NCBI GenBank assembly: GCA_020852295.1
Contig: JADZBC010000009.1
Span: 104,628 to 168,627, forward strand
DNA from: a bacterium
GTDB taxonomy: Bacteria; Patescibacteriota; Saccharimonadia; CAILAD01; JADZBC01
DNA: 64,000 nt
Direction of reading: 5' to 3'
Part shown: in pieces, positions 1 through 64,000 of the stretch
How positions within the stretch are numbered: position 1 is the first letter of the stretch
Layout of the letters: each line of letters opens with the position of its first letter
Made by a program: the position numbers and the translations under genes
Notes under the pieces: model-generated
The model's database searches: none
What the model saw: the letters and a program-made list of their open reading frames with translations, nothing else
Told to the model about the DNA's origin: nothing

Positions 1-663
1 GGTGCGGAGCAGGTTGTTATCACGGTGGCCAAGGGGGTATATAGGGATTTTGTTACGATGGATGACGTGCTGAAGCGGGTGGTCGGCAAGAAGTCAGGCT
101 ATGGTCTGCTTTATGGTCCAATGCTAGCTTCTGAGATTCGCAATGCGCAGCCGGGCTATGGCCTATTGGCGCTCCAGAAGACCAACTTATCTCACGAGAT
201 TGCCCGGGACCTGTCCTTGGGGCACATCTACGCGGAGTTGACTGACGATATTCATAGTGTTGCGTTGTGCGGCGCTCTTAAAAATATCTACGCCGTTGGC
301 TTTGGTATTCATGATGGTTTGGGTTTTGGGGCGAACACAAAGGGGGCGCTTCTCACCAGGTCCCTCATTGAGATGGAGCATATCGTCGATCAGCTGGAGG
401 GTGATCCGCTGGTAGTCTTGAGTGTGGCTGGTGCCGGTGATCTGCTTGCGACTGGCTGGGGTGATCAGTCATTTAATCATCGAGTCGGCCAGGCAATCGC
501 ACTCAGTGGTATGCGCGACGACTTGGTAAGCGAAGGAATTGTGAGCCTCCGTGAGGTTTCGAGCAAGCTGACGCTCACGCAATACCCAATTCTCAATGTT
601 TTGTATCGCATTGTGCAGGGGCATACTCAGCCAGAAACGTTTCGGGAAGTGATTGATGTCTAG
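1..663 (+). CDS. gpsA: NAD(P)H-dependent glycerol-3-phosphate dehydrogenase, C-terminal part (gene starts upstream of window; frame open from nt 1)
   Basis: Translation matches the GpsA C-terminal domain (ALKNIYAVGFGIHDGLGFGANTKGALLTRSL...). The listed ORF starts at a GTG at 25, but the frame is open to position 1. Confidence 0.75.
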   Translation, partial: GAEQVVITVAKGVYRDFVTMDDVLKRVVGKKSGYGLLYGPMLASEIRNAQPGYGLLALQKTNLSHEIARDLSLGHIYAELTDDIHSVALCGALKNIYAVGFGIHDGLGFGANTKGALLTRSLIEMEHIVDQLEGDPLVVLSVAGAGDLLATGWGDQSFNHRVGQAIALSGMRDDLVSEGIVSLREVSSKLTLTQYPILNVLYRIVQGHTQPETFREVIDV

Positions 664-1831
664 TGCGCTCGCCGTTGTGCTGGATGTTGGTACAACAAAA
701 ATAAAGGCCATGGCCTTCAATAGTCAGCTCACGATGCTGCACCACGTTGAGGCTGATGTCAAAAAGACCAAGCCACAATCAGGCTGGGTAGAGCAGGATG
801 CAGAAGAGATATGGCAAATCTCACAGCGGTTACTGGCGCAAATCATTGGTGAATATCCCGGTGAATACATTCAGCTTGGTATTACCAACCAACGCGAGAC
901 GGTTGTAGCTTGGGGCCGAGAATCCGGCAAAGCACTTCATAATGCACTTGTCTGGGAAGACCATCGTGGGGCCGAGCTCTGTCAAAAACTGATCGACAAG
1001 GGGCACGATTCATTCGTGCGGCATCGCACGGGGCTTCACATCAGTCCGTATAGTTCGGCAAGCAAGATTCGATGGCTGCTGGATCAGGAGCAAATCACGC
1101 AGCACAAGGATCTTGTGATCGGCACGCTTGATAGTTGGCTGGCCTATAAGCTGACCGGCCAAGCACTGACCGACTGCACTAATGCCTGTAGGACCCTACT
1201 GTATGATATTCGCCGCCATCATTGGGATGATACATTGCTTGAATTATTCAACATCCCCAAGGGGATACTGCCGGCACTATCCGTGCCCGGAGAAAAAATT
1301 GGCCCAGTTGATAAGAACATATTTAATCGTGAGTTTGATCTAGTTGTAACGATCGGCGACCAGCAGTCGAGTCTTTTCGCGGCCGGGAGTGATCCGGGCA
1401 CATGCAAAATCACGTATGGCACTGGAGTCTTTCCGATGCGTATAGTCGGTAGTCGCTTTATTCTGCATGATTCGCTCATGACTACACTTGCGATCGGCGG
1501 TAACCTTAAGCCGGTTTATGCATGGGAGGGCAAAATTGATAATGCTGCGGCTCGGGTCTCGCCGGTTCTGAATAAGCCCAAAGAGCTCTACGCCACGATG
1601 ATGGAAATTGCCCAAGAAACCCAAAAGGTTCTTGATTTGATCATCGATGATTCGGTGACAGAGATTGTTGTTGACGGGGGCATAAGCCAAAACAATGATA
1701 TATTGCATCGACAGGCAGAGCTGAGCCACAAAGAGATAATCCGTCAAAAATACTACGAAGGTACGGCGCTGGGGGTCGCAAAGTATATCTTTAGCCGCAC
1801 GAAGAAATCAGACGATATGAGCCTGGTGTGA
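653..1831 (+). CDS. glpK: FGGY-family carbohydrate kinase, glycerol-kinase-like (short, 392 aa)
   Basis: N-terminal VLDVGTTKIKAMAF and GITNQRETVVAWGRESGKALHNALVWEDHRG resemble the GlpK signature. It overlaps the gpsA stop. It is shorter than the canonical ~500 aa. Confidence 0.6.
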   Translation: MMSSALAVVLDVGTTKIKAMAFNSQLTMLHHVEADVKKTKPQSGWVEQDAEEIWQISQRLLAQIIGEYPGEYIQLGITNQRETVVAWGRESGKALHNALVWEDHRGAELCQKLIDKGHDSFVRHRTGLHISPYSSASKIRWLLDQEQITQHKDLVIGTLDSWLAYKLTGQALTDCTNACRTLLYDIRRHHWDDTLLELFNIPKGILPALSVPGEKIGPVDKNIFNREFDLVVTIGDQQSSLFAAGSDPGTCKITYGTGVFPMRIVGSRFILHDSLMTTLAIGGNLKPVYAWEGKIDNAAARVSPVLNKPKELYATMMEIAQETQKVLDLIIDDSVTEIVVDGGISQNNDILHRQAELSHKEIIRQKYYEGTALGVAKYIFSRTKKSDDMSLV

Positions 1832-1849
1832 TAGAGTAGAAGCATAAGC

Positions 1850-3043
1850 ATGACACGATATCGCAAAATAGTAATAGTTGGCGGCGGGTTTGGCGGTGTT
1901 AAGGCAGCGCTAAGACTTGCCAATAAAGAAGGCTTCTGGGTGCGACTCATCTCGCCAAAGTCGTATTTTGAGTATCATGCAGCACTGTATCGATCTGCGA
2001 CAGGACATTCCCCACTTGAGGTTGCTATACCGCTCGACGAGCTCTTTGCGAGATCGAACAATGTCGAAGTGGTTGAGGATGCGGTTGTCGGTATGGACGC
2101 CGAGAAGAAGACGCTTACTGGCAAATCAGGGGCTCACTATGAATACGATGAGGTGATTTTTGCGCTGGGCTCAGTCACGAACTACTTTGGTATTCCTGGG
2201 GTTGATCGCTTTGCCTACGGTATGAAAAGTGTGCAGGAGGCTCTTGAGCTCAAAACGCATCTTCATGAACAACTCACAAACCACGATCACGACCATACGT
2301 ATGTCGTAATCGGTGGTGGCGCATCGGGCATCGAGCTCGCCGGGGAACTGGTTGGTTACGAATCTCGCATCCGCCGGGCCCATCACGTGCAGAATAAGTT
2401 TCAGGTAGATTTGATGGAGGCAGCCCCTCGGTTGGTGGCATCACTTGGTGAACGATATTCAAAGAAGATCCGCCAGCGCCTCGGTGCCCTCGGCGTTCAT
2501 GTTATGACCGATTCGTGCGTTGTAAAAGAGACGCTTGATGAGCTCAAACTCAAGCATACATCGGTTCATTCACATACAGTGGTCTGGACAGCTGGTCAAA
2601 CAACACATCCATTTTTTGCACAGTATCCAGAGGTATTTTCATTCAGCAAAAAAGGCAAAGTGAAGGTCGATATGTATATGCGTGCCGCAAAACACATCTA
2701 CGTGATAGGTGATTGTGCCGACACGCAGTATTCGGGTATGGCGCAAACCGCGATCCATGACGCCAACTACGTTGCCGATCAGCTTATTCGTCGATATTGG
2801 GATTGGGACGTAACTCCGTATCGGCCGAAGCGACCAGTCTACGTAATCCCAGTCGGGCCAAAGTGGGCGGCTGTCCGATGGGGTAATTTTGAAGCTTACG
2901 GCTATCTTGGCTGGCTGATTCGCCGCATAGCTGATTTGCGATTATTCCTTATGCTACTCAGTATTTCGCAGGCCTTCGCGGTTTGGCACTACGGTGTTGT
3001 CCGCGAAGAGGCGTGTCCAATCTGTCGGGTCGATACTCACTAG
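1850..3043 (+). CDS. ndh: type II NADH dehydrogenase / FAD-dependent pyridine nucleotide-disulfide oxidoreductase
   Basis: N-terminal Rossmann motif KIVIVGGGFGGV. A second dinucleotide motif YVVIGGGASGIELAGEL. Length is about 400 aa. Confidence 0.65.
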   Translation: MTRYRKIVIVGGGFGGVKAALRLANKEGFWVRLISPKSYFEYHAALYRSATGHSPLEVAIPLDELFARSNNVEVVEDAVVGMDAEKKTLTGKSGAHYEYDEVIFALGSVTNYFGIPGVDRFAYGMKSVQEALELKTHLHEQLTNHDHDHTYVVIGGGASGIELAGELVGYESRIRRAHHVQNKFQVDLMEAAPRLVASLGERYSKKIRQRLGALGVHVMTDSCVVKETLDELKLKHTSVHSHTVVWTAGQTTHPFFAQYPEVFSFSKKGKVKVDMYMRAAKHIYVIGDCADTQYSGMAQTAIHDANYVADQLIRRYWDWDVTPYRPKRPVYVIPVGPKWAAVRWGNFEAYGYLGWLIRRIADLRLFLMLLSISQAFAVWHYGVVREEACPICRVDTH

Positions 3044-3081
3044 GTTCGTGTCTAGTCGCCCAAGTGGTGTAAAATGGTCAC

Positions 3082-4236
3082 ATGACTAAAAACCACTCTT
3101 TTGATGAACTGGCCCTTGAGGCCCATGAAAAACTTCGCGGCAAGATAGAAGTTGTCGCCAAAACGGCTGTGCGCACAGCGGAGGATTTGAGCTTGTATTA
3201 CACGCCCGGTGTTGGCGCGGTTTCACGGCTGCTCGGCGAGAAGCCAGAGCTCGCCAAAGCTTACACGATCAAAAGCAACACCGTTGCGGTCGTATCCGAT
3301 GGCTCAGCAGTGTTGGGCCTGGGCAATATCGGCCCTGAGGGTGCGTTGCCGGTCATGGAGGGTAAGGCCATGCTCTTTAAAGAGCTCGCTGGTGTCGATG
3401 CGTTTCCGATCGTGCTTGATACGCAAGACGAGCAGGAGATCATTGATACTGTTGCGCGGATTGCCCCAGCTTTTGGCGGAATAAACCTTGAGGATATCGC
3501 GGCTCCAAAATGCTTTGCGATCGAGCGAGCTTTACAGGCGCAACTCAGTATACCGGTGGTACATGATGATCAGCACGCCACCGCTATTGTAGTGTTGGCC
3601 GGCCTTATGAATGCGACTAAGGTCGTCAATAAAGAACCGTCTAAGCTAAGGGTGGTAATTTCTGGAGCGGGAGCAGCTGGTAGTGGTGTGGCGCGCCTGA
3701 TTCATGCTTGGGGCGTCGCCGATATTGTCGTAACAGATAGTAAGGGGATCGTGAGTGCTGCGCGCGAAGATCTCAATGATGAGAAGCGGCAACTGCTTGA
3801 AGTGACGAACCAACAGGGCTTGAGTGGCTCAGTTGGTGATGCCCTGGAGGGCGCAGATGTGTTTCTGGGCCTATCGCAGCCAAACGTGATTAGCACGGAA
3901 GATGTTGCTCGCATGGCACCGAACCCGATTGTCTTTGCCATGGCAAATCCTCAGCCAGAGATACTCCCAGAAGATGCACTTCGGGGCGGCGCAGCAGTGG
4001 TAGCTACTGGCCGGAGCGACTATCCTAATCAGATAAACAACGTACTGGTATTTCCGGGCTTGTTCAAAGGACTTATTCGGTCTGGGGTGACCCATGTGAG
4101 CGACGGGATGAAGTTGGCCGCCGCCGCGGCGTTGGCTGCTGTCATCGAGTCGCCTACGGCCGAGCAGATCATACCATCAGTTTTTGATAAAACCGTTGTA
4201 GATGCAATAGCTAGGGCGGTGGAGGAGGTTAAATGA
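3082..4236 (+). CDS. NAD(P)-dependent malic enzyme (short MaeA/SfcA-type)
   Basis: YYTPGVGAVSRLL..., VVSDGSAVLGLGNIGPEGALPVMEGKAMLFKELAGVDAFPI and a VISGAGAAGSG Rossmann motif are typical of malic enzyme. Confidence 0.8.
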   Translation: MTKNHSFDELALEAHEKLRGKIEVVAKTAVRTAEDLSLYYTPGVGAVSRLLGEKPELAKAYTIKSNTVAVVSDGSAVLGLGNIGPEGALPVMEGKAMLFKELAGVDAFPIVLDTQDEQEIIDTVARIAPAFGGINLEDIAAPKCFAIERALQAQLSIPVVHDDQHATAIVVLAGLMNATKVVNKEPSKLRVVISGAGAAGSGVARLIHAWGVADIVVTDSKGIVSAAREDLNDEKRQLLEVTNQQGLSGSVGDALEGADVFLGLSQPNVISTEDVARMAPNPIVFAMANPQPEILPEDALRGGAAVVATGRSDYPNQINNVLVFPGLFKGLIRSGVTHVSDGMKLAAAAALAAVIESPTAEQIIPSVFDKTVVDAIARAVEEVK

Positions 4237-4874
4237 TTGTAGTTGACGTCGAAGCAAGTGGCATCGACCCGAAGAAAAATTCTATTCTTAGCCTAGGGGC
4301 AGTTGATTTTTTCAATCCCACAAACCAATTTTATGAAGAGTGTCGTGTTTGGCACGGTGCCGAGATTGATCATAGCGCGCTTGAATATTGCGGCTTCACC
4401 CTTCAAGAGGCGACCGACCCTAAAAAACAGTCTGATGGTGAGTTGCTGGAGCACTTTTTCAAATGGGCACAGGGCTGCCGCGAAATCACTATGGCTGGAG
4501 AAAATGTCGTATGGCTTGATCTGGCAATTATTAGCGCAACCGCAGAGCGTACTGGCATAGATCATGAGTTTGCTTTTAAGTCGCAGTTTAGTTACCAGGG
4601 CCCTATGCCGTTTGGTTATCGAACCGTTGATCTGCACTCGCTGTCTTACGCTCATCATTTAAGTCGAGACATCCGGCCGCGTATGCAAAAAGGGCTTTCA
4701 AAGTTGAGCCTCGATGAAACACTCCAGTACGTTGGTCTCGAGCCCGAGCCCAAGCCACACAACGGACTCAATGGCGCCAAGCTGGAGGCAGAGGCTTTTA
4801 GCCGACTCATGTATGGCAGACCACTGCTTGATGAGTACAAAAGCTTACCGATTCCAGAATATCTGCGCCGTTAG
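4233..4874 (+). CDS. DEDD-family 3'-5' exonuclease (DnaQ/oligoribonuclease-like)
   Basis: N-terminal IVVDVEASGIDPKKNSILSLGAV (Exo I motif). C-terminal H-x4-D pattern. ATGA overlap with the upstream gene. Confidence 0.6.
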   Translation: MIVVDVEASGIDPKKNSILSLGAVDFFNPTNQFYEECRVWHGAEIDHSALEYCGFTLQEATDPKKQSDGELLEHFFKWAQGCREITMAGENVVWLDLAIISATAERTGIDHEFAFKSQFSYQGPMPFGYRTVDLHSLSYAHHLSRDIRPRMQKGLSKLSLDETLQYVGLEPEPKPHNGLNGAKLEAEAFSRLMYGRPLLDEYKSLPIPEYLRR

Positions 4875-4903
4875 CCTGAAGCTGCTTATGCTATAATTCG
4901 AGC

Positions 4904-5914
4904 ATGACTTATCTGATAGTCGTTGCATTATTGTTGCTTTCAGCGCTTTTTTCCGGCATGAATCTTGGGTTGATGAGCCTCGACCCTCATGAACTAGAGC
5001 GTAAGATTGCGTTAGGTGATGCTCGCGCTGCAAAAATATTTCCATTGCGGCGACGCGGCAATCTATTACTGGTTACCCTGTTGATTGGTAACGTCGCCGT
5101 CAACTCAACCCTTGCAATTTTTATGGGCTCCATCGCAGTTGGTGTAGTAGCGGTTCTCGTCTCTACAGCACTCATCACTATTCTTGGAGAAATAATACCC
5201 CAAGCACTGTTTTCACGATACGCCTTAAGTGTCGGTTCAAAATTAGCTGGAATTGTTCGATTTTTTGTAATAGTTTTGTGGCCGATTTGTGCACCGATTG
5301 CTTGGGTGCTGGACAAAATATTCGGTGATGAATTGCCGACAGTGTACTCAAAAACAGAACTATTAAAAATTGTTGAGGAGCATCGTCGGTCTGAACATAG
5401 TGACGTTGATACTGACGAGCAGCGCATTATAAAAGGTGCATTGTCGTTTTCGGAGAGACTCGTCAATGAGGTAATGACGCCCCGTTCAATGATGGTCGCG
5501 ATCGAGGAGCATACGCCACTAACAACTCAGAAGATTGAAGAGCTGCAGGCGAGTGGGCAATCCCGGATACCCGTCTATGATACGCGTATCGATACCGTTG
5601 TAGGTATGCTCTACATGCGCGACCTGGTAGGGGTCACGCGTACTCAAAAAACGGCCGGTGACTTATGTCGTGAGAAGGTTTTCTTTATTCATGAACACGA
5701 TAGTCTCGACGATGCCCTCAACCAATTCCTTAAAACCCATCACCATCTCTTCATTGTCGTAAACGACTTCGCCGAGGTTGAAGGAGTACTGAGTATAGAG
5801 GATGTGCTTGAGGCTATCATCCACAAGGAAATAGTTGATGAATTTGATAAATATCACGACATGCGGGCGGTTGCCAAAAAACGGGCCCATGAATCAAAGC
5901 CTAAGATTGGCTAG
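4904..5914 (+). CDS. CNNM/DUF21 transmembrane domain + CBS-pair protein (hemolysin/TlyC/CorC family)
   Basis: LLSALFSGMNLGLMSLDP motif of DUF21. Downstream CBS-like segments. Confidence 0.75.
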   Translation: MTYLIVVALLLLSALFSGMNLGLMSLDPHELERKIALGDARAAKIFPLRRRGNLLLVTLLIGNVAVNSTLAIFMGSIAVGVVAVLVSTALITILGEIIPQALFSRYALSVGSKLAGIVRFFVIVLWPICAPIAWVLDKIFGDELPTVYSKTELLKIVEEHRRSEHSDVDTDEQRIIKGALSFSERLVNEVMTPRSMMVAIEEHTPLTTQKIEELQASGQSRIPVYDTRIDTVVGMLYMRDLVGVTRTQKTAGDLCREKVFFIHEHDSLDDALNQFLKTHHHLFIVVNDFAEVEGVLSIEDVLEAIIHKEIVDEFDKYHDMRAVAKKRAHESKPKIG

Positions 5915-5978
5915 CTTGCAGCAGATAGGCGTAAGAGCTATAGTTGTAGGTATAGTAAATAACTAAGGAAAGAATATT

Positions 5979-6326
5979 ATGCCAGCTACAAAAAAGGCTG
6001 CCTCGAGTGCAAAAGAAAAAGATCAAAACATTAAGACGATTGCCGCTCTGGCATATATCATTTTCTTCTTGCCGCTTCTGACCAACCGCGACTCGAAATT
6101 CGCCATGTATCACGCTAATCAGGGCTTGCTCGTACTCTTAACCTCAGTTGTACTCAACGTTGCCTTTTCAGTATTGAGCATTGCTCTCATCTTTAGCGGC
6201 CTGTTCTTCCTGTTCTGGGTACCAGGCGCCGTTACGGTTGTACTCGCAATCCTCGGTATTCTTAATGCGCTCAATGGCGAGATGAAGCCACTACCAGTAA
6301 TCGGAAATATTACGCTGATTAAATAA
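5979..6326 (+). CDS. small membrane protein, DUF4870-like
   Basis: AYIIFFLPLL...RDS.FAMYHANQGL motif followed by 2 TM helices. Confidence 0.5.
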   Translation: MPATKKAASSAKEKDQNIKTIAALAYIIFFLPLLTNRDSKFAMYHANQGLLVLLTSVVLNVAFSVLSIALIFSGLFFLFWVPGAVTVVLAILGILNALNGEMKPLPVIGNITLIK

Positions 6327-6931
6327 TGGACATTAAACGACGACCAACAAGCACGAAACCAGCAGCACAGCCAACCAATACGGTGGCTGCCGCAAGCGAT
6401 GCGCCTGCCAAATCCGGCAATAAGCGACGCAAGATACTGATTGTCGTCTCGGCAATTGTTGTTTGTGGTGTGCTTGGCTATGGCATCTATCAGTTGGTTA
6501 TTGGTATGCTTTTTCAGCAGAAACTATCAGAGATTCCAAAACCAAATGTAAGTATTGAGACGAAGGACGGGCGACTGACCCTCAAAGGGCCAAATGGTAA
6601 ATCTGTCACCACCGGTAGTAAACTTCCTCAAAACTTTCCATCCGATGTACTGATCTATAACGGGGCAAATATTCGAACCGCTATACAGTCTGGCGATTCT
6701 ACCAATGTCATCATGTATGTTCCTACTGAGATTGCCAAAGTCACCGATGCCTACAAGAAAGAGTCTGTTGCTAAGGGCTGGAAGCTGACTGGTCAGGGGA
6801 GTTCGCTCGGTAAAGTTACGGTACTTTCTTTTGAGAAAGATGGTCGACGATTATCCGTACAACTAACGGCTTCGACGCAGAATGGAAGCAATGGAACGGG
6901 CGTTAACCTCACGGTTGGCCCTAAGAAATAG
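6326..6931 (+). CDS. hypothetical membrane-anchored protein
   Basis: Long ORF with ATGA overlap with the previous gene. Single N-terminal TM. No recognised domain. Confidence 0.4.
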   Translation: MDIKRRPTSTKPAAQPTNTVAAASDAPAKSGNKRRKILIVVSAIVVCGVLGYGIYQLVIGMLFQQKLSEIPKPNVSIETKDGRLTLKGPNGKSVTTGSKLPQNFPSDVLIYNGANIRTAIQSGDSTNVIMYVPTEIAKVTDAYKKESVAKGWKLTGQGSSLGKVTVLSFEKDGRRLSVQLTASTQNGSNGTGVNLTVGPKK

Positions 6932-6967
6932 CTCAAAGCATAGCTGTATTGTGCTACACTAAACTCA

Positions 6968-7540
6968 ATGTTTCGTCACCTGTTTCCTAAAATATTTCGC
7001 ATTAGCCTAGCTGGTGCACTACTCATTATAAGTTTGAGCTTGGCTGCACTTGTTATTTCTAATCGTGCCAACATTGCTTCAAAGTTTAGCAATGCTGTTT
7101 CGCCGGTTGCCCAACAGTCTTTTGCAACGCAGCTACAGGGCTTGAATGATAATAAAGTCTTAAACTTCGCAGTCATTGTCATTACATGGAGTGGCGTCGG
7201 ACTCGTTGCCTACACCATCATCTGGATTGGTATGCTGATTTTGACAGAGGCTCGTAACGACATCGTTGTTGAGACTGAGTATGTAAATCGTGGACCGCTT
7301 AAAGATCGCTTAAGGGTGCCTCTCATCCAGATAGCGTTACTAGTAACCACATTGCTTGTTTTGGGCTTGAGTTTTAACAACCTTTTTCCGATATGGTCTG
7401 TCTTTTTTGCAGAGTTTGTATGGCGAATTCCAACCGATCTATTGGGGAGCATACCTAACTTCTTGATATCTGTTGGCGGGCTTTCGCTCAACGCCTATGT
7501 GGTCAAGGTATTGTTTACCGCGCTTATATCAATCGAGTGA
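6968..7540 (+). CDS. hypothetical polytopic membrane protein
   Basis: Long ORF with several hydrophobic segments. Confidence 0.4.
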   Translation: MFRHLFPKIFRISLAGALLIISLSLAALVISNRANIASKFSNAVSPVAQQSFATQLQGLNDNKVLNFAVIVITWSGVGLVAYTIIWIGMLILTEARNDIVVETEYVNRGPLKDRLRVPLIQIALLVTTLLVLGLSFNNLFPIWSVFFAEFVWRIPTDLLGSIPNFLISVGGLSLNAYVVKVLFTALISIE

Positions 7541-7541
7541 T

Positions 7542-8168
7542 TTAATACTTTCGGATGAGGCCAATCACGACGCCCTGTATCTTCAGGGGCGTGCCGGGCT
7601 CTACATAGATAGGCTCCATTGAGGAGTTGGCGGGTTGCAAACGAATGCGACGAGCCTCCTTGTAGTAGCGTTTGAGTGTAGCTTCTGAGTTATTGACGAG
7701 CGCAACAACGACTTCACCGTTACTCGGTACTTCCTTCTCTTGCACGACCACATAGTCACCGTCGTGGATGCCGTCTTCGATCATGCTCTCACCCTTTACC
7801 TGCAATACATAGCTATGCTTGCGGCCAACCATAAATGGTGGTACTTCGAGTGTTTCGGTGTGTCCTTCGGTCGTTTCAATTGGTCGACCTGCAGCGATCA
7901 GTCCAAGAATTGGCAAAGCTACGCCATCGCCTTGAGTGATAGCCGCTTCCACTTCTTCGACGGGGAGGAGAGAGCGAGCGGAGTTATTGCCCTTGGTGAG
8001 TAAGCCTTTACCGACCAAAGCCTCGATGTGCTGCGCCACGGTGGCGACCGAGCTAAGCTTTAAGCCATTGGCGATCTCGCGGTAGCTTGGTGAATACCCG
8101 CGTTGCTCAATAAAGCTCGTGACGTAGTCTAGAGTACGACGCTGTTTTTTGGTCAAGGCACTTTTCAT
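7542..8168 (-). CDS. lexA: LexA repressor (SOS regulator, S24 peptidase)
   Basis: N-terminal wHTH (YSPSYREIANGLKLSSVATVAQHIEALVGKGLL). AG cleavage site (LIAAGRP). Ser/Lys peptidase motif (VKGESMIEDGIHDGDYVVV). Confidence 0.85.
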   Translation of the reverse strand: MKSALTKKQRRTLDYVTSFIEQRGYSPSYREIANGLKLSSVATVAQHIEALVGKGLLTKGNNSARSLLPVEEVEAAITQGDGVALPILGLIAAGRPIETTEGHTETLEVPPFMVGRKHSYVLQVKGESMIEDGIHDGDYVVVQEKEVPSNGEVVVALVNNSEATLKRYYKEARRIRLQPANSSMEPIYVEPGTPLKIQGVVIGLIRKY

Positions 8169-8199
8169 ATTCCCTCCTTACAAAAACTATATTGGCTAT

Positions 8200-8229
8200 A
8201 GTATAACGAACAGTAACCGAACTTGTCAA
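8200..8229 (-). promoter_or_regulatory. sigma70-type promoter for lexA: TTGACA-N18-TATACT on the minus strand, with GTTCGGTTACTGTTCG in the spacer as a candidate operator
   Basis: The minus-strand reading gives GCTTGACAAGTTCGGTTACTGTTCGTTATACTAT about 35 nt upstream of the lexA ATG. Confidence 0.45.
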
Positions 8230-8231
8230 GC

Positions 8232-8277
8232 AAACAAATGCGGGAGGCTTATAAGCTTTTCCCGCATCTGTTTGTTG
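8232..8277 (-). terminator. hairpin after the small upstream gene (acaaatgcggga...tcccgcatctgt)
   Basis: About 13 bp imperfect inverted repeat around a palindromic loop (gcttataagc), immediately 3' of the 8279..8479 gene on the minus strand. Confidence 0.45.
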
Positions 8278-8278
8278 T

Positions 8279-8479
8279 CTAATTTTCTTCAGGTACGTTG
8301 AGTTCGTTGTACTGAGCTTCGGTAACAAATCGAGTTAGATTGGTGCCGTTGTTCTGCGCACGAACTGCGTAACGAGTCTGAGTGCTGCCATTCTTGGTCT
8401 CGCGGACAAACTTCTTCTTGGTCAGTTTGCTGTCGTCAATCTCGACCTTGGCACGGGCCTTTACGTCGTAAAACTGCAT
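8279..8479 (-). CDS. small hypothetical protein (66 aa), basic, upstream of lexA
   Basis: ORF has an SD-like aggagg upstream and its own terminator hairpin. No domain recognised. Confidence 0.45.
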   Translation of the reverse strand: MQFYDVKARAKVEIDDSKLTKKKFVRETKNGSTQTRYAVRAQNNGTNLTRFVTEAQYNELNVPEEN

Positions 8480-8619
8480 TTTTCTTCACCTCCTCCCTTA
8501 GTATGAATTTAGCCTCAGGTTCGCACAGCTCGCCTCACAATGCAATCATGAGCGCTATTCTAAGCTTGCGAATTTTTGTATCTCGGCGTTTAATAAGGCT
8601 AGTAAATAAGGTGTAGAGT

Positions 8620-9762
8620 ATGAAAAAACTAATTTTAGCTATGCAAGTTGGGCTCGTCGCGCTTGTGTTGGCGGTCATGACATTTGGCGTGGCTCACGCG
8701 GCCGAGACGCAGAAGCTTGTGACACTCGGCAAAGATGAAGTCTTCGACGGCTTTTTTGTACGAGCCGGCTCCATAATTAAAGTTAACGGTACAGTCAATG
8801 GTGATGTCTTTTTGGCTGGGCAGGACATCACTCTGGCGGGGCGTATCAATGGAAATGTTTACGCCGCAGCCCAGACGATTACGATCAAGGGCGAGGTGAC
8901 CGGTAGCGTACATCTGGCCGCCGCTCGAGTGGATGTCTCAGCTCCAGTCGATGGCACCGGCCTGGTGGCTGCTTCTGACCTTGAGGTTGCCAAAGAGGGG
9001 AGCTTTGGCCGCGGTTTGGTCAGCGGTGTGTCCACCGCCGACATTGCCGGAAAAGTCGGTGGGCCAATGTATCTCGGTGCATCGACGGTCAATCTCGAAA
9101 ACGAGGTAACTGGCTCTGCCACGATCGGCGCCGAGCAGATTGTAGTCTCGGGTGACGGCAAGTTTGGTAATGACCTTAAGTACTACTCTGACACCAAAGA
9201 TCAGGTTGCCAAAGAAAAAGTCGCTGGTCAGCTTACCTATGTGAAGCCACAAGCTGAGACGAGGACAAACGCAGCCACTGTACTGGCCTCGGTCATCTAT
9301 GGTCTTCTTGCGAGCCTTGTGCTTGGACTCACGCTGCTTTACCTGGCACCACGTAGTACTGCAGCAGTAGCTGACTACATCCAGCGCAAACCGTTTGTGG
9401 CGGTTGCATCTGGATTTGGTTTTGTCATCCTTGTACCGCTGGCGGTGATCTTTACCTTTGTAACTGTTATCGGTATTCCGCTAGCAGTGGTTGTGGGCTT
9501 ACTCTATGGCGTAACGCTCTTTGTCGGTGAGCTCTTTGTGGCGCTCTGGGTAGGACGTACACTGCTCAAGACGACCGACTCCAAGGTAGGCGCGAATGCG
9601 CTCGCACTCCTCGCCGGACTCGTTGTATTGGCAGCTCTCAAGCTGATACCGGTGGGTGGAGTATTTGTGGCACTGCTGGCATTCTTTGCCGGAGTGGGTG
9701 CTCTCGTGGCGCGCTCGATCGAGCGTATCAGTGCAGTACACCGCTCTCAGAGTCGAGCGTAA
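8620..9762 (+). CDS. bactofilin-like beta-helical repeat protein with C-terminal polytopic membrane domain
   Basis: Signal/TM at the N-terminus. Repeated V-x-G-x-V/INGNV/VTGSV motifs typical of polymer-forming bactofilin (DUF583) beta-helix. Four or more C-terminal TM helices. Confidence 0.5.
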   Translation: MKKLILAMQVGLVALVLAVMTFGVAHAAETQKLVTLGKDEVFDGFFVRAGSIIKVNGTVNGDVFLAGQDITLAGRINGNVYAAAQTITIKGEVTGSVHLAAARVDVSAPVDGTGLVAASDLEVAKEGSFGRGLVSGVSTADIAGKVGGPMYLGASTVNLENEVTGSATIGAEQIVVSGDGKFGNDLKYYSDTKDQVAKEKVAGQLTYVKPQAETRTNAATVLASVIYGLLASLVLGLTLLYLAPRSTAAVADYIQRKPFVAVASGFGFVILVPLAVIFTFVTVIGIPLAVVVGLLYGVTLFVGELFVALWVGRTLLKTTDSKVGANALALLAGLVVLAALKLIPVGGVFVALLAFFAGVGALVARSIERISAVHRSQSRA

Positions 9763-9850
9763 TCTGTCCTAACCTATTGACAAGCATTACCAGGTTGCGT
9801 AATCTGTAAACCGTAAGCGTATTATTAAGTAAATAAGGAAGAAAAACCAT

Positions 9851-10048
9851 ATGGCATTTTCACACGTCAACTCAAAAGGGCAGACTTACTACCTGCACCA
9901 ACGCGAAGTAACACTTAAGGGTGGTCGTCTTCAGACCATTTACTTCTTCGCTCGCGAAGTAAAAGATGGTGCAATCGATGAACTACCAGCAGGTATGACC
10001 ATCGTAGAAAACACCCGAACCGGTCTCCCAATTCTCAAGAAGGCCTAG
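9851..10048 (+). CDS. small hypothetical protein (65 aa)
   Basis: Good SD (aaggaag) 8 nt upstream. No domain recognised. Confidence 0.4.
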   Translation: MAFSHVNSKGQTYYLHQREVTLKGGRLQTIYFFAREVKDGAIDELPAGMTIVENTRTGLPILKKA

Positions 10049-10078
10049 TAGCGACTAATTAACTCAAGGAGGATTCCT

Positions 10079-10306
10079 ATGAACCCAACTGATCCAGCAA
10101 CTCCAGCAGTAGATCCTGCTGCAACACCAGCACCAGCTGCTGACCCAGCAATGGCACCAATGCCTGCCGACCCAGCTCCAGCTGCTCCGGCAGAAGAGCC
10201 AGTAAACCCAGCAGGCGACATGCCAACCGCTCCAGCCGGTGATGCACCAGCTCCAGATGCCGCTGCACCTGCTAGCGATACTCCGCCAGCTGCCCCAGGA
10301 ATGTAG
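10079..10306 (+). CDS. Pro/Ala-rich acidic low-complexity protein (75 aa)
   Basis: Strong SD aaggagga. Native A/T-ending codon use. Followed by a terminator. Confidence 0.45.
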   Translation: MNPTDPATPAVDPAATPAPAADPAMAPMPADPAPAAPAEEPVNPAGDMPTAPAGDAPAPDAAAPASDTPPAAPGM

Positions 10307-10321
10307 CTAAAGGCCATTCTC

Positions 10322-10353
10322 AAAAAGCCCCCGTACGTTTTGCGGGGCTTTTT
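10322..10353 (+). terminator. rho-independent terminator (aaaaaGCCCC..GGGGCttttt)
   Basis: GC stem flanked by an A-run and a T-run. Could act in both directions. Confidence 0.65.
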
Positions 10354-10396
10354 GATTTGGCAGAAAACAGGTTTGACAGTAAAATAGTGAGACGTA

Positions 10397-10480
10397 GGGG
10401 CTCGTAGCTCAGTGGTTGTTGCATCGTCAGGCGTGCTTCAGATGATACTGATCTAACCACGACTATTGAGCTACGATCCC
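10397..10480 (+). other. tRNA-like 5' fragment / degenerate tRNA remnant (acceptor + D-arm-like start, then non-tRNA sequence closed by a 13-bp stem)
   Basis: Starts gggctcgtagctcagtggtt like a tRNA but lacks anticodon and T arms. Ends gagctacgatccc, complementary to its 5' end. Confidence 0.4.
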
Positions 10481-10502
10481 TCATTGTGATCGTAAATATT
10501 GG

Positions 10503-10578
10503 GGGCCTGTAGCTCAGTGGTTAGAGCAGGCGGCTCATAACCGCTTGGTCGTTGGTTCGATCCCAACCAGGCCCACCA
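10503..10578 (+). tRNA. tRNA with CAT anticodon, most similar to tRNA-Ile2 (lysidine, k2CAU)
   Basis: 76-nt cloverleaf with anticodon loop cuCAUaa. Acceptor C4-G69/C5-G68. Anticodon arm is near-identical to E. coli ileX. Confidence 0.75.
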
Positions 10579-10690
10579 AAGATAATATTTAAAAAAGGCT
10601 CACAGTAAGCCTTTTTTGTTTGCGACGGGCTAGAAGAGCCTTGAATCTCATCTAGCTGTCGTTGCTTGAAAGTCGGAGTATAATAAAAGC

Positions 10691-10957
10691 ATGACAAAGC
10701 ACACTGAAGAATTTCGAGTGAATGGCGAAGACCTACTCAAAAAGGTGAAGAGTTTGCTCAATGAGGGCAATATTCGCCGGATATCCATCTTGAGTAAGGA
10801 TGGTAAGCAAATTGTTGAATTGCCGCTCACGGTTGGGGTGGTTGGCGCAGTACTGGCGCCACCACTGGCCGCCGTGGGGGCTATTGCCGCACTCGTTACC
10901 GAGTGTACGATAGTTGTAGAAAGGGAGGAGAAACATGAAGGAAAGGCTAAAAAATAG
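10691..10957 (+). CDS. DUF4342-like protein
   Basis: EFRVNGEDLLKKVKSLLNEGNIRRISI...LPLTVGVVGAVLAPPLAAVGAIAALVTECTIVVER matches the DUF4342 pattern. Confidence 0.5.
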   Translation: MTKHTEEFRVNGEDLLKKVKSLLNEGNIRRISILSKDGKQIVELPLTVGVVGAVLAPPLAAVGAIAALVTECTIVVEREEKHEGKAKK

Positions 10958-11129
10958 CAGTATGAATCGTGGCGGTGGCGATGCAGTGTATGGACTGGGG
11001 TTCATCGGGGCGCTCATCTACTACTTCCAGAATGCCACTAACTTTTGGATGGTATTAGTCGGAATCTTCAAGGCATTTTTCTGGCCAGCATTTTTGGTGC
11101 ACGCCTTGCTCGGTTTTTTGAAGATGTAG
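10935..11129 (+). CDS. small membrane protein (64 aa)
   Basis: Two TM segments. Overlaps the previous gene by 23 nt. Start uncertain. Confidence 0.35.
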   Translation: MKERLKNSSMNRGGGDAVYGLGFIGALIYYFQNATNFWMVLVGIFKAFFWPAFLVHALLGFLKM

Positions 11130-11182
11130 AGCAACCTTTGGTTGGCTTGCTATAATGACCTCACAGTAACGCGAGGGCATAC

Positions 11183-12049
11183 ATGAAAGTACGAAAAGCA
11201 ATTATCCCGGCAGCCGGTCTTGGTACCCGCTTCCTCCCGATGACTAAGGCGATGCCAAAAGAGATGTTGCCGATCATCGATAAGCCAGTTATTCAGTATG
11301 TCGTAGAGGAGGCGGTCGCGGCCGGCATCACCGACATTATTATTGTTACTGGGCAGCACAAGCGACCGGTCGAGGATCACTTCGACCACCAGTATGAGCT
11401 TGAGGCAAGCTTACGCGAAAAAGGTAAAGATGAGGTGGCTGACGAGCTAGCCCGCATCGCCGATATGGCCAATTTTATTTATGTTCGTCAAAAGGGCCAT
11501 TATGGTAACGGTACGCCGATCCTCAATGCGGCCCATCTAATTGGCGATGAGCCATTTCTCGTACTTTGGGCCGATGACTTTGTGCGTTCTACCGTGCCGC
11601 GCGCCAAGCAGCTGGTTGATGCCTATGAGCAGCTTCAGGCGCCCGTTATCTCACTCATCCCGATCAAGCCGTCTGATGCGAGCAAGTACGGCGTGCCAGC
11701 GATTCGCAGCAAGCGCGAGGCTGACCTTTTTGAGATCGAAAAACTCGTCGAGAAGCCAGGCGTTGATGAAGCGCCAAGTAAGTTTGGGTCGGTTGGTGGC
11801 TACATCCTCACGCCCGACATAATTCCACTACTAGAGGCACAGCATCCCGACAAGACCGGTGAAGTCTATCTGAGTACCGCGATTGACCAATTGGCCGCTA
11901 AGCGTCCGGTTTTTGGAAAGGTTATCGAAGGCACTTGGCATGATACTGGCAGTAAGACGACTTACCTGCAGGCCATTGTTGACGTTGCGCTCGAAGACAA
12001 GAAGATTGGGCCAGCCTTTCGCAAATATCTCGAAAATAAACTTAAATAA
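11183..12049 (+). CDS. galU: UTP--glucose-1-phosphate uridylyltransferase
   Basis: KAIIPAAGLGTRFLPMTKAMPKEMLPIIDKPVIQYVVEEA is the GalU signature. Confidence 0.85.
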   Translation: MKVRKAIIPAAGLGTRFLPMTKAMPKEMLPIIDKPVIQYVVEEAVAAGITDIIIVTGQHKRPVEDHFDHQYELEASLREKGKDEVADELARIADMANFIYVRQKGHYGNGTPILNAAHLIGDEPFLVLWADDFVRSTVPRAKQLVDAYEQLQAPVISLIPIKPSDASKYGVPAIRSKREADLFEIEKLVEKPGVDEAPSKFGSVGGYILTPDIIPLLEAQHPDKTGEVYLSTAIDQLAAKRPVFGKVIEGTWHDTGSKTTYLQAIVDVALEDKKIGPAFRKYLENKLK

Positions 12050-12150
12050 TTAGCACAAAGGGAAGCGGCTCGGTTGAGCCCCGCGAGTACGTCGTTGTAC
12101 CGCAGGACTCTTCCGAGCCGCGTGTGCCCATTCGGGCGGTTCCCCAGAGA

Positions 12151-13188
12151 TCAGGCCTCGTCGGCCTGTTGCCGGCGCGGCTTGCGCGCCAGCAGGATGG
12201 ACGATCCCGCCGCAAAGAGCAGCAGGCCGCCCGCCACCAGCCACGGCGTGTAGCTGTTGGGGCCGGTGCAGGCGAGCCCACGGGGTGGGCAGTCGCTGCT
12301 CGGCCTGTTGCCGGCTGAGCTGGGGGTGGTCGTGGTCACCGCCGGGGCGGTGGTCGACGTCGTGCTCGTGCTGGTCGTCGTGGTGACGATGTCGCTCGTG
12401 CACTTGCCGTCCAGTCCTGGCGTGATCGCCCCCGAAAGGGTGATCGTGCGTCCGTCCTCGGCTTGCGCCACCAGCTGGTAGCTCGTCACCGTGGTGGCGC
12501 CGGGCAGCTGGTAGTTGTGGGCTTCAGCCGTACCCTCGCGGAGGGAGAGTCCGGCAAGGCCGGGAAAGGTCGGTGAACTCGTCACCGTCCAGTTCACGTC
12601 GCCGTTGTTGGACGCCTCCACCCGGAGGGAGTACACACCGACCGTCTCGCACTTGGCGTAGGCCTGGGTCGAACCCAGCAGCTCCGTCGGTGGCTTGACG
12701 GTCGTGGTGGTCGTCTTCATGGTGGTGGTCGTGACCGGTGGCTTGCAGCCGGTGGCCTCGTAGACGGCTTCGCGGCTGTCGCCGCCATCGCCGTCCGTCC
12801 ACTCCATGTCGAAGAAGATCAACCCTTGGCCGACTGAAGTCTTGGCGAGCTTGAGGCTCGCGGACGCGGTCTGGCCGGGCTTGACCTCGCCGAGGTTCGC
12901 GTACACCGAGGTGTCGCGATCAACGGCCGAGACGTACATCGACCGATGGTCGTTGTTGGTGAAGGAGACCTTCACCACGACCGACTGACTGCCCTCGGGG
13001 CAGCTGGCCGACGCGCTGGTTTCCACCGTCCACGCGCCAGCCACTTGGGCCGTCGCGATGGTGAACAGGCAGCCGATGAGGGCCGCCACGAGAATACGCA
13101 ATTGGCGCATTTGAAAACTCAACTTTCTCTGGGGATGTGGGGAACACCGTGGTGCGGCCAGCCGAAGCGGCGCAAACACGGAAGGCAT
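12151..13188 (-). CDS. secreted, Thr-rich cell-wall-anchored surface protein with LAxTG-type sorting signal (high-GC, foreign)
   Basis: Signal peptide. Thr-rich linkers. C-terminal LACTG + hydrophobic stretch + RKPRRQQ tail. Local GC about 68% by eye, against about 50% background. Confidence 0.7.
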   Translation of the reverse strand: MPSVFAPLRLAAPRCSPHPQRKLSFQMRQLRILVAALIGCLFTIATAQVAGAWTVETSASASCPEGSQSVVVKVSFTNNDHRSMYVSAVDRDTSVYANLGEVKPGQTASASLKLAKTSVGQGLIFFDMEWTDGDGGDSREAVYEATGCKPPVTTTTMKTTTTTVKPPTELLGSTQAYAKCETVGVYSLRVEASNNGDVNWTVTSSPTFPGLAGLSLREGTAEAHNYQLPGATTVTSYQLVAQAEDGRTITLSGAITPGLDGKCTSDIVTTTTSTSTTSTTAPAVTTTTPSSAGNRPSSDCPPRGLACTGPNSYTPWLVAGGLLLFAAGSSILLARKPRRQQADEA

Positions 13189-13302
13189 AAGATACCATAA
13201 AATACAAAAAAAGTCAATATATTTCGCATCTAATGCTTAAGCTTGATCTGGAGGGGGAATTATTGTACTATAGCAATCCCGTTCCCAACCTGTGAGGTTA
13301 TC

Positions 13303-13848
13303 ATGAAGCTTTACCAGCAATGGTGCCGATTGCGCACCCGCCTGAAGCTGGGTCGCCGCCATGGCTTCCCGCCCGGACTCCAGAATGTGTCCACATCTCA
13401 GCCCGGCGAGTCGTTTCGCGCCCGCCCCAACTTCTACTGGTATCGAGCGATCGGATGGCCGAGCTACATGCCGGTCTATCCTCAGCCAGCGCTCGTTCGT
13501 GGTACCGCCATCACCGAAGGGTGGCCGTGCGAGTTTCGCAGCACGCGCTGGCGCGCCCGTTGGGCCGGCCCGTACTGTGTTGACTGCGACGACCCAGCAG
13601 GTGATTGGGTGCTCGTAGTCGGCCAGGTGCATGGTGAGTTGGTGCGCAACGAGCACAAGCTGGCGGATGGCACACATGAGTCGTCCGACATCTGGAACCG
13701 CATCAAGGCTCCAATCGAGAAGCTTCGGCCCGGTATTGATCCGGCCACGCTCAGGATCGATGCGACGGGCATGTTCGTCTACGGCTACGTGCCGGACCTC
13801 TGGTTCGGCAACACCGGCTGGCACGACATCCCAGACGAGGAAGGGTGA
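13303..13848 (+). CDS. hypothetical Trp/Arg-rich protein on the high-GC island
   Basis: Very high third-position GC in this frame, about 80% counted by hand. ATG at 13303 chosen over the upstream in-frame start; start uncertain. Confidence 0.45.
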   Translation: MKLYQQWCRLRTRLKLGRRHGFPPGLQNVSTSQPGESFRARPNFYWYRAIGWPSYMPVYPQPALVRGTAITEGWPCEFRSTRWRARWAGPYCVDCDDPAGDWVLVVGQVHGELVRNEHKLADGTHESSDIWNRIKAPIEKLRPGIDPATLRIDATGMFVYGYVPDLWFGNTGWHDIPDEEG

Positions 13849-13852
13849 ATCG

Positions 13853-13886
13853 CCCCGACAGGCTCCGCTTGTCGGGGTTTGTCGTT
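13853..13886 (+). terminator. hairpin ccccgac...gtcgggg + T-rich tail
   Basis: 7-bp GC stem immediately after the TGA of the island gene. Confidence 0.5.
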
Positions 13887-13932
13887 ATTGATGATTGCAC
13901 AATTTTCTCGGTAGTCGTAGGATAGATATGGT

Positions 13933-14697
13933 ATGGCAAAGAACGAAGCACTCATCAAGGTAAAGGACATCAAGAAATACTACGGCGATTTTGCCGCGGT
14001 TAAAGGTGTTAGCTTTGAAGTAAAGCCGGGTGAAGTTTTTGGCATTCTGGGGCCAAATGGTGCCGGTAAAACCACGACGCTCGAGATGATCGAGGGCTTA
14101 AAATCGATTGATGACGGTAAAGCCACGATCAACGGTCTTGATGTCGTCCGCGACCCCTATGGCGTCAAAGAAATTATTGGCGTACAGCTCCAGGCATCGG
14201 CTTTTTTCGATCATCTTTCACTAGTAGAGATACTGCATTTATTTTCAAACCTGTACGCCCAAAACAAAGATCCGCAAGAGCTTCTACGCGAAGTCGACCT
14301 GACCGAGAAGGCCAAGGCCTACGTCAAGAGCCTGTCGGGCGGGCAAAAGCAACGCTTTAGTATCGCTGCCGCGCTGGTCAATGACCCCGTTGCCTTGTTT
14401 CTTGATGAGCCAACAACTGGACTCGATCCGCAGGCGCGGCGCAACTTGTGGGATCTAGTTCAGGACATTCAGAAGTCCGGCAAGACGATCGTCATCACCA
14501 CGCACTATATGGAAGAAGCAGAAGTGCTCTGTGATCGGGTGGCAATTATGGATCACGGCGAGATTATTGCTCTGGATACCCCAAGTAAGCTCATTGATAA
14601 CTTGCTCAAAAAAGGCTTTAAGCCGAAGACGGAAGTAAAAAAGGCGACTCTTGAGGATGTATTTATTGATTTAACTGGGCATGAGTTGAGGGACTAA
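13933..14697 (+). CDS. ABC transporter ATP-binding protein
   Basis: Walker A GPNGAGKTT. LSGGQKQR signature. Walker B LFLDEPTTGLD. Confidence 0.85.
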   Translation: MAKNEALIKVKDIKKYYGDFAAVKGVSFEVKPGEVFGILGPNGAGKTTTLEMIEGLKSIDDGKATINGLDVVRDPYGVKEIIGVQLQASAFFDHLSLVEILHLFSNLYAQNKDPQELLREVDLTEKAKAYVKSLSGGQKQRFSIAAALVNDPVALFLDEPTTGLDPQARRNLWDLVQDIQKSGKTIVITTHYMEEAEVLCDRVAIMDHGEIIALDTPSKLIDNLLKKGFKPKTEVKKATLEDVFIDLTGHELRD

Positions 14698-14699
14698 TT

Positions 14700-15827
14700 A
14701 TGGCGAAACGAAAAATTACAGAATCTACTCGCTGGCTAACTGCTTTTCGATCACTGACGGTTGCAAGCACCAAGATGTATATGCGCAACTATACTGCACT
14801 CTTCTTTACGCTGTTTTTCCCGATCTTGCTCATCATTGTTTTTGGTTACCTGTTCAAGAACAATAGTTTCTCTACCAAGATTGCCCTGACCAACTACAGT
14901 CAAAATCTGCTTGCAAAGCAGACGGTCGAAACGCTCAAGAAGGTTGAGGCCTTCAAGATTACTGAGATGAGTGAGTCGGAGGCCCGTGATCAGCTCGGCA
15001 AGGGCAAGATCGATTCACAGATTGTGATCCCTGAGGAGTTTGGCGCCTTTGATCCTGCTACCCAACAGCTCAAGCCCGCCAAGCTCAAGAGTTACTACAA
15101 CGAAGCGCGTCCGCAGCAGGGTACGACAAATAACCTGATCATTGGTCAGATTTTGGCTGGCATCAACAGTGGCATCACGAAGTCGCCAGTGCTTGTGTCG
15201 GTCGATTCGCAGGGCGTAAAAACCAATAACCTCGGCTCGATCGACTTCTTCCTGCCAGGCGTGATCGCACTCTCGATCATGCAGCTGGGTATTTTCTCGG
15301 TCGCCTTTGGCTTTATTCAGTATAAGAGCACAGGGGCGCTTCGACGCCTGCAGGCTACTCCGGTACATCCGTTTGCCTTCGTCCTGGGGCAGGGTGTTGC
15401 TCGTTTGGTGGTTGCTTTCGTGCAAATTGGCTTGCTGCTCGGACTCGGTATGTTGATATTTGGCGCCAAGCTGGTTGGTCCGATTTGGGACTTTATGCTG
15501 GTTGCTACGATTGGTGCGATCGTCTTTCTCGGTTTTGGTTTTGCGATTGCTGGTTGGGCCAAGGACGAGAATCAGGCGGCACCTGTTGCACAGTTGATTC
15601 AGTTACCGATGCTGTTTTTGTCAGGGGTATTCTTTACCCGCGAGGGCTTGCCAAGTTTCCTACAGAAAGTAACTGACTATCTGCCGCTCACATTCCTGTC
15701 CGACGCGCTGCGAAAGATTGCCAACGAAGGCGCTTCGCTGTGGTCGTTGCGCGGTGATATCCTCGGTCTCATCGTCTGGGGTGTGGTAGTGTACTTTATC
15801 GCTGTCCGCGTCTTCAAGTGGGAGTAG
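14700..15827 (+). CDS. ABC-2 type transporter permease
   Basis: Six TM helices. Immediately follows the ATPase. Confidence 0.8.
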   Translation: MAKRKITESTRWLTAFRSLTVASTKMYMRNYTALFFTLFFPILLIIVFGYLFKNNSFSTKIALTNYSQNLLAKQTVETLKKVEAFKITEMSESEARDQLGKGKIDSQIVIPEEFGAFDPATQQLKPAKLKSYYNEARPQQGTTNNLIIGQILAGINSGITKSPVLVSVDSQGVKTNNLGSIDFFLPGVIALSIMQLGIFSVAFGFIQYKSTGALRRLQATPVHPFAFVLGQGVARLVVAFVQIGLLLGLGMLIFGAKLVGPIWDFMLVATIGAIVFLGFGFAIAGWAKDENQAAPVAQLIQLPMLFLSGVFFTREGLPSFLQKVTDYLPLTFLSDALRKIANEGASLWSLRGDILGLIVWGVVVYFIAVRVFKWE

Positions 15828-15859
15828 TGCAGCTAGCATAAGCGTAGTACAATAGCGTC

Positions 15860-17698
15860 ATGAAAAAAGCACTCGTCGTCCTAACACTCGTCAGTGCTTT
15901 TTTGTTGGCGCCATTTGGCGCGCAAGCTCGCACCATAAAGTCAGATCCTACACGCGAAAGCCTCACTAAGTTCAATAGCCAGATTGTGGTGGGCGACGAT
16001 GGCATGGCTGATGTGGTGGAAGAAATCACTTACGACATGGGCGGTGTTCAGCATCACGGCCTTGAACGAATCATACCGATTGTCCAATACATCAAAGATC
16101 CCTCGACAGGTGTCAAAAAATACCTCAATTATGACTTTAAATTTTTAGAGGCCGCCGAAGATGGTAATGCGAATGCACCGTACACCGTCAGCGGAAAAGA
16201 GAATGGCCAGGTAATAGTTGTGCGAATAGGTGATGCCAATGTGACGAAGACAGGCATTCACACCTACCGACTACGCTATAGCTTTGGACCAATCACACGC
16301 CGCGACAATGTGGCGGACTATATCAGCTACAACATCGTCGGTTTTGATTGGCCAATTCCGGTGCGGGAAGTTACTGCCACGATGACACTCCAGAAGCCGC
16401 CGATTCTCAGCCAGACCTATTGCTACACCGGAACATCTGGATCAAAAGCTTCTGACTGTTCGGTGGATATTCTTGGCAATACTGTCCGCGTAGAGTCTCG
16501 CTCACCACTCGCCATCGGCGAAACTATCAGCATGGAAGTCGACTATCCGGTCGGAACATTTGCTAACGTATTGGGGCTCGCTGAACAACCGAGTGCAAAA
16601 TATGCCGACACCGATACCTCGGGTGGCGATTTAGGCAGTATGAAAACGGTACTTTGGTTTATGCTTATTTTCTTCATTATGCTCGTTATCGGCTTGATTC
16701 GATTCGTTGTGAGTAAGTTTCGGGAGTGGACCTACAAAAGAAAACAGACAGTGATCGCGCACTACGAATCACCCGACAAGCTGAAGCCTGCCGAGATTGG
16801 TTTACTGTCGGATAAAGCCGCCGGCAATAGGGAGCTGACGGCGACATTGGTTGATATCGCAATACGTGGCTATATTCGTATTCGTGAAATCAAGCCTAAG
16901 TCCTTCTGGTCTGGTGCTCAGTATGAATTTGAGATTCTCAAAGACCTGACCGGGCTAGAAAAATATGAGCTCAGCGTTTTGAGTCTTGTTTTCGTCAAAA
17001 CACCACTAGCCAATGGTTCAAAAGCAGTCCTGAAGCGTGAAGCGAACTATGCGCGCGAGGGAATTCTTAAGACCATCAATGAAGAGCTCAAAGACCGACT
17101 TGAGCAAAAAGGATATTTTTTACCACGTAAGTTCTGGAAGAAGCAACAAAAAGCTGCCGGAAAAATACATCCAAGAACTATGACGATCATTACGATAGTA
17201 GGCACCATTGGGCTATTTATTGGACTTATTATTTACCTCAATGGCAATTTTAGAATCGCCGAGATGTTGCTATATTTTGGCATTGCAGCTATGGCGCTGT
17301 TTTTCATGCGTCCAGCGCGCTACACCAAGCTCGGGTATGAACAATGGGCAAAGGTAAAAGGATTTGAACAGTTCATGACGGTCACTGAAAAGGATCGAAT
17401 GAAATTTGAAAATGCGCCTGAAAAAACCCCAGCGTTGTTTAATAAGCTATTGCCATATGCCATTGCCCTTGGTGTGGAGAAAAAGTGGGCCAATCAGTTT
17501 GCCGATATCTCGCTGACCGCAGCGCAGACTGGTTGGTACGTGGGATCGACACCATATCTCAACTCAACAATGCTCGCCAACGATCTCAATAGTAGCTTTG
17601 TGTCATCGATGTCTTCGACGATGGGTACCTCAGGCTCCTCGATGAGCGGTGGCGGTGGCGCCGGTGGTGCTGGCGGTGGTGGTGGCGGCGGCTGGTAG
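15860..17698 (+). CDS. DUF2207-family membrane protein with poly-Gly C-terminus
   Basis: Signal peptide. Extracellular domain. Central TM segments. C-terminal GGGGAGGAGGGGGGGW typical of DUF2207. Confidence 0.65.
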   Translation: MKKALVVLTLVSAFLLAPFGAQARTIKSDPTRESLTKFNSQIVVGDDGMADVVEEITYDMGGVQHHGLERIIPIVQYIKDPSTGVKKYLNYDFKFLEAAEDGNANAPYTVSGKENGQVIVVRIGDANVTKTGIHTYRLRYSFGPITRRDNVADYISYNIVGFDWPIPVREVTATMTLQKPPILSQTYCYTGTSGSKASDCSVDILGNTVRVESRSPLAIGETISMEVDYPVGTFANVLGLAEQPSAKYADTDTSGGDLGSMKTVLWFMLIFFIMLVIGLIRFVVSKFREWTYKRKQTVIAHYESPDKLKPAEIGLLSDKAAGNRELTATLVDIAIRGYIRIREIKPKSFWSGAQYEFEILKDLTGLEKYELSVLSLVFVKTPLANGSKAVLKREANYAREGILKTINEELKDRLEQKGYFLPRKFWKKQQKAAGKIHPRTMTIITIVGTIGLFIGLIIYLNGNFRIAEMLLYFGIAAMALFFMRPARYTKLGYEQWAKVKGFEQFMTVTEKDRMKFENAPEKTPALFNKLLPYAIALGVEKKWANQFADISLTAAQTGWYVGSTPYLNSTMLANDLNSSFVSSMSSTMGTSGSSMSGGGGAGGAGGGGGGGW

Positions 17699-17731
17699 TT
17701 GTCCAGCGCCGGTCAGTGATACAATAGGAAC

Positions 17732-18115
17732 GTGCGCAAAGCGTTTGATTTCACTCGAATAGCTTTTTGGATAGGTCTTCTTTTGGTGATCTATATCTTT
17801 GCTGTGCTCGTACACGAGAGTTCGCAGAACTATCAGTTGCGACAGCAGGCCGACAGTCTCGATGTTGACATCGCAAAGCTACAGAGTGAGATAGAGAATC
17901 TTGGTTATAAGGTAACCTACTACCAGACTGATCTCTATAAAGAAAAACTTGCTCGGGAAAAACTGGGTCTTCAGAAGTCGGGCGAGCAAGTCATCATTAT
18001 TCGCAACAATGATCAGGCGGCACAGCCAAGCACACCAGGTACGAAGGCTGGTGCCGGGAAAGACGGCGCCAAGACCAATCTTCAGCAGTGGATTGATTTC
18101 TTGTTCGGATCTTGA
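17732..18115 (+). CDS. septum formation initiator FtsB/DivIC-like protein
   Basis: N-terminal TM followed by a coiled coil (QLRQQADSLDVDIAKLQSEIENL). GTG start. Confidence 0.55.
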   Translation: MRKAFDFTRIAFWIGLLLVIYIFAVLVHESSQNYQLRQQADSLDVDIAKLQSEIENLGYKVTYYQTDLYKEKLAREKLGLQKSGEQVIIIRNNDQAAQPSTPGTKAGAGKDGAKTNLQQWIDFLFGS

Positions 18116-18158
18116 CCTGAGTACAAAAACAGGTTAGAATAGCAGGTGCATTTGTTAT

Positions 18159-18234
18159 CGCGGGGTAGAGCAATTGGCAGCTCGTCGGGCTCATAACCCG
18201 GAGGTTGCAGGTTCGAGTCCTGCCCCCGCCACCA
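18159..18234 (+). tRNA. initiator tRNA-fMet (CAT)
   Basis: C1-C72 mismatch. Three G-C pairs closing the anticodon stem (tcGGGcuCAUaaCCCgg). Near-identical to E. coli metZ. Confidence 0.9.
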
Positions 18235-18247
18235 AAATAATCCAATA

Positions 18248-18269
18248 ACTCCCATCGGGGAGTTTTTTT
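18248..18269 (+). terminator. rho-independent terminator after tRNA-fMet
   Basis: actccc-atcg-gggagt followed by T7. Confidence 0.75.
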
Positions 18270-18330
18270 GTTGATTTTTATGCTTTAGTCAATCTATACT
18301 GGAGCATAAGTACAATAAAAAGGGACTCCC

Positions 18331-19506
18331 ATGAAAATTTCTCGAGATAGTATTACGAAGTCGATAAGCATATTATCGGCTAGTTTATTGATTGGCGTTA
18401 CAAGCGTATCTGCACAAACGCCCGGTACGAATGGTCGGCTGATTTTTGCTAATATCGGTGGCACGTATAATGGCGGAACAGAAGTAGGGACCGGTATGTT
18501 CACCATAAAAAATGATGGTACTGGACCGCATCAATTCAGCATGCCGTTCGTGAATACAGGTGGCGACACAAGTGCCTCATACTCCCCTGACGGCACAAAG
18601 ATTGCCTACGCGGGCGAATATGTAGATGGTAATACTAACATTGATATCCTTGTTCGAAGCGCAGATGGGACTGGTACTGTAACGCGTGTTACTAGCTCCT
18701 CATCAGGCTTTGACGAGCATCCTCGCTGGAGCCCAGATGGAACCAAGATAGTATTCACTAGAAATGTATCTGGTGATCGTGAGGTAATCACTGTAAATTC
18801 TGATGGAACAGGTAGCGAGGAGGCTATCACCACGAATGGAGCCGGTGGGGGCGAAGATCCAACCTATACGCCAGATGGGAACTCAATTGTTTTCGTACGA
18901 GGCACGGGTGCGATCGTATCGCTAGATTCGACAGGAACAGAACAGAATGCCACCGCCATCACTTCAGGTAGCGCAACTCGACAGAACCCAGATGTATCGC
19001 CAGATGGTAGCACAGTTGTGTATTCGCTAAGCGATACCAGTACGTCACAATCGATTCGTACGGTAGCTATAGGGGGCGGCAGTGATGCCACTCTGGTTAC
19101 TGCTGCATCGGACAATATGTACAAAGGCTATCCATCATACTCTCCTGATGGCACAAAAATCGCCTTTATTCGCAGTAGTAGCAGTAGCTCACCTAATGCA
19201 GTGGATGACATCCGTGTGTACACAATTGCTGGTGGCGCGACGACATCAATTTTCTCTTTCGACGCCAACAGTGGTGCGCAGTCAAACGGAAATCTGTATT
19301 CGTTGACATGGGGGACCAATAACGCGACTCTAACGAATAACCTAGGCGGTGACGCATTCAACACTGGGCTACCTGACACTGGATCGAAAGCACCAAAGCC
19401 TTTTAATGGTCTACTGCCAGCAATTCTAGCAGCCGGTGCGGTACTGTTGCTCGGTGCATTTGGGTTCGTGTGGTACAAGCGCGAATTTGGACGCAAGAAT
19501 CGCTAG
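18331..19506 (+). CDS. LPXTG-anchored surface protein with PD40/TolB-like beta-propeller repeats
   Basis: Signal peptide. Repeated SPDGTKIAY/SPDGTKIVF/TPDGNSIVF/SPDGSTVVY motifs. C-terminal LPDTG + hydrophobic stretch + KREFGRKNR. Confidence 0.75.
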   Translation: MKISRDSITKSISILSASLLIGVTSVSAQTPGTNGRLIFANIGGTYNGGTEVGTGMFTIKNDGTGPHQFSMPFVNTGGDTSASYSPDGTKIAYAGEYVDGNTNIDILVRSADGTGTVTRVTSSSSGFDEHPRWSPDGTKIVFTRNVSGDREVITVNSDGTGSEEAITTNGAGGGEDPTYTPDGNSIVFVRGTGAIVSLDSTGTEQNATAITSGSATRQNPDVSPDGSTVVYSLSDTSTSQSIRTVAIGGGSDATLVTAASDNMYKGYPSYSPDGTKIAFIRSSSSSSPNAVDDIRVYTIAGGATTSIFSFDANSGAQSNGNLYSLTWGTNNATLTNNLGGDAFNTGLPDTGSKAPKPFNGLLPAILAAGAVLLLGAFGFVWYKREFGRKNR

Positions 19507-19515
19507 AGGTCTCTC

Positions 19516-20280
19516 ATGAGCTCACCTGAGCCTGTTCTTTGTGATCATTGTAAGAAAGAGATGGAGCAGGTTCAGGCAGATTTTTGGGGTAAGAAGCCAC
19601 CAAAAAAAAAGCAGCCACGATCGACTCAGGATAGATGGCTGCTTTGGGGATCACGCATCGCGCTTGTGATGATGTTTTTTATCGCTGAAGTGATGGGTAT
19701 GTATTGGTGGGCGAGCCATAATACGCCGCAGATTGACGGCTCGGTCGGAGATCTCAATATCATAGTTCCGGCCGCCACGCTCGAAAGGGCCGATGCCGCC
19801 CCATCTGCAGCACCAAGTGGCTACAATGGTACGGTCACGGGAGGCACGTATACCCTGGCGATCCAAAAACTTGGTTTGCGAGCACCAGTTGTACCTGTTG
19901 GTAAGACGGCCAGCGGCAATATGGACACGACGCCATCGCTGTATCAGGTAGCGTGGTATAAGCTCGGTGCGCGCCCGGGCGAGAAGGGTAATGTGGTACT
20001 GGCTGCCCACTATGGCGCCCCTGATCAAGAGGGGGTATTTCGTTCAATCGATCAGCTCAACCCAGGCGATCAGCTAACCATTGTAGTGAAAGACAATCCA
20101 AACCTGACGTATCAGGTTGTTCGGAAAGAGTACTACCCAGTCGATAACGCGCCACTAAATGCGATCTTTGGACCAAACAACAAAGCAGCTCTCAATCTGA
20201 TTACTTGCGCTGGCGACTGGGATGCAGGGTCGCGCTCGTACAACAAGCGCCTCGTTGTCTATACTGAGCTGGTGAAATGA
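19516..20280 (+). CDS. sortase (transpeptidase)
   Basis: N-terminal TM. Catalytic TLxTC-type motif LNLITCAGDW. Conserved His region. Sits directly downstream of the LPXTG substrate. Confidence 0.8.
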   Translation: MSSPEPVLCDHCKKEMEQVQADFWGKKPPKKKQPRSTQDRWLLWGSRIALVMMFFIAEVMGMYWWASHNTPQIDGSVGDLNIIVPAATLERADAAPSAAPSGYNGTVTGGTYTLAIQKLGLRAPVVPVGKTASGNMDTTPSLYQVAWYKLGARPGEKGNVVLAAHYGAPDQEGVFRSIDQLNPGDQLTIVVKDNPNLTYQVVRKEYYPVDNAPLNAIFGPNNKAALNLITCAGDWDAGSRSYNKRLVVYTELVK

Positions 20281-20344
20281 TTAGGACTGGAAAAAGAGGC
20301 CAAAAAATAGTAATATAGCGTGGTTCTTGTACCATATATTGTAT

Positions 20345-20421
20345 GGCTGCGTAGCTCAGTTGGTTAGAGCGCGGGACTCATAAGCCTGAGGTCGGAGGTT
20401 CAATTCCTCCCGCAGCCACCA
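20345..20421 (+). tRNA. elongator tRNA-Met (CAT)
   Basis: 77-nt cloverleaf. Acceptor and D-arm ggctgcgtagctcagttggttagagc resemble E. coli metT. Anticodon loop cuCAUaa. Confidence 0.8.
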
Positions 20422-20457
20422 AATACAGATCACAGAGGTGGTCTGCTTTTGTATCTA

Positions 20458-20493
20458 TTGACAATTAATAATACTTATGGTAATATTGTGCGG
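20458..20493 (+). promoter_or_regulatory. sigma70-like promoter TTGACA-N17-TAATAT upstream of the island gene
   Basis: Consensus -35 and near-consensus -10 in AT-rich native-looking sequence just before the GC jump. Confidence 0.5.
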
Positions 20494-20529
20494 TCATTTG
20501 ACAATCCCATCGACGGCTCAGGAGGCCGA

Positions 20530-20914
20530 CATGCTCACAGCAATGATTTCCACACAGGTCGCCTGGATGGCGACCGGCATCGGCCTGCTGGTGTACAGCT
20601 GGATCTTCGGCTCGCGCTACCTGCAGAGCCAGCCCCAGCCCATCGACAAGCTGATCGCGGCCTACTACCTCGGCGTCGCCGAGATCGGCCTGATCCTGAT
20701 CGCCGCGAACACGCCGTACGCGAGCTGGCCCTTCTGGGGGATCGTGCTCAACTGCGTCGGGTTCCCGATCATGATCTTCGGCTTCATCTGGGGCGTCCGC
20801 GTCCTCGAGGCCACGCCGATCATGGCGAAGATCCCGGTGCTGGCCTACAGCAAGACGCTTGGCGTCTTCGGTGTCGGTCTCGGCATCATGGCGACATCGT
20901 TCATGGTCAAGTGA
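20530..20914 (+). CDS. hypothetical 4-TM membrane protein on a high-GC island
   Basis: aggagg SD then ATG at 20530. GC about 65% by eye. Four hydrophobic helices. Confidence 0.5.
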
Positions 20915-21013
20915 TCAACTGCGCCGCTGGTCGCGTAATACCAGCAAACCCCATAGTTCACAATTTGGTTGTGGCCTGTGGGGTTTTTGTATAGCACCTC
21001 ACTGCGCGGTACA

Positions 21014-22354
21014 ATGGTGCTAATGCTACAAATTCTCAACGACCATCTTGTGAAGACCGATTTGCTGCCGCGTAATGCGAAGTTAGTGCTGGCAGTTTCT
21101 GGAGGCATTGATTCAGTCGTACTACTTGATGCCCTGAGCAAACTGCAGCCTGATTGGGGGTGGCAGATTGGGGTGGCGCATCTTGATCACAACGTCCGGG
21201 ACGATTCGGCCGATGATGCACAGTTTGTCTCTGGTTTAGCAGATAGCTATGGGTATAAGTTTTTCTTGGGCCAGCTCGACGGCACGAGCCAGGATGAAGG
21301 CTCCATGCGCCAGCTTCGTTATGATTTTCTCGATGAAATTGCTGATGGCTTCGGCGCCGATTATGTCGTGACCGCCCATCACCAAGATGATCTCATCGAG
21401 ACGACGATATTCAATACGATTCGCGGTTCGGATAGACGTGGCCTCAATGCCTTGCGCCAAAAGCGGGGTCGTCTGGTTCGACCACTGCTTGGTATCGAAA
21501 AAGGGCGGATTGTCGCATATGCGCACAGCCGAGGACTGGATTGGCGAGATGACCCTACGAACCAGGATGCAAGCTATAGTCGTAATGTGTTACGCCAGCA
21601 TGTACTAACTGACGTCCCGCTATCTGCGCCACATTTTCGGAATGACTACCTCGCGAGTCTTGGCCGACTGCAGGCGGCAGATGACCGGATCAACTCTGCA
21701 TTGTCGCAAACTTTTGAGCTCATGAGGCAACCAACGAACTTGCCGGGTGCGCTTGCCTTTTCGCGGAGTGGGTTTTTGAAATTAAGTCTGGATGTACAGA
21801 AAGCACTTTTGGTTTGGATGATCGAGCAGTTGCGTCCTGGTTTTGAACTGAGCCAGGCCAATCTCAAGGCGACGTTGCGCTATATGATTTCAGCTCCGAC
21901 CGGTAGCGTTGCTAACCTGATTTCCGGGTTGCACGTCGAGCGTAGCTATGATACATTTGTCCTTGCGTTGCAAGATAGTATTGCACAGTTGACGACAACC
22001 CCAGCCACACAGATATTGCGTCCCGACAATACGCTCACGCACCTTAATCGACGTTTTCGTCTCAGTGCCCAGCCACAAGCGACAGACCACATCGCGGTCT
22101 TTGTGGAGCCACAGGAAGTATATATCCGGACTTTTCAGGCCGGTGATCGACTCAGACCGGTTGGCATGCAGGGCAGCAAGAAGTTGTCAGACATTTTTAC
22201 CGATCAAAAAATTTCTCGCATCGAACGTAAACTATGGCCAGTTATAGTAAATCGGGCCAACAAGGTTATCTGGGTTCCTGGTCTCGCGGCAGATCGTGAA
22301 ATGACTAAGGACACACCGCAGGGCAATTATCAACTAATCTGTGAGGTGTTATGA
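21014..22354 (+). CDS. tilS: tRNA(Ile)-lysidine synthetase
   Basis: PP-loop LAVSGGIDSVVL. Length about 450 aa. The start could be the ORF-track start at 20969 or the ATG at 21014. Confidence 0.8.
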   Translation: MVLMLQILNDHLVKTDLLPRNAKLVLAVSGGIDSVVLLDALSKLQPDWGWQIGVAHLDHNVRDDSADDAQFVSGLADSYGYKFFLGQLDGTSQDEGSMRQLRYDFLDEIADGFGADYVVTAHHQDDLIETTIFNTIRGSDRRGLNALRQKRGRLVRPLLGIEKGRIVAYAHSRGLDWRDDPTNQDASYSRNVLRQHVLTDVPLSAPHFRNDYLASLGRLQAADDRINSALSQTFELMRQPTNLPGALAFSRSGFLKLSLDVQKALLVWMIEQLRPGFELSQANLKATLRYMISAPTGSVANLISGLHVERSYDTFVLALQDSIAQLTTTPATQILRPDNTLTHLNRRFRLSAQPQATDHIAVFVEPQEVYIRTFQAGDRLRPVGMQGSKKLSDIFTDQKISRIERKLWPVIVNRANKVIWVPGLAADREMTKDTPQGNYQLICEVL

Positions 22355-24198
22355 AAAAATCGAACCGAACTATTTTATATGTAATTGCTGGCCTTTTGCT
22401 GCTCGGTGCAGTTATTAGTTTTAGTGCTGCAGGCACCACCAAGGTGGCCGATGTCACTCTAAGTCAGGCAATCGAACAGATCAATAAGGGTGAAGTCGAT
22501 AACGTTGTTGTTGAGGGAGAAACCCTAACTCTTACACTCAAAGACGGCACCAAAGAACAAACTTTCAAAGAGCCAAGTGCCAACATCAAAGACTACGGCA
22601 TCGATCCAACCAAGGTGAAGGTTGAGACCAAGAATCCAAATGACGGTTCGGGTCGTTGGCTGGACATTGTTTTAGCGTTCTTGCCGATCATTATCATCAT
22701 TGGTTTCTTCTACTTTATGATGCGTCAGGCGCAGGGTAGTAACAACCAGGCGATGAGCTTTGGTAAGTCGCGAGCTCGAGTTTTTGGTCTAGAGAAGGGC
22801 AAAGTGACCTTTGCTGATGTAGCCGGAGCAATTGAGGCGAAGACTGAACTGCAGGAAATTGTTGAATTCTTGAAGTACCCTCAGAAATTCGAGGCGCTTG
22901 GTGCGAAGATTCCAAAGGGTGTTTTGCTGTTTGGGAGTCCAGGTACTGGAAAGACTTTGCTTGCTCGAGCGGTCGCCGGTGAGGCCAATGTGCCATTTTT
23001 CTCAATCTCCGGATCAGAGTTTGTCGAGATGTTTGTCGGTGTTGGTGCCTCGCGCGTACGTGATCTTTTTGGCAAGGCCAAGAAGAATGCGCCATGTATC
23101 ATTTTCATCGATGAGATTGATGCGGTTGGTCGTCAGCGTGGCACCGGACTCGGTGGTGGTCACGACGAACGCGAGCAGACACTCAATCAGATCTTGGTTG
23201 AGATGGACGGTTTTGAGCAGGGCACCAACGTGATCGTGATGGCGGCCACCAACCGTCCTGACGTACTTGATCCTGCGTTGCTACGACCGGGTCGATTTGA
23301 CCGACGTGTCACACTTGATCTACCTGATATGAAGGCGCGAGAAGAGATTCTCGGTGTTCACACGGCGAAGAAGCCACTCGCTAATGATATCGACCTTGCT
23401 GAGATAGCTCGCAAAACTCCAGGTGTGTCAGGTGCAGATTTGGCAAACATTGCCAACGAAGCAGCCATTTACGCTGCACGCCATGATCGCAAGAAAGTAT
23501 CGCAAGCTGATTTTCATGAAGCAGTAGAAAAAGTTGCCCTCGGTCCTGAGCGCAAAAGTCATGTGCTCAATGAAAAGGAGAAAAAGATCACAGCATTTCA
23601 CGAAGCAGGGCATGCAATACTTTCGCATTTGTTGCCAAACTGTAATCCAGTTCACAAGGTTTCGATTGTATCCCGCGGTATGGCTGGCGGTGTGACGTGG
23701 AGTCTGCCAATCGAAGACAAGCACATGCACTCAGTGTCGGACTTTATGGACGATATCGCGATGAGCCTTGGTGGTCGTACCGCAGAAAAAATTGTTTTTG
23801 GTGAGATAACAACTGGCGCCGAGAGTGATCTACGACACGCCAACGGATTGGCACGGCGCATGATCACCGAATACGGTATGGGTAAAGACCTGAACAATCA
23901 GGTGTTTGGTCACAGCGAGGGATCGGTCTTTCTCGGCCGTACTTTCTCAGAGGGCCGAAACTATTCTGAAGAAGTCGCAGCAAAAATTGACGAAGAAGTC
24001 GCCAAGATCATTAAAAAGGCCTCAGCGCACGCCGAAGATGTCATTAGCAAAAATCGCGCCAAACTTGATCTGATCGCCAACACCTTGCTGGAGAAGGAGA
24101 CGATCGAGGGTAAAGATTTTGAGAAGCTGATCGACGACGTCGATAAAAAAGCTCCCAAGAAAGACACCGAGACTGCCGTAGAGCCCGAAACAGCCTAG
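22351..24198 (+). CDS. ftsH: ATP-dependent zinc metalloprotease FtsH
   Basis: AAA Walker [12 protein letters not shown] region. HEAGHA zinc motif. Two N-terminal TM. Confidence 0.95.
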
Positions 24199-24243
24199 TC
24201 TATCGGCTAACTTCAGCCAGATTTACTGGTATAATAGCCACTA

Positions 24244-25824
24244 GTGAAGGACATCATCAGAAAAATAAATAAGTCACACACGCTTGGTGTGGCGGCGTTC
24301 TTAATATCGCTGTCATTTTTGTTCAGTCGTGTGCTTGGGTTGTTCCGCGATCGCCTGCTCGCCACCAATTTTGGCGTTGGTCCAGCCGCCGACGCCTATA
24401 CTGCCGCCTTTCGAATACCGGATCTTCTGTTTACGCTGCTCATATCAGGCGCTTTTGCAGTTTCGTTTATTCCCGTTTTTGTTGGCTACATCGAAAAGAA
24501 GAAAACCGAAGAGGCCTGGGAGATTGCCAATATCGTTCTCAATACGATCAGTGTACTGACGATTGGACTGGCAGTTTTAAGCTTTATCTTTACCGAGCCG
24601 TTGGTAAAAATAATTGTTCCTGGCTTTGATAAAGAACGATTTGATCTGACGGTAAACCTGACTCGCATTATGCTCGTGACGCCATTTCTATTTGGGCTTT
24701 CGTCGGTCTTCGCGGCGATCCAGCAGTCGTTCAATCGGTTTACGCTGTTTGCTCTATCCAGTGCGTTTTATAATGTCGGCATCATTGCGGGTATATTATT
24801 CTTTAGTAATTACACGGCGCAACCTATCTACGGCGTTGCCTTTGGTGTAGTCTTTGGTACTCTTATTCAGGTTTTGGCTCAGCTGATTGGCATGGTGGGT
24901 CTTGGGTTCAAATACCAGTTCAAATTGCGTTTTTGGCATCCGGCAGTCTTAAAGATCATAGGTTTGATGGTGCCACGCTCGCTAGATCTTGGCATTGATC
25001 AACTCCACACGATCATAGAAACGGCCATTGGATCGCGCCTAGCAACAGGGAGCTTAGCGTCATACTACTACGCAAACAATCTTAAAAATGTTCCGGTCGG
25101 TCTTTTCGGTGGCGCTATCGCGACGGCAATATTCCCAAGCCTCATACGCGCCGCCAAGTCGGCGGATCCGTCGAAGCTCATTCGTAGCATTGTCAACAAC
25201 CTTCGGCTTGTAAGTTTCTTGGTTATTCCGGCAACAGCTGTGGCGATTATCTTGCGTGGCTATATCGTACGTTTGTTATTTGGCTTTGGTGACCAGGCGA
25301 CGGCCGATACGCTAGGATGGTTGGCGCCAACTATTGCTGCCCAGAGTATTTTCTTTGTGGTGGCACGAATATTTTACTCGCTCGAGGACACAAAAACACC
25401 CCTCCTTACCAGCCTTGCATCCGTGGTGGTCAATATTATCTTTAGCTTTGCCTTGTCGGCTCAATATGGTGTTTCTGGATTAGCTATGGCTATGTCGATC
25501 GCGATGGCGCTTGAGCTCGTCATACTTATGGTTCTGTTGCGTCGTAAAATTGGACCATTTGGATTTCGTGGAATTGCAATTCATGCCATAAAGGTTGCTG
25601 CAGCGAGCCTGGCAATGTCGGTTGCAATGTATCTGATGACCTATGACGTCTTTCCGATTCTCAAAAATGACGTCGGCTTCTCGCTAGTTGCACCAAAGTT
25701 TGCTGCGATTTGCCTTGTTGGGCTTGCAGTTTTCGGAGTGTTCTCGTATGCTCTACGGATTGGCGAGACGAAGATAGTCCTTAATTGGACCAGGCATAAT
25801 ATTCGTCGATTACGTTTTTGGTAG
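24244..25824 (+). CDS. murJ: lipid II flippase MurJ
   Basis: 14-TM protein with the MurJ/MviN N-terminal motif (FSRVLGLFRDRLLATNFGVG...AYTAAFRIPD). Confidence 0.85.
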   Translation: MKDIIRKINKSHTLGVAAFLISLSFLFSRVLGLFRDRLLATNFGVGPAADAYTAAFRIPDLLFTLLISGAFAVSFIPVFVGYIEKKKTEEAWEIANIVLNTISVLTIGLAVLSFIFTEPLVKIIVPGFDKERFDLTVNLTRIMLVTPFLFGLSSVFAAIQQSFNRFTLFALSSAFYNVGIIAGILFFSNYTAQPIYGVAFGVVFGTLIQVLAQLIGMVGLGFKYQFKLRFWHPAVLKIIGLMVPRSLDLGIDQLHTIIETAIGSRLATGSLASYYYANNLKNVPVGLFGGAIATAIFPSLIRAAKSADPSKLIRSIVNNLRLVSFLVIPATAVAIILRGYIVRLLFGFGDQATADTLGWLAPTIAAQSIFFVVARIFYSLEDTKTPLLTSLASVVVNIIFSFALSAQYGVSGLAMAMSIAMALELVILMVLLRRKIGPFGFRGIAIHAIKVAAASLAMSVAMYLMTYDVFPILKNDVGFSLVAPKFAAICLVGLAVFGVFSYALRIGETKIVLNWTRHNIRRLRFW

Positions 25825-25833
25825 GAAAGTAGA

Positions 25834-27609
25834 ATGGATTCAATTAGAAACTTTTGTATTATTGCCCATATTGATCATGGTAAAAGCACGCTAGCTGATC
25901 GGCTTATCGAGCTGACTGGTACCGTGGAGAAGCGTGCTATGCAGGCTCAGCTACTCGACAGTATGGAGCTTGAGCGCGAGAAGGGGATCACGATCAAGCT
26001 GCAGCCGGTTCGGATGCAGTGGCGCGAACATACGCTCAACCTGATCGATACACCGGGACATGTAGATTTTAGCTATGAAGTATCTCGTTCGCTTGCAGCC
26101 TGTGAAGGCGCACTCTTGGTGGTTGACGCTGCTCAGGGTATCCAGGCGCAGACCCTGGCCAATGTCTATCTCGCTATTGAGGCAGACCTGACAATCATCC
26201 CGGTTTTAAATAAGATCGATCTCCCCGCCGCCGAGCCAGAACGTGTCAGCGCCGAAATTGTGAAGCTGCTTGGTTGCGATCCGGAGGATATTATCCAGGT
26301 TTCCGCCAAAGAGGGTACCAATGTTGATCGTGTGCTCGATGCTGTCGTTGAAAAGGTGCCATCGCCGCGTGGCGACAAAGACAAGCCAACTCGGGCGCTT
26401 ATTTTTGACTCAGTCTATGATGAATATCGCGGTGTCATACTGTATGTTCGTCTGGTTGATGGACAGCTCAAGACCGGTGGCCAGATATTTCTACTTGGTT
26501 CCGGTAAAAAAGCGCTGGCCGTTGAAGTTGGTCACTTTAGCCCCGACAAACGTCCGGACCAAGTACTTGAGTGTGGTCAGATTGGCTATATTGTGACGAA
26601 CCTCAAGACCATCGAAGACGCGCGGGTCGGTGATACCGTCACGACGGCAGCGGGTGGCTCGACTGATGCCTTGCCAGGTTATGCGCGAGTCAAGCCGTAT
26701 GTCTACGCCGGTTTCTTTCCGACCACCGGAGAAGACTATCCGCAACTACGTGACGCACTCGAAAAACTAAAGCTCAACGATGCGGCACTCGAATTTACTC
26801 CTGAAAACTCAAGCGTACTCGGCTTTGGTTTCCGACTTGGCTTCTTAGGACTATTACACCTTGAGATCATCAAAGAACGCTTGGAGCGCGAGTATGATCT
26901 GAGTCTTGTCGTGACAAATCCTTCGGTTGACTACCAAGTAACAACTACGGGCGGTGGTGACATCGTGATACGTAACGCCGCTGAGCTGCCTGATGTGAGT
27001 CGCATTATCGAAATCCGTGAGCCATGGATCAAGGGTGAGATTGTGGTGCCGAGTCGGTACGTTGGGGCGGTCATGCAGCTGGTGACGAACTCGCGCGGCC
27101 ATCAAACCAATCTCAATTATCTAGACGAAACACTCTGTCTGTTTCACTTTGAGGCGCCATTGAGCAATATCCTGACCGACTTTTACGACAGCCTAAAGAG
27201 TGTCACTGCTGGCTACGGGTCTTTCAACTATGAACTAACAGGCTATCGCGCGGAGAATCTCGTACGTCTCGACATCCTAGTGGGTGGCGAGATGGTGGAC
27301 AGTTTGAGTCTCATGACACACCGCACTGAGGCAGAACGCCTTGGCCGTCAGATTGTGGAGAAGCTCAAAGAAGTCATACCACGGCAGCTCTTTGAGGTGA
27401 GCTTGCAAGCGGCGATTGGTGGCAAGGTCATTGCCCGTGAAGATGTCCGCGCGATGGGCAAAAATGTAACCGCCAAACTCTATGGTGGAGATGTGACACG
27501 CAAAAACAAGCTACTCGACAAGCAGAAAAAGGGTAAGGCGCGCATGAAAAAGATCGGCAAAGTTGATATTCCGCCAGAAGCATTCATGGTGCTTGTGAAG
27601 CGCGACTAA
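25834..27609 (+). CDS. lepA: elongation factor 4
   Basis: IRNFCIIAHIDHGKSTLADRL... and a LepA-specific C-terminal domain. Confidence 0.95.
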   Translation: MDSIRNFCIIAHIDHGKSTLADRLIELTGTVEKRAMQAQLLDSMELEREKGITIKLQPVRMQWREHTLNLIDTPGHVDFSYEVSRSLAACEGALLVVDAAQGIQAQTLANVYLAIEADLTIIPVLNKIDLPAAEPERVSAEIVKLLGCDPEDIIQVSAKEGTNVDRVLDAVVEKVPSPRGDKDKPTRALIFDSVYDEYRGVILYVRLVDGQLKTGGQIFLLGSGKKALAVEVGHFSPDKRPDQVLECGQIGYIVTNLKTIEDARVGDTVTTAAGGSTDALPGYARVKPYVYAGFFPTTGEDYPQLRDALEKLKLNDAALEFTPENSSVLGFGFRLGFLGLLHLEIIKERLEREYDLSLVVTNPSVDYQVTTTGGGDIVIRNAAELPDVSRIIEIREPWIKGEIVVPSRYVGAVMQLVTNSRGHQTNLNYLDETLCLFHFEAPLSNILTDFYDSLKSVTAGYGSFNYELTGYRAENLVRLDILVGGEMVDSLSLMTHRTEAERLGRQIVEKLKEVIPRQLFEVSLQAAIGGKVIAREDVRAMGKNVTAKLYGGDVTRKNKLLDKQKKGKARMKKIGKVDIPPEAFMVLVKRD

Positions 27610-27632
27610 AGCGCTCATGCTACTATAGCTAT

Positions 27633-27953
27633 ATGCGTAAAGTAAGCTGCAAAAAAACGGAAGAGCGAAATATCCTGATCGATGCCCTCATGATTGTGCC
27701 GGGGCTTGTATTGACCGGATTGGTGGCAGTGAAAATATTGCCAGCTAGTATTTTTTATTATCTTTTTGCGCTCCAGTGCGGGGCAATTATTTACCTTGGG
27801 TTTATTGCTGAGTATTTACCTGGATACAACAAAAAACAGGGCTTGGCGTATGCTTATCGCGGTAAGATTGCTGAACATCGAGCCACCGGACTACTGCTTT
27901 TCACTGTCGCGAACTTTTTATTCAACTTGTTGGTACTACCAAGCCTATTCTAG
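27633..27953 (+). CDS. small hypothetical membrane protein
   Basis: ORF with 3 TM segments. Confidence 0.4.
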   Translation: MRKVSCKKTEERNILIDALMIVPGLVLTGLVAVKILPASIFYYLFALQCGAIIYLGFIAEYLPGYNKKQGLAYAYRGKIAEHRATGLLLFTVANFLFNLLVLPSLF

Positions 27954-28651
27954 TAGATGTATTGAAAACTACTCGCGGCGGCCCAGCGACTGCTACGTAC
28001 ATTCCAGCCGACATAGTTCATCTCTGAGACACGAACTTTATCACCAACCACTTCCTCGACGTAGGCAACATGGCCCCAGGTGCCGCTCGGTGTCCAGGCT
28101 ATTGCCCCGACCGTTGGGTGTGGGCCGGTCAGCCAGCCCATGGCTTTGGCGCGGGGTAGCCAGTCTCGGGCGTTGCCCCAGTTGCCAGGTACTGGTCGAC
28201 GTGACGCAACATAGGCGGTACAGTGACCGTACGAGTAGCCGGCAGTGTTGTATTGCTGGGCAGTTGATGGTCCGCTGCCACTATTACCCGTGTCGGCCGG
28301 GAGTGCCATAAGGCTCTGTGATGGTTTTGGCGCGGTCGGCGATGCGGCAGTCTTGGTGTTGACCTTGGGTGCCTGCTTGGTGTTGAGCTTGATCGTTGCT
28401 TGGTCGGGGGCCTCGGCTTTTTGAGCCATAAAAGCACTGGCCGTCTGACCAAGGATTGCATCGGACTGGTTGCCGAAGAGCCAATTACCAAATCCAAGTA
28501 GCATTAAAATCGCCAGGACGGTAACGCGCGTGCGTGGTAACTTCTCTATAGCAACACGCTTGGAGACCCGCGCTTCAATCTTGTGTGGGTCCGCTACGCG
28601 TTTAAGATATTTTTGTATGAGGCGAAAATCAGCCTCACTCATGAGTGCCAT
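27950..28651 (-). CDS. membrane-anchored CHAP-domain peptidoglycan hydrolase
   Basis: N-terminal TM. C-terminal CHAP with the Cys of YGHCTAYVA and the His of GHVAYVEEV. Confidence 0.7.
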   Translation of the reverse strand: MALMSEADFRLIQKYLKRVADPHKIEARVSKRVAIEKLPRTRVTVLAILMLLGFGNWLFGNQSDAILGQTASAFMAQKAEAPDQATIKLNTKQAPKVNTKTAASPTAPKPSQSLMALPADTGNSGSGPSTAQQYNTAGYSYGHCTAYVASRRPVPGNWGNARDWLPRAKAMGWLTGPHPTVGAIAWTPSGTWGHVAYVEEVVGDKVRVSEMNYVGWNVRSSRWAAASSFQYIY

Positions 28652-28760
28652 ATGGCAATTTCCTTACAAACAATCGACTATTGTATAACAAAAAAACATA
28701 TTATGCAAGCACTTATTCAGATTGTAAATAGCAAAAGAGTTTTGTGAAAAATGCTACAAT

Positions 28761-29756
28761 ATGCTTATGAATGGGATACCTGGATTTGAAGCGGCTCCAC
28801 CTGAGGGGATGCATAGCCCTGCCTCTGAGGCGGAACAAGATATGCGCTCAGCGTATGAAGTTGGCCGTGCTGAATTTAGTGAAACACCAAGCGATGAGGA
28901 GCTGGCGAGAAGACTTGGTGAGGCAGAATCTACGGCTGCATTGTCTCTAGAGAAAATCGCGGCTCTTGAGCGCAGAGTGCAGGAGCTCGAAGAGGAGAAC
29001 AGGACACTTAAAGCCCAGCGCCGTGATTCACACATGGCTGATGCAGCCACAACTGCTGATCTGGAGGCCCACTCGCAGCGAGTTCACGAGCTAGAACACG
29101 AAAATCGCCGGCTCAATGAGGAGCGTTTTACCGATCAGATGACCGGACTCAAGAATAAAGCTGCGCTCGATGCCGCACTTGATCATCTCGCGACCCAGCA
29201 AAAAGCGTACCGTAGCTATGAAGAGAACCCTGATCAGTATGATCCGAGTCAGTTTGGCCAATCCGCCGAAGTGCCAGCCAAGCCCAAGAAGATAGTGTTT
29301 TTTGATGCCAATAACTTCGGCAAGATCAATAAGCATGGTCGGTTTGGGCAAAAATATGGCGATACTGCCATTGTGAATGTCGGCAATGCCATCAAGGCTG
29401 CCGGAGAAGAGTTTGGTATCGAGATTCGTGATATGTTCCGGGTAGGCGGCGACGAGTTTGTGGTACTGGTTGACGAAGGCAAGGCCGAGGACTTCATACA
29501 AAGCGTTCAGAAAAATTTTGGCATTCATATCTATAATCGTGCGGGATACCATCGGGTCAGCTTCGATGAAGAGCGCAATACCGGTGCACTCTATGATCTG
29601 GATGATGAGGCGAGTGCAATCGTGACAGTTTCTGGCAAGGCCGGCGATGAATACAATGAGGCAAGCCATTTGACCGCCGAGAAAACAATGACCAAAGGCT
29701 TGGCGCGGCGAAAAGTAGGAGAGCTCTTTCATCAATACCACAGCGGCGAAAAATAG
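28761..29756 (+). CDS. GGDEF-domain diguanylate cyclase with N-terminal coiled coil
   Basis: MTGLKNKAAL..., FFDANNFGKINKHGR..GD and an intact RVGGDEFVVL motif. Confidence 0.7.
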   Translation: MLMNGIPGFEAAPPEGMHSPASEAEQDMRSAYEVGRAEFSETPSDEELARRLGEAESTAALSLEKIAALERRVQELEEENRTLKAQRRDSHMADAATTADLEAHSQRVHELEHENRRLNEERFTDQMTGLKNKAALDAALDHLATQQKAYRSYEENPDQYDPSQFGQSAEVPAKPKKIVFFDANNFGKINKHGRFGQKYGDTAIVNVGNAIKAAGEEFGIEIRDMFRVGGDEFVVLVDEGKAEDFIQSVQKNFGIHIYNRAGYHRVSFDEERNTGALYDLDDEASAIVTVSGKAGDEYNEASHLTAEKTMTKGLARRKVGELFHQYHSGEK

Positions 29757-29758
29757 AC

Positions 29759-29785
29759 TTAGCACTCTTGACAGCCGAGTGCCAA
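29759..29785 (+). promoter_or_regulatory. CIRCE operator 1 (TTAGCACTC-N9-GAGTGCCAA) embedding a TTGACA -35
   Basis: Matches the HrcA-binding CIRCE consensus TTAGCACTC-N9-GAGTGCTAA with one mismatch. Confidence 0.8.
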
Positions 29786-29803
29786 TTTTCTAAACTATTC
29801 TTG

Positions 29804-29830
29804 TTAGCACTTAACCGACTTCAGTGCTAA
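29804..29830 (+). promoter_or_regulatory. CIRCE operator 2 (TTAGCACTT-N9-CAGTGCTAA), followed by TATGAT
   Basis: Second near-consensus CIRCE inverted repeat 45 nt downstream of the first. Confidence 0.8.
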
Positions 29831-29908
29831 TATGATATGCAAGGACGACAGTCCGGTGGCGCGCAGTTTGGTGTAAATCGGCTGCGCTACACCTAATAAT
29901 AATCCAAT

Positions 29909-30600
29909 ATGACACCACGCCAACACGATATATTGCAAGCAGTTGTTCGCCACTATGCCGACACGGCTGAGCCGGTAGGGTCACTGGCGCTTTCTGAGGC
30001 ATTTGGTGTCAGCCCAGCTACAATTCGTGCCGAAATGGCGACCCTTGAGCGTCTCGGCTACATTTACCAGCCACACACATCGGCCGGTCGTGTGCCGACG
30101 GACAAAGGCTATCGCTACTACGTCAACAGCATATCCCCAGACCAGCCCAAGGCTCGCACGGTTCAGACAATCGAAAAGCGAGTCAGCTCATTAAAAGACC
30201 AAACCGACCAAGCTATCAAGATCGCGGCCGAAACTCTATCTGAACTGACCGGCAACACCGCCTTTGCGACGTTGAGCGACAGTCTCTATTACTATGGACT
30301 CAATCAGCTTTTCTCACAGCCGGAGTTTGTTGATCAGATTCGCGCCAGTATGGCCGCTCGATTTTTGGACGCTATGCAAGACTGGCTATTCACGAGTCCA
30401 TTTGATGAGCCGATCGAAGTTTATATCGGTCGAGAAAACCCTGTTGTCGAGACCTCGGGCCTCACGACAGTGATCTCTCGTTTTGAGTCGCCATACTCAC
30501 GCAATAGCTACATCGGCATAGTTGGTCCAACCCGACAAAGTTACGGTAAAGTCATTAGCCTGGTCGATGCCGTCGGCCGCCAATTGGAGGAGGTATTAAA

Positions 30601-30604
<4 letters not shown>
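29909..30604 (+). CDS. hrcA: heat-inducible transcription repressor HrcA (short form)
   Basis: N-terminal wHTH (RQHDILQAVVRHYADTAEPVGS). First gene behind the CIRCE elements. Confidence 0.8.
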
Positions 30605-33005
<2,401 letters not shown>

Positions 33006-33368
33006 ATGGCTATCGCCACCGGACAGGAATTTCTAGGGAAGACGATCGAAGTTATCTTTGATCGTCCCCTGGGCTCCATCCATCCCAAGTACGACGACAT
33101 GATCTACCCAGTAAACTATGGGTATGTACCTGGTACGAAAGCCGGCGACGGCGATGAGATAGATGTATACTACCTCACTGGCGATAAGCCGCTAGAAAAG
33201 GTCACCGCCAAGTGTATTGGCTACGTTAGGCGACTTGATGACAATGACGATAAGCTCATTGCTACCGCGGGTGAGCTGTACACAGTGGAAGAGATCGAGA
33301 AAAAACTTGAATTTCAGGAAAAATGGTTCAAGCATGAGATAATTTTAGAGAGTAAGAGAAAAGATTAA
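33006..33368 (+). CDS. short family-I inorganic pyrophosphatase-like protein (120 aa)
   Basis: FDRP...YPVNYGYVPGT..GDGDEIDV aligns to the PPase core (FVDR, YP-NYGY, DGDPxDV). It lacks about 55 aa of the canonical enzyme. Confidence 0.55.
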   Translation: MAIATGQEFLGKTIEVIFDRPLGSIHPKYDDMIYPVNYGYVPGTKAGDGDEIDVYYLTGDKPLEKVTAKCIGYVRRLDDNDDKLIATAGELYTVEEIEKKLEFQEKWFKHEIILESKRKD

Positions 33369-34114
33369 TGAAAACAATTGTATTTATAGATGGTGAAAAC
33401 TTCGTTTACCAGATGCGTGACAGTCTCGCCAAACGGCGACTAATCAAGTACCGTGACGAGTTGGCGCGAGTTGATATTCGCAAGTTACTGAGTGATCTAC
33501 TGCAAGATCCAACCATGAAACAAAGCAAGATTTTATACTACGCAGCGAAAGTGCGGGTGGTTGATAATACGCCAGAACTCAAAGAGCGCACCGAGCGCTA
33601 TGCCACCGAAGCGGAAAAATGGAAGGCAGTGCTGGCCAGTCAGAACGTCGAATATATTGAGGCTGGCCATCTGTTGGTGCGTGATGGTAAGCCGTGTCAG
33701 CAGTGTGGCCACAAAGAGCCAGTTCTTACCGAAAAGGGTGTCGATGTACAGCTGGCTACCGATCTTATTCGGAGCTCGGGTGAAAATGTCCGACTTGTAC
33801 TGCTAAGCTCAGACGGCGACCTCATTCCGGCGGTTGAAGAATCCAAGCGTCGTGGAGCTGAGATCGTGTATGTTGGTTTTTATGGGGTGAGCAACAATAC
33901 ACTGGCCAATGCTGCGAGCCGTAAGCTCATCATCAATGGCAAGATTGCCGCTGCAGCACTCGGTCCTAAGCCAAAAGAAGAGGCGCCGCGCAGCCAAAAA
34001 GAAGGTACGTCGCGCAAACCACGTAAGTCACAGGGCCGTCCTAATTTTGCTGAAGACTCACTGATGGCCGCGATTGAACAGCAGCATACTCAGCATGATC
34101 ATGGTGATAACTAA
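33368..34114 (+). CDS. NYN-domain (LabA-like) protein with basic C-terminal tail
   Basis: VFIDGENF...GVDVQLATDLI...LLSSDGDLIPAV are the acidic residues of a NYN/PIN-like RNase fold. Confidence 0.65.
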   Translation: MKTIVFIDGENFVYQMRDSLAKRRLIKYRDELARVDIRKLLSDLLQDPTMKQSKILYYAAKVRVVDNTPELKERTERYATEAEKWKAVLASQNVEYIEAGHLLVRDGKPCQQCGHKEPVLTEKGVDVQLATDLIRSSGENVRLVLLSSDGDLIPAVEESKRRGAEIVYVGFYGVSNNTLANAASRKLIINGKIAAAALGPKPKEEAPRSQKEGTSRKPRKSQGRPNFAEDSLMAAIEQQHTQHDHGDN

Positions 34115-34123
34115 GAGGAAACA

Positions 34124-34462
34124 GTGGTAAAGCGAATTCATCATCGACTTTCGTATATTCTTCTCGCGATTAGCGCGCTGTATATACTTTTCGGGTTTAG
34201 TGCTATTGCCGCCAAGCGAGGACTGAATTACCGGCCAAACCCCACTGCCGCAGTTGACTTGGCCGACAGCGTAAAGCTCGATCGTGCGCGCTATGTGAAT
34301 GCCGTTGACTGGTTGCTCGATACGTCGAAAAATTCCCTTCCATTGACCGCTAATCATGTCGCAAGCTATGACCCGATCGATCTTAAGTTGGCCGGTGTAA
34401 TCTTTGTGGTGTCACTTGCTTCGCTTTTTGTACATAAGAAGATGGAGGTGCGCAGTGAGTAA
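34124..34462 (+). CDS. small hypothetical membrane protein
   Basis: ORF with 2 TM segments between the NYN gene and dnaJ. Confidence 0.4.
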
Positions 34463-35363
34463 GCGTGATTACTATGAAGTGCTTGGCGTCAGCAAGGGTG
34501 CAAGTAAGGATGAGATAAAGAAAGCCTTTCGCAAGAAAGCGATCGAGCATCATCCTGACAAAGGTGGTGACGAAGCGAAGTTTAAAGAGGTCAATGAGGC
34601 CTACGAAGTACTCAGTGACGACCAGAAAAAAGCTGCCTATGATCAATTTGGCCATGCGGCAGGAGCTGCAAATGCTGGAGGTCCTGGGGGAGGTAATCCG
34701 TTTGAGGGCTTCGACGGGCAGGGCTTTGGTGGTTTTGATTTCTCTGGTTTTCAGGGCGGTGCCGGCGGTGGTCTGAACGATATTTTTGATATGTTCTTTA
34801 CCGGTATGCGCAACCGAGCACGGGATGTAGAGGTGGCGCTGACCATTGATTTTGAAGAGGCTGTCCGTGGTACCACCAAAGAATTGAGCCTGCGCATTGT
34901 CAATAATCAAAAGCAGGAACGCGAGAATAAGACGGTCAAAGTTAAGATTCCAGCTGGTATCGACGACGGTCAATCGATCAAGCTCGCTGGTCACGGTGAG
35001 GTGAGTCCGAACGGCACTAAGGGCGATCTGTATGTCCATATTCGGGTGCGTCCAAGTAAGGAGTTTGAGCGAGAAGGTCCCCACATAATCTCGCGGCTGC
35101 ATATCGATATGATAGATGCAGCACTCGGTACGACGGCTGAGATCAATACCCTCGATGGTAAGGTGAAGATTAAGATTCCGGCAGGCAGTCAGCACGGCAA
35201 AGTCATCAAGCTGTCTGGCAAAGGCATGCCAGTTGTGCAGTCTGACCGACATGGCGATCACCTCATTGAATTGCTCGTCGATATTCCAACCAAGCTTAGC
35301 TCCAAACAAAAAAAGCTGCTTGAAGAGTACCGCAACGCTGGCAAAGGTCGCCATTTCTGGTAA
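34455..35363 (+). CDS. dnaJ: J-domain chaperone DnaJ lacking the Cys-rich zinc-finger domain
   Basis: GTG start with GGAGG 6 nt upstream. J domain DYYEVLGV...HPDK. G/F-rich region. C-terminal substrate-binding domains. No CxxCxGxG repeats. Confidence 0.85.
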
Positions 35364-35398
35364 TCGCTAAGCATAAGGACTGATGATATACTAGCGGT

Positions 35399-35905
35399 AT
35401 GGTCCACATGGCCGCACTACCCAATATTAATTTCAATGCTAAGGCGCTGATCGTCGTCGGTATCATCTTGGTGCTTGGTATTGTGCTGGGTGAACACCGC
35501 GCCAAGCGGATTGCTATGGGCTCTTTTGTGGGTTTTATCGTCGCTGACAAGCTTGGACAGGGCGCATTTAACTACCTGCAGAAACAAACCTGGGGACAGG
35601 GCGTGAGCCTCTCGACCGTTCAGATTGTGCTCTTCGCAGCCTTTGTTTTGCTACTCACCGCCGGCCATAGCGAGGAGCTCGGTCGCGGCCACATCAACCT
35701 CAAACTGATCATTCTATCCTTGCTTACCTCGGTGTTTATCATCGCTTCGCTCATTGGATTTTTGCCGCCCGGTAGCCGCGAACAGCTCGTGACCGACTAC
35801 AACATTGCGGCCCTGATCTACAATTGGCAGTATGGCTGGCTGCTTGCTACCGCACTTTGGATGGCACTTCTCAACTATTTACCCAAGCCAGACAAGAAAA
35901 AATAA
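35399..35905 (+). CDS. hypothetical membrane protein (4-5 TM)
   Basis: ORF with hydrophobic helices. Confidence 0.4.
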   Translation: MVHMAALPNINFNAKALIVVGIILVLGIVLGEHRAKRIAMGSFVGFIVADKLGQGAFNYLQKQTWGQGVSLSTVQIVLFAAFVLLLTAGHSEELGRGHINLKLIILSLLTSVFIIASLIGFLPPGSREQLVTDYNIAALIYNWQYGWLLATALWMALLNYLPKPDKKK

Positions 35906-36009
35906 TATTGACAAGAGTGCTCCGCATCTCTAGTATTGACCCGTACTTATAACTAAACAAAAAACAACGAAAATTAATTGATTGCCAGCCTCAAGCGCAA
36001 TGAGGTAAA

Positions 36010-36927
36010 GTGGAGTTGACTATGAAAATTTACATACTTGCTCGACCAAATAGAAAGAACGGTGCCGAACGCCTTTTGCAGGCGGCGCTAGAGCGTGGTC
36101 ACGATGCGAAGCTCGTCGACTACACCAAGTGTTATTGTAATATCGAGAAGAGCAATCCTGAGATTCACTACGACGGTAAGGTGCTCGAGAAGCCAGATGC
36201 TATCATTCCGCGTATTTCGATCGCGTCGCAGAGCTATGGTTCTGCTATCATCCGTCAGTTTGAGATGATGAATGTCTTTAACACCACTGGCTCTTTGGCG
36301 TTTCTTCGCGCTCGTGACAAACTACGTAGCATGCAGCTACTCGCGCGTCACAGTATTGATTTTCCAAAAACAGCTTTTGCGATGGAGACCCAGCACATCG
36401 ATAACCTTATCGCCATGGTTGGCGGTGCACCACTCATAATCAAGGTTACACGTGGTAGTCAGGGCGTCGGCGTCATGCTTGCAGAGTCCAAAAATGCTGC
36501 CAAGTCAATCATCCAGACGCTCTACTCCCAGAACGTGAATATTATGGTGCAAGAGTACATCGCTGAATCGGCCGGTGCCGATGTACGCGTCTTTATTGTT
36601 GGAAGCAAGATTGTCGGGGCATTCAAACGTCAAGCTGTCGAAGGAGAGTTTCGTAGCAACATTCACACCGGTGGTGAAGGCAAGCCTATCCGCCTCACGA
36701 AGGAAGAGCGCAAGATGGCTCTGGCTGTCGCCAAGAACCACAACCTCTCCATCGCCGGAGTGGATCTGCTTCAATCCGATCGCGGTCCGCTCGCCATGGA
36801 GGTCAACGCGTTTCCAATGATGAACGCGATTGAGCAGGTGACTGGCAAAGACATCGCTGGCAGCATCATCAAATACGTCGAAGAGCAGGTGCCAAAGAAG
36901 CCAAAGCGCGACAAGGTTGGTGTCTAG
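36010..36927 (+). CDS. rimK: RimK-family ATP-grasp alpha-L-glutamate ligase
   Basis: ATP-grasp fold with RimK-like motifs (IIKVTRGSQGVGVML, VQEYIAE, GVDLL). Confidence 0.75.
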   Translation: MELTMKIYILARPNRKNGAERLLQAALERGHDAKLVDYTKCYCNIEKSNPEIHYDGKVLEKPDAIIPRISIASQSYGSAIIRQFEMMNVFNTTGSLAFLRARDKLRSMQLLARHSIDFPKTAFAMETQHIDNLIAMVGGAPLIIKVTRGSQGVGVMLAESKNAAKSIIQTLYSQNVNIMVQEYIAESAGADVRVFIVGSKIVGAFKRQAVEGEFRSNIHTGGEGKPIRLTKEERKMALAVAKNHNLSIAGVDLLQSDRGPLAMEVNAFPMMNAIEQVTGKDIAGSIIKYVEEQVPKKPKRDKVGV

Positions 36928-36936
36928 CCGAGGGCT

Positions 36937-37542
36937 TTGTTTATGAAAAAGCTCAATGTCCTGCTGATCGACAACGACACTCATTACAAGCAAAAGCTTC
37001 GCAATTTGTTGGCCGCTCATGATCTCACGGTTATTGATTACACCCAAATCGGCGAGATTGAGCAGACTGACTATGATGTCATCGTACTCTCGGGCGGAGG
37101 TATTAAGACCGAGGATGGCCGCCGCCGTTCCCTCAAACGTTTCTCGCATCTGTATGAAGATCAGATCAAGCTTGTCAAAGAAGCTAAAGTACCAATTGTT
37201 GGTATCTGCCTTGGCTGTCAGATTATCGGTCATGCTTATGGCGCAAAGCTTTCGCGTCAGTTCAAGATCCGCCGCAAGGGCCTGAGCGATATTGTTACCA
37301 TTCGCCACAGTGCGGTCATGGGTGATCTGCAAGAAGCAACAGTATTCCAGTCAAACCGCTGGATTATTACCGACCTACCAGATGATCTTATTTGTATCGC
37401 TGCTTCTGACGAAGGGGCAGAGGTGATTCGTCACCGTAGCAAGCCGCTCTATGGCGTGCAATTCCACCCCGAGCGTCGGGTTGGCAAAAACGACGGCGCC
37501 AAGATTTTTAATAACATCCTCAAAGTTATTTTTTCGAAGTAG
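36937..37542 (+). CDS. class-I glutamine amidotransferase / peptidase C26-like protein
   Basis: Nucleophile elbow GICLGCQ. C-terminal GVQFHPE. Confidence 0.7.
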   Translation: MFMKKLNVLLIDNDTHYKQKLRNLLAAHDLTVIDYTQIGEIEQTDYDVIVLSGGGIKTEDGRRRSLKRFSHLYEDQIKLVKEAKVPIVGICLGCQIIGHAYGAKLSRQFKIRRKGLSDIVTIRHSAVMGDLQEATVFQSNRWIITDLPDDLICIAASDEGAEVIRHRSKPLYGVQFHPERRVGKNDGAKIFNNILKVIFSK

Positions 37543-38236
37543 CTTTTTTCTTGGGTCGCTCGGTGGCGTAGAAGTTTTCGAAAATCACCTCGCCAATGTG
37601 GCGCGAAAACGGCATGCGACCGCGCTCGTGTCGACCAAGCCAGTTGCTTGGGAGGTGACGGGTAATGTGCTGGGTGATGATTGTTTTGGCGGTACGCTTA
37701 CTGATCTCCGGATGAAACTGTACGCCGTAGATATTGAGTAACTTATGCTCATAGGCCTCTATCTTGCAGCGCGCCGAGCTCGCGGTGATGATGAAGCCTT
37801 TCGGCAGACTCACGACGTCATCGTGATGGTGTTCAAACGCATAGAAGTTGTGTGGCAACCCGGCCAGCAGACGGCTCTCGCCATGACGGGTCATGCGAAA
37901 CCAGCCAGTTTCGGGGTTGACGTAGCTTTCAATGGCATCGCTACCCTCAAGGGCGGCCGCAATCATTTGGTGGCCAAAGCAAACCCCGAGGATCGGTATC
38001 TCTTCGCGGACTGCTTGGCGAATCAGCTTTTGCAAGTGGGGTAGGGTTGGGTCGTCCATCGAGACACGCCCGCCACCACCGGTGAGTACGACGTGACTAT
38101 AGTCATCGAGTTTTTTGGGTAGATCGTCATGAGCACGTACGGCGACGTCGTATTTGGCGCGGACGTCTTCGCGAAATACCGAGCACTTGTTGCAGAACTT
38201 CTGGAGGTGATTATCGATGATCAGTATATTGCGCAT
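37526..38236 (-). CDS. class-I glutamine amidotransferase / peptidase C26-like protein (second copy, convergent)
   Basis: GVCFGHQ and GVQFHPE catalytic motifs. Confidence 0.7.
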   Translation of the reverse strand: MRNILIIDNHLQKFCNKCSVFREDVRAKYDVAVRAHDDLPKKLDDYSHVVLTGGGGRVSMDDPTLPHLQKLIRQAVREEIPILGVCFGHQMIAAALEGSDAIESYVNPETGWFRMTRHGESRLLAGLPHNFYAFEHHHDDVVSLPKGFIITASSARCKIEAYEHKLLNIYGVQFHPEISKRTAKTIITQHITRHLPSNWLGRHERGRMPFSRHIGEVIFENFYATERPKKKATSKK

Positions 38237-38404
38237 TGTTTTATTGTATCAAAGCACAAGCACTTCAGAATACTTGCCAAATTATAACTTTTATGCTATA
38301 ATTTGCCACTGACGTCCCAGGTGTAATAACCTGGGCGCGTTCATCTACATCCACCACCACTTCAAGACCTCCTGAAGAAGGAGGCATGCCAAGGAAGTAT
38401 CACC

Positions 38405-38959
38405 ATGACCGAATTGCGCGATTACTTCGCGTACGGCTCCAACAACGACGCGCAGATGCTGGAGCGCCTCGGTCGACTGCCGTCCAAGGCGGTTGGCTTC
38501 GCCGAGCTGCATGGCTTTCGACCCGCCTTCATGGGTCGGAGCGTCAAGCGGTTCTGTGCCACGCTCACCGCCGTTCACACCGGCGACTTCGCCGATCGCG
38601 TGTTCGGCACGCTGTACCTCGACCTGACGGAAGAGGAGTTCGCCATCCTCGACCGCAAGGAAGGGGTGAAGTACGACGATCAGGGCAAGCCGACGGGCCG
38701 CTACATGCGGATCAGCCGACCGGTGACGATCAACGAAGGCGAGACCGCCGATCGTCAGGCTGAGCTCTACGTGATGACCGGCAACCTGCAGGTCGATCGC
38801 GAGGAGCGTGCGCCCAGCACGGACTACCTCTACAACGTCCTACAGGCCGCCTTCACGGCGGGCATGCCCGACTGGTACATCAAGAAGTACCTCATGGTGC
38901 CCACCGAGAACGTCGTGCGCCACGAGCGCATGCCGATCGACGACTGGCAGCCCGCCTGA
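38405..38959 (+). CDS. gamma-glutamylcyclotransferase (AIG2/GGCT-like), high-GC foreign gene
   Basis: N-terminal YFAYGSN motif. GC about 65% by eye with strong GC3 bias. Confidence 0.65.
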   Translation: MTELRDYFAYGSNNDAQMLERLGRLPSKAVGFAELHGFRPAFMGRSVKRFCATLTAVHTGDFADRVFGTLYLDLTEEEFAILDRKEGVKYDDQGKPTGRYMRISRPVTINEGETADRQAELYVMTGNLQVDREERAPSTDYLYNVLQAAFTAGMPDWYIKKYLMVPTENVVRHERMPIDDWQPA

Positions 38960-38967
38960 TCTTCGGG

Positions 38968-39012
38968 ATGGTGGTGGAAGTACGGGTGGGGCTTCGGCCC
39001 CACCCACCACCT
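38968..39012 (+). terminator. long GC hairpin (ggtggtgg..gggtggggc-ttcg-gccccaccc..ccaccacc)
   Basis: Perfect 9-bp core stem extended by ggtggtgg/ccaccacc, right after the GGCT stop. No clear T-tract. Confidence 0.45.
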
Positions 39013-39082
39013 CTATACTTTGCCGACAGATTGACTATTTTACTATTTTGAGCTTAAATATATGAGTTCATTGCCCCGTTGA

Positions 39083-39184
39083 GGCCCTTAGCTCAGTTGG
39101 TTGTCTCGCTTTGCGAGCTTCAAAATATGTGCTCGGACATTAACAGATTAAATACTTCGCTCCACGAACATTAATTTAATTCGT
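39083..39184 (+). other. tRNA-like 5' fragment (first about 20 nt identical to tRNA-Lys 5' end) followed by hairpin-rich spacer
   Basis: ggcccttagctcagttggtt is identical to the start of the adjacent tRNA-Lys, then diverges. No anticodon or T arm. Confidence 0.4.
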
Positions 39185-39261
39185 GGGCCCTTAGCTCAGT
39201 TGGTTAGAGCACCTGCCTTTTAAGCAGGGTGTCGTGGGTTCGAGCCCCACAGGGCCCTCCA
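39185..39261 (+). tRNA. tRNA-Lys (TTT)
   Basis: Cloverleaf with anticodon loop cuUUUaa. T-arm gtgggttcgagccccac. CCA encoded. Confidence 0.9.
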
Positions 39262-39265
39262 TTTT

Positions 39266-39290
39266 TTATAAAGACCTCATGGTCTTTTTT
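39266..39290 (+). terminator. rho-independent terminator after tRNA-Lys (agacc-tcat-ggtct + T7)
   Basis: Hairpin plus T-run. Confidence 0.7.
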
Positions 39291-39360
39291 TGTTGTCTAT
39301 TGACGGCCTATTACTAATGTATTATTGTTAGGCCAACTATAAGCATAATGAAAATAAAAA

Positions 39361-39981
39361 ATGCCTGCCAAAAAACAAAAAAGCTTCGTACCTTCAATAA
39401 AATCAGTTAAATCACCTTCAAAGCGCCGCATAATTGTTGGACTATTATTAATTGCCGTCCTCGGCGGTGTAGCATTAGTATTGCGAAGTCTTGCCGCCGG
39501 ACCATATACGCTTGTTCGAACTATGGGCAGGTCGGCGGGTTTCAGCTATAACGACGGGATATATATGGGAGTTAATGCTGGATCTCCGCCGACATGTTCT
39601 AGAACCTCAGTATATGATGATCGCTGGAAGTTTAATGTGGCAGTACTTGGGTGCCAGCAGCGCGGCAACTACGCAGATCATGTATGGGCACACGCAAGGT
39701 GGGATAACCCTGGAGCAGGAAATTGGAAATTGTGCGCATGGGTAATTGGTGTCTCAAAGGGGCTGCTGTTCGAGGTTTTTCTCGGTTCGAAGGAAGGTGG
39801 AACAAAAATACTTAATGAAAGGATTCCTATCTTCAATAACTCTCAATATCAGTACCTATGTACGCAGAATAGTATATGGGCTGATTATGGTAAAACCTAC
39901 GGCGCTCAGATAGCTGTATATCCCTATGCTGATTCGGGGACCATAGTTCGTGTGGCATCAATCAATCTCGTTCGACAGTAG
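39361..39981 (+). CDS. hypothetical membrane-anchored secreted protein
   Basis: Basic N-terminus with a single TM. Cys-containing extracellular domain. No recognised domain. Confidence 0.45.
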   Translation: MPAKKQKSFVPSIKSVKSPSKRRIIVGLLLIAVLGGVALVLRSLAAGPYTLVRTMGRSAGFSYNDGIYMGVNAGSPPTCSRTSVYDDRWKFNVAVLGCQQRGNYADHVWAHARWDNPGAGNWKLCAWVIGVSKGLLFEVFLGSKEGGTKILNERIPIFNNSQYQYLCTQNSIWADYGKTYGAQIAVYPYADSGTIVRVASINLVRQ

Positions 39982-40030
39982 GCTCTACTAACTAGAATAT
40001 TGAGGCAAGTGCCTGTTATCATAGCCACAA

Positions 40031-40585
40031 ATGGAACAAAATAGTTTAGCTCTTAGCTACCTCCTCGGCGCCTTTTTGGTCGTCAATTTGTTGCACCTCT
40101 ACTTGATCATCTCGCAGCGCGACGCACGTAAGGGGGCAATTAGCTACTACGCACTCAAAAGCCGACAGACCTACTGGCTATTTTTGACTGGGCACATAGT
40201 GGGCGCCTGGTTTTTCTATCGTTTCGCAGAGCTTTTCTTCCTGCAGACCTATGGTCTTAAGGTGGCTTATTGGTTTGCTGTCATCGGGGTCACGGCTGAG
40301 ATCGTGCAAGCCATCATTCCCGCGCAAGGTGCCGCGGAGAAATATCACCGCCTTGTGGCATACATAGTAGCCTGGACGACGGTGGGTATGGGGTTTGTCT
40401 GTTCGCTCGGTCTTCCGCTCACGACATCCGTACGTGTGGCGGGCTATACGTTGGTCGCAATCGTGGTGCTGCTCATGGCATCGGCAAATGTATTCGTGAA
40501 GCCAAAACACTTTTGGATTCTGCAGATGGTCGCTATCCTGGTTTTTTATGCTCAAATGTTTTTGATGGTCTACACCGCTCGCTAG
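40031..40585 (+). CDS. hypothetical polytopic membrane protein
   Basis: Five hydrophobic segments. Confidence 0.45.
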   Translation: MEQNSLALSYLLGAFLVVNLLHLYLIISQRDARKGAISYYALKSRQTYWLFLTGHIVGAWFFYRFAELFFLQTYGLKVAYWFAVIGVTAEIVQAIIPAQGAAEKYHRLVAYIVAWTTVGMGFVCSLGLPLTTSVRVAGYTLVAIVVLLMASANVFVKPKHFWILQMVAILVFYAQMFLMVYTAR

Positions 40586-40597
40586 CACCGCTCATGC

Positions 40598-42046
40598 TTG
40601 CGACGGGTCACTTTTTGGCGCAACAATACGTACATGAAGCGATCACAACAGATAGTAGTGGCTGCACTCGGGTTTCTTATGGGTATTGCGCTGGCGCAGT
40701 TCTATCTCTTTAGTATCAATGCGGCGTGGCTTGGTGTGTTTGCCTTTGGATGTGTCGCACTGCTTGTAGTTCGGTCTCGTATTGGGCTGATTATACTTGT
40801 TGGCTTAGGGATCATGGTGGGGGTTGGTCGGTACGAGCTGTTTGTGGCGCGGCAACCCGCTCAGAGCATAGATCGTTTTTACTATGAGAAAGTAGTGGTG
40901 ACCGGCGTGGTGGACGGCGAGCCCAGCTGGGACGATAGACGACAATACATCTTTTACCTAAAAGATCTGAGGATCGATGGTGTAGCTGTGCCGGGGAGTT
41001 TGCGAATACATTCGTTGGTCGGCAGCGCCAGAGAGGGGTATCGTATCGAAACGAAAGGTAAACTCTATCCAAGTCTCGGCAAGGCTGGCGGACAACTCTA
41101 CTATGCACCGACTCTGATCGTTGATGTGCAAGTGCCTTGGTACATCACCCTCAAGCAGTCGTTTTATAGCGGCCTTCAGATTGCGCTCGGTGAAAAATTG
41201 GCAGGATTTATGATGGGGCTTTTGATTGGAGCGCGTAGCCTGATCGGTAAGGATTTGGGTGATGCCCTCAGTACGGTAGGCCTGTCGCATATGGTGGCAG
41301 TGTCGGGTTATAACCTAACCATTATTGTCGCATTGTTATATCGCATCATCGGCAGGAGGTGGCGCTGGGCTGGCTTTGTGGTGGCTAGCTGGTTTTGTGC
41401 GTTCTTCGTCATTATCAGTGGGGCGTCGGCCTCTATCGTGCGCGCGGCCGTGATGCTGTTTGTGCTGCTTCTGTGCCGACACTTTGGTCGACGACTATCA
41501 ATGCCTGCCGCGTTAGGGATCGGGGCAATCGTGACGGTTGGCTTCAACCCTGCTTACTTGCTTGGTGATCTGGGTTGGCAACTATCATTCCTGTCGCTAC
41601 TTGGCATTATTCTTTTTGCTCCGGTCATCCAAGGACTACTCCCAAAGCGATTTGGGATTATTACCGAGATAGTAGCAGTAACGCTGGCTGCTCAGCTAAC
41701 CACCGCTCCGCTCATTGCCTATCACTTTGGGGTACTCTCACTCATTGGTCCGTTGGCTAATGTGCTCATCATGCCAATCGTACCAATCTTGATGCTCGCC
41801 GGCTTTGTCGCCGGCACAGTTGGAGTAGTGTTGCCTGGCGTGGCCTTTGCGCTACTCACACCGATTCGCTTTGTGGGCGAGCAGATCATCGACCTCATCT
41901 ACTACTTGGCATCATTACGCTGGTCGCAGATTGGTGAATCCGCCTTGCCACAGCTCACCATGCTCACTGCATATAGCATACTGTTGGTATTTGCGCTCAT
42001 CGGGGCACGTCGTCGGCGTATCCAATCAGCTTCAAATCTGATCTGA
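40598..42046 (+). CDS. comEC: ComEC/Rec2-family DNA internalisation channel (no C-terminal metallo-beta-lactamase domain)
   Basis: Competence-domain motif GLSHMVAVSGYNLTIIV plus multiple TM segments. Confidence 0.8.
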   Translation: MRRVTFWRNNTYMKRSQQIVVAALGFLMGIALAQFYLFSINAAWLGVFAFGCVALLVVRSRIGLIILVGLGIMVGVGRYELFVARQPAQSIDRFYYEKVVVTGVVDGEPSWDDRRQYIFYLKDLRIDGVAVPGSLRIHSLVGSAREGYRIETKGKLYPSLGKAGGQLYYAPTLIVDVQVPWYITLKQSFYSGLQIALGEKLAGFMMGLLIGARSLIGKDLGDALSTVGLSHMVAVSGYNLTIIVALLYRIIGRRWRWAGFVVASWFCAFFVIISGASASIVRAAVMLFVLLLCRHFGRRLSMPAALGIGAIVTVGFNPAYLLGDLGWQLSFLSLLGIILFAPVIQGLLPKRFGIITEIVAVTLAAQLTTAPLIAYHFGVLSLIGPLANVLIMPIVPILMLAGFVAGTVGVVLPGVAFALLTPIRFVGEQIIDLIYYLASLRWSQIGESALPQLTMLTAYSILLVFALIGARRRRIQSASNLI

Positions 42047-42085
42047 AAAATGATAAAATTGGGCTGAAATTACGGGAGTACAAAC

Positions 42086-42823
42086 ATGTCTGGACACTCA
42101 AAGTGGCACTCAATCAAACATCAAAAAGCCATTACCGATGCGAAGCGTGGCAAGGCGTTTACCAAGGTCGCTTCAGAGATCGCGGTAGCGGCTCGCGATG
42201 GTGCTGATCCCGAGATGAATTATCGTTTGCGACTCGCTATCGCCAAGGCCAAGCAAGTAAATATGCCAGCGGCGAATATCGAGCGAGCAATTGCTCGTGG
42301 CGCTGGCACGGCGGGTGGCGCTGCACTCGAGGAGCTGGTCTATGAGGGTTATGGCTCAAATGGGGTGGCGGTAATGGTCAAGGCCCTGACAGACAATCGC
42401 AATCGAACCGGAGCTGATGTGAAGTCCGCCTTTTCGAAGTATGGTGGCAATCTTGGTTCGCCAGGATCGGTCAGCTATCTGTTTGAAACCAAAGGAATTA
42501 TTTTGTGCAAAGAGGGCGTTGATAAGGATGAGGTCGGTTTGCAGGCCATAGAAGCTGGCGCGGCGGATATTGATGATAGTGGTGAACAGCTAGTGATATA
42601 TACAGCGCCAACCGATCTTGAAAAAGTTCGCGATGCACTCGGGGCCGATGTGGTTGAGTCGGCCGAGATTGAACAGACTGCCACGCAGACGGTAGTAGTC
42701 GATGACGAGAAGAAGGCGAGCAGTCTCATGAAGATGATTGATATGCTTGATGATCTTGATGATGTCGTGAGTGTTAGCGCCAATTTTGATATACCTGAAG
42801 ACATTCTACAGAAGCTTGGTTGA
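42086..42823 (+). CDS. yebC: YebC/PmpR-family transcriptional regulator
   Basis: MSGHSKWHSIKHQKA...KRGK N-terminus diagnostic of YebC. Confidence 0.9.
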   Translation: MSGHSKWHSIKHQKAITDAKRGKAFTKVASEIAVAARDGADPEMNYRLRLAIAKAKQVNMPAANIERAIARGAGTAGGAALEELVYEGYGSNGVAVMVKALTDNRNRTGADVKSAFSKYGGNLGSPGSVSYLFETKGIILCKEGVDKDEVGLQAIEAGAADIDDSGEQLVIYTAPTDLEKVRDALGADVVESAEIEQTATQTVVVDDEKKASSLMKMIDMLDDLDDVVSVSANFDIPEDILQKLG

Positions 42824-42826
42824 TCA

Positions 42827-43309
42827 ATGATTATCTTTGGTATTGATCCCGGCACAGCAACGACTGGCTTTGGCGTTATTGAACTTGCTGCGGATCGTAC
42901 CATCAAGACACTTGATTACGGGATAATTAGCACCCCGAAAGAAGAGCACATGCCAGCCCGTCTTGATATGCTCTATGGTGATTTGCGGCAATTGCTCAAT
43001 CAATACCAGCCAGCAGCCGTCGCGATCGAGCAATTGTTTTTTGCACGCAATGTCACGACTGCCATATCGGTCGGACAAGCGCGCGGAGTCGCGATCTTGG
43101 CCTGTGAGCAGCAGCATATACCGATTGCGGAGTACACACCGTTGCAGGTCAAGCAGGCGGTCACGGGTTTTGGTAAGGCCGAGAAGAAGCAAGTTCAGAA
43201 GATGGTTCAGACGATATTGACGCTCAAGTCGGTACCAAAACCAGATGATGCAGCTGATGCTCTTGCTATCGCCATTGCACACTCCGCCACGCTGAAACTG
43301 AAAAATTGA
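42827..43309 (+). CDS. ruvC: Holliday junction resolvase RuvC
   Basis: IIFGIDPGTATTGFGVIE and the catalytic acidic residues. Confidence 0.9.
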   Translation: MIIFGIDPGTATTGFGVIELAADRTIKTLDYGIISTPKEEHMPARLDMLYGDLRQLLNQYQPAAVAIEQLFFARNVTTAISVGQARGVAILACEQQHIPIAEYTPLQVKQAVTGFGKAEKKQVQKMVQTILTLKSVPKPDDAADALAIAIAHSATLKLKN

Positions 43310-43340
43310 CACCTTTTTTAATAGCGCCTATGCTAATGTC

Positions 43341-43832
43341 ATGGTAGGTCTCTACTTTTTCTTTGTGATGTTGCTCGTCTATGTAGGTATTCCGGCGGGC
43401 ATTGTGTATTTGATTGTGAAACTTACTTCTCACAATAAGCATCAAGGGGAGCCTGGTGTTACCCATACTACCAGCATTACCCGAGATGTGAGTCTGGCCT
43501 TTCTCATGTTGGCTGGGCTCTTTATTGGTATCGTTACCGCCATCAATGTTCCGACCCAGCTTTTCGGCTTTCAGAGCAATGCCGCGATTTTTGTGACCCA
43601 GGTTATCCTAGGGATTGCACTCTTGCTGGGAGGCTTGGCGGCTAGTGGTGTGCTGCGCAATTTTCTTTTGGTCGTAAGTATCCTGACACTTCTGATTGCG
43701 AGCCCATTTGTATTCGATAGCTTCGGATCAGCCGCCGCCCTTGTGGCCCTGTTCTTGGCGATGGTGGTTCTTGTCGTGGTAACGATTCGACTCAGTAGAC
43801 ACGGAAGTATACGAGGTAAAAAGCATGAATAG
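43341..43832 (+). CDS. hypothetical membrane protein
   Basis: Four TM segments. Confidence 0.4.
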   Translation: MVGLYFFFVMLLVYVGIPAGIVYLIVKLTSHNKHQGEPGVTHTTSITRDVSLAFLMLAGLFIGIVTAINVPTQLFGFQSNAAIFVTQVILGIALLLGGLAASGVLRNFLLVVSILTLLIASPFVFDSFGSAAALVALFLAMVVLVVVTIRLSRHGSIRGKKHE

Positions 43833-44442
43833 AGTAGTTAAGGCATTTTTGGCGATCGCGGTTGCAATCATTTATCCAAGCTTTGTGTTCTTGGCGGTCG
43901 TCACTTTTCTACCCGACAAAGCTGCTGATATGCCAAAGGCTCCAGACTATCCAAGGTCGCCAAGCTGTTCACGATACAACTATGATTACAACGGCAACAG
44001 CTCGTCCAAGTCAAATTACTCCAGGGACTGCCAGCAAGAGTGGGCAGATTATGACCGAGCCCAAATTGATTATCGCGAGCAGTCTAATGCCTACAATCGT
44101 GAGATGGCAGCTTACAACAACCTTCGTGATTCTCGCAGCAAACAGCGTGCAGAACTAGCGATTGGCTTCGGTATCTTTGGTTTGGTGCTCATCTACTTCA
44201 TCCGTGACATTACGGCACTGGTCATTGGCTTTACGGTTTCGAGCACGAGCATCCTGGTGGTTGCCACCGCAACCCTTGCTAACATTGGCGAAAAAGTGAA
44301 GGCGCCTCTGGCGAGTGGCTTGTCGCTTCTCAGCTTTATCATCATTGTCTGTATGATTTGGCTCGTTGATCGAGTACTCTATCCGCGTCCCGCTGGTGCC
44401 TCTCAGGCTCCTGCGCAGTCAGACACCAAAAAAACAGACTAG
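43825..44442 (+). CDS. hypothetical membrane protein with Tyr/Asn/Arg-rich extracellular segment
   Basis: ORF with N- and C-terminal TM segments. Confidence 0.4.
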   Translation: MNRVVKAFLAIAVAIIYPSFVFLAVVTFLPDKAADMPKAPDYPRSPSCSRYNYDYNGNSSSKSNYSRDCQQEWADYDRAQIDYREQSNAYNREMAAYNNLRDSRSKQRAELAIGFGIFGLVLIYFIRDITALVIGFTVSSTSILVVATATLANIGEKVKAPLASGLSLLSFIIIVCMIWLVDRVLYPRPAGASQAPAQSDTKKTD

Positions 44443-44466
44443 CGTCCAATCTGTTAGAATAAAACC

Positions 44467-45024
44467 ATGATTGCTTCGCTACACGGCATTGTGCGAGAAA
44501 AGTTCGATACTAGCTATATCCTAGAGGTCGGCGGTATTGGCTACGAGATATTTCCGACCGCCCAAGAGTACTTCACTCTAGAGGCTGGTCAAACGGTCAC
44601 AGTTTATATTGCCGAAAGTATCAAAGAGGACAGCTATACACTTTTTGGTTTTTCGCAATTGCCCGCTCGCCAAGCTTATTTTCGACTAACATCGGTCAGC
44701 GGGGTTGGTCCGAAAGCAGCTATGTCTATTCTTTCAAAACACAGCGTAGAGGAAGTTGATACTGCGATTGCACAGGGCAACATCACGCTTTTTAGTGACG
44801 TCTCGGGCATCGGTAAAAAAACTGCTCAGCGCATTATCCTCGAGCTGAAGGGCAAGCTCGTGTCGGCGCCTAACAAGAAAGACCTGAGTGCCGATCCCGC
44901 CTATCAAGCACTGCTGAGCCTTGGCTTCTCGGCCGCTCAAGCAGGCACTGTGATAAAAGATCTGCCCGCAGAGCTAGGGCTTGATGAAAAGGTTCGGCGC
45001 GCTCTTAAGGAAATCGGTCGATGA
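44467..45024 (+). CDS. ruvA: Holliday junction branch migration protein RuvA
   Basis: MIASLHGIV... OB-fold N-terminus and HhH motifs ([17 protein letters not shown]). Confidence 0.85.
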
Positions 45025-46067
45025 TTGAGCGACCACAAGACCAGGCTGAAGAAGAGGTGGTGGTGCCGTCGGTCGAAAAAGACGAGCAGCGCTTCGAGGA
45101 TACTTTACGACCGCGACGATTTGATGACTACATTGGTCAGGAAGAGATCAAAACGAATTTACTCCTTGCGATACAGGCAGCTCAAAAGCGACTTGAAAGC
45201 CTGGATCATGTTTTGCTCTATGGCCCACCAGGGCTCGGTAAGACCACATTGGCAGGAGTTATTGGCAACGAGATGAGTTCAAATGTGAAGATAACGAGCG
45301 GCCCTGCAGTTGAGCGTGCGGGTGATTTGGCATCGATGCTGACAAATCTACAAGACGGCGACATACTTTTTATCGACGAGGTTCATCGTTTGCCACGGAC
45401 TGTCGAAGAAATTCTTTATCCGGCCATGGAGGATTATGTGATCGATATTATGCTTGGGAAGGGTCCAACTGCTCAAAGCCTCCGCTTGGATCTGCCGCGC
45501 TTTACTATTATCGCGGCGACCACGCGGTTTGGTGCACTGTCGAGTCCGTTTCGCGATCGCTTCGGGCACATCCATCGACTTGACTACTACAACGAGCCTG
45601 AGATCGAGAAGATCATCAACCGGTCGGCTAGGCTCATGGGTCTTACGATCGACAAATCGGCTGCCGCCGAGTTGGCACACCGCGCTCGCCTGACTCCACG
45701 TATCGCTAATCGATTACTCAAACGCGTACGCGACTATGCACAGGTGCATGCTGACGGCATCGTTACGAAAGACTTAGTACACAAGGCACTTGATCTACTG
45801 CAAGTAGACTCACTTGGGCTAGATCCAAACGATCGTCGGGTGCTCATGGCAATCATTGAAAATTTCTCTGGCGGCCCGGCGGGTGTCGATGCTATTGCTG
45901 CGGCCACAAGCGAGGAGCGACAGACCATCGAGGACGTGTACGAGCCCTATCTCATCCAACTTGGCTTGCTCGAGCGAACGACGCGCGGCCGTAAAGTGAC
46001 GCCAAAAGCCTACCTACATCTTGGCGTTGAGCCGCCAGCTGACAATGCGAGCTTAAAACTGGTATAA
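45021..46067 (+). CDS. ruvB: Holliday junction helicase RuvB
   Basis: [12 protein letters not shown], Walker [10 protein letters not shown] and DEVHRL. Confidence 0.95.
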
Positions 46068-46090
46068 TACGCCCAGTTAACAGATGGGAG

Positions 46091-46687
46091 GTGGTAGTGG
46101 AAAATATTGATCGCTATCCTGGCCAACCAAAAGATGAAATCACGCAGCACGTATTCTTCAAGAGTGTGTTTGCTATTACGCCTTTTCTTTTCGCTAGTCT
46201 TATCTTGGGGCTCGTGAGTCTCTATGGTATATACTACGGTGCACGCTATCAGCCAAAAGTGTCCCAGCAGGTTGCGGGCTTGCCGCTGAATGTTGCGTTT
46301 TTAAGCTTGATCATGCTCATCGTAACGGTGCTTCTGACATGGGGTGTGGTTTGGGTGTGGCGTCGCAACCGAATTGTCGTGACCAATGAGCACATTGTGG
46401 ATATTGATCAGCGGGGGATTTTTAATAAAAAAGTTTCGACACTTTCGTTGGTAAAGATTCAGGACGTGACGGCAAAGGTTAGGGGGCCATGGCAGACACT
46501 CTTTCAATATGGCACGGTTATCATCCAGACTGCTGGTGAAAAAGAGAACTTTTCTATGGATTATATTTCCTACCCGTATCAGACTGAACAGTATATCCTG
46601 GAAGTTCATCGTCAGTTTGTTCACAAAGTAAACCAAAAGCACCTCGAGCACGAGGAAGGTCACGCTCCGTCAGCGGACGATCTTTAG
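46091..46687 (+). CDS. hypothetical membrane protein (2 TM + cytoplasmic domain)
   Basis: Long ORF. Possibly a bacterial PH-domain protein; not certain. Confidence 0.4.
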   Translation: MVVENIDRYPGQPKDEITQHVFFKSVFAITPFLFASLILGLVSLYGIYYGARYQPKVSQQVAGLPLNVAFLSLIMLIVTVLLTWGVVWVWRRNRIVVTNEHIVDIDQRGIFNKKVSTLSLVKIQDVTAKVRGPWQTLFQYGTVIIQTAGEKENFSMDYISYPYQTEQYILEVHRQFVHKVNQKHLEHEEGHAPSADDL

Positions 46688-46692
46688 CCTCG

Positions 46693-47121
46693 CTACTTCT
46701 CGACTTTGACTTCGTATAGGCCGCCAGAGTCTGGCTTGGCTTGTTTGTCGTGAATATTCTCTAGCTGAGCATCAAGAACAAAGCCGGTTGCAGGATTGCC
46801 AATTGGTGTGTAGCGATAAGGGTTTTTGGTGCGTGGATCAGTCGGCAATGTCCGCAGATAGGGGGTTGCTCCCTTAGTCAGCTCATCAAGATTTTGTGGG
46901 AAATTGCCATTTTCTGCATAAAAACTCTCGAGTGCTCCTCGCAGGGTGTTTGACAGAGCAGCTTTACGCTGGGAGTCACGGGCACTAGCCGGCCCCGCAA
47001 TAATGTTTGGAATAATTAGCCCTGCCAAGATGACAGTAAAAAGACCGACAAAGACGATTTCAATCAGGGTGAAGCCTTTTTGCTGAGGAGTTGGTTTAAC
47101 AAGTGTAAATTTCATACGCAT
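46693..47121 (-). CDS. type IV pilin (prepilin with class III leader)
   Basis: KG|FTLIEIVFV cleavage and N-methylation motif followed by a hydrophobic helix. Confidence 0.75.
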   Translation of the reverse strand: MRMKFTLVKPTPQQKGFTLIEIVFVGLFTVILAGLIIPNIIAGPASARDSQRKAALSNTLRGALESFYAENGNFPQNLDELTKGATPYLRTLPTDPRTKNPYRYTPIGNPATGFVLDAQLENIHDKQAKPDSGGLYEVKVEK

Positions 47122-47145
47122 AGTGATTGTATAGCCGCCCTATTT

Positions 47146-48822
47146 TTAGGTCAATATTCCAACGCCCTGGCTGAGCAGCGACAAAATCCGACTAACCTCT
47201 TCGACGCTGGTGTCACCAAGTAGTATTTTTTTAATCGCAGCCATACGCAGACTGGTCATTCCACTGCTCTCCTCGGCATGCTGAATCTTCAAACTGTCAC
47301 CACCCCCAAGGATTGCCTCGCCGATTTTCTCGTTCATCTGCATGACTTCAAAAATTGCGCTGACTCCTATGTAGCCAGTGTTTTGGCAGTGTTCGCAGCC
47401 TGTAGCTCGATATAATTTGAGGTGGTTGATGATGTAGTTGATCGGCGGAATTTTCACGACTGGCTCGCCAGGCTGAGAGACTACTACTTGCGGTGTCGGT
47501 GTTTGGCTCAGCTGCTCTTCGGGTAACGGTTGCGGCTCTGGTGCCGGTGGTGCAGTTGGTTCATTGATGCTGCGGTTGAGTACAGCTGGATCCTCGCTGA
47601 TACGCTCGAGTATCGAGTGTCCTACGAGTGAGGACGCAGGTGGCGCAGGTATAACCAAACGGTCGAGGGCATGTGCGCGATTTGGATCAGTCGGCTGGGC
47701 GGACGGGTAGCTTTGTGGTGGCGGTTCATCTGCTGGTGCGGGTGCGGGAGCTTGTTGGGCAACTGGTTGCGGTGCCGGCGGTGGAGTTTGTTCGGGGTTC
47801 GCCGGCTCGTATGTCTTGAAGGCATCTATCTGTGGTGAGTTTTTGACGGCAGTATCAAGGTCAAAGTTTTGTCGTAAGAAGCCGATTTCTTCAGCATTGG
47901 GTGTGTATGGTTGTTTGCAAAATGGACAAAGTAGGCGCAACAATCGCTGGTTCACGACGACTAGTAAGTTGGAAGCTATCTGAAAGGGCTGAGCCTTGAA
48001 GCCGCGCATAAAACCAACTGTCTCTCCGATCGACGAAGTGAACATGCCAGCTAAGATCTGATGATCGGATGTGGTAGCATCAAGGGCTGTCGTGACGGTG
48101 GTACCATCAGTGATTTGGCTGAGCATGATAGTCTGCTTGCCTTGCGCGACAAGCACTTTGAGGCCTTCACCTATGCTGCTACCCTTATCGACATTGACCT
48201 TGTTTTGGCTAACACCAATAAGCTTTGATTTTACATCGAGCTCAAGCGTGGTGACGGGGGTCTGCTTCGTATCAATTGTCGAAATGATGCTATACAGGGT
48301 CGTGGTCTTACCGGACTTCGGTGGTCCAATCACTACAAGGAGTCCACGTCCTCGTGACAGAAAATCACTAACAATATCTTGCTCCTGTTGGCTCATACCA
48401 AGTCGCGCCAAAGGAGAATTGATTTGTCCCTCGGTCTGCAGTTGGAGCAATATACTATCGCCGTTGACAGTTGGCATTACCGAGACATTGACACCGATCT
48501 TCTTATCTCCAACCACGAGTTCAAAGTGGCCCTCGACCTGTTGATTGCTCAGGATGCTGATCCCGGCATATTGTCGGGTAGCGCGATCAATCGTGGTGAA
48601 CTGGCTGCTCGAGAGTACGCCCATATCACGTAGCTCGAGTCCGATGCGAAAGCGCAGCATGACTTCGCCAGCGCTCGGGGTAAAGTGAACATCGCTCGCG
48701 CCAAGCACGACTGCTTGCTGCAAAATTGCTGGCAGGGAAGTGATAGCAATACGAGAGTTGGCGGTGGTACTGAGCGGGGATGGTGCAGCACTATTTCCAG
48801 ATGGGCTTTGTGCCTGATTCAT
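47146..48822 (-). CDS. pilB: type IV pilus assembly ATPase PilB/GspE family with about 150-aa Pro-rich insertion
   Basis: Walker A GPPKSGKTT. Asp/His boxes. Tetracysteine motif (CPFC...CEHC) split by a PAPQP-rich low-complexity segment. Confidence 0.85.
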   Translation of the reverse strand: MNQAQSPSGNSAAPSPLSTTANSRIAITSLPAILQQAVVLGASDVHFTPSAGEVMLRFRIGLELRDMGVLSSSQFTTIDRATRQYAGISILSNQQVEGHFELVVGDKKIGVNVSVMPTVNGDSILLQLQTEGQINSPLARLGMSQQEQDIVSDFLSRGRGLLVVIGPPKSGKTTTLYSIISTIDTKQTPVTTLELDVKSKLIGVSQNKVNVDKGSSIGEGLKVLVAQGKQTIMLSQITDGTTVTTALDATTSDHQILAGMFTSSIGETVGFMRGFKAQPFQIASNLLVVVNQRLLRLLCPFCKQPYTPNAEEIGFLRQNFDLDTAVKNSPQIDAFKTYEPANPEQTPPPAPQPVAQQAPAPAPADEPPPQSYPSAQPTDPNRAHALDRLVIPAPPASSLVGHSILERISEDPAVLNRSINEPTAPPAPEPQPLPEEQLSQTPTPQVVVSQPGEPVVKIPPINYIINHLKLYRATGCEHCQNTGYIGVSAIFEVMQMNEKIGEAILGGGDSLKIQHAEESSGMTSLRMAAIKKILLGDTSVEEVSRILSLLSQGVGILT

Positions 48823-48884
48823 AGCTTCAATTATACCATAAGCACATTTATACGACTTGAAGAACTTACGCTTTACTTTCGGTA

Positions 48885-50207
48885 ATGAGTGGTATTAATA
48901 TTTTGTTTATGAACAAGGGGGTTCAACTACTCATCATCTTCATTGTGGCACTAGTTGCTACAGTCATTGCACCAGTTGCTGCATGGGCCAATGATGCGCC
49001 ACGGCTACTCATTACAGAGATATCGCCAGGCAGTAAGGATAGCGCAACCGACGAATTTGTAGAAATCTACAATCCATCCAGTGTGACAATTGATTTGTCA
49101 GCGGATAAGATTCAATACAAGTCAGCTTCTGGCAAAACCTGGACTACCAAAGCCAAGATTGACGATGGCACCGAACTGGCGCCAGGTCAGTACATGGTGC
49201 TTTCTACTAAAGATAATTTTACTGCGCATTTACAGAGTGGAATGGCCCAAGCAGCTGGAAATATTCGTCTGGTTGATGCGGAGGATACGGTGCTCGATCA
49301 GGTCGGCTGGGGTACGGCTGATGCGGCGCTTGTAGCGCCAGCAGAGCCTGTCGTAGTGGGACAAACAATATCTCGTAAATTGATCGACAGTAAATATGCT
49401 CAGAGTCAGAATAACCTTGGTGATTTTGTGGCTGGCGAGCCAACGCCGGGGAATCCAACCAAGGTTGCTGCTCAATCTGAGCTTGCGTCTGTGGCAAGCG
49501 ATTTCTCGCTTGATATCATCATCAATGAGCTGTTACCCGATCCAACCAGTCCTCTGACAGACAGCGAAGATGAATTTATTGAGCTCTTTAACGATGGCTC
49601 AGGGGCGCAGGACCTGACCGGCTATAGTCTGATGGATGCGTCGGGGCATAGCTTTAAGCTTGATGGCCGCACTATTGGCGCGGCTGGCTATTTGGTAATT
49701 CGCTCGGCGGAGTCAAAAATCAGCCTCAATAACGATGGCGATACGGTGAAGCTTCTTGCGCCAAACGGTGAGACTATAGATATAACTGAAGATTACGGCA
49801 AAGCAAAGTCAAATCTGAGCTGGGGCCGTACAGGAGATGGTTGGTCTTGGACAAATGCACCAACGCCTGGTTCGGCTAATGCTTCTGTGCTGATTGAGCA
49901 AGCTGATTCGGCAAATGCAGCAAAAACTACCACTAGCAAGAAGTTGGCGACCAAGAAGACAACTGCGAGAACCAATACAGCGCGCGCAAAAGCCGCAGCA
50001 AAGCCGGCCAATACTTCACAAATAGGAACGGTCAGCAATGAGCAGGGCCCCAATGTACCTGCCTCCAATTGGTCGTGGTTGCTGATTACTCTGGGAGTCG
50101 CTACCATAGGGTATGGAATATATGAATACAGACCAGAAATTACAATTTTCTTCCACAAGCTCCGAGCAAAGCTTGGCCTGGGGCAAAAAGCTCGGCCAAA
50201 ATCTTAA
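48885..50207 (+). CDS. lamin-tail-domain (LTD) protein, two LTD repeats, C-terminal TM
   Basis: LLITEISPGS...EFVEIYNP and IIINELLPDP...EFIELFNDG are LTD signatures. Basic Ala/Lys-rich linker. C-terminal TM helix. Confidence 0.7.
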   Translation: MSGINILFMNKGVQLLIIFIVALVATVIAPVAAWANDAPRLLITEISPGSKDSATDEFVEIYNPSSVTIDLSADKIQYKSASGKTWTTKAKIDDGTELAPGQYMVLSTKDNFTAHLQSGMAQAAGNIRLVDAEDTVLDQVGWGTADAALVAPAEPVVVGQTISRKLIDSKYAQSQNNLGDFVAGEPTPGNPTKVAAQSELASVASDFSLDIIINELLPDPTSPLTDSEDEFIELFNDGSGAQDLTGYSLMDASGHSFKLDGRTIGAAGYLVIRSAESKISLNNDGDTVKLLAPNGETIDITEDYGKAKSNLSWGRTGDGWSWTNAPTPGSANASVLIEQADSANAAKTTTSKKLATKKTTARTNTARAKAAAKPANTSQIGTVSNEQGPNVPASNWSWLLITLGVATIGYGIYEYRPEITIFFHKLRAKLGLGQKARPKS

Positions 50208-50595
50208 GCTCGGCCAGCTCATTGAGTTTGTCGGTGATCTTGGTGGTGGCAAGACCACGATCATCAAGGGCATTGCGCAAGGTTTAGGTATCGAAAAAAC
50301 CGTGACCAGCCCGACGTTCAATGTGATGCGTAGCTATGAGCTTAAATCCGGCGGTAGTTTAGGCCATTATGATCTGTATCGGATTGGCGATGATGATGTC
50401 GTTGCGCGTGAGCTGCGCGAACTTGTAGAAGCCGGGCAGTCGATTGTGGTAGTTGAGTGGTCGCGACCGTTTGTCGAGAGCATCAAGTCAGACTATTTGC
50501 GCATTGGCATTGAGGTGAAGCCGGATGATGAGCGGATCGTCACTCTTACCGCTCATGGCCCGCAGAGTTTTCGGGTGCTGGAGGCTATACGATGA
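50125..50595 (+). CDS. tsaE: tRNA threonylcarbamoyladenosine biosynthesis protein TsaE
   Basis: P-loop GDLGGGKTT. The start lies inside the 3' end of the LTD gene (different frame); exact start uncertain. Confidence 0.75.
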   Translation, partial: NTDQKLQFSSTSSEQSLAWGKKLGQNLKLGQLIEFVGDLGGGKTTIIKGIAQGLGIEKTVTSPTFNVMRSYELKSGGSLGHYDLYRIGDDDVVARELRELVEAGQSIVVVEWSRPFVESIKSDYLRIGIEVKPDDERIVTLTAHGPQSFRVLEAIR

Positions 50596-50984
50596 TACTC
50601 GCCATTCGCACTGACAAGCCAATTGCGGAGCTGCATCTGGTGGACATGGATGGCAGGACAGTGCATACACATGAGTGGCAGGCAGATAGGCAACTGGCCG
50701 ACACGCTTCTCAAGACAATGCTCGATTTTCTCAAGCGTCATGATGTCTCACCAGAGCAGCTGGATGGCATCGCCGTCTTTACCGGCAAAGGCTCATTTAC
50801 CGGATTGCGAATTGGCACAACGGTTGCAAACGCATTCGCCTATAGCTTGAACAAAAAAGTTGTCGCGGTTCAGGGCGAAGACTGGCTATCGCACTGTGCA
50901 AAAAAAATACAGACAGCGACGATCGGCGAGTATGCTATGCCAAAATATGACGGCGAGCCGAACATCACTAAGCCAAAGGCCTGA
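50592..50984 (+). CDS. tsaB: TsaB (YeaZ)-like N-terminal domain protein
   Basis: MILAIRTD...GKGSFTGLRIGTTVANAFAYSL is typical of TsaB. Only 130 aa. Confidence 0.65.
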   Translation: MILAIRTDKPIAELHLVDMDGRTVHTHEWQADRQLADTLLKTMLDFLKRHDVSPEQLDGIAVFTGKGSFTGLRIGTTVANAFAYSLNKKVVAVQGEDWLSHCAKKIQTATIGEYAMPKYDGEPNITKPKA

Positions 50985-51161
50985 TTGACTATACTCTCCA
51001 AAAAGCGTTTAATGATAGCAGTAAAGTAACTAATTCAAACTCAGTAGTTTTTGCATAAAGTTCAGATCCGATACTCGTTTAGTTTTATTCAACACATCCA
51101 AATCATCCGATACTCAACCCGTAGTGAACTCGCAGAAGCTGCCTGATAGAAAAGGTGGAAG

Positions 51162-52679
51162 ATGGATATCGTTTTTATTATCGTCGCACTGGCTGGTGGG
51201 GCAGGTGCCGGCTATGGCACGAAGCACGTTTTGTCTAAGAAGAAATCGCAAAACGCTGAGGCCAAGGCAAGTAAGCTCGTCGAAGAGGCCAAGGCAAAAG
51301 CCAAAGAAGTTGAGCTAGCTGCGAAAGAGGCCGCCATCAAAATGGCGGATGAAGCTAAGAAAGAAGATAAGGAGCGCCGGGAGCGCTTAGAGGCTCAGGA
51401 AAAACGATTAGCAGAACGCGAAAAAATGCTCGACAACAAACTCGACTCGCTTGAGCGCAAGACCGAATCGCTTCATGAGAACGAGAAAGAGATCGACGCT
51501 ATAAAAGAAGAGCTCAAAAGTATTCGAGTTCGTCAGCAAGAGAACTTGGAAAAGATTGCCAAACTCAAAAAAGAAGAAGCTCAAGAAAAATTGATGCAGA
51601 TGACCGAAAAAGACATCAAGGCAGATCTCGTCAGTCTCATCGCCAAGCGCAAAGACGAAGCCAAAGAGAAGGCTGACGAGTACGCACGAGAACTGCTCGC
51701 TGATGCGATGGCTCGTATGGCTACTGAAGCTTCCGGTGAGCGCACCATCACGACGGTGAAGATTCCTGACGACGAGATGAAGGGTCGGATCATCGGTAAA
51801 GAGGGTCGCAATATTCAGACAATTGAGCGAATGACTGGTGTCGATGTTTTGATCGACGAAACACCGGGCGTTATCACACTGAGTAGCTTTGATCCGATTC
51901 GCCGGCAGGTTGCTCGCGTTGCGATCGAGACGCTGGTAAAAGATGGGCGGGTGCATCCAGCGCGTATTGAGGAAGTTGTGAAGAAGGCCGAAAAAGAAAT
52001 CGATGCCGAGATCAAAAAAGCCGGAGAAGACGCCGCTCGTGAGGCTAAAGTATTAGGCTTACCAGCTGAGATTAACAAGACAATGGGTATGCTGAAGTTT
52101 CGTACGAGCTACTCGCAAAATGTCTTGCACCACAGTATTGAGATGGCGCATCTTGGCGCTATGCTGGCCGCTGAGATTGGTGCCAATGTACAGGTGACCC
52201 GTGCTGCTTCCTATCTCCATGATCTTGGTAAGGCTGTTAGTCATGAAGTCGATGGTAATCATCATCACATTACTGGCGAGATGCTCCGTAAGTATGGTAT
52301 TGATGAAGCCATTGCCCATGCTGCCGAAGCGCACCATGACGACATTGAAGCCACGACACCAGAAGCTATGATCGTGCGAGCAGTCGACGGTCTGAGTGGC
52401 GGACGACCTGGGGCACGTGGTGATACACTCGAGCGATTTGCTGATCGTATGAAAGACCTTGAGAATCTCGTGAACTCATTCGATGGCATCGAGAAGACTT
52501 TCGCAATGAGCGCTGGTCGCGAGATTCGCGTCTTTGTTAGGCCACAGCACGTCGATGATCTTTCGGCTATCAAGATGGCTCGCGATATTGCAAATAAGAT
52601 AGAAGCCACACTCAAATATCCTGGTACTATCAAAGTGAATGTTATCCGCGAGACCCGCGCAGAGGAATACGCAAAGTAG
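51162..52679 (+). CDS. rny: ribonuclease Y
   Basis: N-terminal TM. Long coiled coil. KH domain (GRIIGKEGRNIQ). HD domain (LHDLGKA...H). Confidence 0.9.
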   Translation: MDIVFIIVALAGGAGAGYGTKHVLSKKKSQNAEAKASKLVEEAKAKAKEVELAAKEAAIKMADEAKKEDKERRERLEAQEKRLAEREKMLDNKLDSLERKTESLHENEKEIDAIKEELKSIRVRQQENLEKIAKLKKEEAQEKLMQMTEKDIKADLVSLIAKRKDEAKEKADEYARELLADAMARMATEASGERTITTVKIPDDEMKGRIIGKEGRNIQTIERMTGVDVLIDETPGVITLSSFDPIRRQVARVAIETLVKDGRVHPARIEEVVKKAEKEIDAEIKKAGEDAAREAKVLGLPAEINKTMGMLKFRTSYSQNVLHHSIEMAHLGAMLAAEIGANVQVTRAASYLHDLGKAVSHEVDGNHHHITGEMLRKYGIDEAIAHAAEAHHDDIEATTPEAMIVRAVDGLSGGRPGARGDTLERFADRMKDLENLVNSFDGIEKTFAMSAGREIRVFVRPQHVDDLSAIKMARDIANKIEATLKYPGTIKVNVIRETRAEEYAK

Positions 52680-52685
52680 CACTCG

Positions 52686-52967
52686 ATGAAAAAGATCGAC
52701 AGTGTTTATCGCGTGGCTCAACAATATGGCTTAACCAAGCGCACCGCCCTGGGTGTTGTCAACGATGTTCTTAGCCAGATTGAGGATGAGGTCGCAAAGG
52801 GTGAGAAAGTGGTAATTAGCGGCTTTGGTGTATTTAGTCGAACTATGCGGAAGAAGCGCACCGGCATCAATCCAAATACAAAGGAGAAGCTTACGATTCC
52901 CGCTATGCCGACAGTGAAGTTTTCGGCTGGTACGAAATTTACCAAAAAAGTCCGACAAAAGAAATAG
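52686..52967 (+). CDS. hup: HU/IHF-family DNA-binding protein
   Basis: GFGVFSRTMRKKRTGINPNTKEKLTIPAMPTVKF is the HU arm signature. Confidence 0.85.
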   Translation: MKKIDSVYRVAQQYGLTKRTALGVVNDVLSQIEDEVAKGEKVVISGFGVFSRTMRKKRTGINPNTKEKLTIPAMPTVKFSAGTKFTKKVRQKK

Positions 52968-53012
52968 CATAACTGTATTTCACTATAAACTTGGGCGAGA
53001 TATAATAGCAGC

Positions 53013-54287
53013 ATGGAAGAGCTTAATAGCTGGCAGAAGAAAGCAAGACGATTTCTTAGACGACTTGGTCCTGGTCTCGTAACCGGTGCAGCCGACGACG
53101 ATCCGTCGGGTATAGGTACTTATTCGCAGACCGGTGCGCAATATGGTTTTAAGCTCAACTGGAGCATGCTCTTTATGCTGCCCCTTATGGTATCTGTCCA
53201 GGAGATGGCTGGACGAGTTGGGCTTGTCACCGGCAAGGGCTTGGCTCGAATCATCAAAGACCACTACAACATCTGGATTCTTTATCTGATGGTGTTCTTT
53301 TTGGTCTTCGCAAACGTGGTCAATATCGGTGCTGATATTGGGGCAATGGCGGCTTCAGCTCAGCTTCTCATACCCTTGCCGTTTGTTTTTTGGACACTAT
53401 TCTTCACGATAGGCATTGTGATCCTAGAGATAGTTATTCCGTATAAGCAGTATGCCAAGATACTCAAGTGGCTGACACTATCACTGTTTGCATACATCAT
53501 CACCGCTGCAATTGTGCAGATGCCGTGGGGCGAAGTGTTGCATAATATGGTGGTGCCACACATTCAGCTGACTCCCGAGTATATTGTTCTGTTTGTTGCG
53601 TTGCTTGGTACAACTATCTCGCCATATCTCTTCTTCTGGGAGCCAAGCCAGGAGGTTGAGGAGGAGATCGAGCATCGTTGGCTCAAAAAGTCTGGTGGCG
53701 AACCTCAGGTAACTGCTCATCGTCTGGCACGCTTCCGACAAGACAACGCGATTGGTATGGTTTTTTCGCAAATCGTTGCTTTTTTCATCATGATTGTCGC
53801 TGCAGCCACTCTCAATAAAAATGGTATTGTCGATATCGCTTCGGCCGATCAAGCGGCCAAAGCACTTGAGCCGTTGGCGGGTGAGTTTGCGAAGGTGATT
53901 TTTGCGGTTGGAGTAATTGGAACAGGGCTACTTGCCATTCCGGTTTTAGCTGGGTCGGCCGCCTATGCATTGAGTGAGGCGCTTGATATCAAGGAGGGTC
54001 TTTATCAGAAAGTACACCGAGCGAGAGGTTTTTACGCCATCATCGCTGGCGCAACGATATCTGGACTTCTCATCAACTTCGTCGGAATTGACCCAATCAA
54101 GGCACTGGTCTATGCGGCGGTCATCAATGGTGTTCTGGCAGTTCCGCTGATCTTTATGATTATTCGTATTAGCAACAACCCCGATGTAATGGGCGACTAC
54201 AAGAGCGGTCGACTGGTGAACTTCTTTGGGGTAATCGCTCTTATTACAATGGCACTCGCCAGTCTGGCGATGATTTTTATTCGCTAG
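53013..54287 (+). CDS. mntH: NRAMP-family divalent metal (Mn2+/Fe2+) transporter
   Basis: GPGLVTGAADDDPSGIGTYSQTGAQYGF motif and 11 TM segments. Confidence 0.85.
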   Translation: MEELNSWQKKARRFLRRLGPGLVTGAADDDPSGIGTYSQTGAQYGFKLNWSMLFMLPLMVSVQEMAGRVGLVTGKGLARIIKDHYNIWILYLMVFFLVFANVVNIGADIGAMAASAQLLIPLPFVFWTLFFTIGIVILEIVIPYKQYAKILKWLTLSLFAYIITAAIVQMPWGEVLHNMVVPHIQLTPEYIVLFVALLGTTISPYLFFWEPSQEVEEEIEHRWLKKSGGEPQVTAHRLARFRQDNAIGMVFSQIVAFFIMIVAAATLNKNGIVDIASADQAAKALEPLAGEFAKVIFAVGVIGTGLLAIPVLAGSAAYALSEALDIKEGLYQKVHRARGFYAIIAGATISGLLINFVGIDPIKALVYAAVINGVLAVPLIFMIIRISNNPDVMGDYKSGRLVNFFGVIALITMALASLAMIFIR

Positions 54288-54747
54288 TGATAGCTAGAAT
54301 AGTAAGCTGACGCTCCCGGTCCGCAATATTTGCCGTAACGGTGTCGCCGGTCTTTTTGTCCAGTAATGCGTCTGCAATCGGCGAGACGTAGGAGACGACC
54401 ATAGGGTCTGTATTATAGCTCCGGTAGCTACCGATCGTGATCGTAATCGGCGATCCGCCATCTATCTCGTAAGTAACACGCGAGCCAATCTGCACCTTGT
54501 TTGATTTCTGCTTGGGGGTAACTATCTTCGCGTGTCTGAGGATCTGCTCTTTGTCTCGCAGGTGGGTCATATACAGATCGTGACGGCGCATCAGCTCTTC
54601 ATGCTCGATGTTGTCATGCCATGTTTCAGATCCTTGTGAAGTGCTGGCGCCAACCTGGGCCTTGATGTCGCGGATCTGGCCTTTGAGCTTAGTAATCTCC
54701 GCGAGCGATGCGTCATAGTCTGACTGTAGAAAAAAATATATGATCAT
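54277..54747 (-). CDS. greA: transcription elongation factor GreA-like
   Basis: N-terminal coiled coil and C-terminal FKBP-like domain. Start trimmed so it does not read through tRNA-His. Confidence 0.65.
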   Translation of the reverse strand: MIIYFFLQSDYDASLAEITKLKGQIRDIKAQVGASTSQGSETWHDNIEHEELMRRHDLYMTHLRDKEQILRHAKIVTPKQKSNKVQIGSRVTYEIDGGSPITITIGSYRSYNTDPMVVSYVSPIADALLDKKTGDTVTANIADRERQLTILAITSE

Positions 54748-54750
54748 CAA

Positions 54751-54828
54751 ATAGTAAATGGGGCGAATGATGGGGCTCGAACCCACGGCCTACGGGACCA
54801 CAACCCGTCGCTCTAACCAACTGAGCTA
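54751..54828 (-). tRNA. tRNA-His (GTG) with encoded G-1
   Basis: Anticodon loop uuGUGgu. Extra 5' G. CCA encoded. Confidence 0.9.
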
Positions 54829-54887
54829 CATCCGCCATGTCGTCACAGGAAAAAATTATATCATCAAAGTACCAATCTGAACAGATA

Positions 54888-54964
54888 TGGTGCCCCCGGT
54901 AGGATTCGAACCTACGACCTTGAGCTTAGAAGTCTCCTGCTCTATCCAACTGAGCTACAGGGGC
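54888..54964 (-). tRNA. tRNA-Arg (TCT)
   Basis: Good acceptor, D and T arms. Anticodon loop cuUCUaa. The anticodon stem has two terminal mismatches in my fold. Confidence 0.7.
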
Positions 54965-54970
54965 ACGATG

Positions 54971-55495
54971 CTAATTACTATATAGAATTTTGCGTAAAAA
55001 CTCGAGCAGAGCGCTATTGTAGTGACTAAAGCGTATTACATCTGTAGCGCGGCTACGGCGGTACTCACACGTTGAGTAGCTACCACTATATCTCCCGGTA
55101 TGTATTGCGTAGTCTGTATCAATACCATCGACTTCACTTTTGCAATTCTGTAGTTTTTCATTGGTGTCGGCCGGTTGGACTGTTAGCTCTTTGAGCTTTG
55201 AGAGGTCGGTGGCATCAAGCTGGCTAGCTTTGGTGGTTTTTTGGTTGATGAGCAAATAGTCACCGTTGGTGTAGATGGTGAGTTGAGAGCATTTTTTCTC
55301 GGCGCCATCAGCGCAGCCACCGACGTCTTTTGTGGTGATCAACTTGTCTTGTGAAGTGATCTTGGTTGCAGCCTTGTTGACCACGTTGAAGATGAGGCTA
55401 TAAACGGCAAACGCTCCAGCAGCCAGTGAGGCAATCGCCAAGATTACAAATATGATTGCGGTATTGCGATGGTGGTGTGGAGACGAATTTGTCAT
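54971..55495 (-). CDS. hypothetical membrane-anchored protein
   Basis: His-rich N-terminus, one TM, Cys-containing extracellular domain. Lies between tRNA genes. Confidence 0.4.
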   Translation of the reverse strand: MTNSSPHHHRNTAIIFVILAIASLAAGAFAVYSLIFNVVNKAATKITSQDKLITTKDVGGCADGAEKKCSQLTIYTNGDYLLINQKTTKASQLDATDLSKLKELTVQPADTNEKLQNCKSEVDGIDTDYAIHTGRYSGSYSTCEYRRSRATDVIRFSHYNSALLEFLRKILYSN

Positions 55496-55500
55496 ATTTC

Positions 55501-55575
55501 TTGGAGCGGGTAGCGGGAATCAAACCCGCATCGCCTGCTTGGAAGGCAGGAATAATAATCTTTATACCATACCCG
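55501..55575 (-). tRNA. tRNA-Gly (TCC)
   Basis: 75 nt. Anticodon loop cuUCCaa at standard positions. GC-rich T-arm. A/U-rich D-arm without G18G19. Confidence 0.8.
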
Positions 55576-55678
55576 CATGGTTTTGTAGGTACTATTATAA
55601 ACCATTGAAAATACTACCATATTATTATATAATCAGCAAATCGCTATACACTCGACAACCCCCGGAAGGGAGCACGCG

Positions 55679-56341
55679 ATGGCGAAGAACCGTGACAAGA
55701 AGAAGGGCAGCAAGAAGCCCCAGATGAAGGCCGCCACGCCGGTCAAGTCGGGCAAGAAGAAGCCAGGGAAGGGCAAGCACGCCCACAAGAAGGTTGCTGC
55801 GATCATCGACTCGCACGACCAGAGCAAGATGGTGGTGGCTCGAGATGAGCTCAACGTTGCGATCGCGGCGTTGTCGCTCAGCAAGCCGCTGGCGGTGCTG
55901 GGTCTGAAGCCGCGCATCATGGCCATCTTCTCGAAGCTGGGTGTGGAGACGATCGGTCAGCTACTCGCCTTCCCGGACGAGACCTGGCGCCATCGCGGCA
56001 TCGGCTACGTGTCGCTGCGCGAGATCGATCGGGCATTGCGCCCGTTGGGCCTCGAGCTTGATCATCAGCCGGCGTCCGGCTACCACCTCACCACATCGAG
56101 ACTTACGCTCGAAGACCTCAGTGTCGTCGTTCCGCGAGTGGTTCGGGGTGGTGACAGTTCCGTGATCTGCTGCATCGAGCTGCAGAAGCGGTTCGGCGTG
56201 GTGACGGTCGCCGATCTGCTGGCGCTCGATGATCAGACCATCAGAGCCAGCCTGCCAGACAACGAGGAGTTGCCCATCTTCATGGAGGCAGTCGGTGAGC
56301 TGAGGGAGGCTCAGCGCCGCCTCGAAGCGTCGGCGGACTGA
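55679..56341 (+). CDS. high-GC foreign gene: Lys-rich N-terminal tail + two RpoA-alphaCTD-like helix-hairpin-helix modules
   Basis: GC about 65% by eye. LGLKPRIMAIFSKLGVETIGQLL and IELQKRFGVVTVADLL resemble alpha-CTD HhH motifs. Confidence 0.45.
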   Translation: MAKNRDKKKGSKKPQMKAATPVKSGKKKPGKGKHAHKKVAAIIDSHDQSKMVVARDELNVAIAALSLSKPLAVLGLKPRIMAIFSKLGVETIGQLLAFPDETWRHRGIGYVSLREIDRALRPLGLELDHQPASGYHLTTSRLTLEDLSVVVPRVVRGGDSSVICCIELQKRFGVVTVADLLALDDQTIRASLPDNEELPIFMEAVGELREAQRRLEASAD

Positions 56342-56362
56342 CCAGCTCACAGTCACGGTCGA

Positions 56363-56400
56363 AGGCAGGGTGGGTGTTCAACGAAGAACACTCACCCTGC
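56363..56400. terminator. bidirectional terminator hairpin between convergent genes
   Basis: 15-bp stem ggcagggtgggtgtt/aacactcaccctgcc. Followed by T-run on +. Confidence 0.6.
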
Positions 56401-56406
56401 CGCAGG

Positions 56407-56901
56407 CTACTTTATTTTTCGAGACTTCTCGCTCAAGAAAGTGTCGAGCACGCAGAGCACAAAGAAGTAAACTCCCGAGGCCAAGATGGCGTGGTCGAGG
56501 TCAAATAGATACAGACTGAGCCCAGCTATTACATAGAGACTCGCTACCGAAAGGTAGTATTTTTTTTGCTCAAGCCAGCCGGTCAGAACATAGCCGCCGG
56601 CACACATGTAGAACCAGCCATGCAGCATACCAGTGAGCAGTCGGAATATTCCGGAGTATTCGAGATAGGTTAAGATACTGCCCCCAACGACAATGCTGAT
56701 CCATAGCCACTGGATCCAGCGATCCGTTTTTGTGCGCGTGCCGCCGAGTAGATATTGGACCATGATGCCGACCAGGCCGACACTGAGCCAGCTTGCGAGT
56801 AGCCAACCGGGGCTATCGAGATAATAAAAGCTGGTAAGGTAACCAGCCAAAATCAATACGCCCCATACGATCATGATCTTTTGATAGAGGCGCTTTTGCA
56901 T
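56407..56901 (-). CDS. hypothetical polytopic membrane protein
   Basis: Five TM segments. Confidence 0.4.
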   Translation of the reverse strand: MQKRLYQKIMIVWGVLILAGYLTSFYYLDSPGWLLASWLSVGLVGIMVQYLLGGTRTKTDRWIQWLWISIVVGGSILTYLEYSGIFRLLTGMLHGWFYMCAGGYVLTGWLEQKKYYLSVASLYVIAGLSLYLFDLDHAILASGVYFFVLCVLDTFLSEKSRKIK

Positions 56902-56984
56902 GCCGACATTATAGCATAAGTATTATTTTTCACCTGTTGTGATCTGTGCTAGTATTATGGCAATAATAACTGTTAGGAGACATC

Positions 56985-57362
56985 ATGAAGTTAAATATCA
57001 AATCTAACCTTGCCCGCACCGGGATGGTGGCATCTATGGCAGCCCTACCAGCGGCTCGTGCTTTAGCAGCATATGACGACTACTCAAGTTCAAATGCAGC
57101 ATCGGGCGCTGCGGCCGCAGGCTTTCTTGGTCTCTTTGGTGCGTTCTTCTTCGTGATTATTGCTGTGGCGATTGCATCTTTTGTATTTTGGCTACTGATG
57201 CTCATTGACGCAATCAATCGAACGAACTGGGAAGACGATAATCAGAAAAACACCTGGCTGATTATTTTAGTCGTTTCATTTTTCTTCGGCGCTTCACTGA
57301 TTGCAGCTGCTGTGTACTACTTCACCGTCAAAAAGAAACTCGGTACGCCTAAGAAGAAATAG
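56985..57362 (+). CDS. hypothetical membrane protein
   Basis: Ala-rich N-terminus, 2 TM, basic tail. Confidence 0.4.
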   Translation: MKLNIKSNLARTGMVASMAALPAARALAAYDDYSSSNAASGAAAAGFLGLFGAFFFVIIAVAIASFVFWLLMLIDAINRTNWEDDNQKNTWLIILVVSFFFGASLIAAAVYYFTVKKKLGTPKKK

Positions 57363-57409
57363 TCATTGCCTGATCAAATACAAAAGGCCGGGTTTGACCC
57401 GGTCTTTTG

Positions 57410-58786
57410 TTATCGCCAGCTCGGTAGCCAGAAATGCATATTGTAGTAGTCGAGGCTGACTGGGTAGCCGTAGGTGAGTGGTGAGAAAAAGAGATAAGAA
57501 GCGCAAGCGAGTCCAAGTAGGACATTGAAGTAGGTGTTGCGCTTTTGTCGCGGTAATTTGTCGATCAAATACATCAAGATAAGGATTGAAAAGACAAGTG
57601 CTGTCAGATAGTGATAGAGGAACATGACTCGTTTTATCTGTATGAATGGCAAGAGGTTGATGATGTAGGCAAAGTAAAGAATCTCAAGCTGCCCAGTAAT
57701 TTTGACGCGCTTCGTTAGGAGGCCAATAACGCCTAGCACCACTGCAGCCAGGGCCGCATACCAGATGACAGGGTTGCCGAGGAGATAGATATTCTCAACC
57801 CGCGGATCTGACTTATCCGTGCCTTCCCAGTAGTAGACACCTCGCTGCATGAGCGGCCAACTGTACCACTTGCTGCCATAGGGGTGGGAGTCGCCGCCGA
57901 TACCAGTGTTTGACTGGTACATAACACGGTTAAGCTCAATGAACTTTTCGAACTGGCTGGCGGTTTTGAGGTCTGCCACACTTCCATATTTGTTGCCCTC
58001 AAGTGTGCGTTGAAATTCCTGTGACATATAGTCGTCGCCCGGGCCAGATTTTGTGAGCAATGAGAAATGCACCATAAAGACCGAAACGTAGAGTAGGATC
58101 GGTGGAATCATATAGAGAAAGATGCGCAAGATAGTTTTGCCTTGAGGCCACCACTTGCGCTTACCCCAGTGTGCAATCAGCTCATAAACGAGCGGAATCA
58201 TTAGGAAGGTGAGTCCGGTCCATTTTATCGAGGCGGCCGCACCGCCCAGCAGTCCCGATGCGACAAAGAAGAGGATATTTTTATTGCGCCGATACAGTAG
58301 ATAGAGCAGTAGTGAGAGAAATCCAAATAGCAGCAAAAAGCTATCGAGCAAAATGAATCGGGATTGTACGATCAAGGCGTTTTCTAGAGAGACAAGTAGA
58401 CCAGTAGCGGTGGCGGCCCGGAGGCTAAAGCCAAGCTCGATTGCCAAGAAGAAGAGTACGAGGGGGAGCAGTGTGCCGGCCAAGGAGGGCAAAAACCGGA
58501 GTATCATGTAGCCGTTGTCGGCGTATTGCGCACCAATTTTTTCAAACTCGGAGGTTGGTACGTAGCCAGCAGCTTTTGCAAAACCGGTGATGAGCAGCTT
58601 GCCGAGTGGCGGATGGATATCGAAATAGTATTGATTATTGTAGTAGCTTGATACGAACTTACCGAAGTAAACCTCATCGAAAACTGCTTCTTTTGGAGTA
58701 CCAAAAAACGCAAAGTGCGTAACGAGGCTAACAATCAAAACTGCTAGAGCAGCAAATACCTTAGGTCGTTTCTTTACGAATTCCAT
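57410..58786 (-). CDS. GT39/PMT-family protein O-mannosyltransferase-like glycosyltransferase
   Basis: N-terminal DE-containing loop (AVFDEVYFGKF) and HPPLGK motif. Multiple TM segments. Confidence 0.7.
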   Translation of the reverse strand: MEFVKKRPKVFAALAVLIVSLVTHFAFFGTPKEAVFDEVYFGKFVSSYYNNQYYFDIHPPLGKLLITGFAKAAGYVPTSEFEKIGAQYADNGYMILRFLPSLAGTLLPLVLFFLAIELGFSLRAATATGLLVSLENALIVQSRFILLDSFLLLFGFLSLLLYLLYRRNKNILFFVASGLLGGAAASIKWTGLTFLMIPLVYELIAHWGKRKWWPQGKTILRIFLYMIPPILLYVSVFMVHFSLLTKSGPGDDYMSQEFQRTLEGNKYGSVADLKTASQFEKFIELNRVMYQSNTGIGGDSHPYGSKWYSWPLMQRGVYYWEGTDKSDPRVENIYLLGNPVIWYAALAAVVLGVIGLLTKRVKITGQLEILYFAYIINLLPFIQIKRVMFLYHYLTALVFSILILMYLIDKLPRQKRNTYFNVLLGLACASYLFFSPLTYGYPVSLDYYNMHFWLPSWR

Positions 58787-58809
58787 TATTGCTCATCATA
58801 CCATAGCTT

Positions 58810-60178
58810 GTGGTATGGGTGCTGCAGGGGATACAATTGTACATAAGTACTATGAACGTATCTCCGTACATCCAGAAAAAACTCGGCTGGCCAATGATTA
58901 TTGGTGCTGCCTTTGTGGTGCCCACAATACTGTGGCTAACCATACACCCGGTCGGTGACGTGGTGAGTTCATGGACGAGCTTAGCCTATGGGCTCGGCAG
59001 GTTATTTGGCATATGGGGTGTTTGTCTGTATGCCATCAATCTAGTAATGTCTGCTCGTTGGCGTTGGCTTGAGCCATGGTTTGGAGGGCTCAATCGTGTC
59101 TACATTGCCCATCACACGACCGGTGGCATAGCGCTGGTCTTGCTGCTCTTTCATCCTGTTTTTCTGGCATTACAAAAACTAGCTATCTCCGCCTTCACTG
59201 CGGCCCGCTTCTTGTTGCCTGGCTATAGTTTTGCGACTGATCTTGGTTTAATCGCATTGTTTGGGATGGTCTTCTTGCTCTTTCTTACTTTTTACACCAA
59301 GCTCCCATATGAGATTTGGAAATTCAGCCACAAATTCCTAGGAGTTTTCTTTGGTGTGAGCGGGCTTCACATCCTACTGATTGAATCAGGTGACATGGAG
59401 AGCTCAATCTTACTCAAAGCCTACGTACTTGCCATTATGGCAGCAGGGGCATTTGCCTATACTTATCGAACATTGCTACCAAAAATATTTTGTTCGAACC
59501 TACGAGTATGAGGTGGAGGGGGTCCGCCAGCCATGGAAAGAGGTGATTGAGATGACACTCAAGCCCAAGAATCAGCTCATGAACTTCCAGCCTGGTCAGT
59601 TCGTGTTTGTGTCGTTTACTGATTCGCAATTGGTAGCGCGGGAATCACATCCATTTTCGATTGTGTCTGCTCCAAAGGATGGGCGGCTCATTTTGACAGC
59701 CAAGACGCTCGGCGACTACACGGCCAGCCTGATCAAACTTAAGTCGGGTACAACTGCCAAGATCGAGGGTGCTTTTGGTAAGTTCTCCTACATCAATTTT
59801 AAAAACAATGACCAGATATAGATCGCGGGTGGTATCGGAATCACGCCATTTGTCTCAATGGCGCGCTCACTCGAGATGACGCCAGACTGCAAGGTCGATA
59901 TGTTTTATAGCTGCAAAACAGAGCCAGAGCTGATCTACCTCGATGTCATACGTCAAACTGTCGAAACACACAACAAAAACTTCCGGATTTTCCCCTGGAC
60001 AGCCGATAAGATGGGCATGATTACCGCTGACAAGATCAAGCAAAAAGTTGGCGATGTTAAGGGTAAAGACATCTTTTTGTGTGGACCACCACCAATGATG
60101 AAGGCACTCCGTGAGCAGTTTATCAAGCTGGGTGTGCCAAATGACCATATTCATAGTGAGGAGTTTTCAACCAAATGA
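58810..60178 (+). pseudogene. ferric-reductase-like flavocytochrome (TM heme domain + FAD-binding + NAD-binding) disrupted by a frameshift near 59490 and an in-frame TAG at 59819
   Basis: Three consecutive ORFs encode the TM His domain, the FAD domain (HPFSIVSAP) and the NAD domain (IAGGIGITP). Frame 1 to frame 2 switch at an AAAAATATTTT run. TAG directly before GGIGITP. Confidence 0.6.
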
Positions 60179-60918
60179 AAATCAAGCTCAACACCAGGTT
60201 CTTTACTACGGTCGGCTTTGTACTTGCTCTCGTCATCGCGCTTCTCGTCATCGCGATAGGCTTACTTGGCTCCACGCGAGGGGTGCCCAATTGGCAAATC
60301 TTGCTCAACAAATGGAAGGGCGTCGCCACAACTTACCGTACCGGACCAACCGGTAGCGAGAGCTCAGATGCGACTACTTCGCTGGATACAACCGACCCGA
60401 CGATAGATGGCAGTAACGGCGACACAAGCCCAGACCAATCTACACCAAACAACGGCGGTGGCGGTACCGATACCAATACGCCCGGTAGTGGTGGCTCTGG
60501 AGGTAGAGGATCGGCCACCCCAAAGCCGAGTAGCTCTACAACTACTCCACCGTCATCGGGTGGGGGTGCGAGTACGCCAAAGCCAACGGGCAACTCGACT
60601 CCACAACCAACGCCTGCGCCAACTCCAACGCCGACCCCTGCACCAGCTTGCTCGGCCGGAGGATCGTGTACGGCAGCGCAGGTTGCTACCCACAACACTC
60701 AGGGCAATTGCTGGGTGATCTATGGATCGAAAGTTTATAATGTGACTGGTTACGTTGGGCAACACCCCCCTGGACCAAGCTATTTCAACTCATCTGTTTG
60801 CGGTAAAGACGTATCAAGTTTTCTCGGCGGCAGCTCATCGGTCAATGGCAACCGACATCGTCACTCCAACAGTGCTTATTCGATTCTCAATAGCTATTGG
60901 TATGCAAATCTCATATAA
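60175..60918 (+). CDS. membrane-anchored Ser/Thr/Pro-rich protein with C-terminal cytochrome b5-like heme-binding domain
   Basis: N-terminal TM. Low-complexity linker. HNTQGNCWVIYGSKVYNVTGYVGQHPPGPS resembles the cyt b5 motif (HxxxxDCWxxIxGxVYDVTxFxxxHPGG). Confidence 0.55.
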   Translation: MKIKLNTRFFTTVGFVLALVIALLVIAIGLLGSTRGVPNWQILLNKWKGVATTYRTGPTGSESSDATTSLDTTDPTIDGSNGDTSPDQSTPNNGGGGTDTNTPGSGGSGGRGSATPKPSSSTTTPPSSGGGASTPKPTGNSTPQPTPAPTPTPTPAPACSAGGSCTAAQVATHNTQGNCWVIYGSKVYNVTGYVGQHPPGPSYFNSSVCGKDVSSFLGGSSSVNGNRHRHSNSAYSILNSYWYANLI

Positions 60919-60938
60919 TTTGTAAAAGGAATTTCACA

Positions 60939-61505
60939 ATGCCCGCCACTCCACTACAACCACAAAAACAACATAGCTCTCAAAAGCTTCAGCTCTTTGT
61001 TATGATGGCGCTTTTTGCAGGTATTGGCGTAGGAGCAGTCGGTATGGGGTTGGCTGGTAATTCTCGTCAGCCTGTTGGCGTGAGTCCAAGTATGCAGCCG
61101 CGCCGCGACGCTGTCTCTGAAGTAAAAAAGGTCGGTGAGATGATCGAAGTCGACAATGTTAGTTTTGGAGTTGATGCAGTCAATCTCAATCAGGCGGCCG
61201 ATGCTGTTTACAAACCAAACCCGGGGAATCGTTTCGTAGTGGTCAGTGTCACGATAGCTAATAAAACTACCCAACAGCGACCGGTCGTTCCGGTAACTCA
61301 GGTGTATTTGAAGGATCAGGACGGTAATACATATTTTATGTCGCCGGCACCCATGAAAAATCCGATTGCTGCTGGCAACTTGCTTGCCGGAGACAATCTC
61401 AAAGGGCAGCTTTCATTTGAGGTGCCAGACTCGGTCAAGCAGCTAAAACTGTATTTTGATCCCGGCTGGAACAACGTCTCGCCATTCGTGGTTGGACTGA
61501 ATTAG
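60939..61505 (+). CDS. DUF4352-like secreted/membrane-anchored protein
   Basis: TM, then Ig-like domain with the GNRFVVVSVTIANKT pattern. Start uncertain. Confidence 0.5.
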   Translation: MPATPLQPQKQHSSQKLQLFVMMALFAGIGVGAVGMGLAGNSRQPVGVSPSMQPRRDAVSEVKKVGEMIEVDNVSFGVDAVNLNQAADAVYKPNPGNRFVVVSVTIANKTTQQRPVVPVTQVYLKDQDGNTYFMSPAPMKNPIAAGNLLAGDNLKGQLSFEVPDSVKQLKLYFDPGWNNVSPFVVGLN

Positions 61506-62635
61506 ATACTAATGGTGCGCTCGAGGATTGCATCAACCTCGACGTGCTTATTCTTGAGTAATTGACGAGCTTGATCCTGTTTTTCGGTAATTGCGCGTTC
61601 GAGATTTTGTAGCCCATCGGCTCTCGCCGCTCCATTACCATGAACTACTTCGCGCAGATTACTAATGCCGAACTTGCGTGCGTAAGACTCGGCAAAGATC
61701 ACGCTTAGGTGGTCAACAATTGTGTCTCGGTCGCGGTTAGGAAAATCCTCAAGCGTTACTTCAATTGAGCTCTCAATTTTTTTTAGTAGGCGCGGCAGGG
61801 TGGCGATCGCAAGCTCTGTTGGGTTTTCAAATTTTTGTAATTCCGGCTTGACAACATACCGGTCAATTAGCTGGTGAATATGTTCACGATCAAGCTGGTA
61901 TGTACGTGCAAGTAGCTCGTGATCAGTTGCGGCACGGAGATTTGTTTCGACTGTTGCATTGTGCTTCTCAAATTTATCGACAAACTGTACTTCGAGCTGT
62001 GGAACCAAAAAGCTGATGCCACCATAGTTAACTGATTCTGCAGTATCATGCAGAAGGGTCTCTGGTAGTCCGTGCAGCCCTTTTGTGGCGGTTACGGGAT
62101 AGATTTCCTGCGAACCAAATACTGCACGAAACCTTTCGGAATGTGGAATAGCCATGTAGTCGTCTGTACTCACCGCGTAAATTTCAAAGTCGCTGTGCGT
62201 CCGGTAGTCTGGGCTCTCTTGAGTTTTGGTTCGCCCGACTACTTCGCCCTGGAGTGCTAGCTCGGCGCCAACACCTTTGCCAAACAGATAGTAAGTTGTG
62301 CCATCCTCGCCCTGTTGAGGCATAAGCGCTCGAGCCAAAATGACCTTTGTTGTAAAGGTATCAATGTCGTTCATCTCAATACCATCAGTAAAGGTTTCTT
62401 CTCGCCAGCGGTGTAGAGCATTGAGCTGGGTGGGTGTTGGTTCTTGAGTAAAGTTGCCAGATTCATCAAGCTGCAGTTCAAACTGATTGCGCAGAAAGTC
62501 GAGCGAGCGCTTCACGCGGCGCTCTACTTCGCTGTTCTGCGCAAGTGCTTCACGAGCATCGTCGTTCTCTACCGGACTCGTGAATGTGTCTTTGCTGTCG
62601 TCTTGTGGATTAAGCTGGTCCGATGGTTGATCCAA
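61502..62635 (-). CDS. hypothetical protein (about 375 aa), start uncertain
   Basis: Long ORF. The listed N-terminus reads through tRNA-Pro, so the start is trimmed to a possible TTG at 62635. No domain recognised. Confidence 0.4.
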   Translation of the reverse strand: MDQPSDQLNPQDDSKDTFTSPVENDDAREALAQNSEVERRVKRSLDFLRNQFELQLDESGNFTQEPTPTQLNALHRWREETFTDGIEMNDIDTFTTKVILARALMPQQGEDGTTYYLFGKGVGAELALQGEVVGRTKTQESPDYRTHSDFEIYAVSTDDYMAIPHSERFRAVFGSQEIYPVTATKGLHGLPETLLHDTAESVNYGGISFLVPQLEVQFVDKFEKHNATVETNLRAATDHELLARTYQLDREHIHQLIDRYVVKPELQKFENPTELAIATLPRLLKKIESSIEVTLEDFPNRDRDTIVDHLSVIFAESYARKFGISNLREVVHGNGAARADGLQNLERAITEKQDQARQLLKNKHVEVDAILERTISI

Positions 62636-62647
62636 GTTATTACCTTT

Positions 62648-62724
62648 CTGGTCGGGGTGGCCGGACTTGAACCGACGACCTCGTCGTCCCGAACGACGCG
62701 CGCTAGCCAGCTGCGCCACACCCC
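62648..62724 (-). tRNA. tRNA-Pro (CGG)
   Basis: Anticodon loop uuCGGga, G37, CCA encoded. Confidence 0.9.
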
Positions 62725-62737
62725 GGCGATCAATTCG

Positions 62738-62992
62738 CTATTCTTTCTCTTTGCTGGCCTTGCTGCCAAATTGCTTCTTGCTGAAGTAGAAAAAGTACAA
62801 GATTTCGAGAATCCCAATTGTATTGACTACGAGAAGCAAAATATACCAGACTTTGTCGCCTTTACGGGCTGCCTTCCAGAGAGCGAGGCCCTTCCAGGCA
62901 ACAGACCACACCAGTAGTATCGTAAATATCCAGGCATTTTGCGCCAGCCAGGCACCGATGGTTTGGTTGAAAACTACATCATTGCTATTCAT
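62738..62992 (-). CDS. small membrane protein (84 aa) between the two tRNA-Pro genes
   Basis: Two TM segments, Trp-rich. Confidence 0.45.
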   Translation of the reverse strand: MNSNDVVFNQTIGAWLAQNAWIFTILLVWSVAWKGLALWKAARKGDKVWYILLLVVNTIGILEILYFFYFSKKQFGSKASKEKE

Positions 62993-63015
62993 ACACTTAT
63001 TTTACTCCTTTCTAT

Positions 63016-63054
63016 CCAAGAAAAAAGCCCGAGACAGTACTCGGACACTTTTCT
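63016..63054 (-). terminator. rho-independent terminator after tRNA-Pro(TGG)
   Basis: ccgag...ctcgg hairpin followed by T-run on the minus strand. Confidence 0.6.
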
Positions 63055-63131
63055 TGGTCGGGGTGAAAGGACTCGAACCTTCGACCTCGCGGTCCCAAAC
63101 CGCGCGCGCTAGCCAGCTGCGCCACACCCCG
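63055..63131 (-). tRNA. tRNA-Pro (TGG)
   Basis: Anticodon loop uuUGGga. Acceptor and D-arm identical to the CGG isoacceptor. Confidence 0.9.
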
Positions 63132-63194
63132 CTATTTGTGTGTAAATAACGACTATTACCATAGCAATTTATACCTGAAAAAGCAATATTCAGA

Positions 63195-63521
63195 CTAGAT
63201 CTTGAGGTGCTTGGCACGGCGATAGAGAAACCACGGGAAAACGACACAGGCACCAACCGTAAACATGCCGATAAGCGGCAGCGCCCAGCGCTTGAGGCCG
63301 ATGCGCTTACTCTCGAAATACATAAAGGGTATAAAGGCACTGACGGCCAGCGACAGGTCAATTCCGATGAAGCGTGCTGAATTATTGACCGTTGCATCGC
63401 GCACAAAGCGAGCGACATCAAACCCGCCCGGTTCTTGCAGGAGAGGGATAGTGGCAATTAGGGCAATTGCAATCGTTGCGATTAGCAGCCAAAGATAGAA
63501 AGTACTTTGCTTGAATTTCAT
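63195..63521 (-). CDS. hypothetical membrane protein (108 aa)
   Basis: Three TM segments. Confidence 0.4.
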   Translation of the reverse strand: MKFKQSTFYLWLLIATIAIALIATIPLLQEPGGFDVARFVRDATVNNSARFIGIDLSLAVSAFIPFMYFESKRIGLKRWALPLIGMFTVGACVVFPWFLYRRAKHLKI

Positions 63522-63524
63522 CGA

Positions 63525-63989
63525 TTACGACTTACCTGTAGTCATGGGCCGGACAAAACGGTGGTAGCCAAGATAGAGCACGACAACAAGGCCGACGCTG
63601 ACGCCAACAAACACATACTTACTGTTTTGCGAAGCGAAGCCGCGCGCCAGACCATACACGAGCGAGAAGAGCCCACCAAGCATGACGCCATCGGACATGA
63701 TGCGAATCTTTTTCTCAAACGCCAGACTAACAACCAAAAACACCACCGATGCGATGAGCATCACGATCGATACATTGCGGTTGTATGGCTTCATCTTTTC
63801 GTCGTAGACGGCTATCTTGGTGTCAAATTCGCGCTGCATCTCGACTTGTTGAGGCGTGAGTTCTTTGCCGTATGAGTTGAGCTCTATCGGCATCTTGGGC
63901 GATTCGGGGCCTGGGTAAAATGTGTCCACTCCGACGCCAACAAAGATGGCGAACAGGAGCCCCAAGAAGAATGTGTAAATGAGACGCAA
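63525..63989 (-). CDS. hypothetical membrane protein (154 aa)
   Basis: Four TM segments. Start near the window end. Confidence 0.4.
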   Translation of the reverse strand: MRLIYTFFLGLLFAIFVGVGVDTFYPGPESPKMPIELNSYGKELTPQQVEMQREFDTKIAVYDEKMKPYNRNVSIVMLIASVVFLVVSLAFEKKIRIMSDGVMLGGLFSLVYGLARGFASQNSKYVFVGVSVGLVVVLYLGYHRFVRPMTTGKS

Positions 63990-64000
63990 GATTTTGTTTT

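Follow-up and report, generated by a model that had tools for sequence, protein, structure and literature searches.

A candidate family of structured pre-tRNA leaders built from sense and antisense copies of the tRNA 5' region in Saccharibacteria

The window analyzed here, i.e. the whole stretch of 64,000 nucleotides, contains two sequences that begin like a tRNA and are located a short distance upstream of a genuine tRNA gene on the + strand. The earlier note had reported tRNA-like 5' fragments in front of a tRNA(CAU) gene and a tRNA-Lys gene, and both are present where it had placed them. In the first, which we named element A, the fragment at 10397-10417 (GGGGCTCGTAGCTCAGTGGTT) is identical in 19 of 21 positions to the 5' end of tRNA(CAU) (10502-10522), whose start lies 105 nt downstream of that of the fragment. 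In the second, element B, the fragment at 39083-39102 (GGCCCTTAGCTCAGTTGGTT) matches 39186-39205, at the 5' end of tRNA-Lys(UUU), in 20 of 20 positions and starts 103 nt upstream of this match, which bears out the identity already claimed for the first 20 nt or so of B. The interval between the repeats is 83-84 nt and carries no open reading frame on the tRNA strand. Both downstream genes, tRNA(CAU) at 10502-10578 (72.4 bits, probably Ile2) and tRNA-Lys(UUU) at 39185-39261 (72.3 bits), are intact and considered the cognate tRNAs of A and B, respectively. The tRNA(CAU) at 10503 is plausibly Ile2-like, solely by elimination, because the tRNA at 18159 looks like an initiator and that at 20345 like an elongator Met tRNA. 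A 14-mer of the D-arm occurs ten times in the window with at most two mismatches (1.09 expected), and eight of these occurrences are explained by six real tRNA genes plus the two fragments; the D-arm sequence GGTTAGAGC is common to several tRNAs of the window. No such upstream fragment was found at the other seven tRNA genes in the window. The genes around A and B encode bactofilin/DUF8173, DUF4342, AIG2-like and GATase proteins. None of the ten neighboring proteins scanned near A and B matched a recombinase or integrase family, and no exact match was found for the 184-aa protein neighboring B.

Element A and tRNA(CAU) are preceded by a predicted promoter at 10357-10385 on the + strand (TTGGCA, a 17-nt spacer and TAAAAT; 10 of 12 consensus matches), from which transcription would start at about 10392, approximately 5 nt 5' of the fragment. 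We named the fragment, a copy of tRNA nt 1-21 (10397-10417, 19/21 identical), the "decoy". It retains part of the ancestral acceptor sequence, and its T at 10402 mismatches the tRNA and pairs with the antisense arm located further downstream. The decoy is followed by an apical stem-loop, hairpin 1 (GCAuCGU CAG GCGUGC in the RNAfold structure; 10421-10436), by an A-rich linker (TTCAGATGATA; 10437-10447) predicted to be mostly single-stranded, and by a segment that we named "anti-D box" (CTGATCTAACCAC; 10448-10460). The latter is complementary in 12 of 13 positions to 10517-10529 (GTGGTTAGAGCAG), a tRNA target that extends past the duplicated 21 nt. The antisense arm (TGAGCTACGATCCC; 10467-10480) forms inverted repeats with the decoy and with the tRNA 5' strand; it is predicted to pair with the decoy, giving a leader hairpin, or alternatively with the 5' strand of the real tRNA. 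The spacer to the tRNA (10481-10501) is poorly conserved between species and was used as a near-neutral benchmark for conservation. All these parts are located on the + strand. The fold of element A obtained with RNAfold has an energy of -39.9 kcal/mol (z = -5.9). The self-closing stem described earlier is confirmed, and the 13 bp assigned to it were too few: the fold contains 18 contiguous pairs and 4 more, including G·U pairs.

Element B, also on the + strand, is alike in architecture and not closely so in sequence. A promoter-like site at 39031-39059 (TTGACT, a 17-nt spacer and TTAAAT) was read by eye and lies below the scan threshold. The decoy (39083-39102) is an exact copy of tRNA-Lys nt 2-21, and it is followed by hairpin 1 (CTCGC TTT GCGAG; 39105-39117), an A-rich linker (CTTCAAAATAT; 39118-39128), a degenerate antisense arm (TGTGCTCGGAC; 39128-39138), in which GTGCTC is antisense to GAGCAC of the tRNA, and a spacer (39139-39184) that contains an AU-rich hairpin and bears a faint likeness to the upstream promoter region. 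The arm and the decoy share just 7 interrupted pairs, and the anti-D box is almost lost, with a complement of only 6 nt (p = 0.22). Element B is a degenerate member in which the decoy, hairpin 1 and the linker remain, whereas hairpin 2 and the greater part of the arm are gone. Both inserts had been described as hairpin-rich; the fold of element B taken alone is not significant (z = +0.3 to +0.6).

Judging from their sequences, A and B belong to one family, which is not found in Rfam 15. Within Saccharibacteria/Patescibacteria, we identified members ahead of genes for tRNA-Ile2, Lys(UUU), Lys(CUU), His and Arg. Homologues precede the orthologous tRNA-Ile2 in L053/L075, L062, L069, L137 and L153, tRNA-Lys(UUU) in L124, tRNA-Lys(CUU) in L084 and tRNA-His in L063, and a looser form precedes tRNA-Arg in L038. 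Additionally, L132 carries tandem element copies at the locus orthologous to that of B, on a contig that stops before the tRNA. The family anatomy begins with the decoy (tRNA nt 1-21) and a GU; these are followed by a GC-rich hairpin that covaries, the A-rich linker, the anti-D box, complementary to tRNA nt ~16-28 and so to bases outside the decoy, and the arm, antisense to the 5' strands of the acceptor and D-stem. The architecture of hairpin 1 and the linker is common to the Ile2, Lys and His loci. In every case the element shares the strand of the cognate tRNA and precedes it, following either the native promoter or another tRNA, with a start-to-start spacing of 103-120 nt across loci. The evidence base consists of seven Ile2-type and five other sequences, most of them found in metagenomes with a pattern requiring TAGCTCAG..TGGTTG, so that the spread over tRNA species is biased by this demand. 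Plain Ile2 leaders devoid of the element were found in L001 and L141-L146. The Ile2-specific covariance model R1 did not detect B (E > 10) and found A as the sole copy in the 64-kb window. A scan of viral contigs with the architecture pattern gave one match, a false positive formed by a tandem tRNA array in a jumbo-phage contig, and at GalU-anchored loci the tRNA was mostly absent.

Element A is absent from strains L154 and L157 by a precise loss of 104 bp between flanks that are 99.3-100% identical, and the promoter sequence stands there directly before the tRNA; these empty sites represent a loss and not the pre-insertion state. Strains of both kinds, carrying and lacking element A, are present in metagenomes such as ERZ27296357, ERZ27296359 and ERZ27296353. 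Element B is absent from L148, which has a precise empty site with flanks about 94.5% identical, and a promoter-like region 97% identical to that of B is located there directly 5' of the tRNA. With precise empty sites in these relatives, both A and B are dispensable. Repeat-mediated deletion accounts for the empty sites equally well as excision does. Elements were also found at orthologous loci whose flanking proteins are merely 40-50% identical. The check for free variation among close relatives, which had been named as the mark of neutral decay, gave a mixed outcome: elements that are present keep their sequence and structure, but some very close relatives precisely lack the whole element.

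The decoy, the anti-D box and the arm are conserved, whereas the spacer in front of the tRNA is not alignable across species. In the alignment, pairing is found in 87% of cells, compared with 30-40% after a shift of the partner by 1-3 columns. Four to five pairs changed on both sides, and the covariation score of 0.18-0.21 (0.13-0.14 in shuffled alignments) was reached by 0 of 500 shuffles; these counts are modest and the sequences related, and kinship alone can beat every shuffle without any structure. Hairpin 1 occurs as ten different sequences, each forming a 5-6-bp stem at the same place, and that of A is kept despite a differing sequence in L153, L062, L069, L053 and L137. The decoy of L137 has diverged from its tRNA, with matching changes in the arm, while the anti-D box is still a perfect match to the tRNA. 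In the window, T at 10402 restores an arm pair at a position where sister contigs have a C·A mismatch. The structure is strand-specific: the sense strand has 30 G·U pairs and the antisense strand 7, the sense strand is more stable in the fold by 2-10 kcal/mol, and the covariance-model scores at the same loci are 61-100 bits (sense) versus 12-28 bits (antisense). This strand asymmetry and G·U bias favor an RNA of the sense strand over a structure formed at the DNA level. The sequences show what is expected of a structured leader: on the strand that would be transcribed, the secondary structure is conserved and compensatory changes occur. Complementarity of inverted repeats could also be maintained by templated (quasi-palindrome) mutation instead of selection. 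Among the three origins put forward in the earlier note, small tRNA-derived structured RNAs come nearest to these observations, which describe a conserved, strand-specific and covarying family in several Saccharibacteria lineages and at several tRNA species.

The anti-D box provides a perfect complement of 9-14 nt to tRNA nt 14-34 in 7 of 10 leaders (p <= 0.002; p = 0.002 for A), and the box is invariant at 12 of 13 positions in the seven Ile2-type sequences. Moreover, it tracks the sequence of each leader's own tRNA (GCAG, GCGA, GAUAGAGC). No comparable complement was found in ten control leaders, where the sole nominally significant match was the low-complexity ATAATAAT. We then denoted the decoy:arm hairpin as state I and the arm paired with the tRNA as state II. 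In silico, the two states are close in energy, the difference (II minus I) being +5 to -15 kcal/mol; as long as no tRNA has been transcribed, state I has the lowest energy in all cases, and state II becomes competitive after 18-36 nt of tRNA. When the decoy was deleted, invasion of the tRNA by the arm was predicted in the four Ile2-type sequences tested (4/4), in L124 and in L063, and not in L084 or in element B of the window. Bistability of the leader between the hairpin and a tRNA-invading arm is suggestive, since nearest-neighbor energies omit the tertiary stability and the modifications of the tRNA.

Known classes of sequence element were then compared with both regions. With RF00005 and ARAGORN, only 10503-10575 and 39185-39258 score as tRNA (72 bits), and 10397-10501 and 39083-39184 are empty even at E <= 10. 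The Rfam scan that had been suggested as a check was run on both elements and matched the downstream tRNAs only; for T-boxes, riboswitches or other curated cis-regulatory RNAs no relevant match was obtained at E <= 10 in either region, and at the gathering score the whole window contains tRNAs only. The scan for intrinsic terminators or attenuators gave a marginal 5-bp site in the decoy, in addition to true terminators flanking the units, and what comes after hairpin 1 is CUU with an A-rich stretch, not a U-tract. A tRNA intron was rejected: nothing interrupts the downstream tRNA, which is complete, group I models gave no match and the insert is only 83-84 nt long. The tRNA introns described for Patescibacteria in PMC13011429 are located in the anticodon loop. 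Group I and II introns were also dismissed on reading the sequence (too small, wrong boundaries, intact tRNA), as were a box C/D-like guide (conserved C and D boxes both missing, antisense on the wrong side) and a mimic of an RNase P external guide sequence (no RCCA after the arm). A MITE or other small repeat does not fit either, A being alone in the 64-kb window by covariance model, A and B being alike in architecture and not closely so in sequence, and the length of the duplication being variable (20-21 nt in A and B, ~55 nt in L124). An internal second promoter, with the linker as -10 and TTGGTT of the D-loop as -35, has inconsistent spacings (18-24 nt) and is empty in the scan, and the potential leader peptide of A (ATG ATA CTG ATC TAA, 10444-10458) lacks its ATG in relatives. 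By-eye matches of the insert to the anticodon loop and variable region, which would make it a decayed sense or antisense copy of the remaining tRNA, failed shuffling. "5' fragment" loci from other phyla, also picked up in scanning for the family, have no antisense arm and were regarded as something different.

Our leading interpretation, tentative and somewhat short of an even chance, is that the elements are cis-acting pre-tRNA leaders that mask their own anti-tRNA segment and may modulate folding of the tRNA and its processing by RNase P. Saccharibacterial pre-tRNAs would carry them as structured 5' leaders (or as spacers between tRNAs), each combining a sense with an antisense copy of the 5' third of its own tRNA. 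The native tRNA promoter would start the transcript a few nucleotides 5' of the decoy. The decoy, made first, would zip with the arm around the apical hairpin 1 into the long leader hairpin of state I, and with the arm masked, the tRNA could fold, RNase P could cut at +1 and the leader would be released. The 5' half of the anti-D box would remain single-stranded in a large bulge and could act as a toehold, because it is complementary to the 3' strand of the D-stem, which is missing from the decoy. In state II, the arm on the nascent tRNA would sequester the D-arm and the acceptor 5' strand, the decoy would pair with the 3' acceptor strand, and folding and 5' processing would be blocked, so that the leader would set the fraction of transcripts that mature. 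Transcription of the leader, the action of RNase P or RNase III, switching in cells and its trigger are our inferences, and no trigger or ligand is evident. The further proposal that this is a natural RNA device, in which an antisense "poison", a neutralizing tRNA-mimic decoy and a toehold switch together control tRNA folding and RNase P cleavage, is possible in our judgment, if rather doubtful.

The same observations can be read in other ways. Fairly unlikely, in our estimation, is that the elements are non-adaptive relics of a local sense-antisense-sense rearrangement (duplication of the tRNA 5' region in both inverted and direct orientation) that occurred once per locus and were kept, with no regulatory role, since the decoy masks an otherwise harmful arm (constructive neutral evolution), to be removed eventually by deletion between the direct repeats. 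Scar-free, precise losses of both A and B in very close relatives, the patchy presence over lineages and the visible decay of B agree with such a history, as does the predicted invasion of the tRNA in every intact-arm sequence deprived of its decoy, which would by itself select for decoy:arm compensation. A duplication origin would also lead one to expect the L124 case, in which the promoter region is duplicated too (p < 0.001): the duplicated length is ~55 nt there, including the promoter, versus 20-21 nt in A and B. The promoter is clearly within the duplication only in L124, marginally so in B (p = 0.013), and not in A, L053, L062, L069 or L084. Moreover, unrelated duplications of 5' fragments or pseudo-tRNAs before tRNA genes are plentiful in other phyla. 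However, masking does not require the 5' half of the anti-D box, whose decay would be safer, yet this half is near-invariant in the Ile2 lineages and matched to the tRNA; the hairpin 1 and linker architecture shared by Ile2, Lys and His loci is not expected from independent accidents; and the elements have persisted at orthologous loci with 40-50% identical flanks despite an easy route of deletion. An ordinary decayed tandem duplicate of a whole tRNA, i.e. a pseudo-tRNA with no special structure, which the earlier note had also considered, is very improbable indeed. The spacing of 103-120 nt is about that of one tRNA plus a spacer, and true cases were found at L023 and at the tRNA-Met loci L061, L094, L100, L117 and L127, but past nt 21 the sense similarity is insignificant (local alignment of the post-fragment module with the rest of the respective tRNA gave p = 0.11-0.48 for 8 of 9 sequences, and p = 0.014 for L069 only), an antisense copy of tRNA nt ~1-28 is found there instead, Rfam and ARAGORN detect no tRNA remnant, and compensatory evolution keeps a hairpin that is not a cloverleaf. 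The tandem pseudo-tRNA or leader repeats of other bacteria likewise place a 5' fragment upstream of the cognate tRNA, sometimes in arrays, whereas those families have sense remnants of the anticodon or T arms or other hairpins and no antisense arm or anti-D box. Examples were seen at tRNA-Asn, Thr, Gly, Ala and Met loci on contigs of other G+C contents.

A DNA recombination cassette is, in our opinion, improbable. According to this explanation, a tiny mobile or site-specific unit carrying tRNA nt 1-21 enters the tRNA D-loop, the gene is rebuilt, the chromosomal 5' part is displaced upstream (attL/attR-like or attC-like), and excision leaves the empty sites. It would explain the direct repeats of 20-21 bp around 83-84 bp at the same D-loop position of different tRNA genes with similar spacing, the module shared by different tRNA species, the precise empty sites and the tandem copies in L132. 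In the known att repeats of integrated elements, the 3' part of a tRNA is duplicated and encloses kilobases of DNA including an integrase. Elements A and B resemble them in the partial direct tRNA repeat (21 nt, 19/21; 20 nt, 20/20), in the intact gene that stands at one end and in the precise empty sites of relatives, and differ in duplicating the 5' part, in the mere 83-84 nt between the repeats and in their RNA-like, strand-specific structure; no element DNA or integrase remnant was found in this interval or the adjoining genes. The lack of a cargo gene in the interval and of a neighboring recombinase, together with the far better fold of the sense strand, speaks against the integration scars suggested earlier. 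A classic 3'-end att case, the L043 island, neighbors the element in relatives. Integron attC sites function as the bottom DNA strand and have the core sites RYYYAAC and GTTRRRY, to which, on reading the sequence, ATCTAAC (or GTCTAAC) of the leader and GTTAGAG of the tRNA correspond loosely, CTCTAAC in three lineages breaking the R position; this loose fit follows from the conserved tRNA D-arm GGTTAGAGC. An imperfect inverted repeat of ~60-100 nt with loose outer boxes and the cassette-like tandem copies of L132 are further likenesses to attC, but the top (sense) strand of the elements folds better, with many G·U pairs, and no integron integrase, among the ten neighboring proteins scanned, or array context was seen. 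Additionally, the decoy of A has the ancestral acceptor sequence while the real tRNA has since changed, and hence the copy is old and was not renewed by re-integration; similarity among Ile2-type elements roughly tracks that of the flanking genes; A is the only copy in the window that the covariance model detects; and the empty sites can be explained just as well by deletion between the direct repeats. We give a similarly low chance to a trans-acting sRNA, by which RNase P would free a stable hairpin RNA of ~85-100 nt whose exposed linker and anti-D box act on other RNAs (e.g. unfolded pre-tRNAs with GGUUAGAGC) or on a protein. The stable 5' hairpin, the conserved single-stranded segments and the presence of the GGTTAGAGC D-arm in several tRNAs of the window are compatible with it, and so is the L063 element, which sits between two tRNAs, so that processing at both ends would free it. 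The antisense parts, however, track the acceptor and the position 25-28 bases of the adjacent tRNA, which points to a partner in cis, no independent terminator or other target is evident, and the element has been lost without replacement.

Our preferred interpretation, a self-masking leader acting in cis, can be compared with several known RNA devices. The closest analogue is an engineered RNase P riboswitch (PMC7897497) in which alternative pairings of the 5' leader allow or hinder 5' maturation by RNase P; a tRNA 5' leader with alternative pairings is what it shares with A and B, and it is described there as synthetic and ligand-responsive, sequestering the single-stranded leader beside the cleavage site. 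Elements A and B differ in being natural, in having no evident ligand, and in the proposed aim of the decoy/antisense pair at the tRNA body. We found no description of natural leader-based control of RNase P processing, the engineered switch being the sole analogue found in the literature. In the expression platforms of attenuators or riboswitches, such as trp-type attenuators and T-boxes, three mutually exclusive segments follow an antiterminator/anti-antiterminator logic. The likeness would lie in the arm, which is predicted to pair with the decoy or with the tRNA 5' third, the order of transcription favoring decoy:arm pairing first. Unlike attenuators, A and B have no terminator, U-tract, leader peptide or T-box motifs, and whereas attenuators act on the transcription or translation of mRNA, the output here would be tRNA folding and processing. 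Synthetic toehold switches have a masking hairpin and, past the masked helix, a single-stranded stretch complementary to the competitor, a role that the 5' half of the anti-D box could play; A and B are natural and in cis, and strand displacement is only proposed for them.

How the supply of individual tRNAs is tuned after transcription is little understood in bacteria. The genomes of Saccharibacteria and other Patescibacteria are tiny, encode few protein regulators and contain each tRNA gene in a single copy, which makes an RNA-only device before essential tRNAs a plausible and testable layer of control. One member of the Saccharibacteria, Southlakia epibionticum, is reported to be amenable to transformation (Wang et al., Cell 2023). 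The 5' fragments themselves can mislead tRNA annotation, the calling of att sites and the prediction of islands in CPR genomes, and the design, in which a decoy, an antisense arm and a toehold co-evolve with the tRNA, would be of interest to RNA engineers. If the elements prove non-adaptive, they would offer a clean natural case of a potentially harmful antisense that compensatory evolution restrains and precise deletion eliminates. If the proposed mechanism is true, these leaders would be the first natural riboregulator of bacterial tRNA maturation, and would provide the genome-reduced Patescibacteria with RNA-only control of single tRNAs (Ile2, Lys, His and Arg).

Nine tRNA genes were detected in the window using ARAGORN and Rfam, and the tRNA-like 5' fragments described by the earlier note were recovered upstream of two of them. 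In element A, the leader of tRNA(CAU) (10503-10578), positions 10397-10417 match 19 of the 21 bases of the tRNA 5' end at a spacing of 105 nt. In element B, the leader of tRNA-Lys(UUU) (39185-39261), positions 39083-39102 match all 20 bases at a spacing of 103 nt. No such copy was found upstream of the other seven tRNA genes (2/9 carry one). Both fragments end at the same point, after GGTT of the D-loop, and are followed by GT. A promoter scan gave a good match, TTGGCA-17-TAAAAT (10357-10385), directly 5' of element A, so that its fragment occupies the normal start position of the tRNA itself. Neither leader had an Rfam match, even at E <= 10. Three tRNA(CAU) genes, at 10503, 18159 and 20345 (probably Ile2, initiator and elongator Met, respectively), lie within 10 kb, each with a promoter-like site and a terminator, and the leader element is present only at the first. 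The window belongs to a Saccharibacteria (TM7) genome; relatives of GalU and other window genes were found only in Saccharimonadia/Patescibacteria; the window's own species is not in the GTDB set.

Element A consists, in order, of a sense copy of tRNA nt 1-21 ("decoy"), GT, a GC-rich apical stem-loop (hairpin 1), an A-rich linker, an "anti-D box" complementary to tRNA nt ~16-28, an "arm" antisense to the 5' strands of the acceptor and D-stems, a spacer and the tRNA. It folds into a long predicted hairpin (-39.9 kcal/mol, z = -5.9), whose 3' arm is antisense to the decoy and also to the real tRNA. Repeat analysis showed that 10448-10460 (CTGATCTAACCAC) is complementary to tRNA positions 10517-10529 (GTGGTTAGAGCAG), and this anti-D target extends past the duplicated 21 nt. 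Element B can be aligned with Lys-type elements, but their second hairpin is gone from it and little of the arm is left; folded alone, B is not significantly structured. A mini-ORF in element A (ATG ATA CTG ATC TAA, M-I-L-I; 10444-10458) holds AUA, which tRNA-Ile2 decodes; it lacks a ribosome-binding site, is not kept in relatives and is probably due to chance.

Related loci were gathered via flanking proteins, one metagenome pattern scan, whose pattern was biased toward certain D-arms, and unbiased inspection of all tRNAs in the fetched loci; the sequence sets are small. At least five other lineages (L053, equal to L075; L062; L069; L137; L153/L160) have the architecture of A upstream of their orthologous tRNA-Ile2 genes. 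The same arrangement stands before tRNA-Lys(UUU) in L124, tRNA-Lys(CUU) in L084 and, in a looser form, tRNA-Arg in L038, while in L132 the contig carrying the element stops short of the tRNA. In L063 the element lies 5' of tRNA-His (8257-8373, minus strand) in the spacer between two tRNAs; promoter adjacency is therefore not required. The window's own Arg-His spacer (54836-54887, minus strand, 52 nt) contains no element. Judged by synteny, several element loci are orthologous at considerable divergence: L069 and L062 share the 65-aa protein encoded beside A (78-90% identity), L132 has the GATase encoded beside B (38-50% identity), and L124 adjoins ComEC (40% identity). The L132 locus orthologous to B (1089-1243), in a distant relative, contains at least two tandem element copies; the following unit opens once more with the decoy and hairpin 1 before the contig end.

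Aligned Ile2-type elements show conservation of the decoy, the anti-D box and the arm, while the spacer to the tRNA is unalignable. Paired cells reached 87%, versus 30-40% with the partner slid, and four to five pairs were changed on both sides; the covariation score exceeded 500/500 shuffles, although these numbers are modest and the sequences related. Hairpin 1 has ten distinct sequences, all with a 5-6-bp stem at the same position. The sense strand folds better than its complement by 2-10 kcal/mol, with 30 versus 7 G·U pairs, and scores 61-100 bits against a covariance model, versus 12-28 bits for the antisense. T at 10402 gives a U-A pair with the arm, replacing the C·A mismatch of the sister contigs, and is, on the predicted fold, a compensatory change in the window. 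In L137 the decoy no longer follows the tRNA and the arm has changed in step with the decoy, whereas the anti-D box is still a perfect tRNA match. Seven of the ten leaders contain a 9-14-nt perfect complement to tRNA nt 14-34 (p <= 0.002), and the box sequence tracks each tRNA's own bases. Ten control leaders contained no comparable complement; the sole nominally significant one was low-complexity ATAATAAT.

Predicted folds of the whole precursor fell into two classes. In the first (state I), the leader hairpin forms alongside the cloverleaf; in the second (state II), the 5' third of the real tRNA is instead paired to the arm and anti-D box, and the decoy to the 3' acceptor strand of the tRNA. 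Nearest-neighbour predictions, which ignore tRNA tertiary structure and modifications, put state II minus state I at +5 to -15 kcal/mol. Before tRNA transcription the predicted minimum is always state I, and state II begins to compete after 18-36 nt of tRNA have emerged. With the decoy deleted in silico, the arm invaded the tRNA in all four Ile2-type sequences tested, L124 and L063; no invasion was seen in L084 or window B.

Both elements are dispensable, and empty sites were observed for each. In L148, whose flanking genes are ~94.5% and promoter region 97% identical to the window, B is absent and the same promoter leads straight into tRNA-Lys; B is present and unchanged in same-species contigs L150 and L152. 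Element A is present in L153 and L160, and exactly 104 bp are missing in L154 and L157, whose flanks are 99.3-100% identical to L153. The decoy of the L153/L160 lineage is GGGGCCCG, the ancestral acceptor sequence still present in the tRNAs of L062, L069, L053, L001 and L141, while the real tRNA now reads GGGCCTG. The decoy is thus older than the tRNA substitution, and the empty A site therefore reflects a precise loss, for which deletion between direct repeats is the simplest route. Plain Ile2 leaders occur in L001 and L141-L146. A 75-aa Pro/Ala-rich low-complexity ORF directly upstream of A (10079-10306, plus strand) is found at the same place in relatives; these include L141-L146, in which the plain tRNA promoter follows it directly.

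In same-species contigs (L043:1535-2880, L044, L047) a 1.35-kb island is inserted at the 3' end of the same tRNA(CAU). The 3' end of the tRNA is repeated directly at its borders (AGGCCCACCAA), and it encodes two unknown proteins (209 and 176 aa) with no visible integrase. The window lacks it (corresponding site ~10579-10590); the locus represents a classic integration site at a tRNA 3' end, adjoining 5' element A. The segment 12001-14000 (G+C 0.615 versus ~0.50 elsewhere) may be horizontally acquired, perhaps from a high-GC host; its ORF 12151-13188 (minus strand) encodes a Thr-rich protein of 345 aa, without a Pfam match, whose C-terminus carries an LACTG-type sorting signal and a membrane anchor. 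Comparison of 38405-38959 and 39361-39981 with L148 and L147 showed that, in the relative that is ~94.5% identical elsewhere, the 206-aa protein encoded directly downstream of tRNA-Lys has just 49% identity and the upstream AIG2-like gene is replaced or divergent, so that the tRNA-Lys/element B locus borders a tract that is hypervariable or has recombined.

Among the origins offered by the earlier note (decayed tandem duplicates, integration scars, tRNA-derived structured RNAs), the last comes closest. We tentatively favour the reading that A and B are cis-acting leaders that mask their own anti-tRNA arm and could influence how the tRNA folds and is processed by RNase P; that state II matters is argued chiefly by the conserved anti-D toehold. 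The main rival, less probable in our view, is a sense-antisense-sense duplication without adaptive value, which persists only through the need for the decoy to neutralise the arm and is later lost by deletion.

A DNA-level cassette is improbable: the strands are asymmetric, the decoy is old and uncorrected, there is no cargo and no recombinase match among the ten neighbouring proteins scanned, and element similarity roughly parallels flanking-gene similarity. We rate a trans-acting sRNA just as low, and a plain pseudo-tRNA is very improbable. No earlier description of such leaders was found in the literature searched; the nearest analogue is an engineered RNase P riboswitch (PMC7897497).

The same scan returned other 5'-fragment loci, on contigs of different G+C content and without the antisense part; they represent sense pseudo-tRNAs in decay or repeats of another kind. 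Fragments with a GC-rich hairpin precede tRNA-Asn (L065, L093, L097, L101, L111), Thr (L066), Ala and Ile (L071/L122), Gly (L074/L078/L090/L129) and Val (L083), on contigs probably from other phyla (e.g. TCCCGC..GCGGGA, then TTAATCAGAG). They have no antisense arm, and units of 75-125 nt are often repeated in tandem 5' of the cognate tRNA. The phenomenon seems to be widespread and is possibly undescribed. True decayed whole-tRNA pseudo-copies directly 5' of tRNA-Met/tRNA-Thr (L061, L094, L100, L117, L127; L023:5876-6009) form a useful contrast class to A and B.

Follow-up and report, generated by a model that had tools for sequence, protein, structure and literature searches.

The 64-kb stretch of DNA analysed here, referred to as the window, contains a sharply bounded, GC-rich pair of genes between galU and an ABC transporter operon. 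The reading that accounts best for the evidence, to which a probability of about 0.55 is given as a whole, is that the pair is a self-contained accessory cassette that has long been resident at this location, was there before the lineage of the window split from those of the related loci L007 and L008, and is GC-rich through a persistent property of the locus rather than through recent import. The organism itself is of about 50% GC and not recognisably actinobacterial, with a gene content resembling that of ultra-small uncultured bacteria.

The gene pair is a real compositional island. GC content is 0.60 to 0.72 across positions 12050 to 13880 of the window, against a background of 0.50 (mean 0.499, standard deviation 0.041, for 300 bp windows outside the island). 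On the same 300 bp scale, the left edge is a step from 0.49 (11750 to 12049) to 0.71 (12050 to 12349), after which GC is steady at 0.64 to 0.71 up to approximately position 13100. It falls to 0.37 to 0.42 in the divergent promoter region (13150 to 13300), is again 0.60 to 0.65 at 13250 to 13850, and is down to 0.47 to 0.48 by 13850 to 14300. The elevated GC is confined to the transcribed parts of the cassette, the promoter spacer not being GC-rich. Third-position GC (GC3) is 0.878 in ORF1 and 0.758 in ORF2, compared with 0.531 (standard deviation 0.042) in the 23 other window genes, deviations of about 8 and about 5 standard deviations. The favoured codons are ACC/ACG, GCC/GCG, CGC, and GGC, a usage typical of high-GC bacteria. 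The jump in composition after the galU stop, of about 1.85 kb and with high GC3, that the original prediction had described from the sequence is borne out by these windowed values. Elsewhere in the window, three genes are likewise GC3-rich, two of them adjoining tRNA genes. The dnaK gene, presumably highly expressed, has an ordinary GC3 of 0.57, and a PD40 surface-protein gene near the cassette, which has been replaced between strains, has a GC3 of only 0.42.

Table 1. Features of the GC-rich cassette, with positions in the window.
Feature	Position	Strand	Description
GC-rich spacer between convergent galU and ORF1 stops	12050..12150	-	long hairpin, arms 12065-12085 and 12101-12121
ORF1	12151..13110 (stop codon included)	-	319 aa, secreted, probably sortase-anchored surface protein; GC3 0.878
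Cell-wall sorting signal	12154..12276	-	LACTG 12262-12276; spacer and hydrophobic segment 12187-12261; basic tail 12154-12186
Thr/Ser-rich linker 2, aa 238-278	12277..12399	-	read from sequence; pLDDT 29-37
Domain B, aa 142-237	12400..12687	-	second predicted all-beta domain, Cys-bracketed
Thr-rich linker 1, aa 123-141 (KPPVTTTTMKTTTTTVKPP)	12688..12744	-	read from sequence; pLDDT <50
Domain A, aa 27-122	12745..13032	-	predicted all-beta, Ig-like; Cys37 and Cys122 bracket the domain
Signal peptide, aa 1-26 (MRQLRILVAALIGCLFTIATAQVAGA)	13033..13110	-	read from sequence; conserved in orthologues
AT-rich divergent control region	13111..13302	.	GC 0.37-0.53
ORF2	13303..13848	+	181 aa, leaderless, Trp/Arg-rich, uncharacterised family
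Intrinsic terminator after ORF2	13852..13888	+	12-bp GC-rich stem and T-run; right edge of island

The sequence of ORF1 reads as that of a secreted protein, and all three elements of an LAxTG-type sorting signal are present. The LACTG motif (residues 279 to 283) is followed by a hydrophobic segment of 19 residues, WLVAGGLLLFAAGSSILLA, with a mean Kyte-Doolittle value of 1.99, and then by RKPRRQQADEA. At the other end, a signal peptide can be read by eye as MRQLR, a hydrophobic core, and VAGA/W, with a helix at residues 2 to 21 in the AlphaFold2 model. Threonine makes up 15% of the residues and is concentrated in the two linkers. These linkers, the LACTG motif with its hydrophobic stretch, and the RKPRRQQ tail had all been predicted, as had secretion. 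The predicted length of 345 aa did not stand, and the gene is on the minus strand. Its start is almost certainly the ATG at 13110, so that the protein has 319 aa and opens with MRQLRIL, because a promoter-like site abuts the upstream ATG of the 345-codon ORF, gene calls on eight independent contigs give 319 to 320 aa, and in L007 that upstream ATG lies in another frame.

The sorting motif is LAYTG in orthologue P0001 and LAFTG in L007/P0003, and is missing in L008/P0002. The only profile matches to the ORF1 C-terminus are Streptomyces LAETG models, all below their cut-off of 30 bits: NF041528 (strep_LAETG, a model of 35 positions) scores 29.1 bits against ORF1, and two orthologues score 21.8 and 22.5 bits. 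Domain A has seven predicted strands (AlphaFold2, pLDDT 66 to 75), and no other part of ORF1 has relatives beyond the clade; in its alignment (A3), W, C, F-x-N, G, T, F, G, S-R, A, Y, and C are invariant. Domain B is present only in the window clade and L008, not in L007 (alignment A1), and is one of the regions in which sister strains differ most, with a nucleotide identity of 88% (86% over 12200 to 12599 in L005). The idea that the two domains are duplicates of one another was rejected, their mutual similarity being undetectable. Domain A has no Pfam or PDB match and ORF1 belongs to no Pfam family; the mature domains returned nothing significant from PDB, Pfam, NCBIfam, PHROGs, or PADLOC. 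Models built by AlphaFold2 on four-sequence alignments reached a pLDDT of 54.6 for ORF1 and 33.0 for ORF2, the latter being uninterpretable, and a Foldseek search of the ORF1 model against PDB found only generic beta-sandwich proteins at a TM-score of about 0.2.

ORF2 most likely starts at the ATG at 13303, which has a GAGGT ribosome-binding site, rather than at the TTG at 13243 of the NCBI record. It is the second Trp/Arg-rich gene that had been noticed earlier, with 5.5% Trp and 9.4% Arg against backgrounds of 0.9% and 4.8%. There is no match to it in Pfam, NCBIfam, PHROG, PADLOC, or PDB. An exhaustive HMMER search of 1.84 billion representative proteins, which do not carry organism names, recovered a family of 79 clusters, the conserved motifs including H-x-PG, DVST, PNFYY, GWPCE, S-x-IW, and LW-x-GNTGWH. 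ORF2 groups with leaderless members, one of which (P0029) is on a contig syntenic with the window, and lies outside a clade that bears signal peptides and is rich in Gly, Ala, Arg, and Pro. Having no leader, it would be a cytoplasmic protein, unlike those of the other branch of the family, which are secreted or lipid-anchored. The closest relative outside the locus, P0006, is 48% identical and has a GC3 of 0.52 on a contig of 49% GC; ORF2-family genes on other contigs have a GC3 equal to, or slightly above, that of their neighbours. Between the window and L007, dN for ORF2 is 0.22 and dS is 1.5.

The cassette has its own control sequences. The hairpin in the spacer between the galU and ORF1 stops (inverted repeat I2), which is probably the 3' end of ORF1 or a bidirectional terminator, has a consensus fold of -36.6 kcal/mol with 30 pairs. 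It is near-invariant in the window, L001, L005, and L007, and L008 retains it through two-sided changes at five pairs. The spacer sequences of the window and L007 are approximately 90% identical, against saturated 4-fold sites in the flanks. Upstream of ORF1, a scan found a promoter-like site on the minus strand, TTGACT-17-TATCTT (13217 to 13189), leaving a 5' UTR of about 75 nt. For ORF2, a candidate found by eye, TTGATC (13243 to 13248)-17-TACTAT (13266 to 13271), matches at 8 of 12 positions and is below the threshold of the scan. Blocks of this control region are conserved in L007 and partly in L008. No convincing structure was found in the ORF1 5' UTR, where the consensus fold is only -2.8 kcal/mol, and Rfam identified only tRNAs in the window. 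The right edge is, as had been predicted, a GC hairpin terminator at 13852 to 13878, with a 12-bp stem and then a T-run, kept in L007 with a compensatory change of GAC/GTC to GGC/GCC. There is no integrase in the cassette, there are no flanking repeats above chance at its borders, and the nearest tRNA is 1.5 kb away. A 10-nt inverted repeat bracketing ORF1 (12141 to 12150 and 13126 to 13135) was considered as an att site or target-site duplication and dismissed, approximately two such repeats being expected by chance per 2.2 kb.

Independent assemblies from ENA, JGI, and Logan share the order galU, ORF1 (-), ORF2 (+), ABC, and orthologues of ORF1 are at the same locus in L001 to L008. At least three diverged relatives have the cassette in this place, flanked by galU and the ABC operon, with shared junctions, promoters, and terminators. 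L007 agrees with the window in the junctions, 3' hairpin, promoter blocks, and terminator, and L008 does so in part; both the terminator and the hairpin show compensatory changes between lineages. The abrupt change of composition at both edges could in principle be the mark of an assembly chimera, or of contaminating high-GC DNA joined into the contig, but such an artefact has practically no probability given that eight or more assemblies, made independently and drawn from three sources, have the same junctions, and that the non-coding junction sequences are conserved across diverged lineages. L008 is without ORF2, so ORF2 is not an obligate partner of ORF1. Comparison of related genomes, which the original prediction had proposed, places the cassette in the window clade, L007, and L008. 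In L051, where the locus is rearranged, galU is 88% identical, the ABC genes are divergently upstream of it, and no cassette is found within 4.2 kb. A galU-seeded scan of JGI metagenomes yielded 51 loci, of which only two, L051 and L017, the latter being on the contig of L007, had the closeness and length to be informative; the more distant loci share no synteny. Two partial loci that end within galU, L058 and L059 (galU 77 to 80% identical), have a GC of 0.58 to 0.59 and neighbouring genes with a GC3 of 0.65 to 0.83. L064, with a GC of 0.71 and 96% identity over 46 aa, was discarded as a relative, the match being just the conserved N-terminal motif of galU in an unrelated high-GC organism.

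The evolution of ORF1 is fast and modular. It is 44 to 57% identical between lineages in which galU is 82 to 95% identical, and domain B is missing in L007. Between the window and its sister strain, identity is a mosaic ranging from 88% to 100%, with 98 to 100% over 12800 to 13800 and 93 to 96% in the flanks; synonymous divergence (dS) between sister strains is 0.016 to 0.096 in the island compared with 0.24 to 0.37 in the flanks.

The age of the cassette can be gauged from its surroundings. Between the window and L007, pooled 4-fold sites of the flanking genes differ at 0.64 of positions, which corrects to about 1.45 substitutions per site and is saturated. NG86 estimates of dS for distant pairs are unreliable at this composition (undefined or above 3), and for this reason 4-fold sites at identical amino acids were used, with composition-corrected expectations. 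By this measure, divergence is approximately 0.6 to 1.1 in the island and 1.2 to 1.9 in the flanks, the island value for the window and L007 being about half that of the flanks. The 4-fold sites of the island have largely turned over (excess identity 0.12 to 0.36), and yet GC at these sites (GC4) remains at 0.82 to 0.96 in ORF1, in three lineages, and at 0.63 to 0.76 in ORF2. Neutral two-state decay from 100% GC would leave a GC4 of at most 0.71 in the window and 0.64 in L007, or up to 0.77 to 0.81 in half the time. ORF1 is above this ceiling, and its GC-richness is therefore maintained rather than being the fading trace of an import, while ORF2 is compatible, at the borderline, with plain decay. 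The argument draws on three lineages and takes the mutation rate of the island to be that of its flanks; later lateral spread within the clade would relax the part concerning amelioration.

What may maintain this composition is a more tentative matter. Some force would be keeping the synonymous sites of ORF1 GC-rich, the candidates being selection on nucleotides or codons, biased gene conversion if the locus recombines, and repeated exchange within the clade. Active maintenance of ORF1 in a 50% GC genome, specifically by nucleotide-level selection or biased gene conversion, is a possible reading, held at odds well short of even. It is also conceivable, if unlikely, that no foreign origin is involved, and that native, lineage-specific genes have had their synonymous sites driven to G or C by selection on mRNA stability, structure, or expression, or by GC-biased gene conversion. 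The high GC4 in three lineages despite turnover would fit this, as would the confinement of high GC to transcribed parts; the GC3 of P0006 would make high GC3 a derived state of the locus, the mosaic identity of sister strains suggests recombination, and their dS is lower in the island than in the flanks. However, the PD40 gene was replaced and still has a low GC3, so recombination alone does not raise GC here, and dnaK is ordinary in this respect. The usual effects of codon bias also fall far short of a GC3 of 0.88 when the genome has 50% GC, which counts against a native origin.

Another reading is that the cassette originally belonged to a sister lineage, within the clade, of higher GC and was introgressed, perhaps repeatedly, into mid-GC relatives by recombination. 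L058 and L059 would be examples of such composition, and both the halved 4-fold divergence from L007 and the near-identity of sister strains over 12800 to 13800 would be expected. This seems improbable, since GC returns to background exactly at the galU stop and the ORF2 terminator, recombination would have left GC-rich or low-divergence segments in the flanks and there are none, third-position identity being 0.44 over the first 70 codons of the ABC gene, and lineages differ widely in the amino-acid sequence of ORF1. Against the preferred reading of an old resident cassette, on the other hand, stand the three other GC3-rich genes of the window, two of them beside tRNA genes, a pattern that looks like repeated import from high-GC sources. 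The resemblance of the sorting signal to actinobacterial models alone also counts against it.

Homology searches covered 5.8 billion proteins and gave three matches to ORF1 and three to ORF2, all metagenomic and either from the same syntenic locus or unplaced. Neither ORF had an actinobacterial homologue among these 5.8 billion proteins, and none of ORF2 was found among the 1.84 billion unnamed representatives; in all the searches, a single match came with an organism name, Candidatus Parcubacteria. A profile of domain A recovered 19 clusters, and those with genomic context are in uncultured small genomes of approximately 38% GC, where their GC3 of 0.25 to 0.39 shows them to be native. Leaderless relatives of ORF2 likewise come from uncultured small genomes in which their composition is native. 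Two scans of viral contigs and a tblastn search against plasmids gave nothing to indicate a phage or plasmid origin. Among the results that the original prediction had named as counting against it were nearest homologues in the same lineage, which is what was found, and a GC shift that vanishes on computation, whereas the shift persisted.

What had been predicted was transfer from an actinobacterial host to its epibiont, the acquired gene providing a host-style LAxTG surface protein for mimicry or attachment. The codon usage and GC are indeed those of high-GC bacteria, the LAxTG motif has been assigned to the class E sortases of Actinobacteria (PMC8225981, PMC5148588), and Streptomyces LAETG models alone match the C-terminus. 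The branch of the ORF2 family that has signal peptides, and in which Gly, Ala, Arg, and Pro abound at the N-terminus, would suit high-GC organisms, other GC3-rich genes lie by tRNA genes of the window, and ComEC and a type IV pilus ATPase, both encoded in the window, make DNA uptake plausible. The comparisons nevertheless render such a transfer distinctly unlikely. In addition to the absence of actinobacterial homologues from the proteins searched, the domain A relatives are native to 38% GC genomes, and ORF2 groups with leaderless relatives rather than with the signal-peptide branch. Synteny across saturated flanks means that any transfer was ancient, in which case ORF1 should have ameliorated. 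The AT-rich central promoter region fits hexamers of the sigma-70 type, the borders lack an integrase, att-like repeat, or tRNA, and the premise that the organism is an epibiont of Actinobacteria comes from gene content alone. It is possible that the cassette is an ancient acquisition from some high-GC donor, none being identifiable. Genomic islands acquired horizontally also have a sharp GC and GC3 break, accessory genes, their own promoters and terminators, and absence from some relatives, as is apparent at this position in the rearranged L051. The cassette differs from them in having no integrase, repeats, tRNA target, or identifiable donor, and in remaining in place across saturated lineages without the expected amelioration.

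The sole sortase in the window is 6 kb from the cassette (19516 to 20280). It scores 72.7 bits against the Pfam Sortase model, with His165, Cys232, and Arg245 in the expected motifs. The best of the class models is class F, also the class in its NCBI name, at 109 bits, which is under the cut-off of 166. The possibility raised originally, that the resident enzyme has class E-like features, was not sustained by the class E model (38.5 bits, cut-off 160), and no class E sortase is encoded in the 64 kb. In a low-scoring, sequence-only alignment, Y148 of the resident enzyme falls opposite a Phe of Clostridium perfringens SrtD (4d70). This Phe has been equated with SrtE1 Tyr229, in the S3 subsite on the beta3/beta4 loop, where class E has a conserved Tyr (PMC5148588). 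The LPDTG motif that the original prediction had given to the native substrate is present in the PD40 protein near the cassette, which is encoded adjacent to the sortase.

ORF1 can be compared with several known systems. Like the actinobacterial class E substrates (the Streptomyces chaplins ChpA-C and the SCO1860 family; NF041528, NF041527), it has a signal peptide, LAxTG, a hydrophobic segment, an Arg/Lys-rich tail, and GC-rich coding, and the models of these substrates give its best and only C-terminal profile similarity. It differs in scores that are below cut-off, in mature domains without actinobacterial relatives, and in belonging to a genome of about 50% GC with no class E sortase in the window. 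Class F sortases were first characterised in Propionibacterium acnes and are reported to act on LPXTG rather than LAxTG substrates (PMC8225981, PMC13251363); the resident enzyme and its adjoining LPDTG substrate resemble such systems, whereas ORF1 has LAxTG. Host-like composition, a signal of the LAxTG type, and a window without a class E sortase would together fit a protein aimed at the host, with the class E housekeeping sortase of an actinobacterial host grafting it covalently onto the host wall and so tethering the epibiont. This is highly improbable.

The domain A family (P0007 to P0024) is represented in L009 to L012 by a tandem pair of genes, for proteins of about 180 and 475 aa, with yjbQ and hflX on either side. 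Its members share the N-terminal Ig-like domain of ORF1, at 30 to 41% identity, with the Cys pair, F-x-N, W-x-DG, and SR-x-A-Y, as well as the location of the domain after a signal peptide or anchor and before a low-complexity stalk, and a membrane anchor forms the end of the larger paralogue. These proteins differ from ORF1 in their genomic context and native low GC (GC3 0.25 to 0.42), in having Pro/Thr-rich rather than Thr-rich linkers, in having fn3-like repeats instead of domain B, and in lacking LAxTG. Secreted two-domain Ig-like proteins with paired cysteines also make up the Pam pili of Candidatus Mycosynbacter amalyticus, which are CPR-specific, restricted to ultra-small uncultured lineages, and proposed to make host contact (bioRxiv 10.64898/2026.03.03.709456). 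Pam pilins lack a sortase signal and polymerise through donor-strand exchange, whereas ORF1 has Thr-rich stalks and a wall-sorting signal, and comparison of its sequence with PDB chains gave no match.

Under the preferred reading of a resident accessory cassette, ORF1 would be exported by the Sec pathway, cleaved by a sortase, most simply the resident class F-like enzyme, and linked to peptidoglycan. A disulfide-bracketed, Ig-like tip domain would then be displayed on Thr-rich stalks, which are plausible substrates of the protein O-mannosyltransferase (PMT) encoded in the same window. It may be that ORF1 is a surface-exposed adhesin or antigen under diversifying pressure, which fits its fast amino-acid divergence, the gain and loss of domains, and the mosaic identity between strains.

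The actinobacterial transfer originally proposed was not upheld, in the face of missing actinobacterial homologues, relatives of native composition, and an old cassette that is in place. The case is instructive as to method, in that a GC island together with a phylum-typical motif looked like transfer from host to parasite, where comparison gave an old cassette in place and no identifiable donor. With 82 to 96% GC at 4-fold sites in three lineages, ORF1 provides a small, clean case of a gene held off the composition of its genome without recent transfer. The protein families of both ORF1 and ORF2 are uncharacterised. Should the organism be an epibiont, ORF1 would be a reasonable candidate for contact with its host, as a rapidly evolving protein predicted to be anchored to the wall by a stalk that could be glycosylated.

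Calculated in 300 bp windows, GC content rises from 0.49 at the galU end to 0.71 directly past the galU stop and remains at 0.64 to 0.71 until approximately 13100. It is 0.37 to 0.42 over 13150-13300, 0.60 to 0.65 over ORF2, and 0.47 to 0.48 by 13850-14300. Windows outside the island have a mean GC of 0.499 (sd 0.041). GC3 is 0.878 in ORF1 and 0.758 in ORF2, against 0.531 ± 0.042 in 23 other genes, with a wholesale move to C- and G-ending codons. On both measures, the jump reported after the galU stop is real and sharp. Among the further GC3-rich genes of the window, two lie near tRNAs. The first, at 38405-38959 (GC3 0.87, GC 0.64), encodes an AIG2/gamma-glutamylcyclotransferase-like product with a weak PHROG match to a phage gamma-glutamyl cyclotransferase, and lies approximately 225 bp upstream of a tRNA-Lys (39185-39261). 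The other, at 55679-56341 (GC3 0.82), adjoins a tRNA-Gly (55502-55576) and encodes 220 aa with a Lys-rich N-terminus, weakly similar to the RpoA C-terminal domain and to a stretch of PglW.

ORF1 is on the minus strand, within a 345-codon open reading frame at 12151-13188. The 345 aa product originally predicted is not supported; translation almost certainly starts at the ATG at 13110, giving 319 aa, because a promoter-like TTGACT-17-TATCTT ends at 13189, abutting the upstream ATG, because gene calls on eight independent contigs give 319 to 320 aa, and because L007, a diverged relative, has the upstream ATG in another frame. ORF2 is transcribed divergently from an AT-rich spacer common to both genes. 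Its start is best read as the ATG at 13303 (181 aa), which has a GAGGT ribosome-binding site and an N-terminus kept in L007; the NCBI record starts it instead at the TTG at 13243, a codon that overlaps the -35 box. On the 3' side of ORF2 there is a 12 bp GC-rich hairpin followed by a T-run, as expected of the terminator proposed to end the island. The spacer between the convergent stops of galU and ORF1 is filled by a long hairpin at 12065-12121 (consensus fold of 30 pairs, -37 kcal/mol). Its conservation is far above that of synonymous sites in the flanking genes, it is kept in a second diverged relative, L008, through changes on both sides, and it may have a role beyond that of a terminator.

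Organisation of the ORF1 product, numbered from the ATG at 13110
Feature	Residues	Description
Signal peptide	1-26	
Domain A	27-122	all-beta; bracketed by Cys37 and Cys122
Linker 1	123-141	Thr-rich
Domain B	142-237	all-beta; Cys-bracketed
Linker 2	238-278	Thr/Ser-rich
LACTG motif	279-283	
Spacer and hydrophobic segment	284-308	19-residue stretch 290-308, mean Kyte-Doolittle 1.99
Tail	309-319	RKPRRQQADEA

Judged from its sequence, the C-terminus of ORF1 is a complete cell-wall sorting signal; the motif, hydrophobic stretch, and basic tail that had been described are all present. Its sole profile similarity is to the Streptomyces LAETG models, at 29.1 bits, just below the curated cut-off of 30. 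The LAYTG and LAFTG orthologues score 21.8 and 22.5 bits on these models. Among 5.8 billion proteins ORF1 has three matches, all metagenomic, and 19 clusters match a profile built on domain A alone. Those with genomic context are tandem pairs of genes (products of approximately 180 and 475 aa) flanked by yjbQ and hflX, on contigs of approximately 38-40% GC from uncultured organisms (L009-L012), where their GC3 of 0.25 to 0.42 is the native composition. In these relatives the linkers are Pro/Thr-rich, and there are fn3-like repeats and a plain membrane anchor. Neither the protein search nor the 19 domain A clusters contained an actinobacterial relative; in place of the actinobacterial nearest homologues that would have supported transfer there are metagenomic matches and kin in low-GC genomes. 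Two of the domain A pairs are on MAG contigs of 1.3 and 1.6 Mb (CAZDOJ010000001.1 and OZ246394.1), which are approximately 38% GC across the 21 kb loci read and are labelled 'uncultured Gammaproteobacteria', a label that looks doubtful. On the related contig L011, genes for a sortase and a YkuD protein lie close by.

Next to the only sortase of the window lies the other sortase substrate, a PD40/TolB-like beta-propeller protein (18331-19506) that carries the LPDTG motif previously noted. Its gene has a low GC3 (0.42). It is 60-67% identical in nucleotide sequence to its sister strain counterpart (L001 11228-12385), where the DNA on either side is 94-100% identical, and this looks like the allelic replacement of a surface protein. 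The sortase (19516-20280) matches the class F model best, at 109 bits (cut-off 166), scores 38.5 bits for class E, and is named class F by NCBI. Published work pairs class E sortases with LAXTG and class F with LPXTG (PMC8225981, PMC13251363). When the resident sortase is aligned with C. perfringens SrtD, weakly and by sequence only, its Tyr148 falls on a Phe that has been equated with the conserved class E Tyr, a residue at the S3 subsite for which a preference for Ala at motif position P3 has been proposed (PMC5148588). Since the aligned S3-subsite residue is Tyr in class E, the resident sortase might accept LAxTG, although Tyr148 is only suggestive.

ORF2 has three close matches, and 79 clusters were found in an exhaustive HMMER search. 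Its family members share strong motifs and fall into two branches: proteins with signal peptides, lipoboxes, or N-terminal anchors, whose N-termini abound in Gly, Ala, Arg, and Pro, and proteins with no leader peptide, with which ORF2 groups. The leaderless branch includes a protein (P0029) on L015, a contig syntenic with the window over HrcA-GrpE-DnaK and ComEC-YebC-RuvCAB (DnaK 78% identical), and another (P0032) on L071, a contig rich in pseudopilin and hypothetical genes. In other genomes the GC3 of the family is equal to, or barely above, that of neighbouring genes. The L015 gene (8001-8495; ENA ERZ1758171) is directly upstream of ComEC, on a contig syntenic with 29.9-46 kb of the window, and the family is therefore at differing positions in related genomes. 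The sole match with a named organism, P0026 of the signal peptide branch, is labelled Candidatus Parcubacteria. The G6PD/6PGD fusion, MDMPI_N-domain protein, and GSDH encoded on its contig (JAHWKN010000031.1; 60% GC) are unusual for Parcubacteria; the label may reflect misbinning.

The order galU, ORF1 (minus), ORF2 (plus), ABC recurs in the sister strain (L001-L006; 93-96% nucleotide identity) and in L007 (galU 95% and ABC 91% identical in amino acid sequence). In L008 (galU 82%) the cassette is at the galU/ABC locus without ORF2. Independent assemblies show the same locus, which excludes an assembly artefact. Across these lineages the non-coding junctions, 3' hairpin, promoter blocks, and terminator are conserved, with compensatory changes in the 3' hairpin and terminator. 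ORF1 lacks domain B in L007 and the LAxTG motif in L008, and its identity of merely 44-57% between lineages indicates fast, modular evolution. In another relative, L051 (galU 88% identical), the ABC gene is divergent and upstream of galU and the cassette is absent within 4.2 kb; this is not a clean empty site, because the locus is rearranged. There is also strain-level variation in gene content beside the locus. Upstream of the small ORF preceding galU, L001 encodes a protein of over 1261 aa (1-3786), where the window has a tRNA-Met and an 88 aa ORF, and the alignment breaks at 10965.

The original prediction was of host-to-epibiont transfer of a surface gene. It is supported in part: its compositional island and LAxTG-type signal stand, but no actinobacterial homologue was found among 5.8 billion proteins and the cassette is old and in place. 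Ancient transfer from an actinobacterial host is possible in view of the codon usage, the LAxTG motif, and the GC3-rich genes near tRNAs, but neither homology nor context lends it positive support.

Persistence of the GC excess was assessed at 4-fold sites of codons whose amino acid is the same in both sequences, as excess identity over a composition-based expectation. Between the window and L007 this excess is 0.08 to 0.19 in the flanks, 0.36 in ORF1, and 0.23 in ORF2; against L008, which lacks ORF2, it is 0.16 in galU and 0.12 in ORF1. In the pooled flanks 0.64 of the 4-fold sites differ between the window and L007, approximately 1.45 substitutions per site when corrected, and the flanks are therefore essentially saturated. 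The 4-fold sites of the island have largely turned over too. Across the three lineages GC4 is 0.45 to 0.63 in the flanks, 0.82 to 0.96 in ORF1 (0.78 for L007-L008, a small subset with n=51), and 0.63 to 0.76 in ORF2. Decay was modelled with two states, from the flank divergence and a GC-changing share of 0.84 among the observed substitutions, assuming equal mutation rates. Starting at 100% GC at the split, the model gives a maximum of 0.71 for the window and 0.64 for L007, or 0.81 and 0.77 at half the elapsed time. ORF1 is above all of these values, and for ORF2 decay is a borderline fit. In the sister strain comparison, synonymous sites diverge less in the cassette than in its flanks (dS 0.016-0.096 versus 0.24-0.37), with a mosaic of identity (98-100% over 12800-13800, 88% over 12400-12600). 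Taken together, these low-identity alignments of three lineages suggest that the cassette has long been in place and that some process holds the synonymous sites of ORF1 GC-rich; later spread within the clade is possible.

Native genes in which selection or biased conversion raises GC would fit this persistence, and the closest outside relative of ORF2, P0006, has ordinary GC3. Against this, GC3 is low in the hypervariable PD40 gene nearby. Introgression from higher-GC relatives is suggested by L058 and L059, partial contigs of 0.58-0.59 GC that end within galU, but the composition steps exactly at gene borders.

Genes in the window include those for a type IV pilus ATPase, ComEC, sortase, RNase Y, DivIC, MurJ, a protein O-mannosyltransferase, and many small hypothetical proteins, with no biosynthetic operons in its 64 kb, a complement compatible with a Saccharibacteria-like organism. 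Given its export and sorting signals and the nearby sortase, ORF1 would be exported, cut at LAxT|G, and joined to peptidoglycan, with domain A displayed on Thr-rich stalks that are probably O-glycosylated, and may act as a variable adhesin or surface antigen. The O-mannosyltransferase gene (57410-58786, minus; PMT and PMT_4TMC domains) is of native composition, and its product plausibly glycosylates the Thr-rich linkers and a Ser/Thr/Pro-rich protein (60175-60918). ORF2 is cytoplasmic and is not always found alongside ORF1. The cassette is of the sortase-signal surface protein type, built from uncharacterised domains, and its one truly odd property is its persistent GC-richness.

Follow-up and report, generated by a model that had tools for sequence, protein, structure and literature searches.

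Does a sortase encoded directly behind a secreted beta-propeller serve that one protein, and what could the propeller do for the cell? The question is raised by two neighbouring genes in a stretch of 64 kb (the window) from a Saccharibacteria MAG. The organism being a member of the Saccharibacteria, one may reasonably expect it to live as an epibiont. An initial annotation had read the genes as a dedicated substrate-enzyme pair whose sortase might be switched on and off at a run of nine adenines (A9). Both genes are already correctly and generically named in GenBank ('PD40 domain-containing protein', MCC7289038.1, and 'class F sortase', MCC7289039.1), and the two-gene unit is in itself ordinary, a sortase beside its substrate being the textbook layout. 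What is new here is the replacement of the propeller at strain level. We consider it likely that the pair is a two-gene unit acquired by a small Saccharibacteria lineage between neighbouring tRNA genes and coding for a secreted propeller with a sorting signal and for its sortase, that the propeller segment is swapped by recombination, and that the A9 run supplies lysine codons only.

The first gene (18331–19506, forward strand, as are all features below unless stated) encodes a protein of 391 aa, described here from its ORF, Pfam matches and a predicted model. It matches Pfam PD40 (PF07676) with E=1.4e-24 and four stretches passing. Five canonical [ST]PDG repeats start at aa 85, 134, 180, 223 and 271, and a degenerate N-terminal sixth (TNGRLIF) starts at aa 33, giving a six-repeat body at aa 29–330 (18415–19320). 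The AlphaFold model (pLDDT 82.5, about 24 strands) is a predicted propeller whose best PDB match in Foldseek is the TolB propeller 1c5k (E=7e-16, TMq 0.58, about 304 columns aligned, 20% identity). It thus shares the six-bladed PD40 fold of TolB from the Tol-Pal system but lacks the TolB N-terminal domain, and a sortase signal takes the place of periplasmic residence. The TolB equivalog model TIGR02800 reaches 80.6 bits, against a cut-off of 343.15, and aligns over profile positions 238–408 only.

Both ends of this protein carry export and sorting features. A predicted signal peptide, MKISRDSITKSISILSASLLIGVTSVSA, spans aa 1–28 (18331–18414), with a basic n-region, a hydrophobic core and cleavage expected after VSA, before Q29; orthologues have the same layout. 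Near the C-terminus the sequence reads LPDTG at aa 347–351 (19369–19383), followed by the spacer SKAPKPFN, a hydrophobic stretch of 23 residues, GLLPAILAAGAVLLLGAFGFVWY, and the basic tail KREFGRKNR (19384–19503). Hydropathy and the model agree on the hydrophobic stretch, with Kyte-Doolittle values above 1.6 at aa 357–365 (19-residue window) and a model helix at aa 361–386. The signal peptide, the repeats (six, where at least five had been counted) and the sorting signal described earlier were thus all found again, and the modelled structure bears out the propeller. The tripartite signal is kept in 6/6 orthologues, with LPDTG in P0122 and P0123 and LPNTA in P0124–P0126. Curated LPXTG-anchor HMMs, short models that are easily missed, gave no NCBIfam or Pfam match at E≤0.01. 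A relaxed sorting-signal scan of the window (six-frame ORFs, minimum length 80 aa) returned three matches, and the strict LPxTG form occurs only in the PD40 protein.

The sortase gene (19516–20280, 254 aa) follows directly downstream, as reported before, although after 9 nt and not 10. Pfam PF04203 covers aa 114–253 with 72.7 bits (cut-off 26.6) and profile positions 1–125 of 125. Among the NCBIfam classes, class F scores best with 109.2 bits and class E comes next with 38.5; the score lies under the cut-off of 166 listed for the class F model NF033748, and NCBI-named class F proteins from Bacillaceae and Chloroflexi reach 121–152 in the same test. The TLxTC-type motif and the catalytic His, Cys and Arg expected of a sortase are in place: LNLITC lies at aa 226–231, and H165, C231 and R245 are invariant in an alignment of 58 sequences. 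They fall in the catalytic domain at aa 111–254 (19846–20277), with His165 at 20008–20010, Cys231 at 20206–20208 and Arg245 at 20248–20250. Since a sequence search of the PDB gave only 4d70 (E=0.001), a fold search was needed; the model (pLDDT 83.3, catalytic domain mostly above 90) matches SrtE, SrtC, SrtA and SrtD with E=4e-11 to 4e-9 and has the sortase beta-barrel fold. Hydropathy places a membrane anchor at aa 41–66 (19636–19713), behind a tail with nine Lys/Arg. A model helix at aa 37–69 (pLDDT up to 97) covers this anchor, which is kept in four aligned lineages, and the catalytic domain is predicted to lie outside the cell.

The only class F enzyme characterised in vitro is SrtF of Propionibacterium acnes, and the physiological role of the class is described as unknown (PMC8225981, PMC13251363). 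The window enzyme resembles the class (best by about 70 bits) and has a membrane anchor, a His-Cys-Arg triad and an LPxTG-type motif as in SrtF (PMC8225981). It differs in its score (109 bits versus 166), in a cytoplasmic tail of 40 residues that contains a CxxC pair, and in belonging to a Saccharibacteria insertion that is lineage-specific and has a single substrate gene beside that of the enzyme.

A lineage-specific insertion of 2.1 kb, the pair lies between two tRNA-CAT genes. At its left border lies an initiator-like tRNA-CAT (18159–18234), identified by ARAGORN and an alignment of three tRNA-CAT genes (C1/A72 mismatch, GGG/CCC anticodon stem); the second tRNA-CAT (20345–20421) forms the right border and is followed by a terminator-like hairpin at 20426–20445. 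Consensus scanning gave two further candidates, both pattern matches only: a terminator-like hairpin with a T-run (18247–18264), which would close the upstream tRNA unit, and a promoter-like site, TTGATT-18-TATACT (18271–18300, 9/12 matches), 30 nt 5' of the PD40 start codon. In the nearest relatives the same two tRNA genes are adjacent and the pair is absent; in the relatives L019, L026 and L024, 143–310 nt separate one tRNA-CAT from the next, with zero genes between. We found no convincing direct or inverted repeats as mobile-element signatures at the insertion, apart from the resemblance that the 3' halves of the two tRNAs naturally share. Scans with the sortase alignment gave 103 pattern matches and 0 confirmed in a genome collection, and nothing beyond the contig L007, found again, in metagenomes; the clade is rare in those collections.

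Where the pair occurs, it stays together. PD40 and sortase genes are adjacent in the window strain (L009–L012), in L001–L004, in L013 and in L008; in L007 the contig end cuts the upstream gene, with the sorting signal still readable. The motif follows the sortase lineage, LPDTG going with the sortases of the window, L001 and L013 and LPNTA with that of L008. Three related sortases (43–48% identity) are each preceded by a gene with a signal peptide, IPDTG, MPVTG or LPNTG, a TM segment and a basic tail, so that substrate-then-sortase is the usual layout. Clusters of sortase and substrate genes are well known; Staphylococcus aureus has one at its SrtB-IsdC locus, and the sortase of the 'marine' class GN (TIGR03784) has a single target protein. 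As in such clusters, the gene next to that of the window enzyme carries a matching sorting signal, and both genes are passed on together; unlike in them, the passenger is a PD40 propeller and a further candidate substrate lies nearby. The class GN model matches the window sortase weakly (23 bits). Class D enzymes of Bacillus act with LPNTA substrates, the motif of the orthologues P0124–P0126; however, the sortase paired with these, P0003, has its highest score with class F (102 bits; class D models give about 28–30). The pairing of class D sortases with LPXTA is documented (PMC8225981).

The further candidate substrate, revealed by the motif scan, lies 6 kb upstream of the pair on the reverse strand (12151–13110). 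It is a Thr-rich protein of 319 aa, predicted to be secreted, without a Pfam domain, and ending in LACTG, a hydrophobic stretch and RKPRRQQADEA. Only three homologues were found, with LAYTG and LAFTG in the corresponding position. An origin of this GC-rich gene in an actinobacterial host is unsupported, given the three homologues and the position of P0242: its neighbour is the NTP-transferase gene that also adjoins the window copy. Because of this conserved LAxTG protein, the description of the pair as 'dedicated' holds only in part: the adjacency is conserved, but the propeller may not be the sole substrate. The sortase could then be the general housekeeping enzyme of the cell, with the propeller as one of several substrates encoded alongside by chance. 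The 64-kb window contains no second sortase, and housekeeping is the role given to the only class F enzyme so far characterised (PMC8225981), both of which fit this explanation. It is countered by the insertion and inheritance of the pair as a unit, by the single substrate gene in front of each related sortase and by the covariation of sorting motif and sortase lineage. Moreover, LAxTG goes with class E, not class F (PMC8225981). The C-terminal module of the propeller (last 71 residues, linker and sorting signal), searched against 1.84 billion representative proteins, was found on no other passenger, only in its own orthologue cluster and one spurious repeat protein. We regard a general sortase as possible, though somewhat unlikely, and retain the reading of a substrate and its own enzyme acquired together.

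The propeller itself behaves differently from its surroundings. Between the window and the near-identical sister strain L001 the flanks are 96–97% identical (flanking proteins 96–100%), whereas the propeller reaches only 62%. In 100-nt sliding windows, nucleotide identity falls to 45–66% within 18340–19400 and is 90–100% on both sides; blastn places the breakpoints at 18338 and 19415. The segment has a pS of 0.74, that is, saturated synonymous sites, and a dN of 0.31, against a background dS of 0.13–0.19 in four flanking genes. Because of this saturation in a low-dS background and the sharp breakpoints, the divergence looks, as far as sequence comparison can tell, like replacement by recombination. 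Against L013, the propeller dN (0.09) is lower than the sortase dN (0.26). This comparison draws on the three lineages with usable flanks, and each allele class is under purifying selection. We rejected continuing hypermutation of the propeller in this strain, as four assemblies of the window strain differ by only two SNPs in it, both synonymous; tblastn found no silent propeller copies for gene conversion in the window. A comparable case is a hypervariable surface-protein gene of a Gracilibacteria (CPR) genome in an otherwise near-identical population, which was read as attachment-related (PMC6851277). Like that protein, the propeller is a CPR protein, predicted to lie at the surface, that differs sharply amid near-identity. 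In that Gracilibacteria genome, however, the variation lies in a PTD repeat region and is nucleotide-level with amino acids conserved, while in the window a whole folded domain is replaced with sharp borders.

The propeller could also be a scaffold inside the envelope, comparable to TolB or LpqB and binding wall or membrane components of its own cell, and not an outward-facing adhesin or receptor. TolB propellers are its best structural matches, LpqB-family propeller is the name given to some of its sequence homologues, and the purifying selection on each allele class would suit such a role. Yet the TolB equivalog score is far under its cut-off, with the alignment confined to the propeller half of the model, and replacement of a whole propeller between near-identical strains would be unusual for a scaffold with a fixed partner. 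The gene is also missing at this locus in 80/80 sampled Saccharibacteria species (no representative carries the pair at 10 kb or less from FtsH) and so does not count among the core parts of the envelope. We therefore find a scaffold unlikely. The replacement fits a surface-exposed protein under outside selection and does not indicate the binding partner; read from the alleles, the pattern suggests a surface ligand-binding module under strain-specific selection, which could come, for example, from phage or from the surface of host cells.

The A9 run had been given as 19597–19605; it lies at 19602–19610, where it forms the three codons of Lys30–Lys32 (PPKKKQ) in the predicted cytoplasmic N-terminal tail of the sortase. 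A contingency tract here would switch anchoring on and off by slipped-strand mispairing: a slip of +1 or −1 would truncate the sortase ahead of its membrane anchor, and the run is the longest homopolymer in the window. It is so by one base only, three 8-mers (A8/T8) lying at 50900, 56560 and 61777, and is thus not statistically remarkable. Within the window strain we observed no variation in tract length: the in-frame A9 is identical in 4/4 independently assembled contigs (L009–L012) from different samples, although assemblies are consensus sequences and would hide variants carried by a minority. The 90% cluster has four members, each of full length (254 aa). The sister strain (L001–L006) has AAAAAAGAAG instead, a synonymous A>G change, and the tract is missing from two more distant lineages (L007/L013 and L008). 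On these grounds the switch that had been proposed is very improbable, and the run is best read as lysine codons.

Taken as a substrate and its sortase, the pair would work as follows. The propeller would be exported by Sec, fold into its six-bladed PD40/TolB-like form and remain attached to the membrane through its C-terminal stretch. The sortase, a predicted type II membrane protein with a Lys-rich cytoplasmic tail, one TM helix, a flexible linker and an extracellular catalytic domain, would cut LPDTG between Thr and Gly through a thioacyl intermediate on Cys231. Lipid II would then accept the propeller from the sortase and carry it onto peptidoglycan, leaving it on the cell surface. MurJ is encoded close by, consistent with the lipid II pathway, and the Saccharibacteria are generally described with a Gram-positive-type envelope. 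Homologous recombination between strains may swap the propeller-coding segment, not the flanks or the sortase, and so produce deeply divergent allele classes.

We infer that such a propeller could act as an adhesin in host attachment. Tentatively, and with low confidence, we propose that it serves environmental Saccharibacteria as a module for strain-specific recognition, a host-range determinant or phage receptor, swapped as an allelic cassette whose recombination arms are two conserved sides, that of signal peptide and tRNA and that of sorting signal and sortase. Among the papers searched, none combines PD40 with sortase, and those that bring Saccharibacteria and sortase together touch on the enzyme only briefly. 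The propeller is a clear candidate substrate for the class F sortases. Host recognition and holding in Saccharibacteria/Patescibacteria are largely unknown, and work centres on type IV pili (PMC11623550). A propeller fixed covalently to the wall and sharply variable among strains that are otherwise near-identical gives a concrete candidate that can be tested, either as a determinant of specificity or as a target of phage or host defence. If the proposed recognition module is real, it would offer a route to partner specificity other than the type IV pili on which studies have focused.

The propeller gene (18331-19506) and the sortase gene (19516-20280) lie on the plus strand, separated by 9 nt. 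The first encodes 391 aa and matches Pfam PD40 (E=1.4e-24; four passing stretches). By eye and regular expression we found five canonical [ST]PDG units (aa 85, 134, 180, 223, and 271) and a sixth, degenerate N-terminal unit (TNGRLIF, aa 33). The N-terminus resembles a Sec signal peptide (MKISRDSITKSISILSASLLIGVTSVSA, then Q), and the C-terminal sorting motif LPDTG (aa 347-351) is followed by SKAPKPFN, a hydrophobic stretch of 23 residues, and the tail KREFGRKNR. All the elements named in the initial annotation (signal peptide, PD40-type repeats, and LPDTG/hydrophobic/basic C-terminus) are thus present, and its description of the locus was right except for the gap, given as 10 nt, and the coordinates of an A9 run. 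Structure prediction, which it had proposed, gave a confident model (mean pLDDT 82.5, about 24 strands) whose top PDB matches were TolB propellers (1c5k, E=7e-16, 20% identity over about 304 aligned columns), ahead of S9 peptidase propeller domains. The protein is not TolB itself: it scored 80.6 against the TolB equivalog cut-off of 343, with an alignment limited to the propeller half.

The downstream gene encodes a 254-aa sortase, as annotated initially: the Pfam Sortase domain scores 72.7 bits (cut-off 26.6), the LNLITC motif is present, and H165, C231, and R245 are unchanged in all 58 aligned homologues. The model (pLDDT 83.3) shows a long N-terminal helix (aa 37-69), an Ala/Pro-rich disordered linker, and a well-predicted catalytic domain resembling class E, C, A, and D sortases (structure match, E about 1e-10). 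Nine Lys/Arg residues precede the helix, which is compatible with an N-in, catalytic-domain-out topology. This cytoplasmic tail carries a CxxC pair (VLCDHCKKE; aa 9-12, 19540-19551), which the L013/L007 lineage shares (VICERCQQELC) and the L008 lineage lacks. Sortase-class prediction with NCBIfam placed class F (109.2 bits) far above class E (38.5), below the listed class F cut-off of 166; this cut-off is not decisive, since three proteins named class F sortase by NCBI (P0024, P0047, and P0048) reach just 121-152 bits in the same test. Gene-level annotation of both members is already public (MCC7289039.1, "class F sortase"; adjoining MCC7289038.1, "PD40 domain-containing protein"). The P. acnes enzyme is the sole class F sortase examined in vitro, with the motif LPXTG (PMC8225981), and what class F enzymes do physiologically is described as unknown (PMC13251363). 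Across CPR, sortases are frequent, with a patchy distribution outside Microgenomates (PMC6744442); in the literature searched, we found no paper linking PD40 with a sortase.

Adjacency of the two genes is preserved in four independent contigs of the window strain, in its sister strain (L001-L004), and in two more distant lineages (L013 and L008); in L007, a contig end cuts the gene upstream of the sortase, where the sorting signal is still readable. The motif follows the sortase lineage: the sortases of the window, L001, and L013 are paired with LPDTG, that of L008 with LPNTA. Among the best 120 PD40 homologues, a sorting signal is confined to the six orthologues. Immediately upstream of each of three related sortases (43-48% identical) lies a gene whose product combines a signal peptide with a sorting signal made up of IPDTG, MPVTG, or LPNTG, a hydrophobic segment, and a basic tail, indicating that substrate-then-sortase is the normal layout of this group; the passenger domains of these three products bear no relation to PD40. 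The pair is best read as a standard sortase-substrate unit, in which the sortase would anchor the TolB-like propeller covalently to the Saccharibacteria cell wall.

Conserved adjacency and motif co-change agree with the initial view of a "dedicated" pair, but strict exclusivity is not established. A secreted, Thr-rich protein of 319 aa (12151-13110, minus strand) ends in LACTG, a hydrophobic stretch, and RKPRRQQADEA, making it a second candidate substrate; in two homologues, the equivalent motifs are LAYTG and LAFTG, and the 64-kb window holds no further sortase. This protein (GenBank hypothetical, IT414_01395) has no Pfam domain and only three homologues among 5.8 billion proteins, and its region (12000-13850) has a GC content of 0.59-0.68 (genome about 0.50). 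Elsewhere, the window encodes a ComEC competence channel (40598-42046), a type II/IV secretion ATPase (47146-48822, minus strand), and a protein of 440 aa containing two lamin-tail domains (48885-50207), surface and DNA-uptake functions typical of this group.

With the neighbouring FtsH as query, we retrieved 80 loci, mostly titled Saccharibacteria or Saccharimonadia (top identities 74-82%); none of the 80 matched sortase or PD40 within 10 kb of this gene. The window and sister-strain contig L003 have an unbroken FtsH gene, which is called as two pieces in L001 (8836-9570) and L002 (4744-6591) owing to a misassembly or a genuine frameshift. In the window, two distinct tRNA-CAT genes flank the pair (18159-18234, initiator-like, and 20345-20421). 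In the nearest relatives (L019, L026, and L024), the same tRNA genes, located between DivIC and TilS, are separated by 143-310 nt containing nothing similar to the pair, which identifies the pair as a lineage-specific 2.1-kb insertion; no mobile-element repeat signature was found around it. Pattern matches gave a terminator-like hairpin (18247-18264) and a promoter-like site (18271-18300) 5' of the propeller gene and no terminator-like site in the 9-nt gap, which suggests a single transcription unit. The window has three different tRNA-CAT genes, including one at 10503-10578; the third lies just 5' of the TilS gene (20969-22354) and so may be the tRNA-Ile2 modified by TilS. Between this third tRNA gene and TilS, at 20449-20994 (GC 0.53-0.61), two overlapping ORFs (145 aa vs 181 aa) compete; relatives have a 127-aa protein without family match called in this interval.

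The A9 run, proposed initially to mediate slipped-strand on/off switching, is located at 19602-19610 (not 19597-19605) and corresponds to Lys30-Lys32 of the sortase, within its basic cytoplasmic tail. Comparison of tract length showed an identical A9 in 4/4 contigs that were assembled from different samples and share 99.7-99.9% identity with the window. In the sister strain, the position reads AAAAAAGAAG without a change in the amino acids, and the two other lineages lack the tract. Every one of the four sortases in the 90% cluster is full length, and three 8-mer homopolymers occur elsewhere in the window. We therefore rejected A9 as a contingency locus, which finds no support in the contigs compared.

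Variation was found instead in the propeller, an addition of this analysis. Between the window and L001, flanking genes are 96-100% identical at the protein level and the propeller 62%; nucleotide identity in 100-nt windows is 90-100% in the flanks and 45-66% over about 18340-19400, with blastn breakpoints at 18338 and 19415. Ongoing hypermutation was rejected, since the window strain has just two propeller SNPs, both synonymous. Fast amino-acid evolution in place (propeller dN 0.31) is ruled out by saturated synonymous sites (pS 0.74, vs dS 0.13-0.19 in four flanking genes). This saturation indicates that, in near-identical strains, the propeller has been replaced by a deeply diverged allele, as judged from sequence comparison. 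Against L013, far more distant than L001, flanking proteins are 66-90% identical and the propeller 85%, its dN (0.09) being lower than that of the sortase (0.26) and TilS (0.25), so each allele class is under purifying selection. In the LPNTA group, likewise, signal peptides and sorting signals are near-identical and whole-protein identity is just 59-77%.

Upstream, 14 synonymous SNPs relative to window-strain contigs L009-L011 cluster in 340 nt of the ABC permease gene (15405-15746); these contigs are otherwise about 99.9% identical, and 4/14 SNPs match the L001 lineage. The cluster resembles a short tract imported from a third lineage by recombination, suggesting that short imported tracts occur in this population. 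The adjacent region encodes a DUF2207 membrane protein with a terminal glycine run (15860-17698; GGGGAGGAGGGGGGGW); the L013 lineage lacks the entire gene for this protein between its ABC permease and DivIC genes.

The system is ordinary in kind; its passenger is new and the organism interesting. The adhesin role proposed initially is a hypothesis. Replacement of the propeller at the strain level points to exposure to outside selection, for which the host surface, phage, or host defence are candidate selectors.
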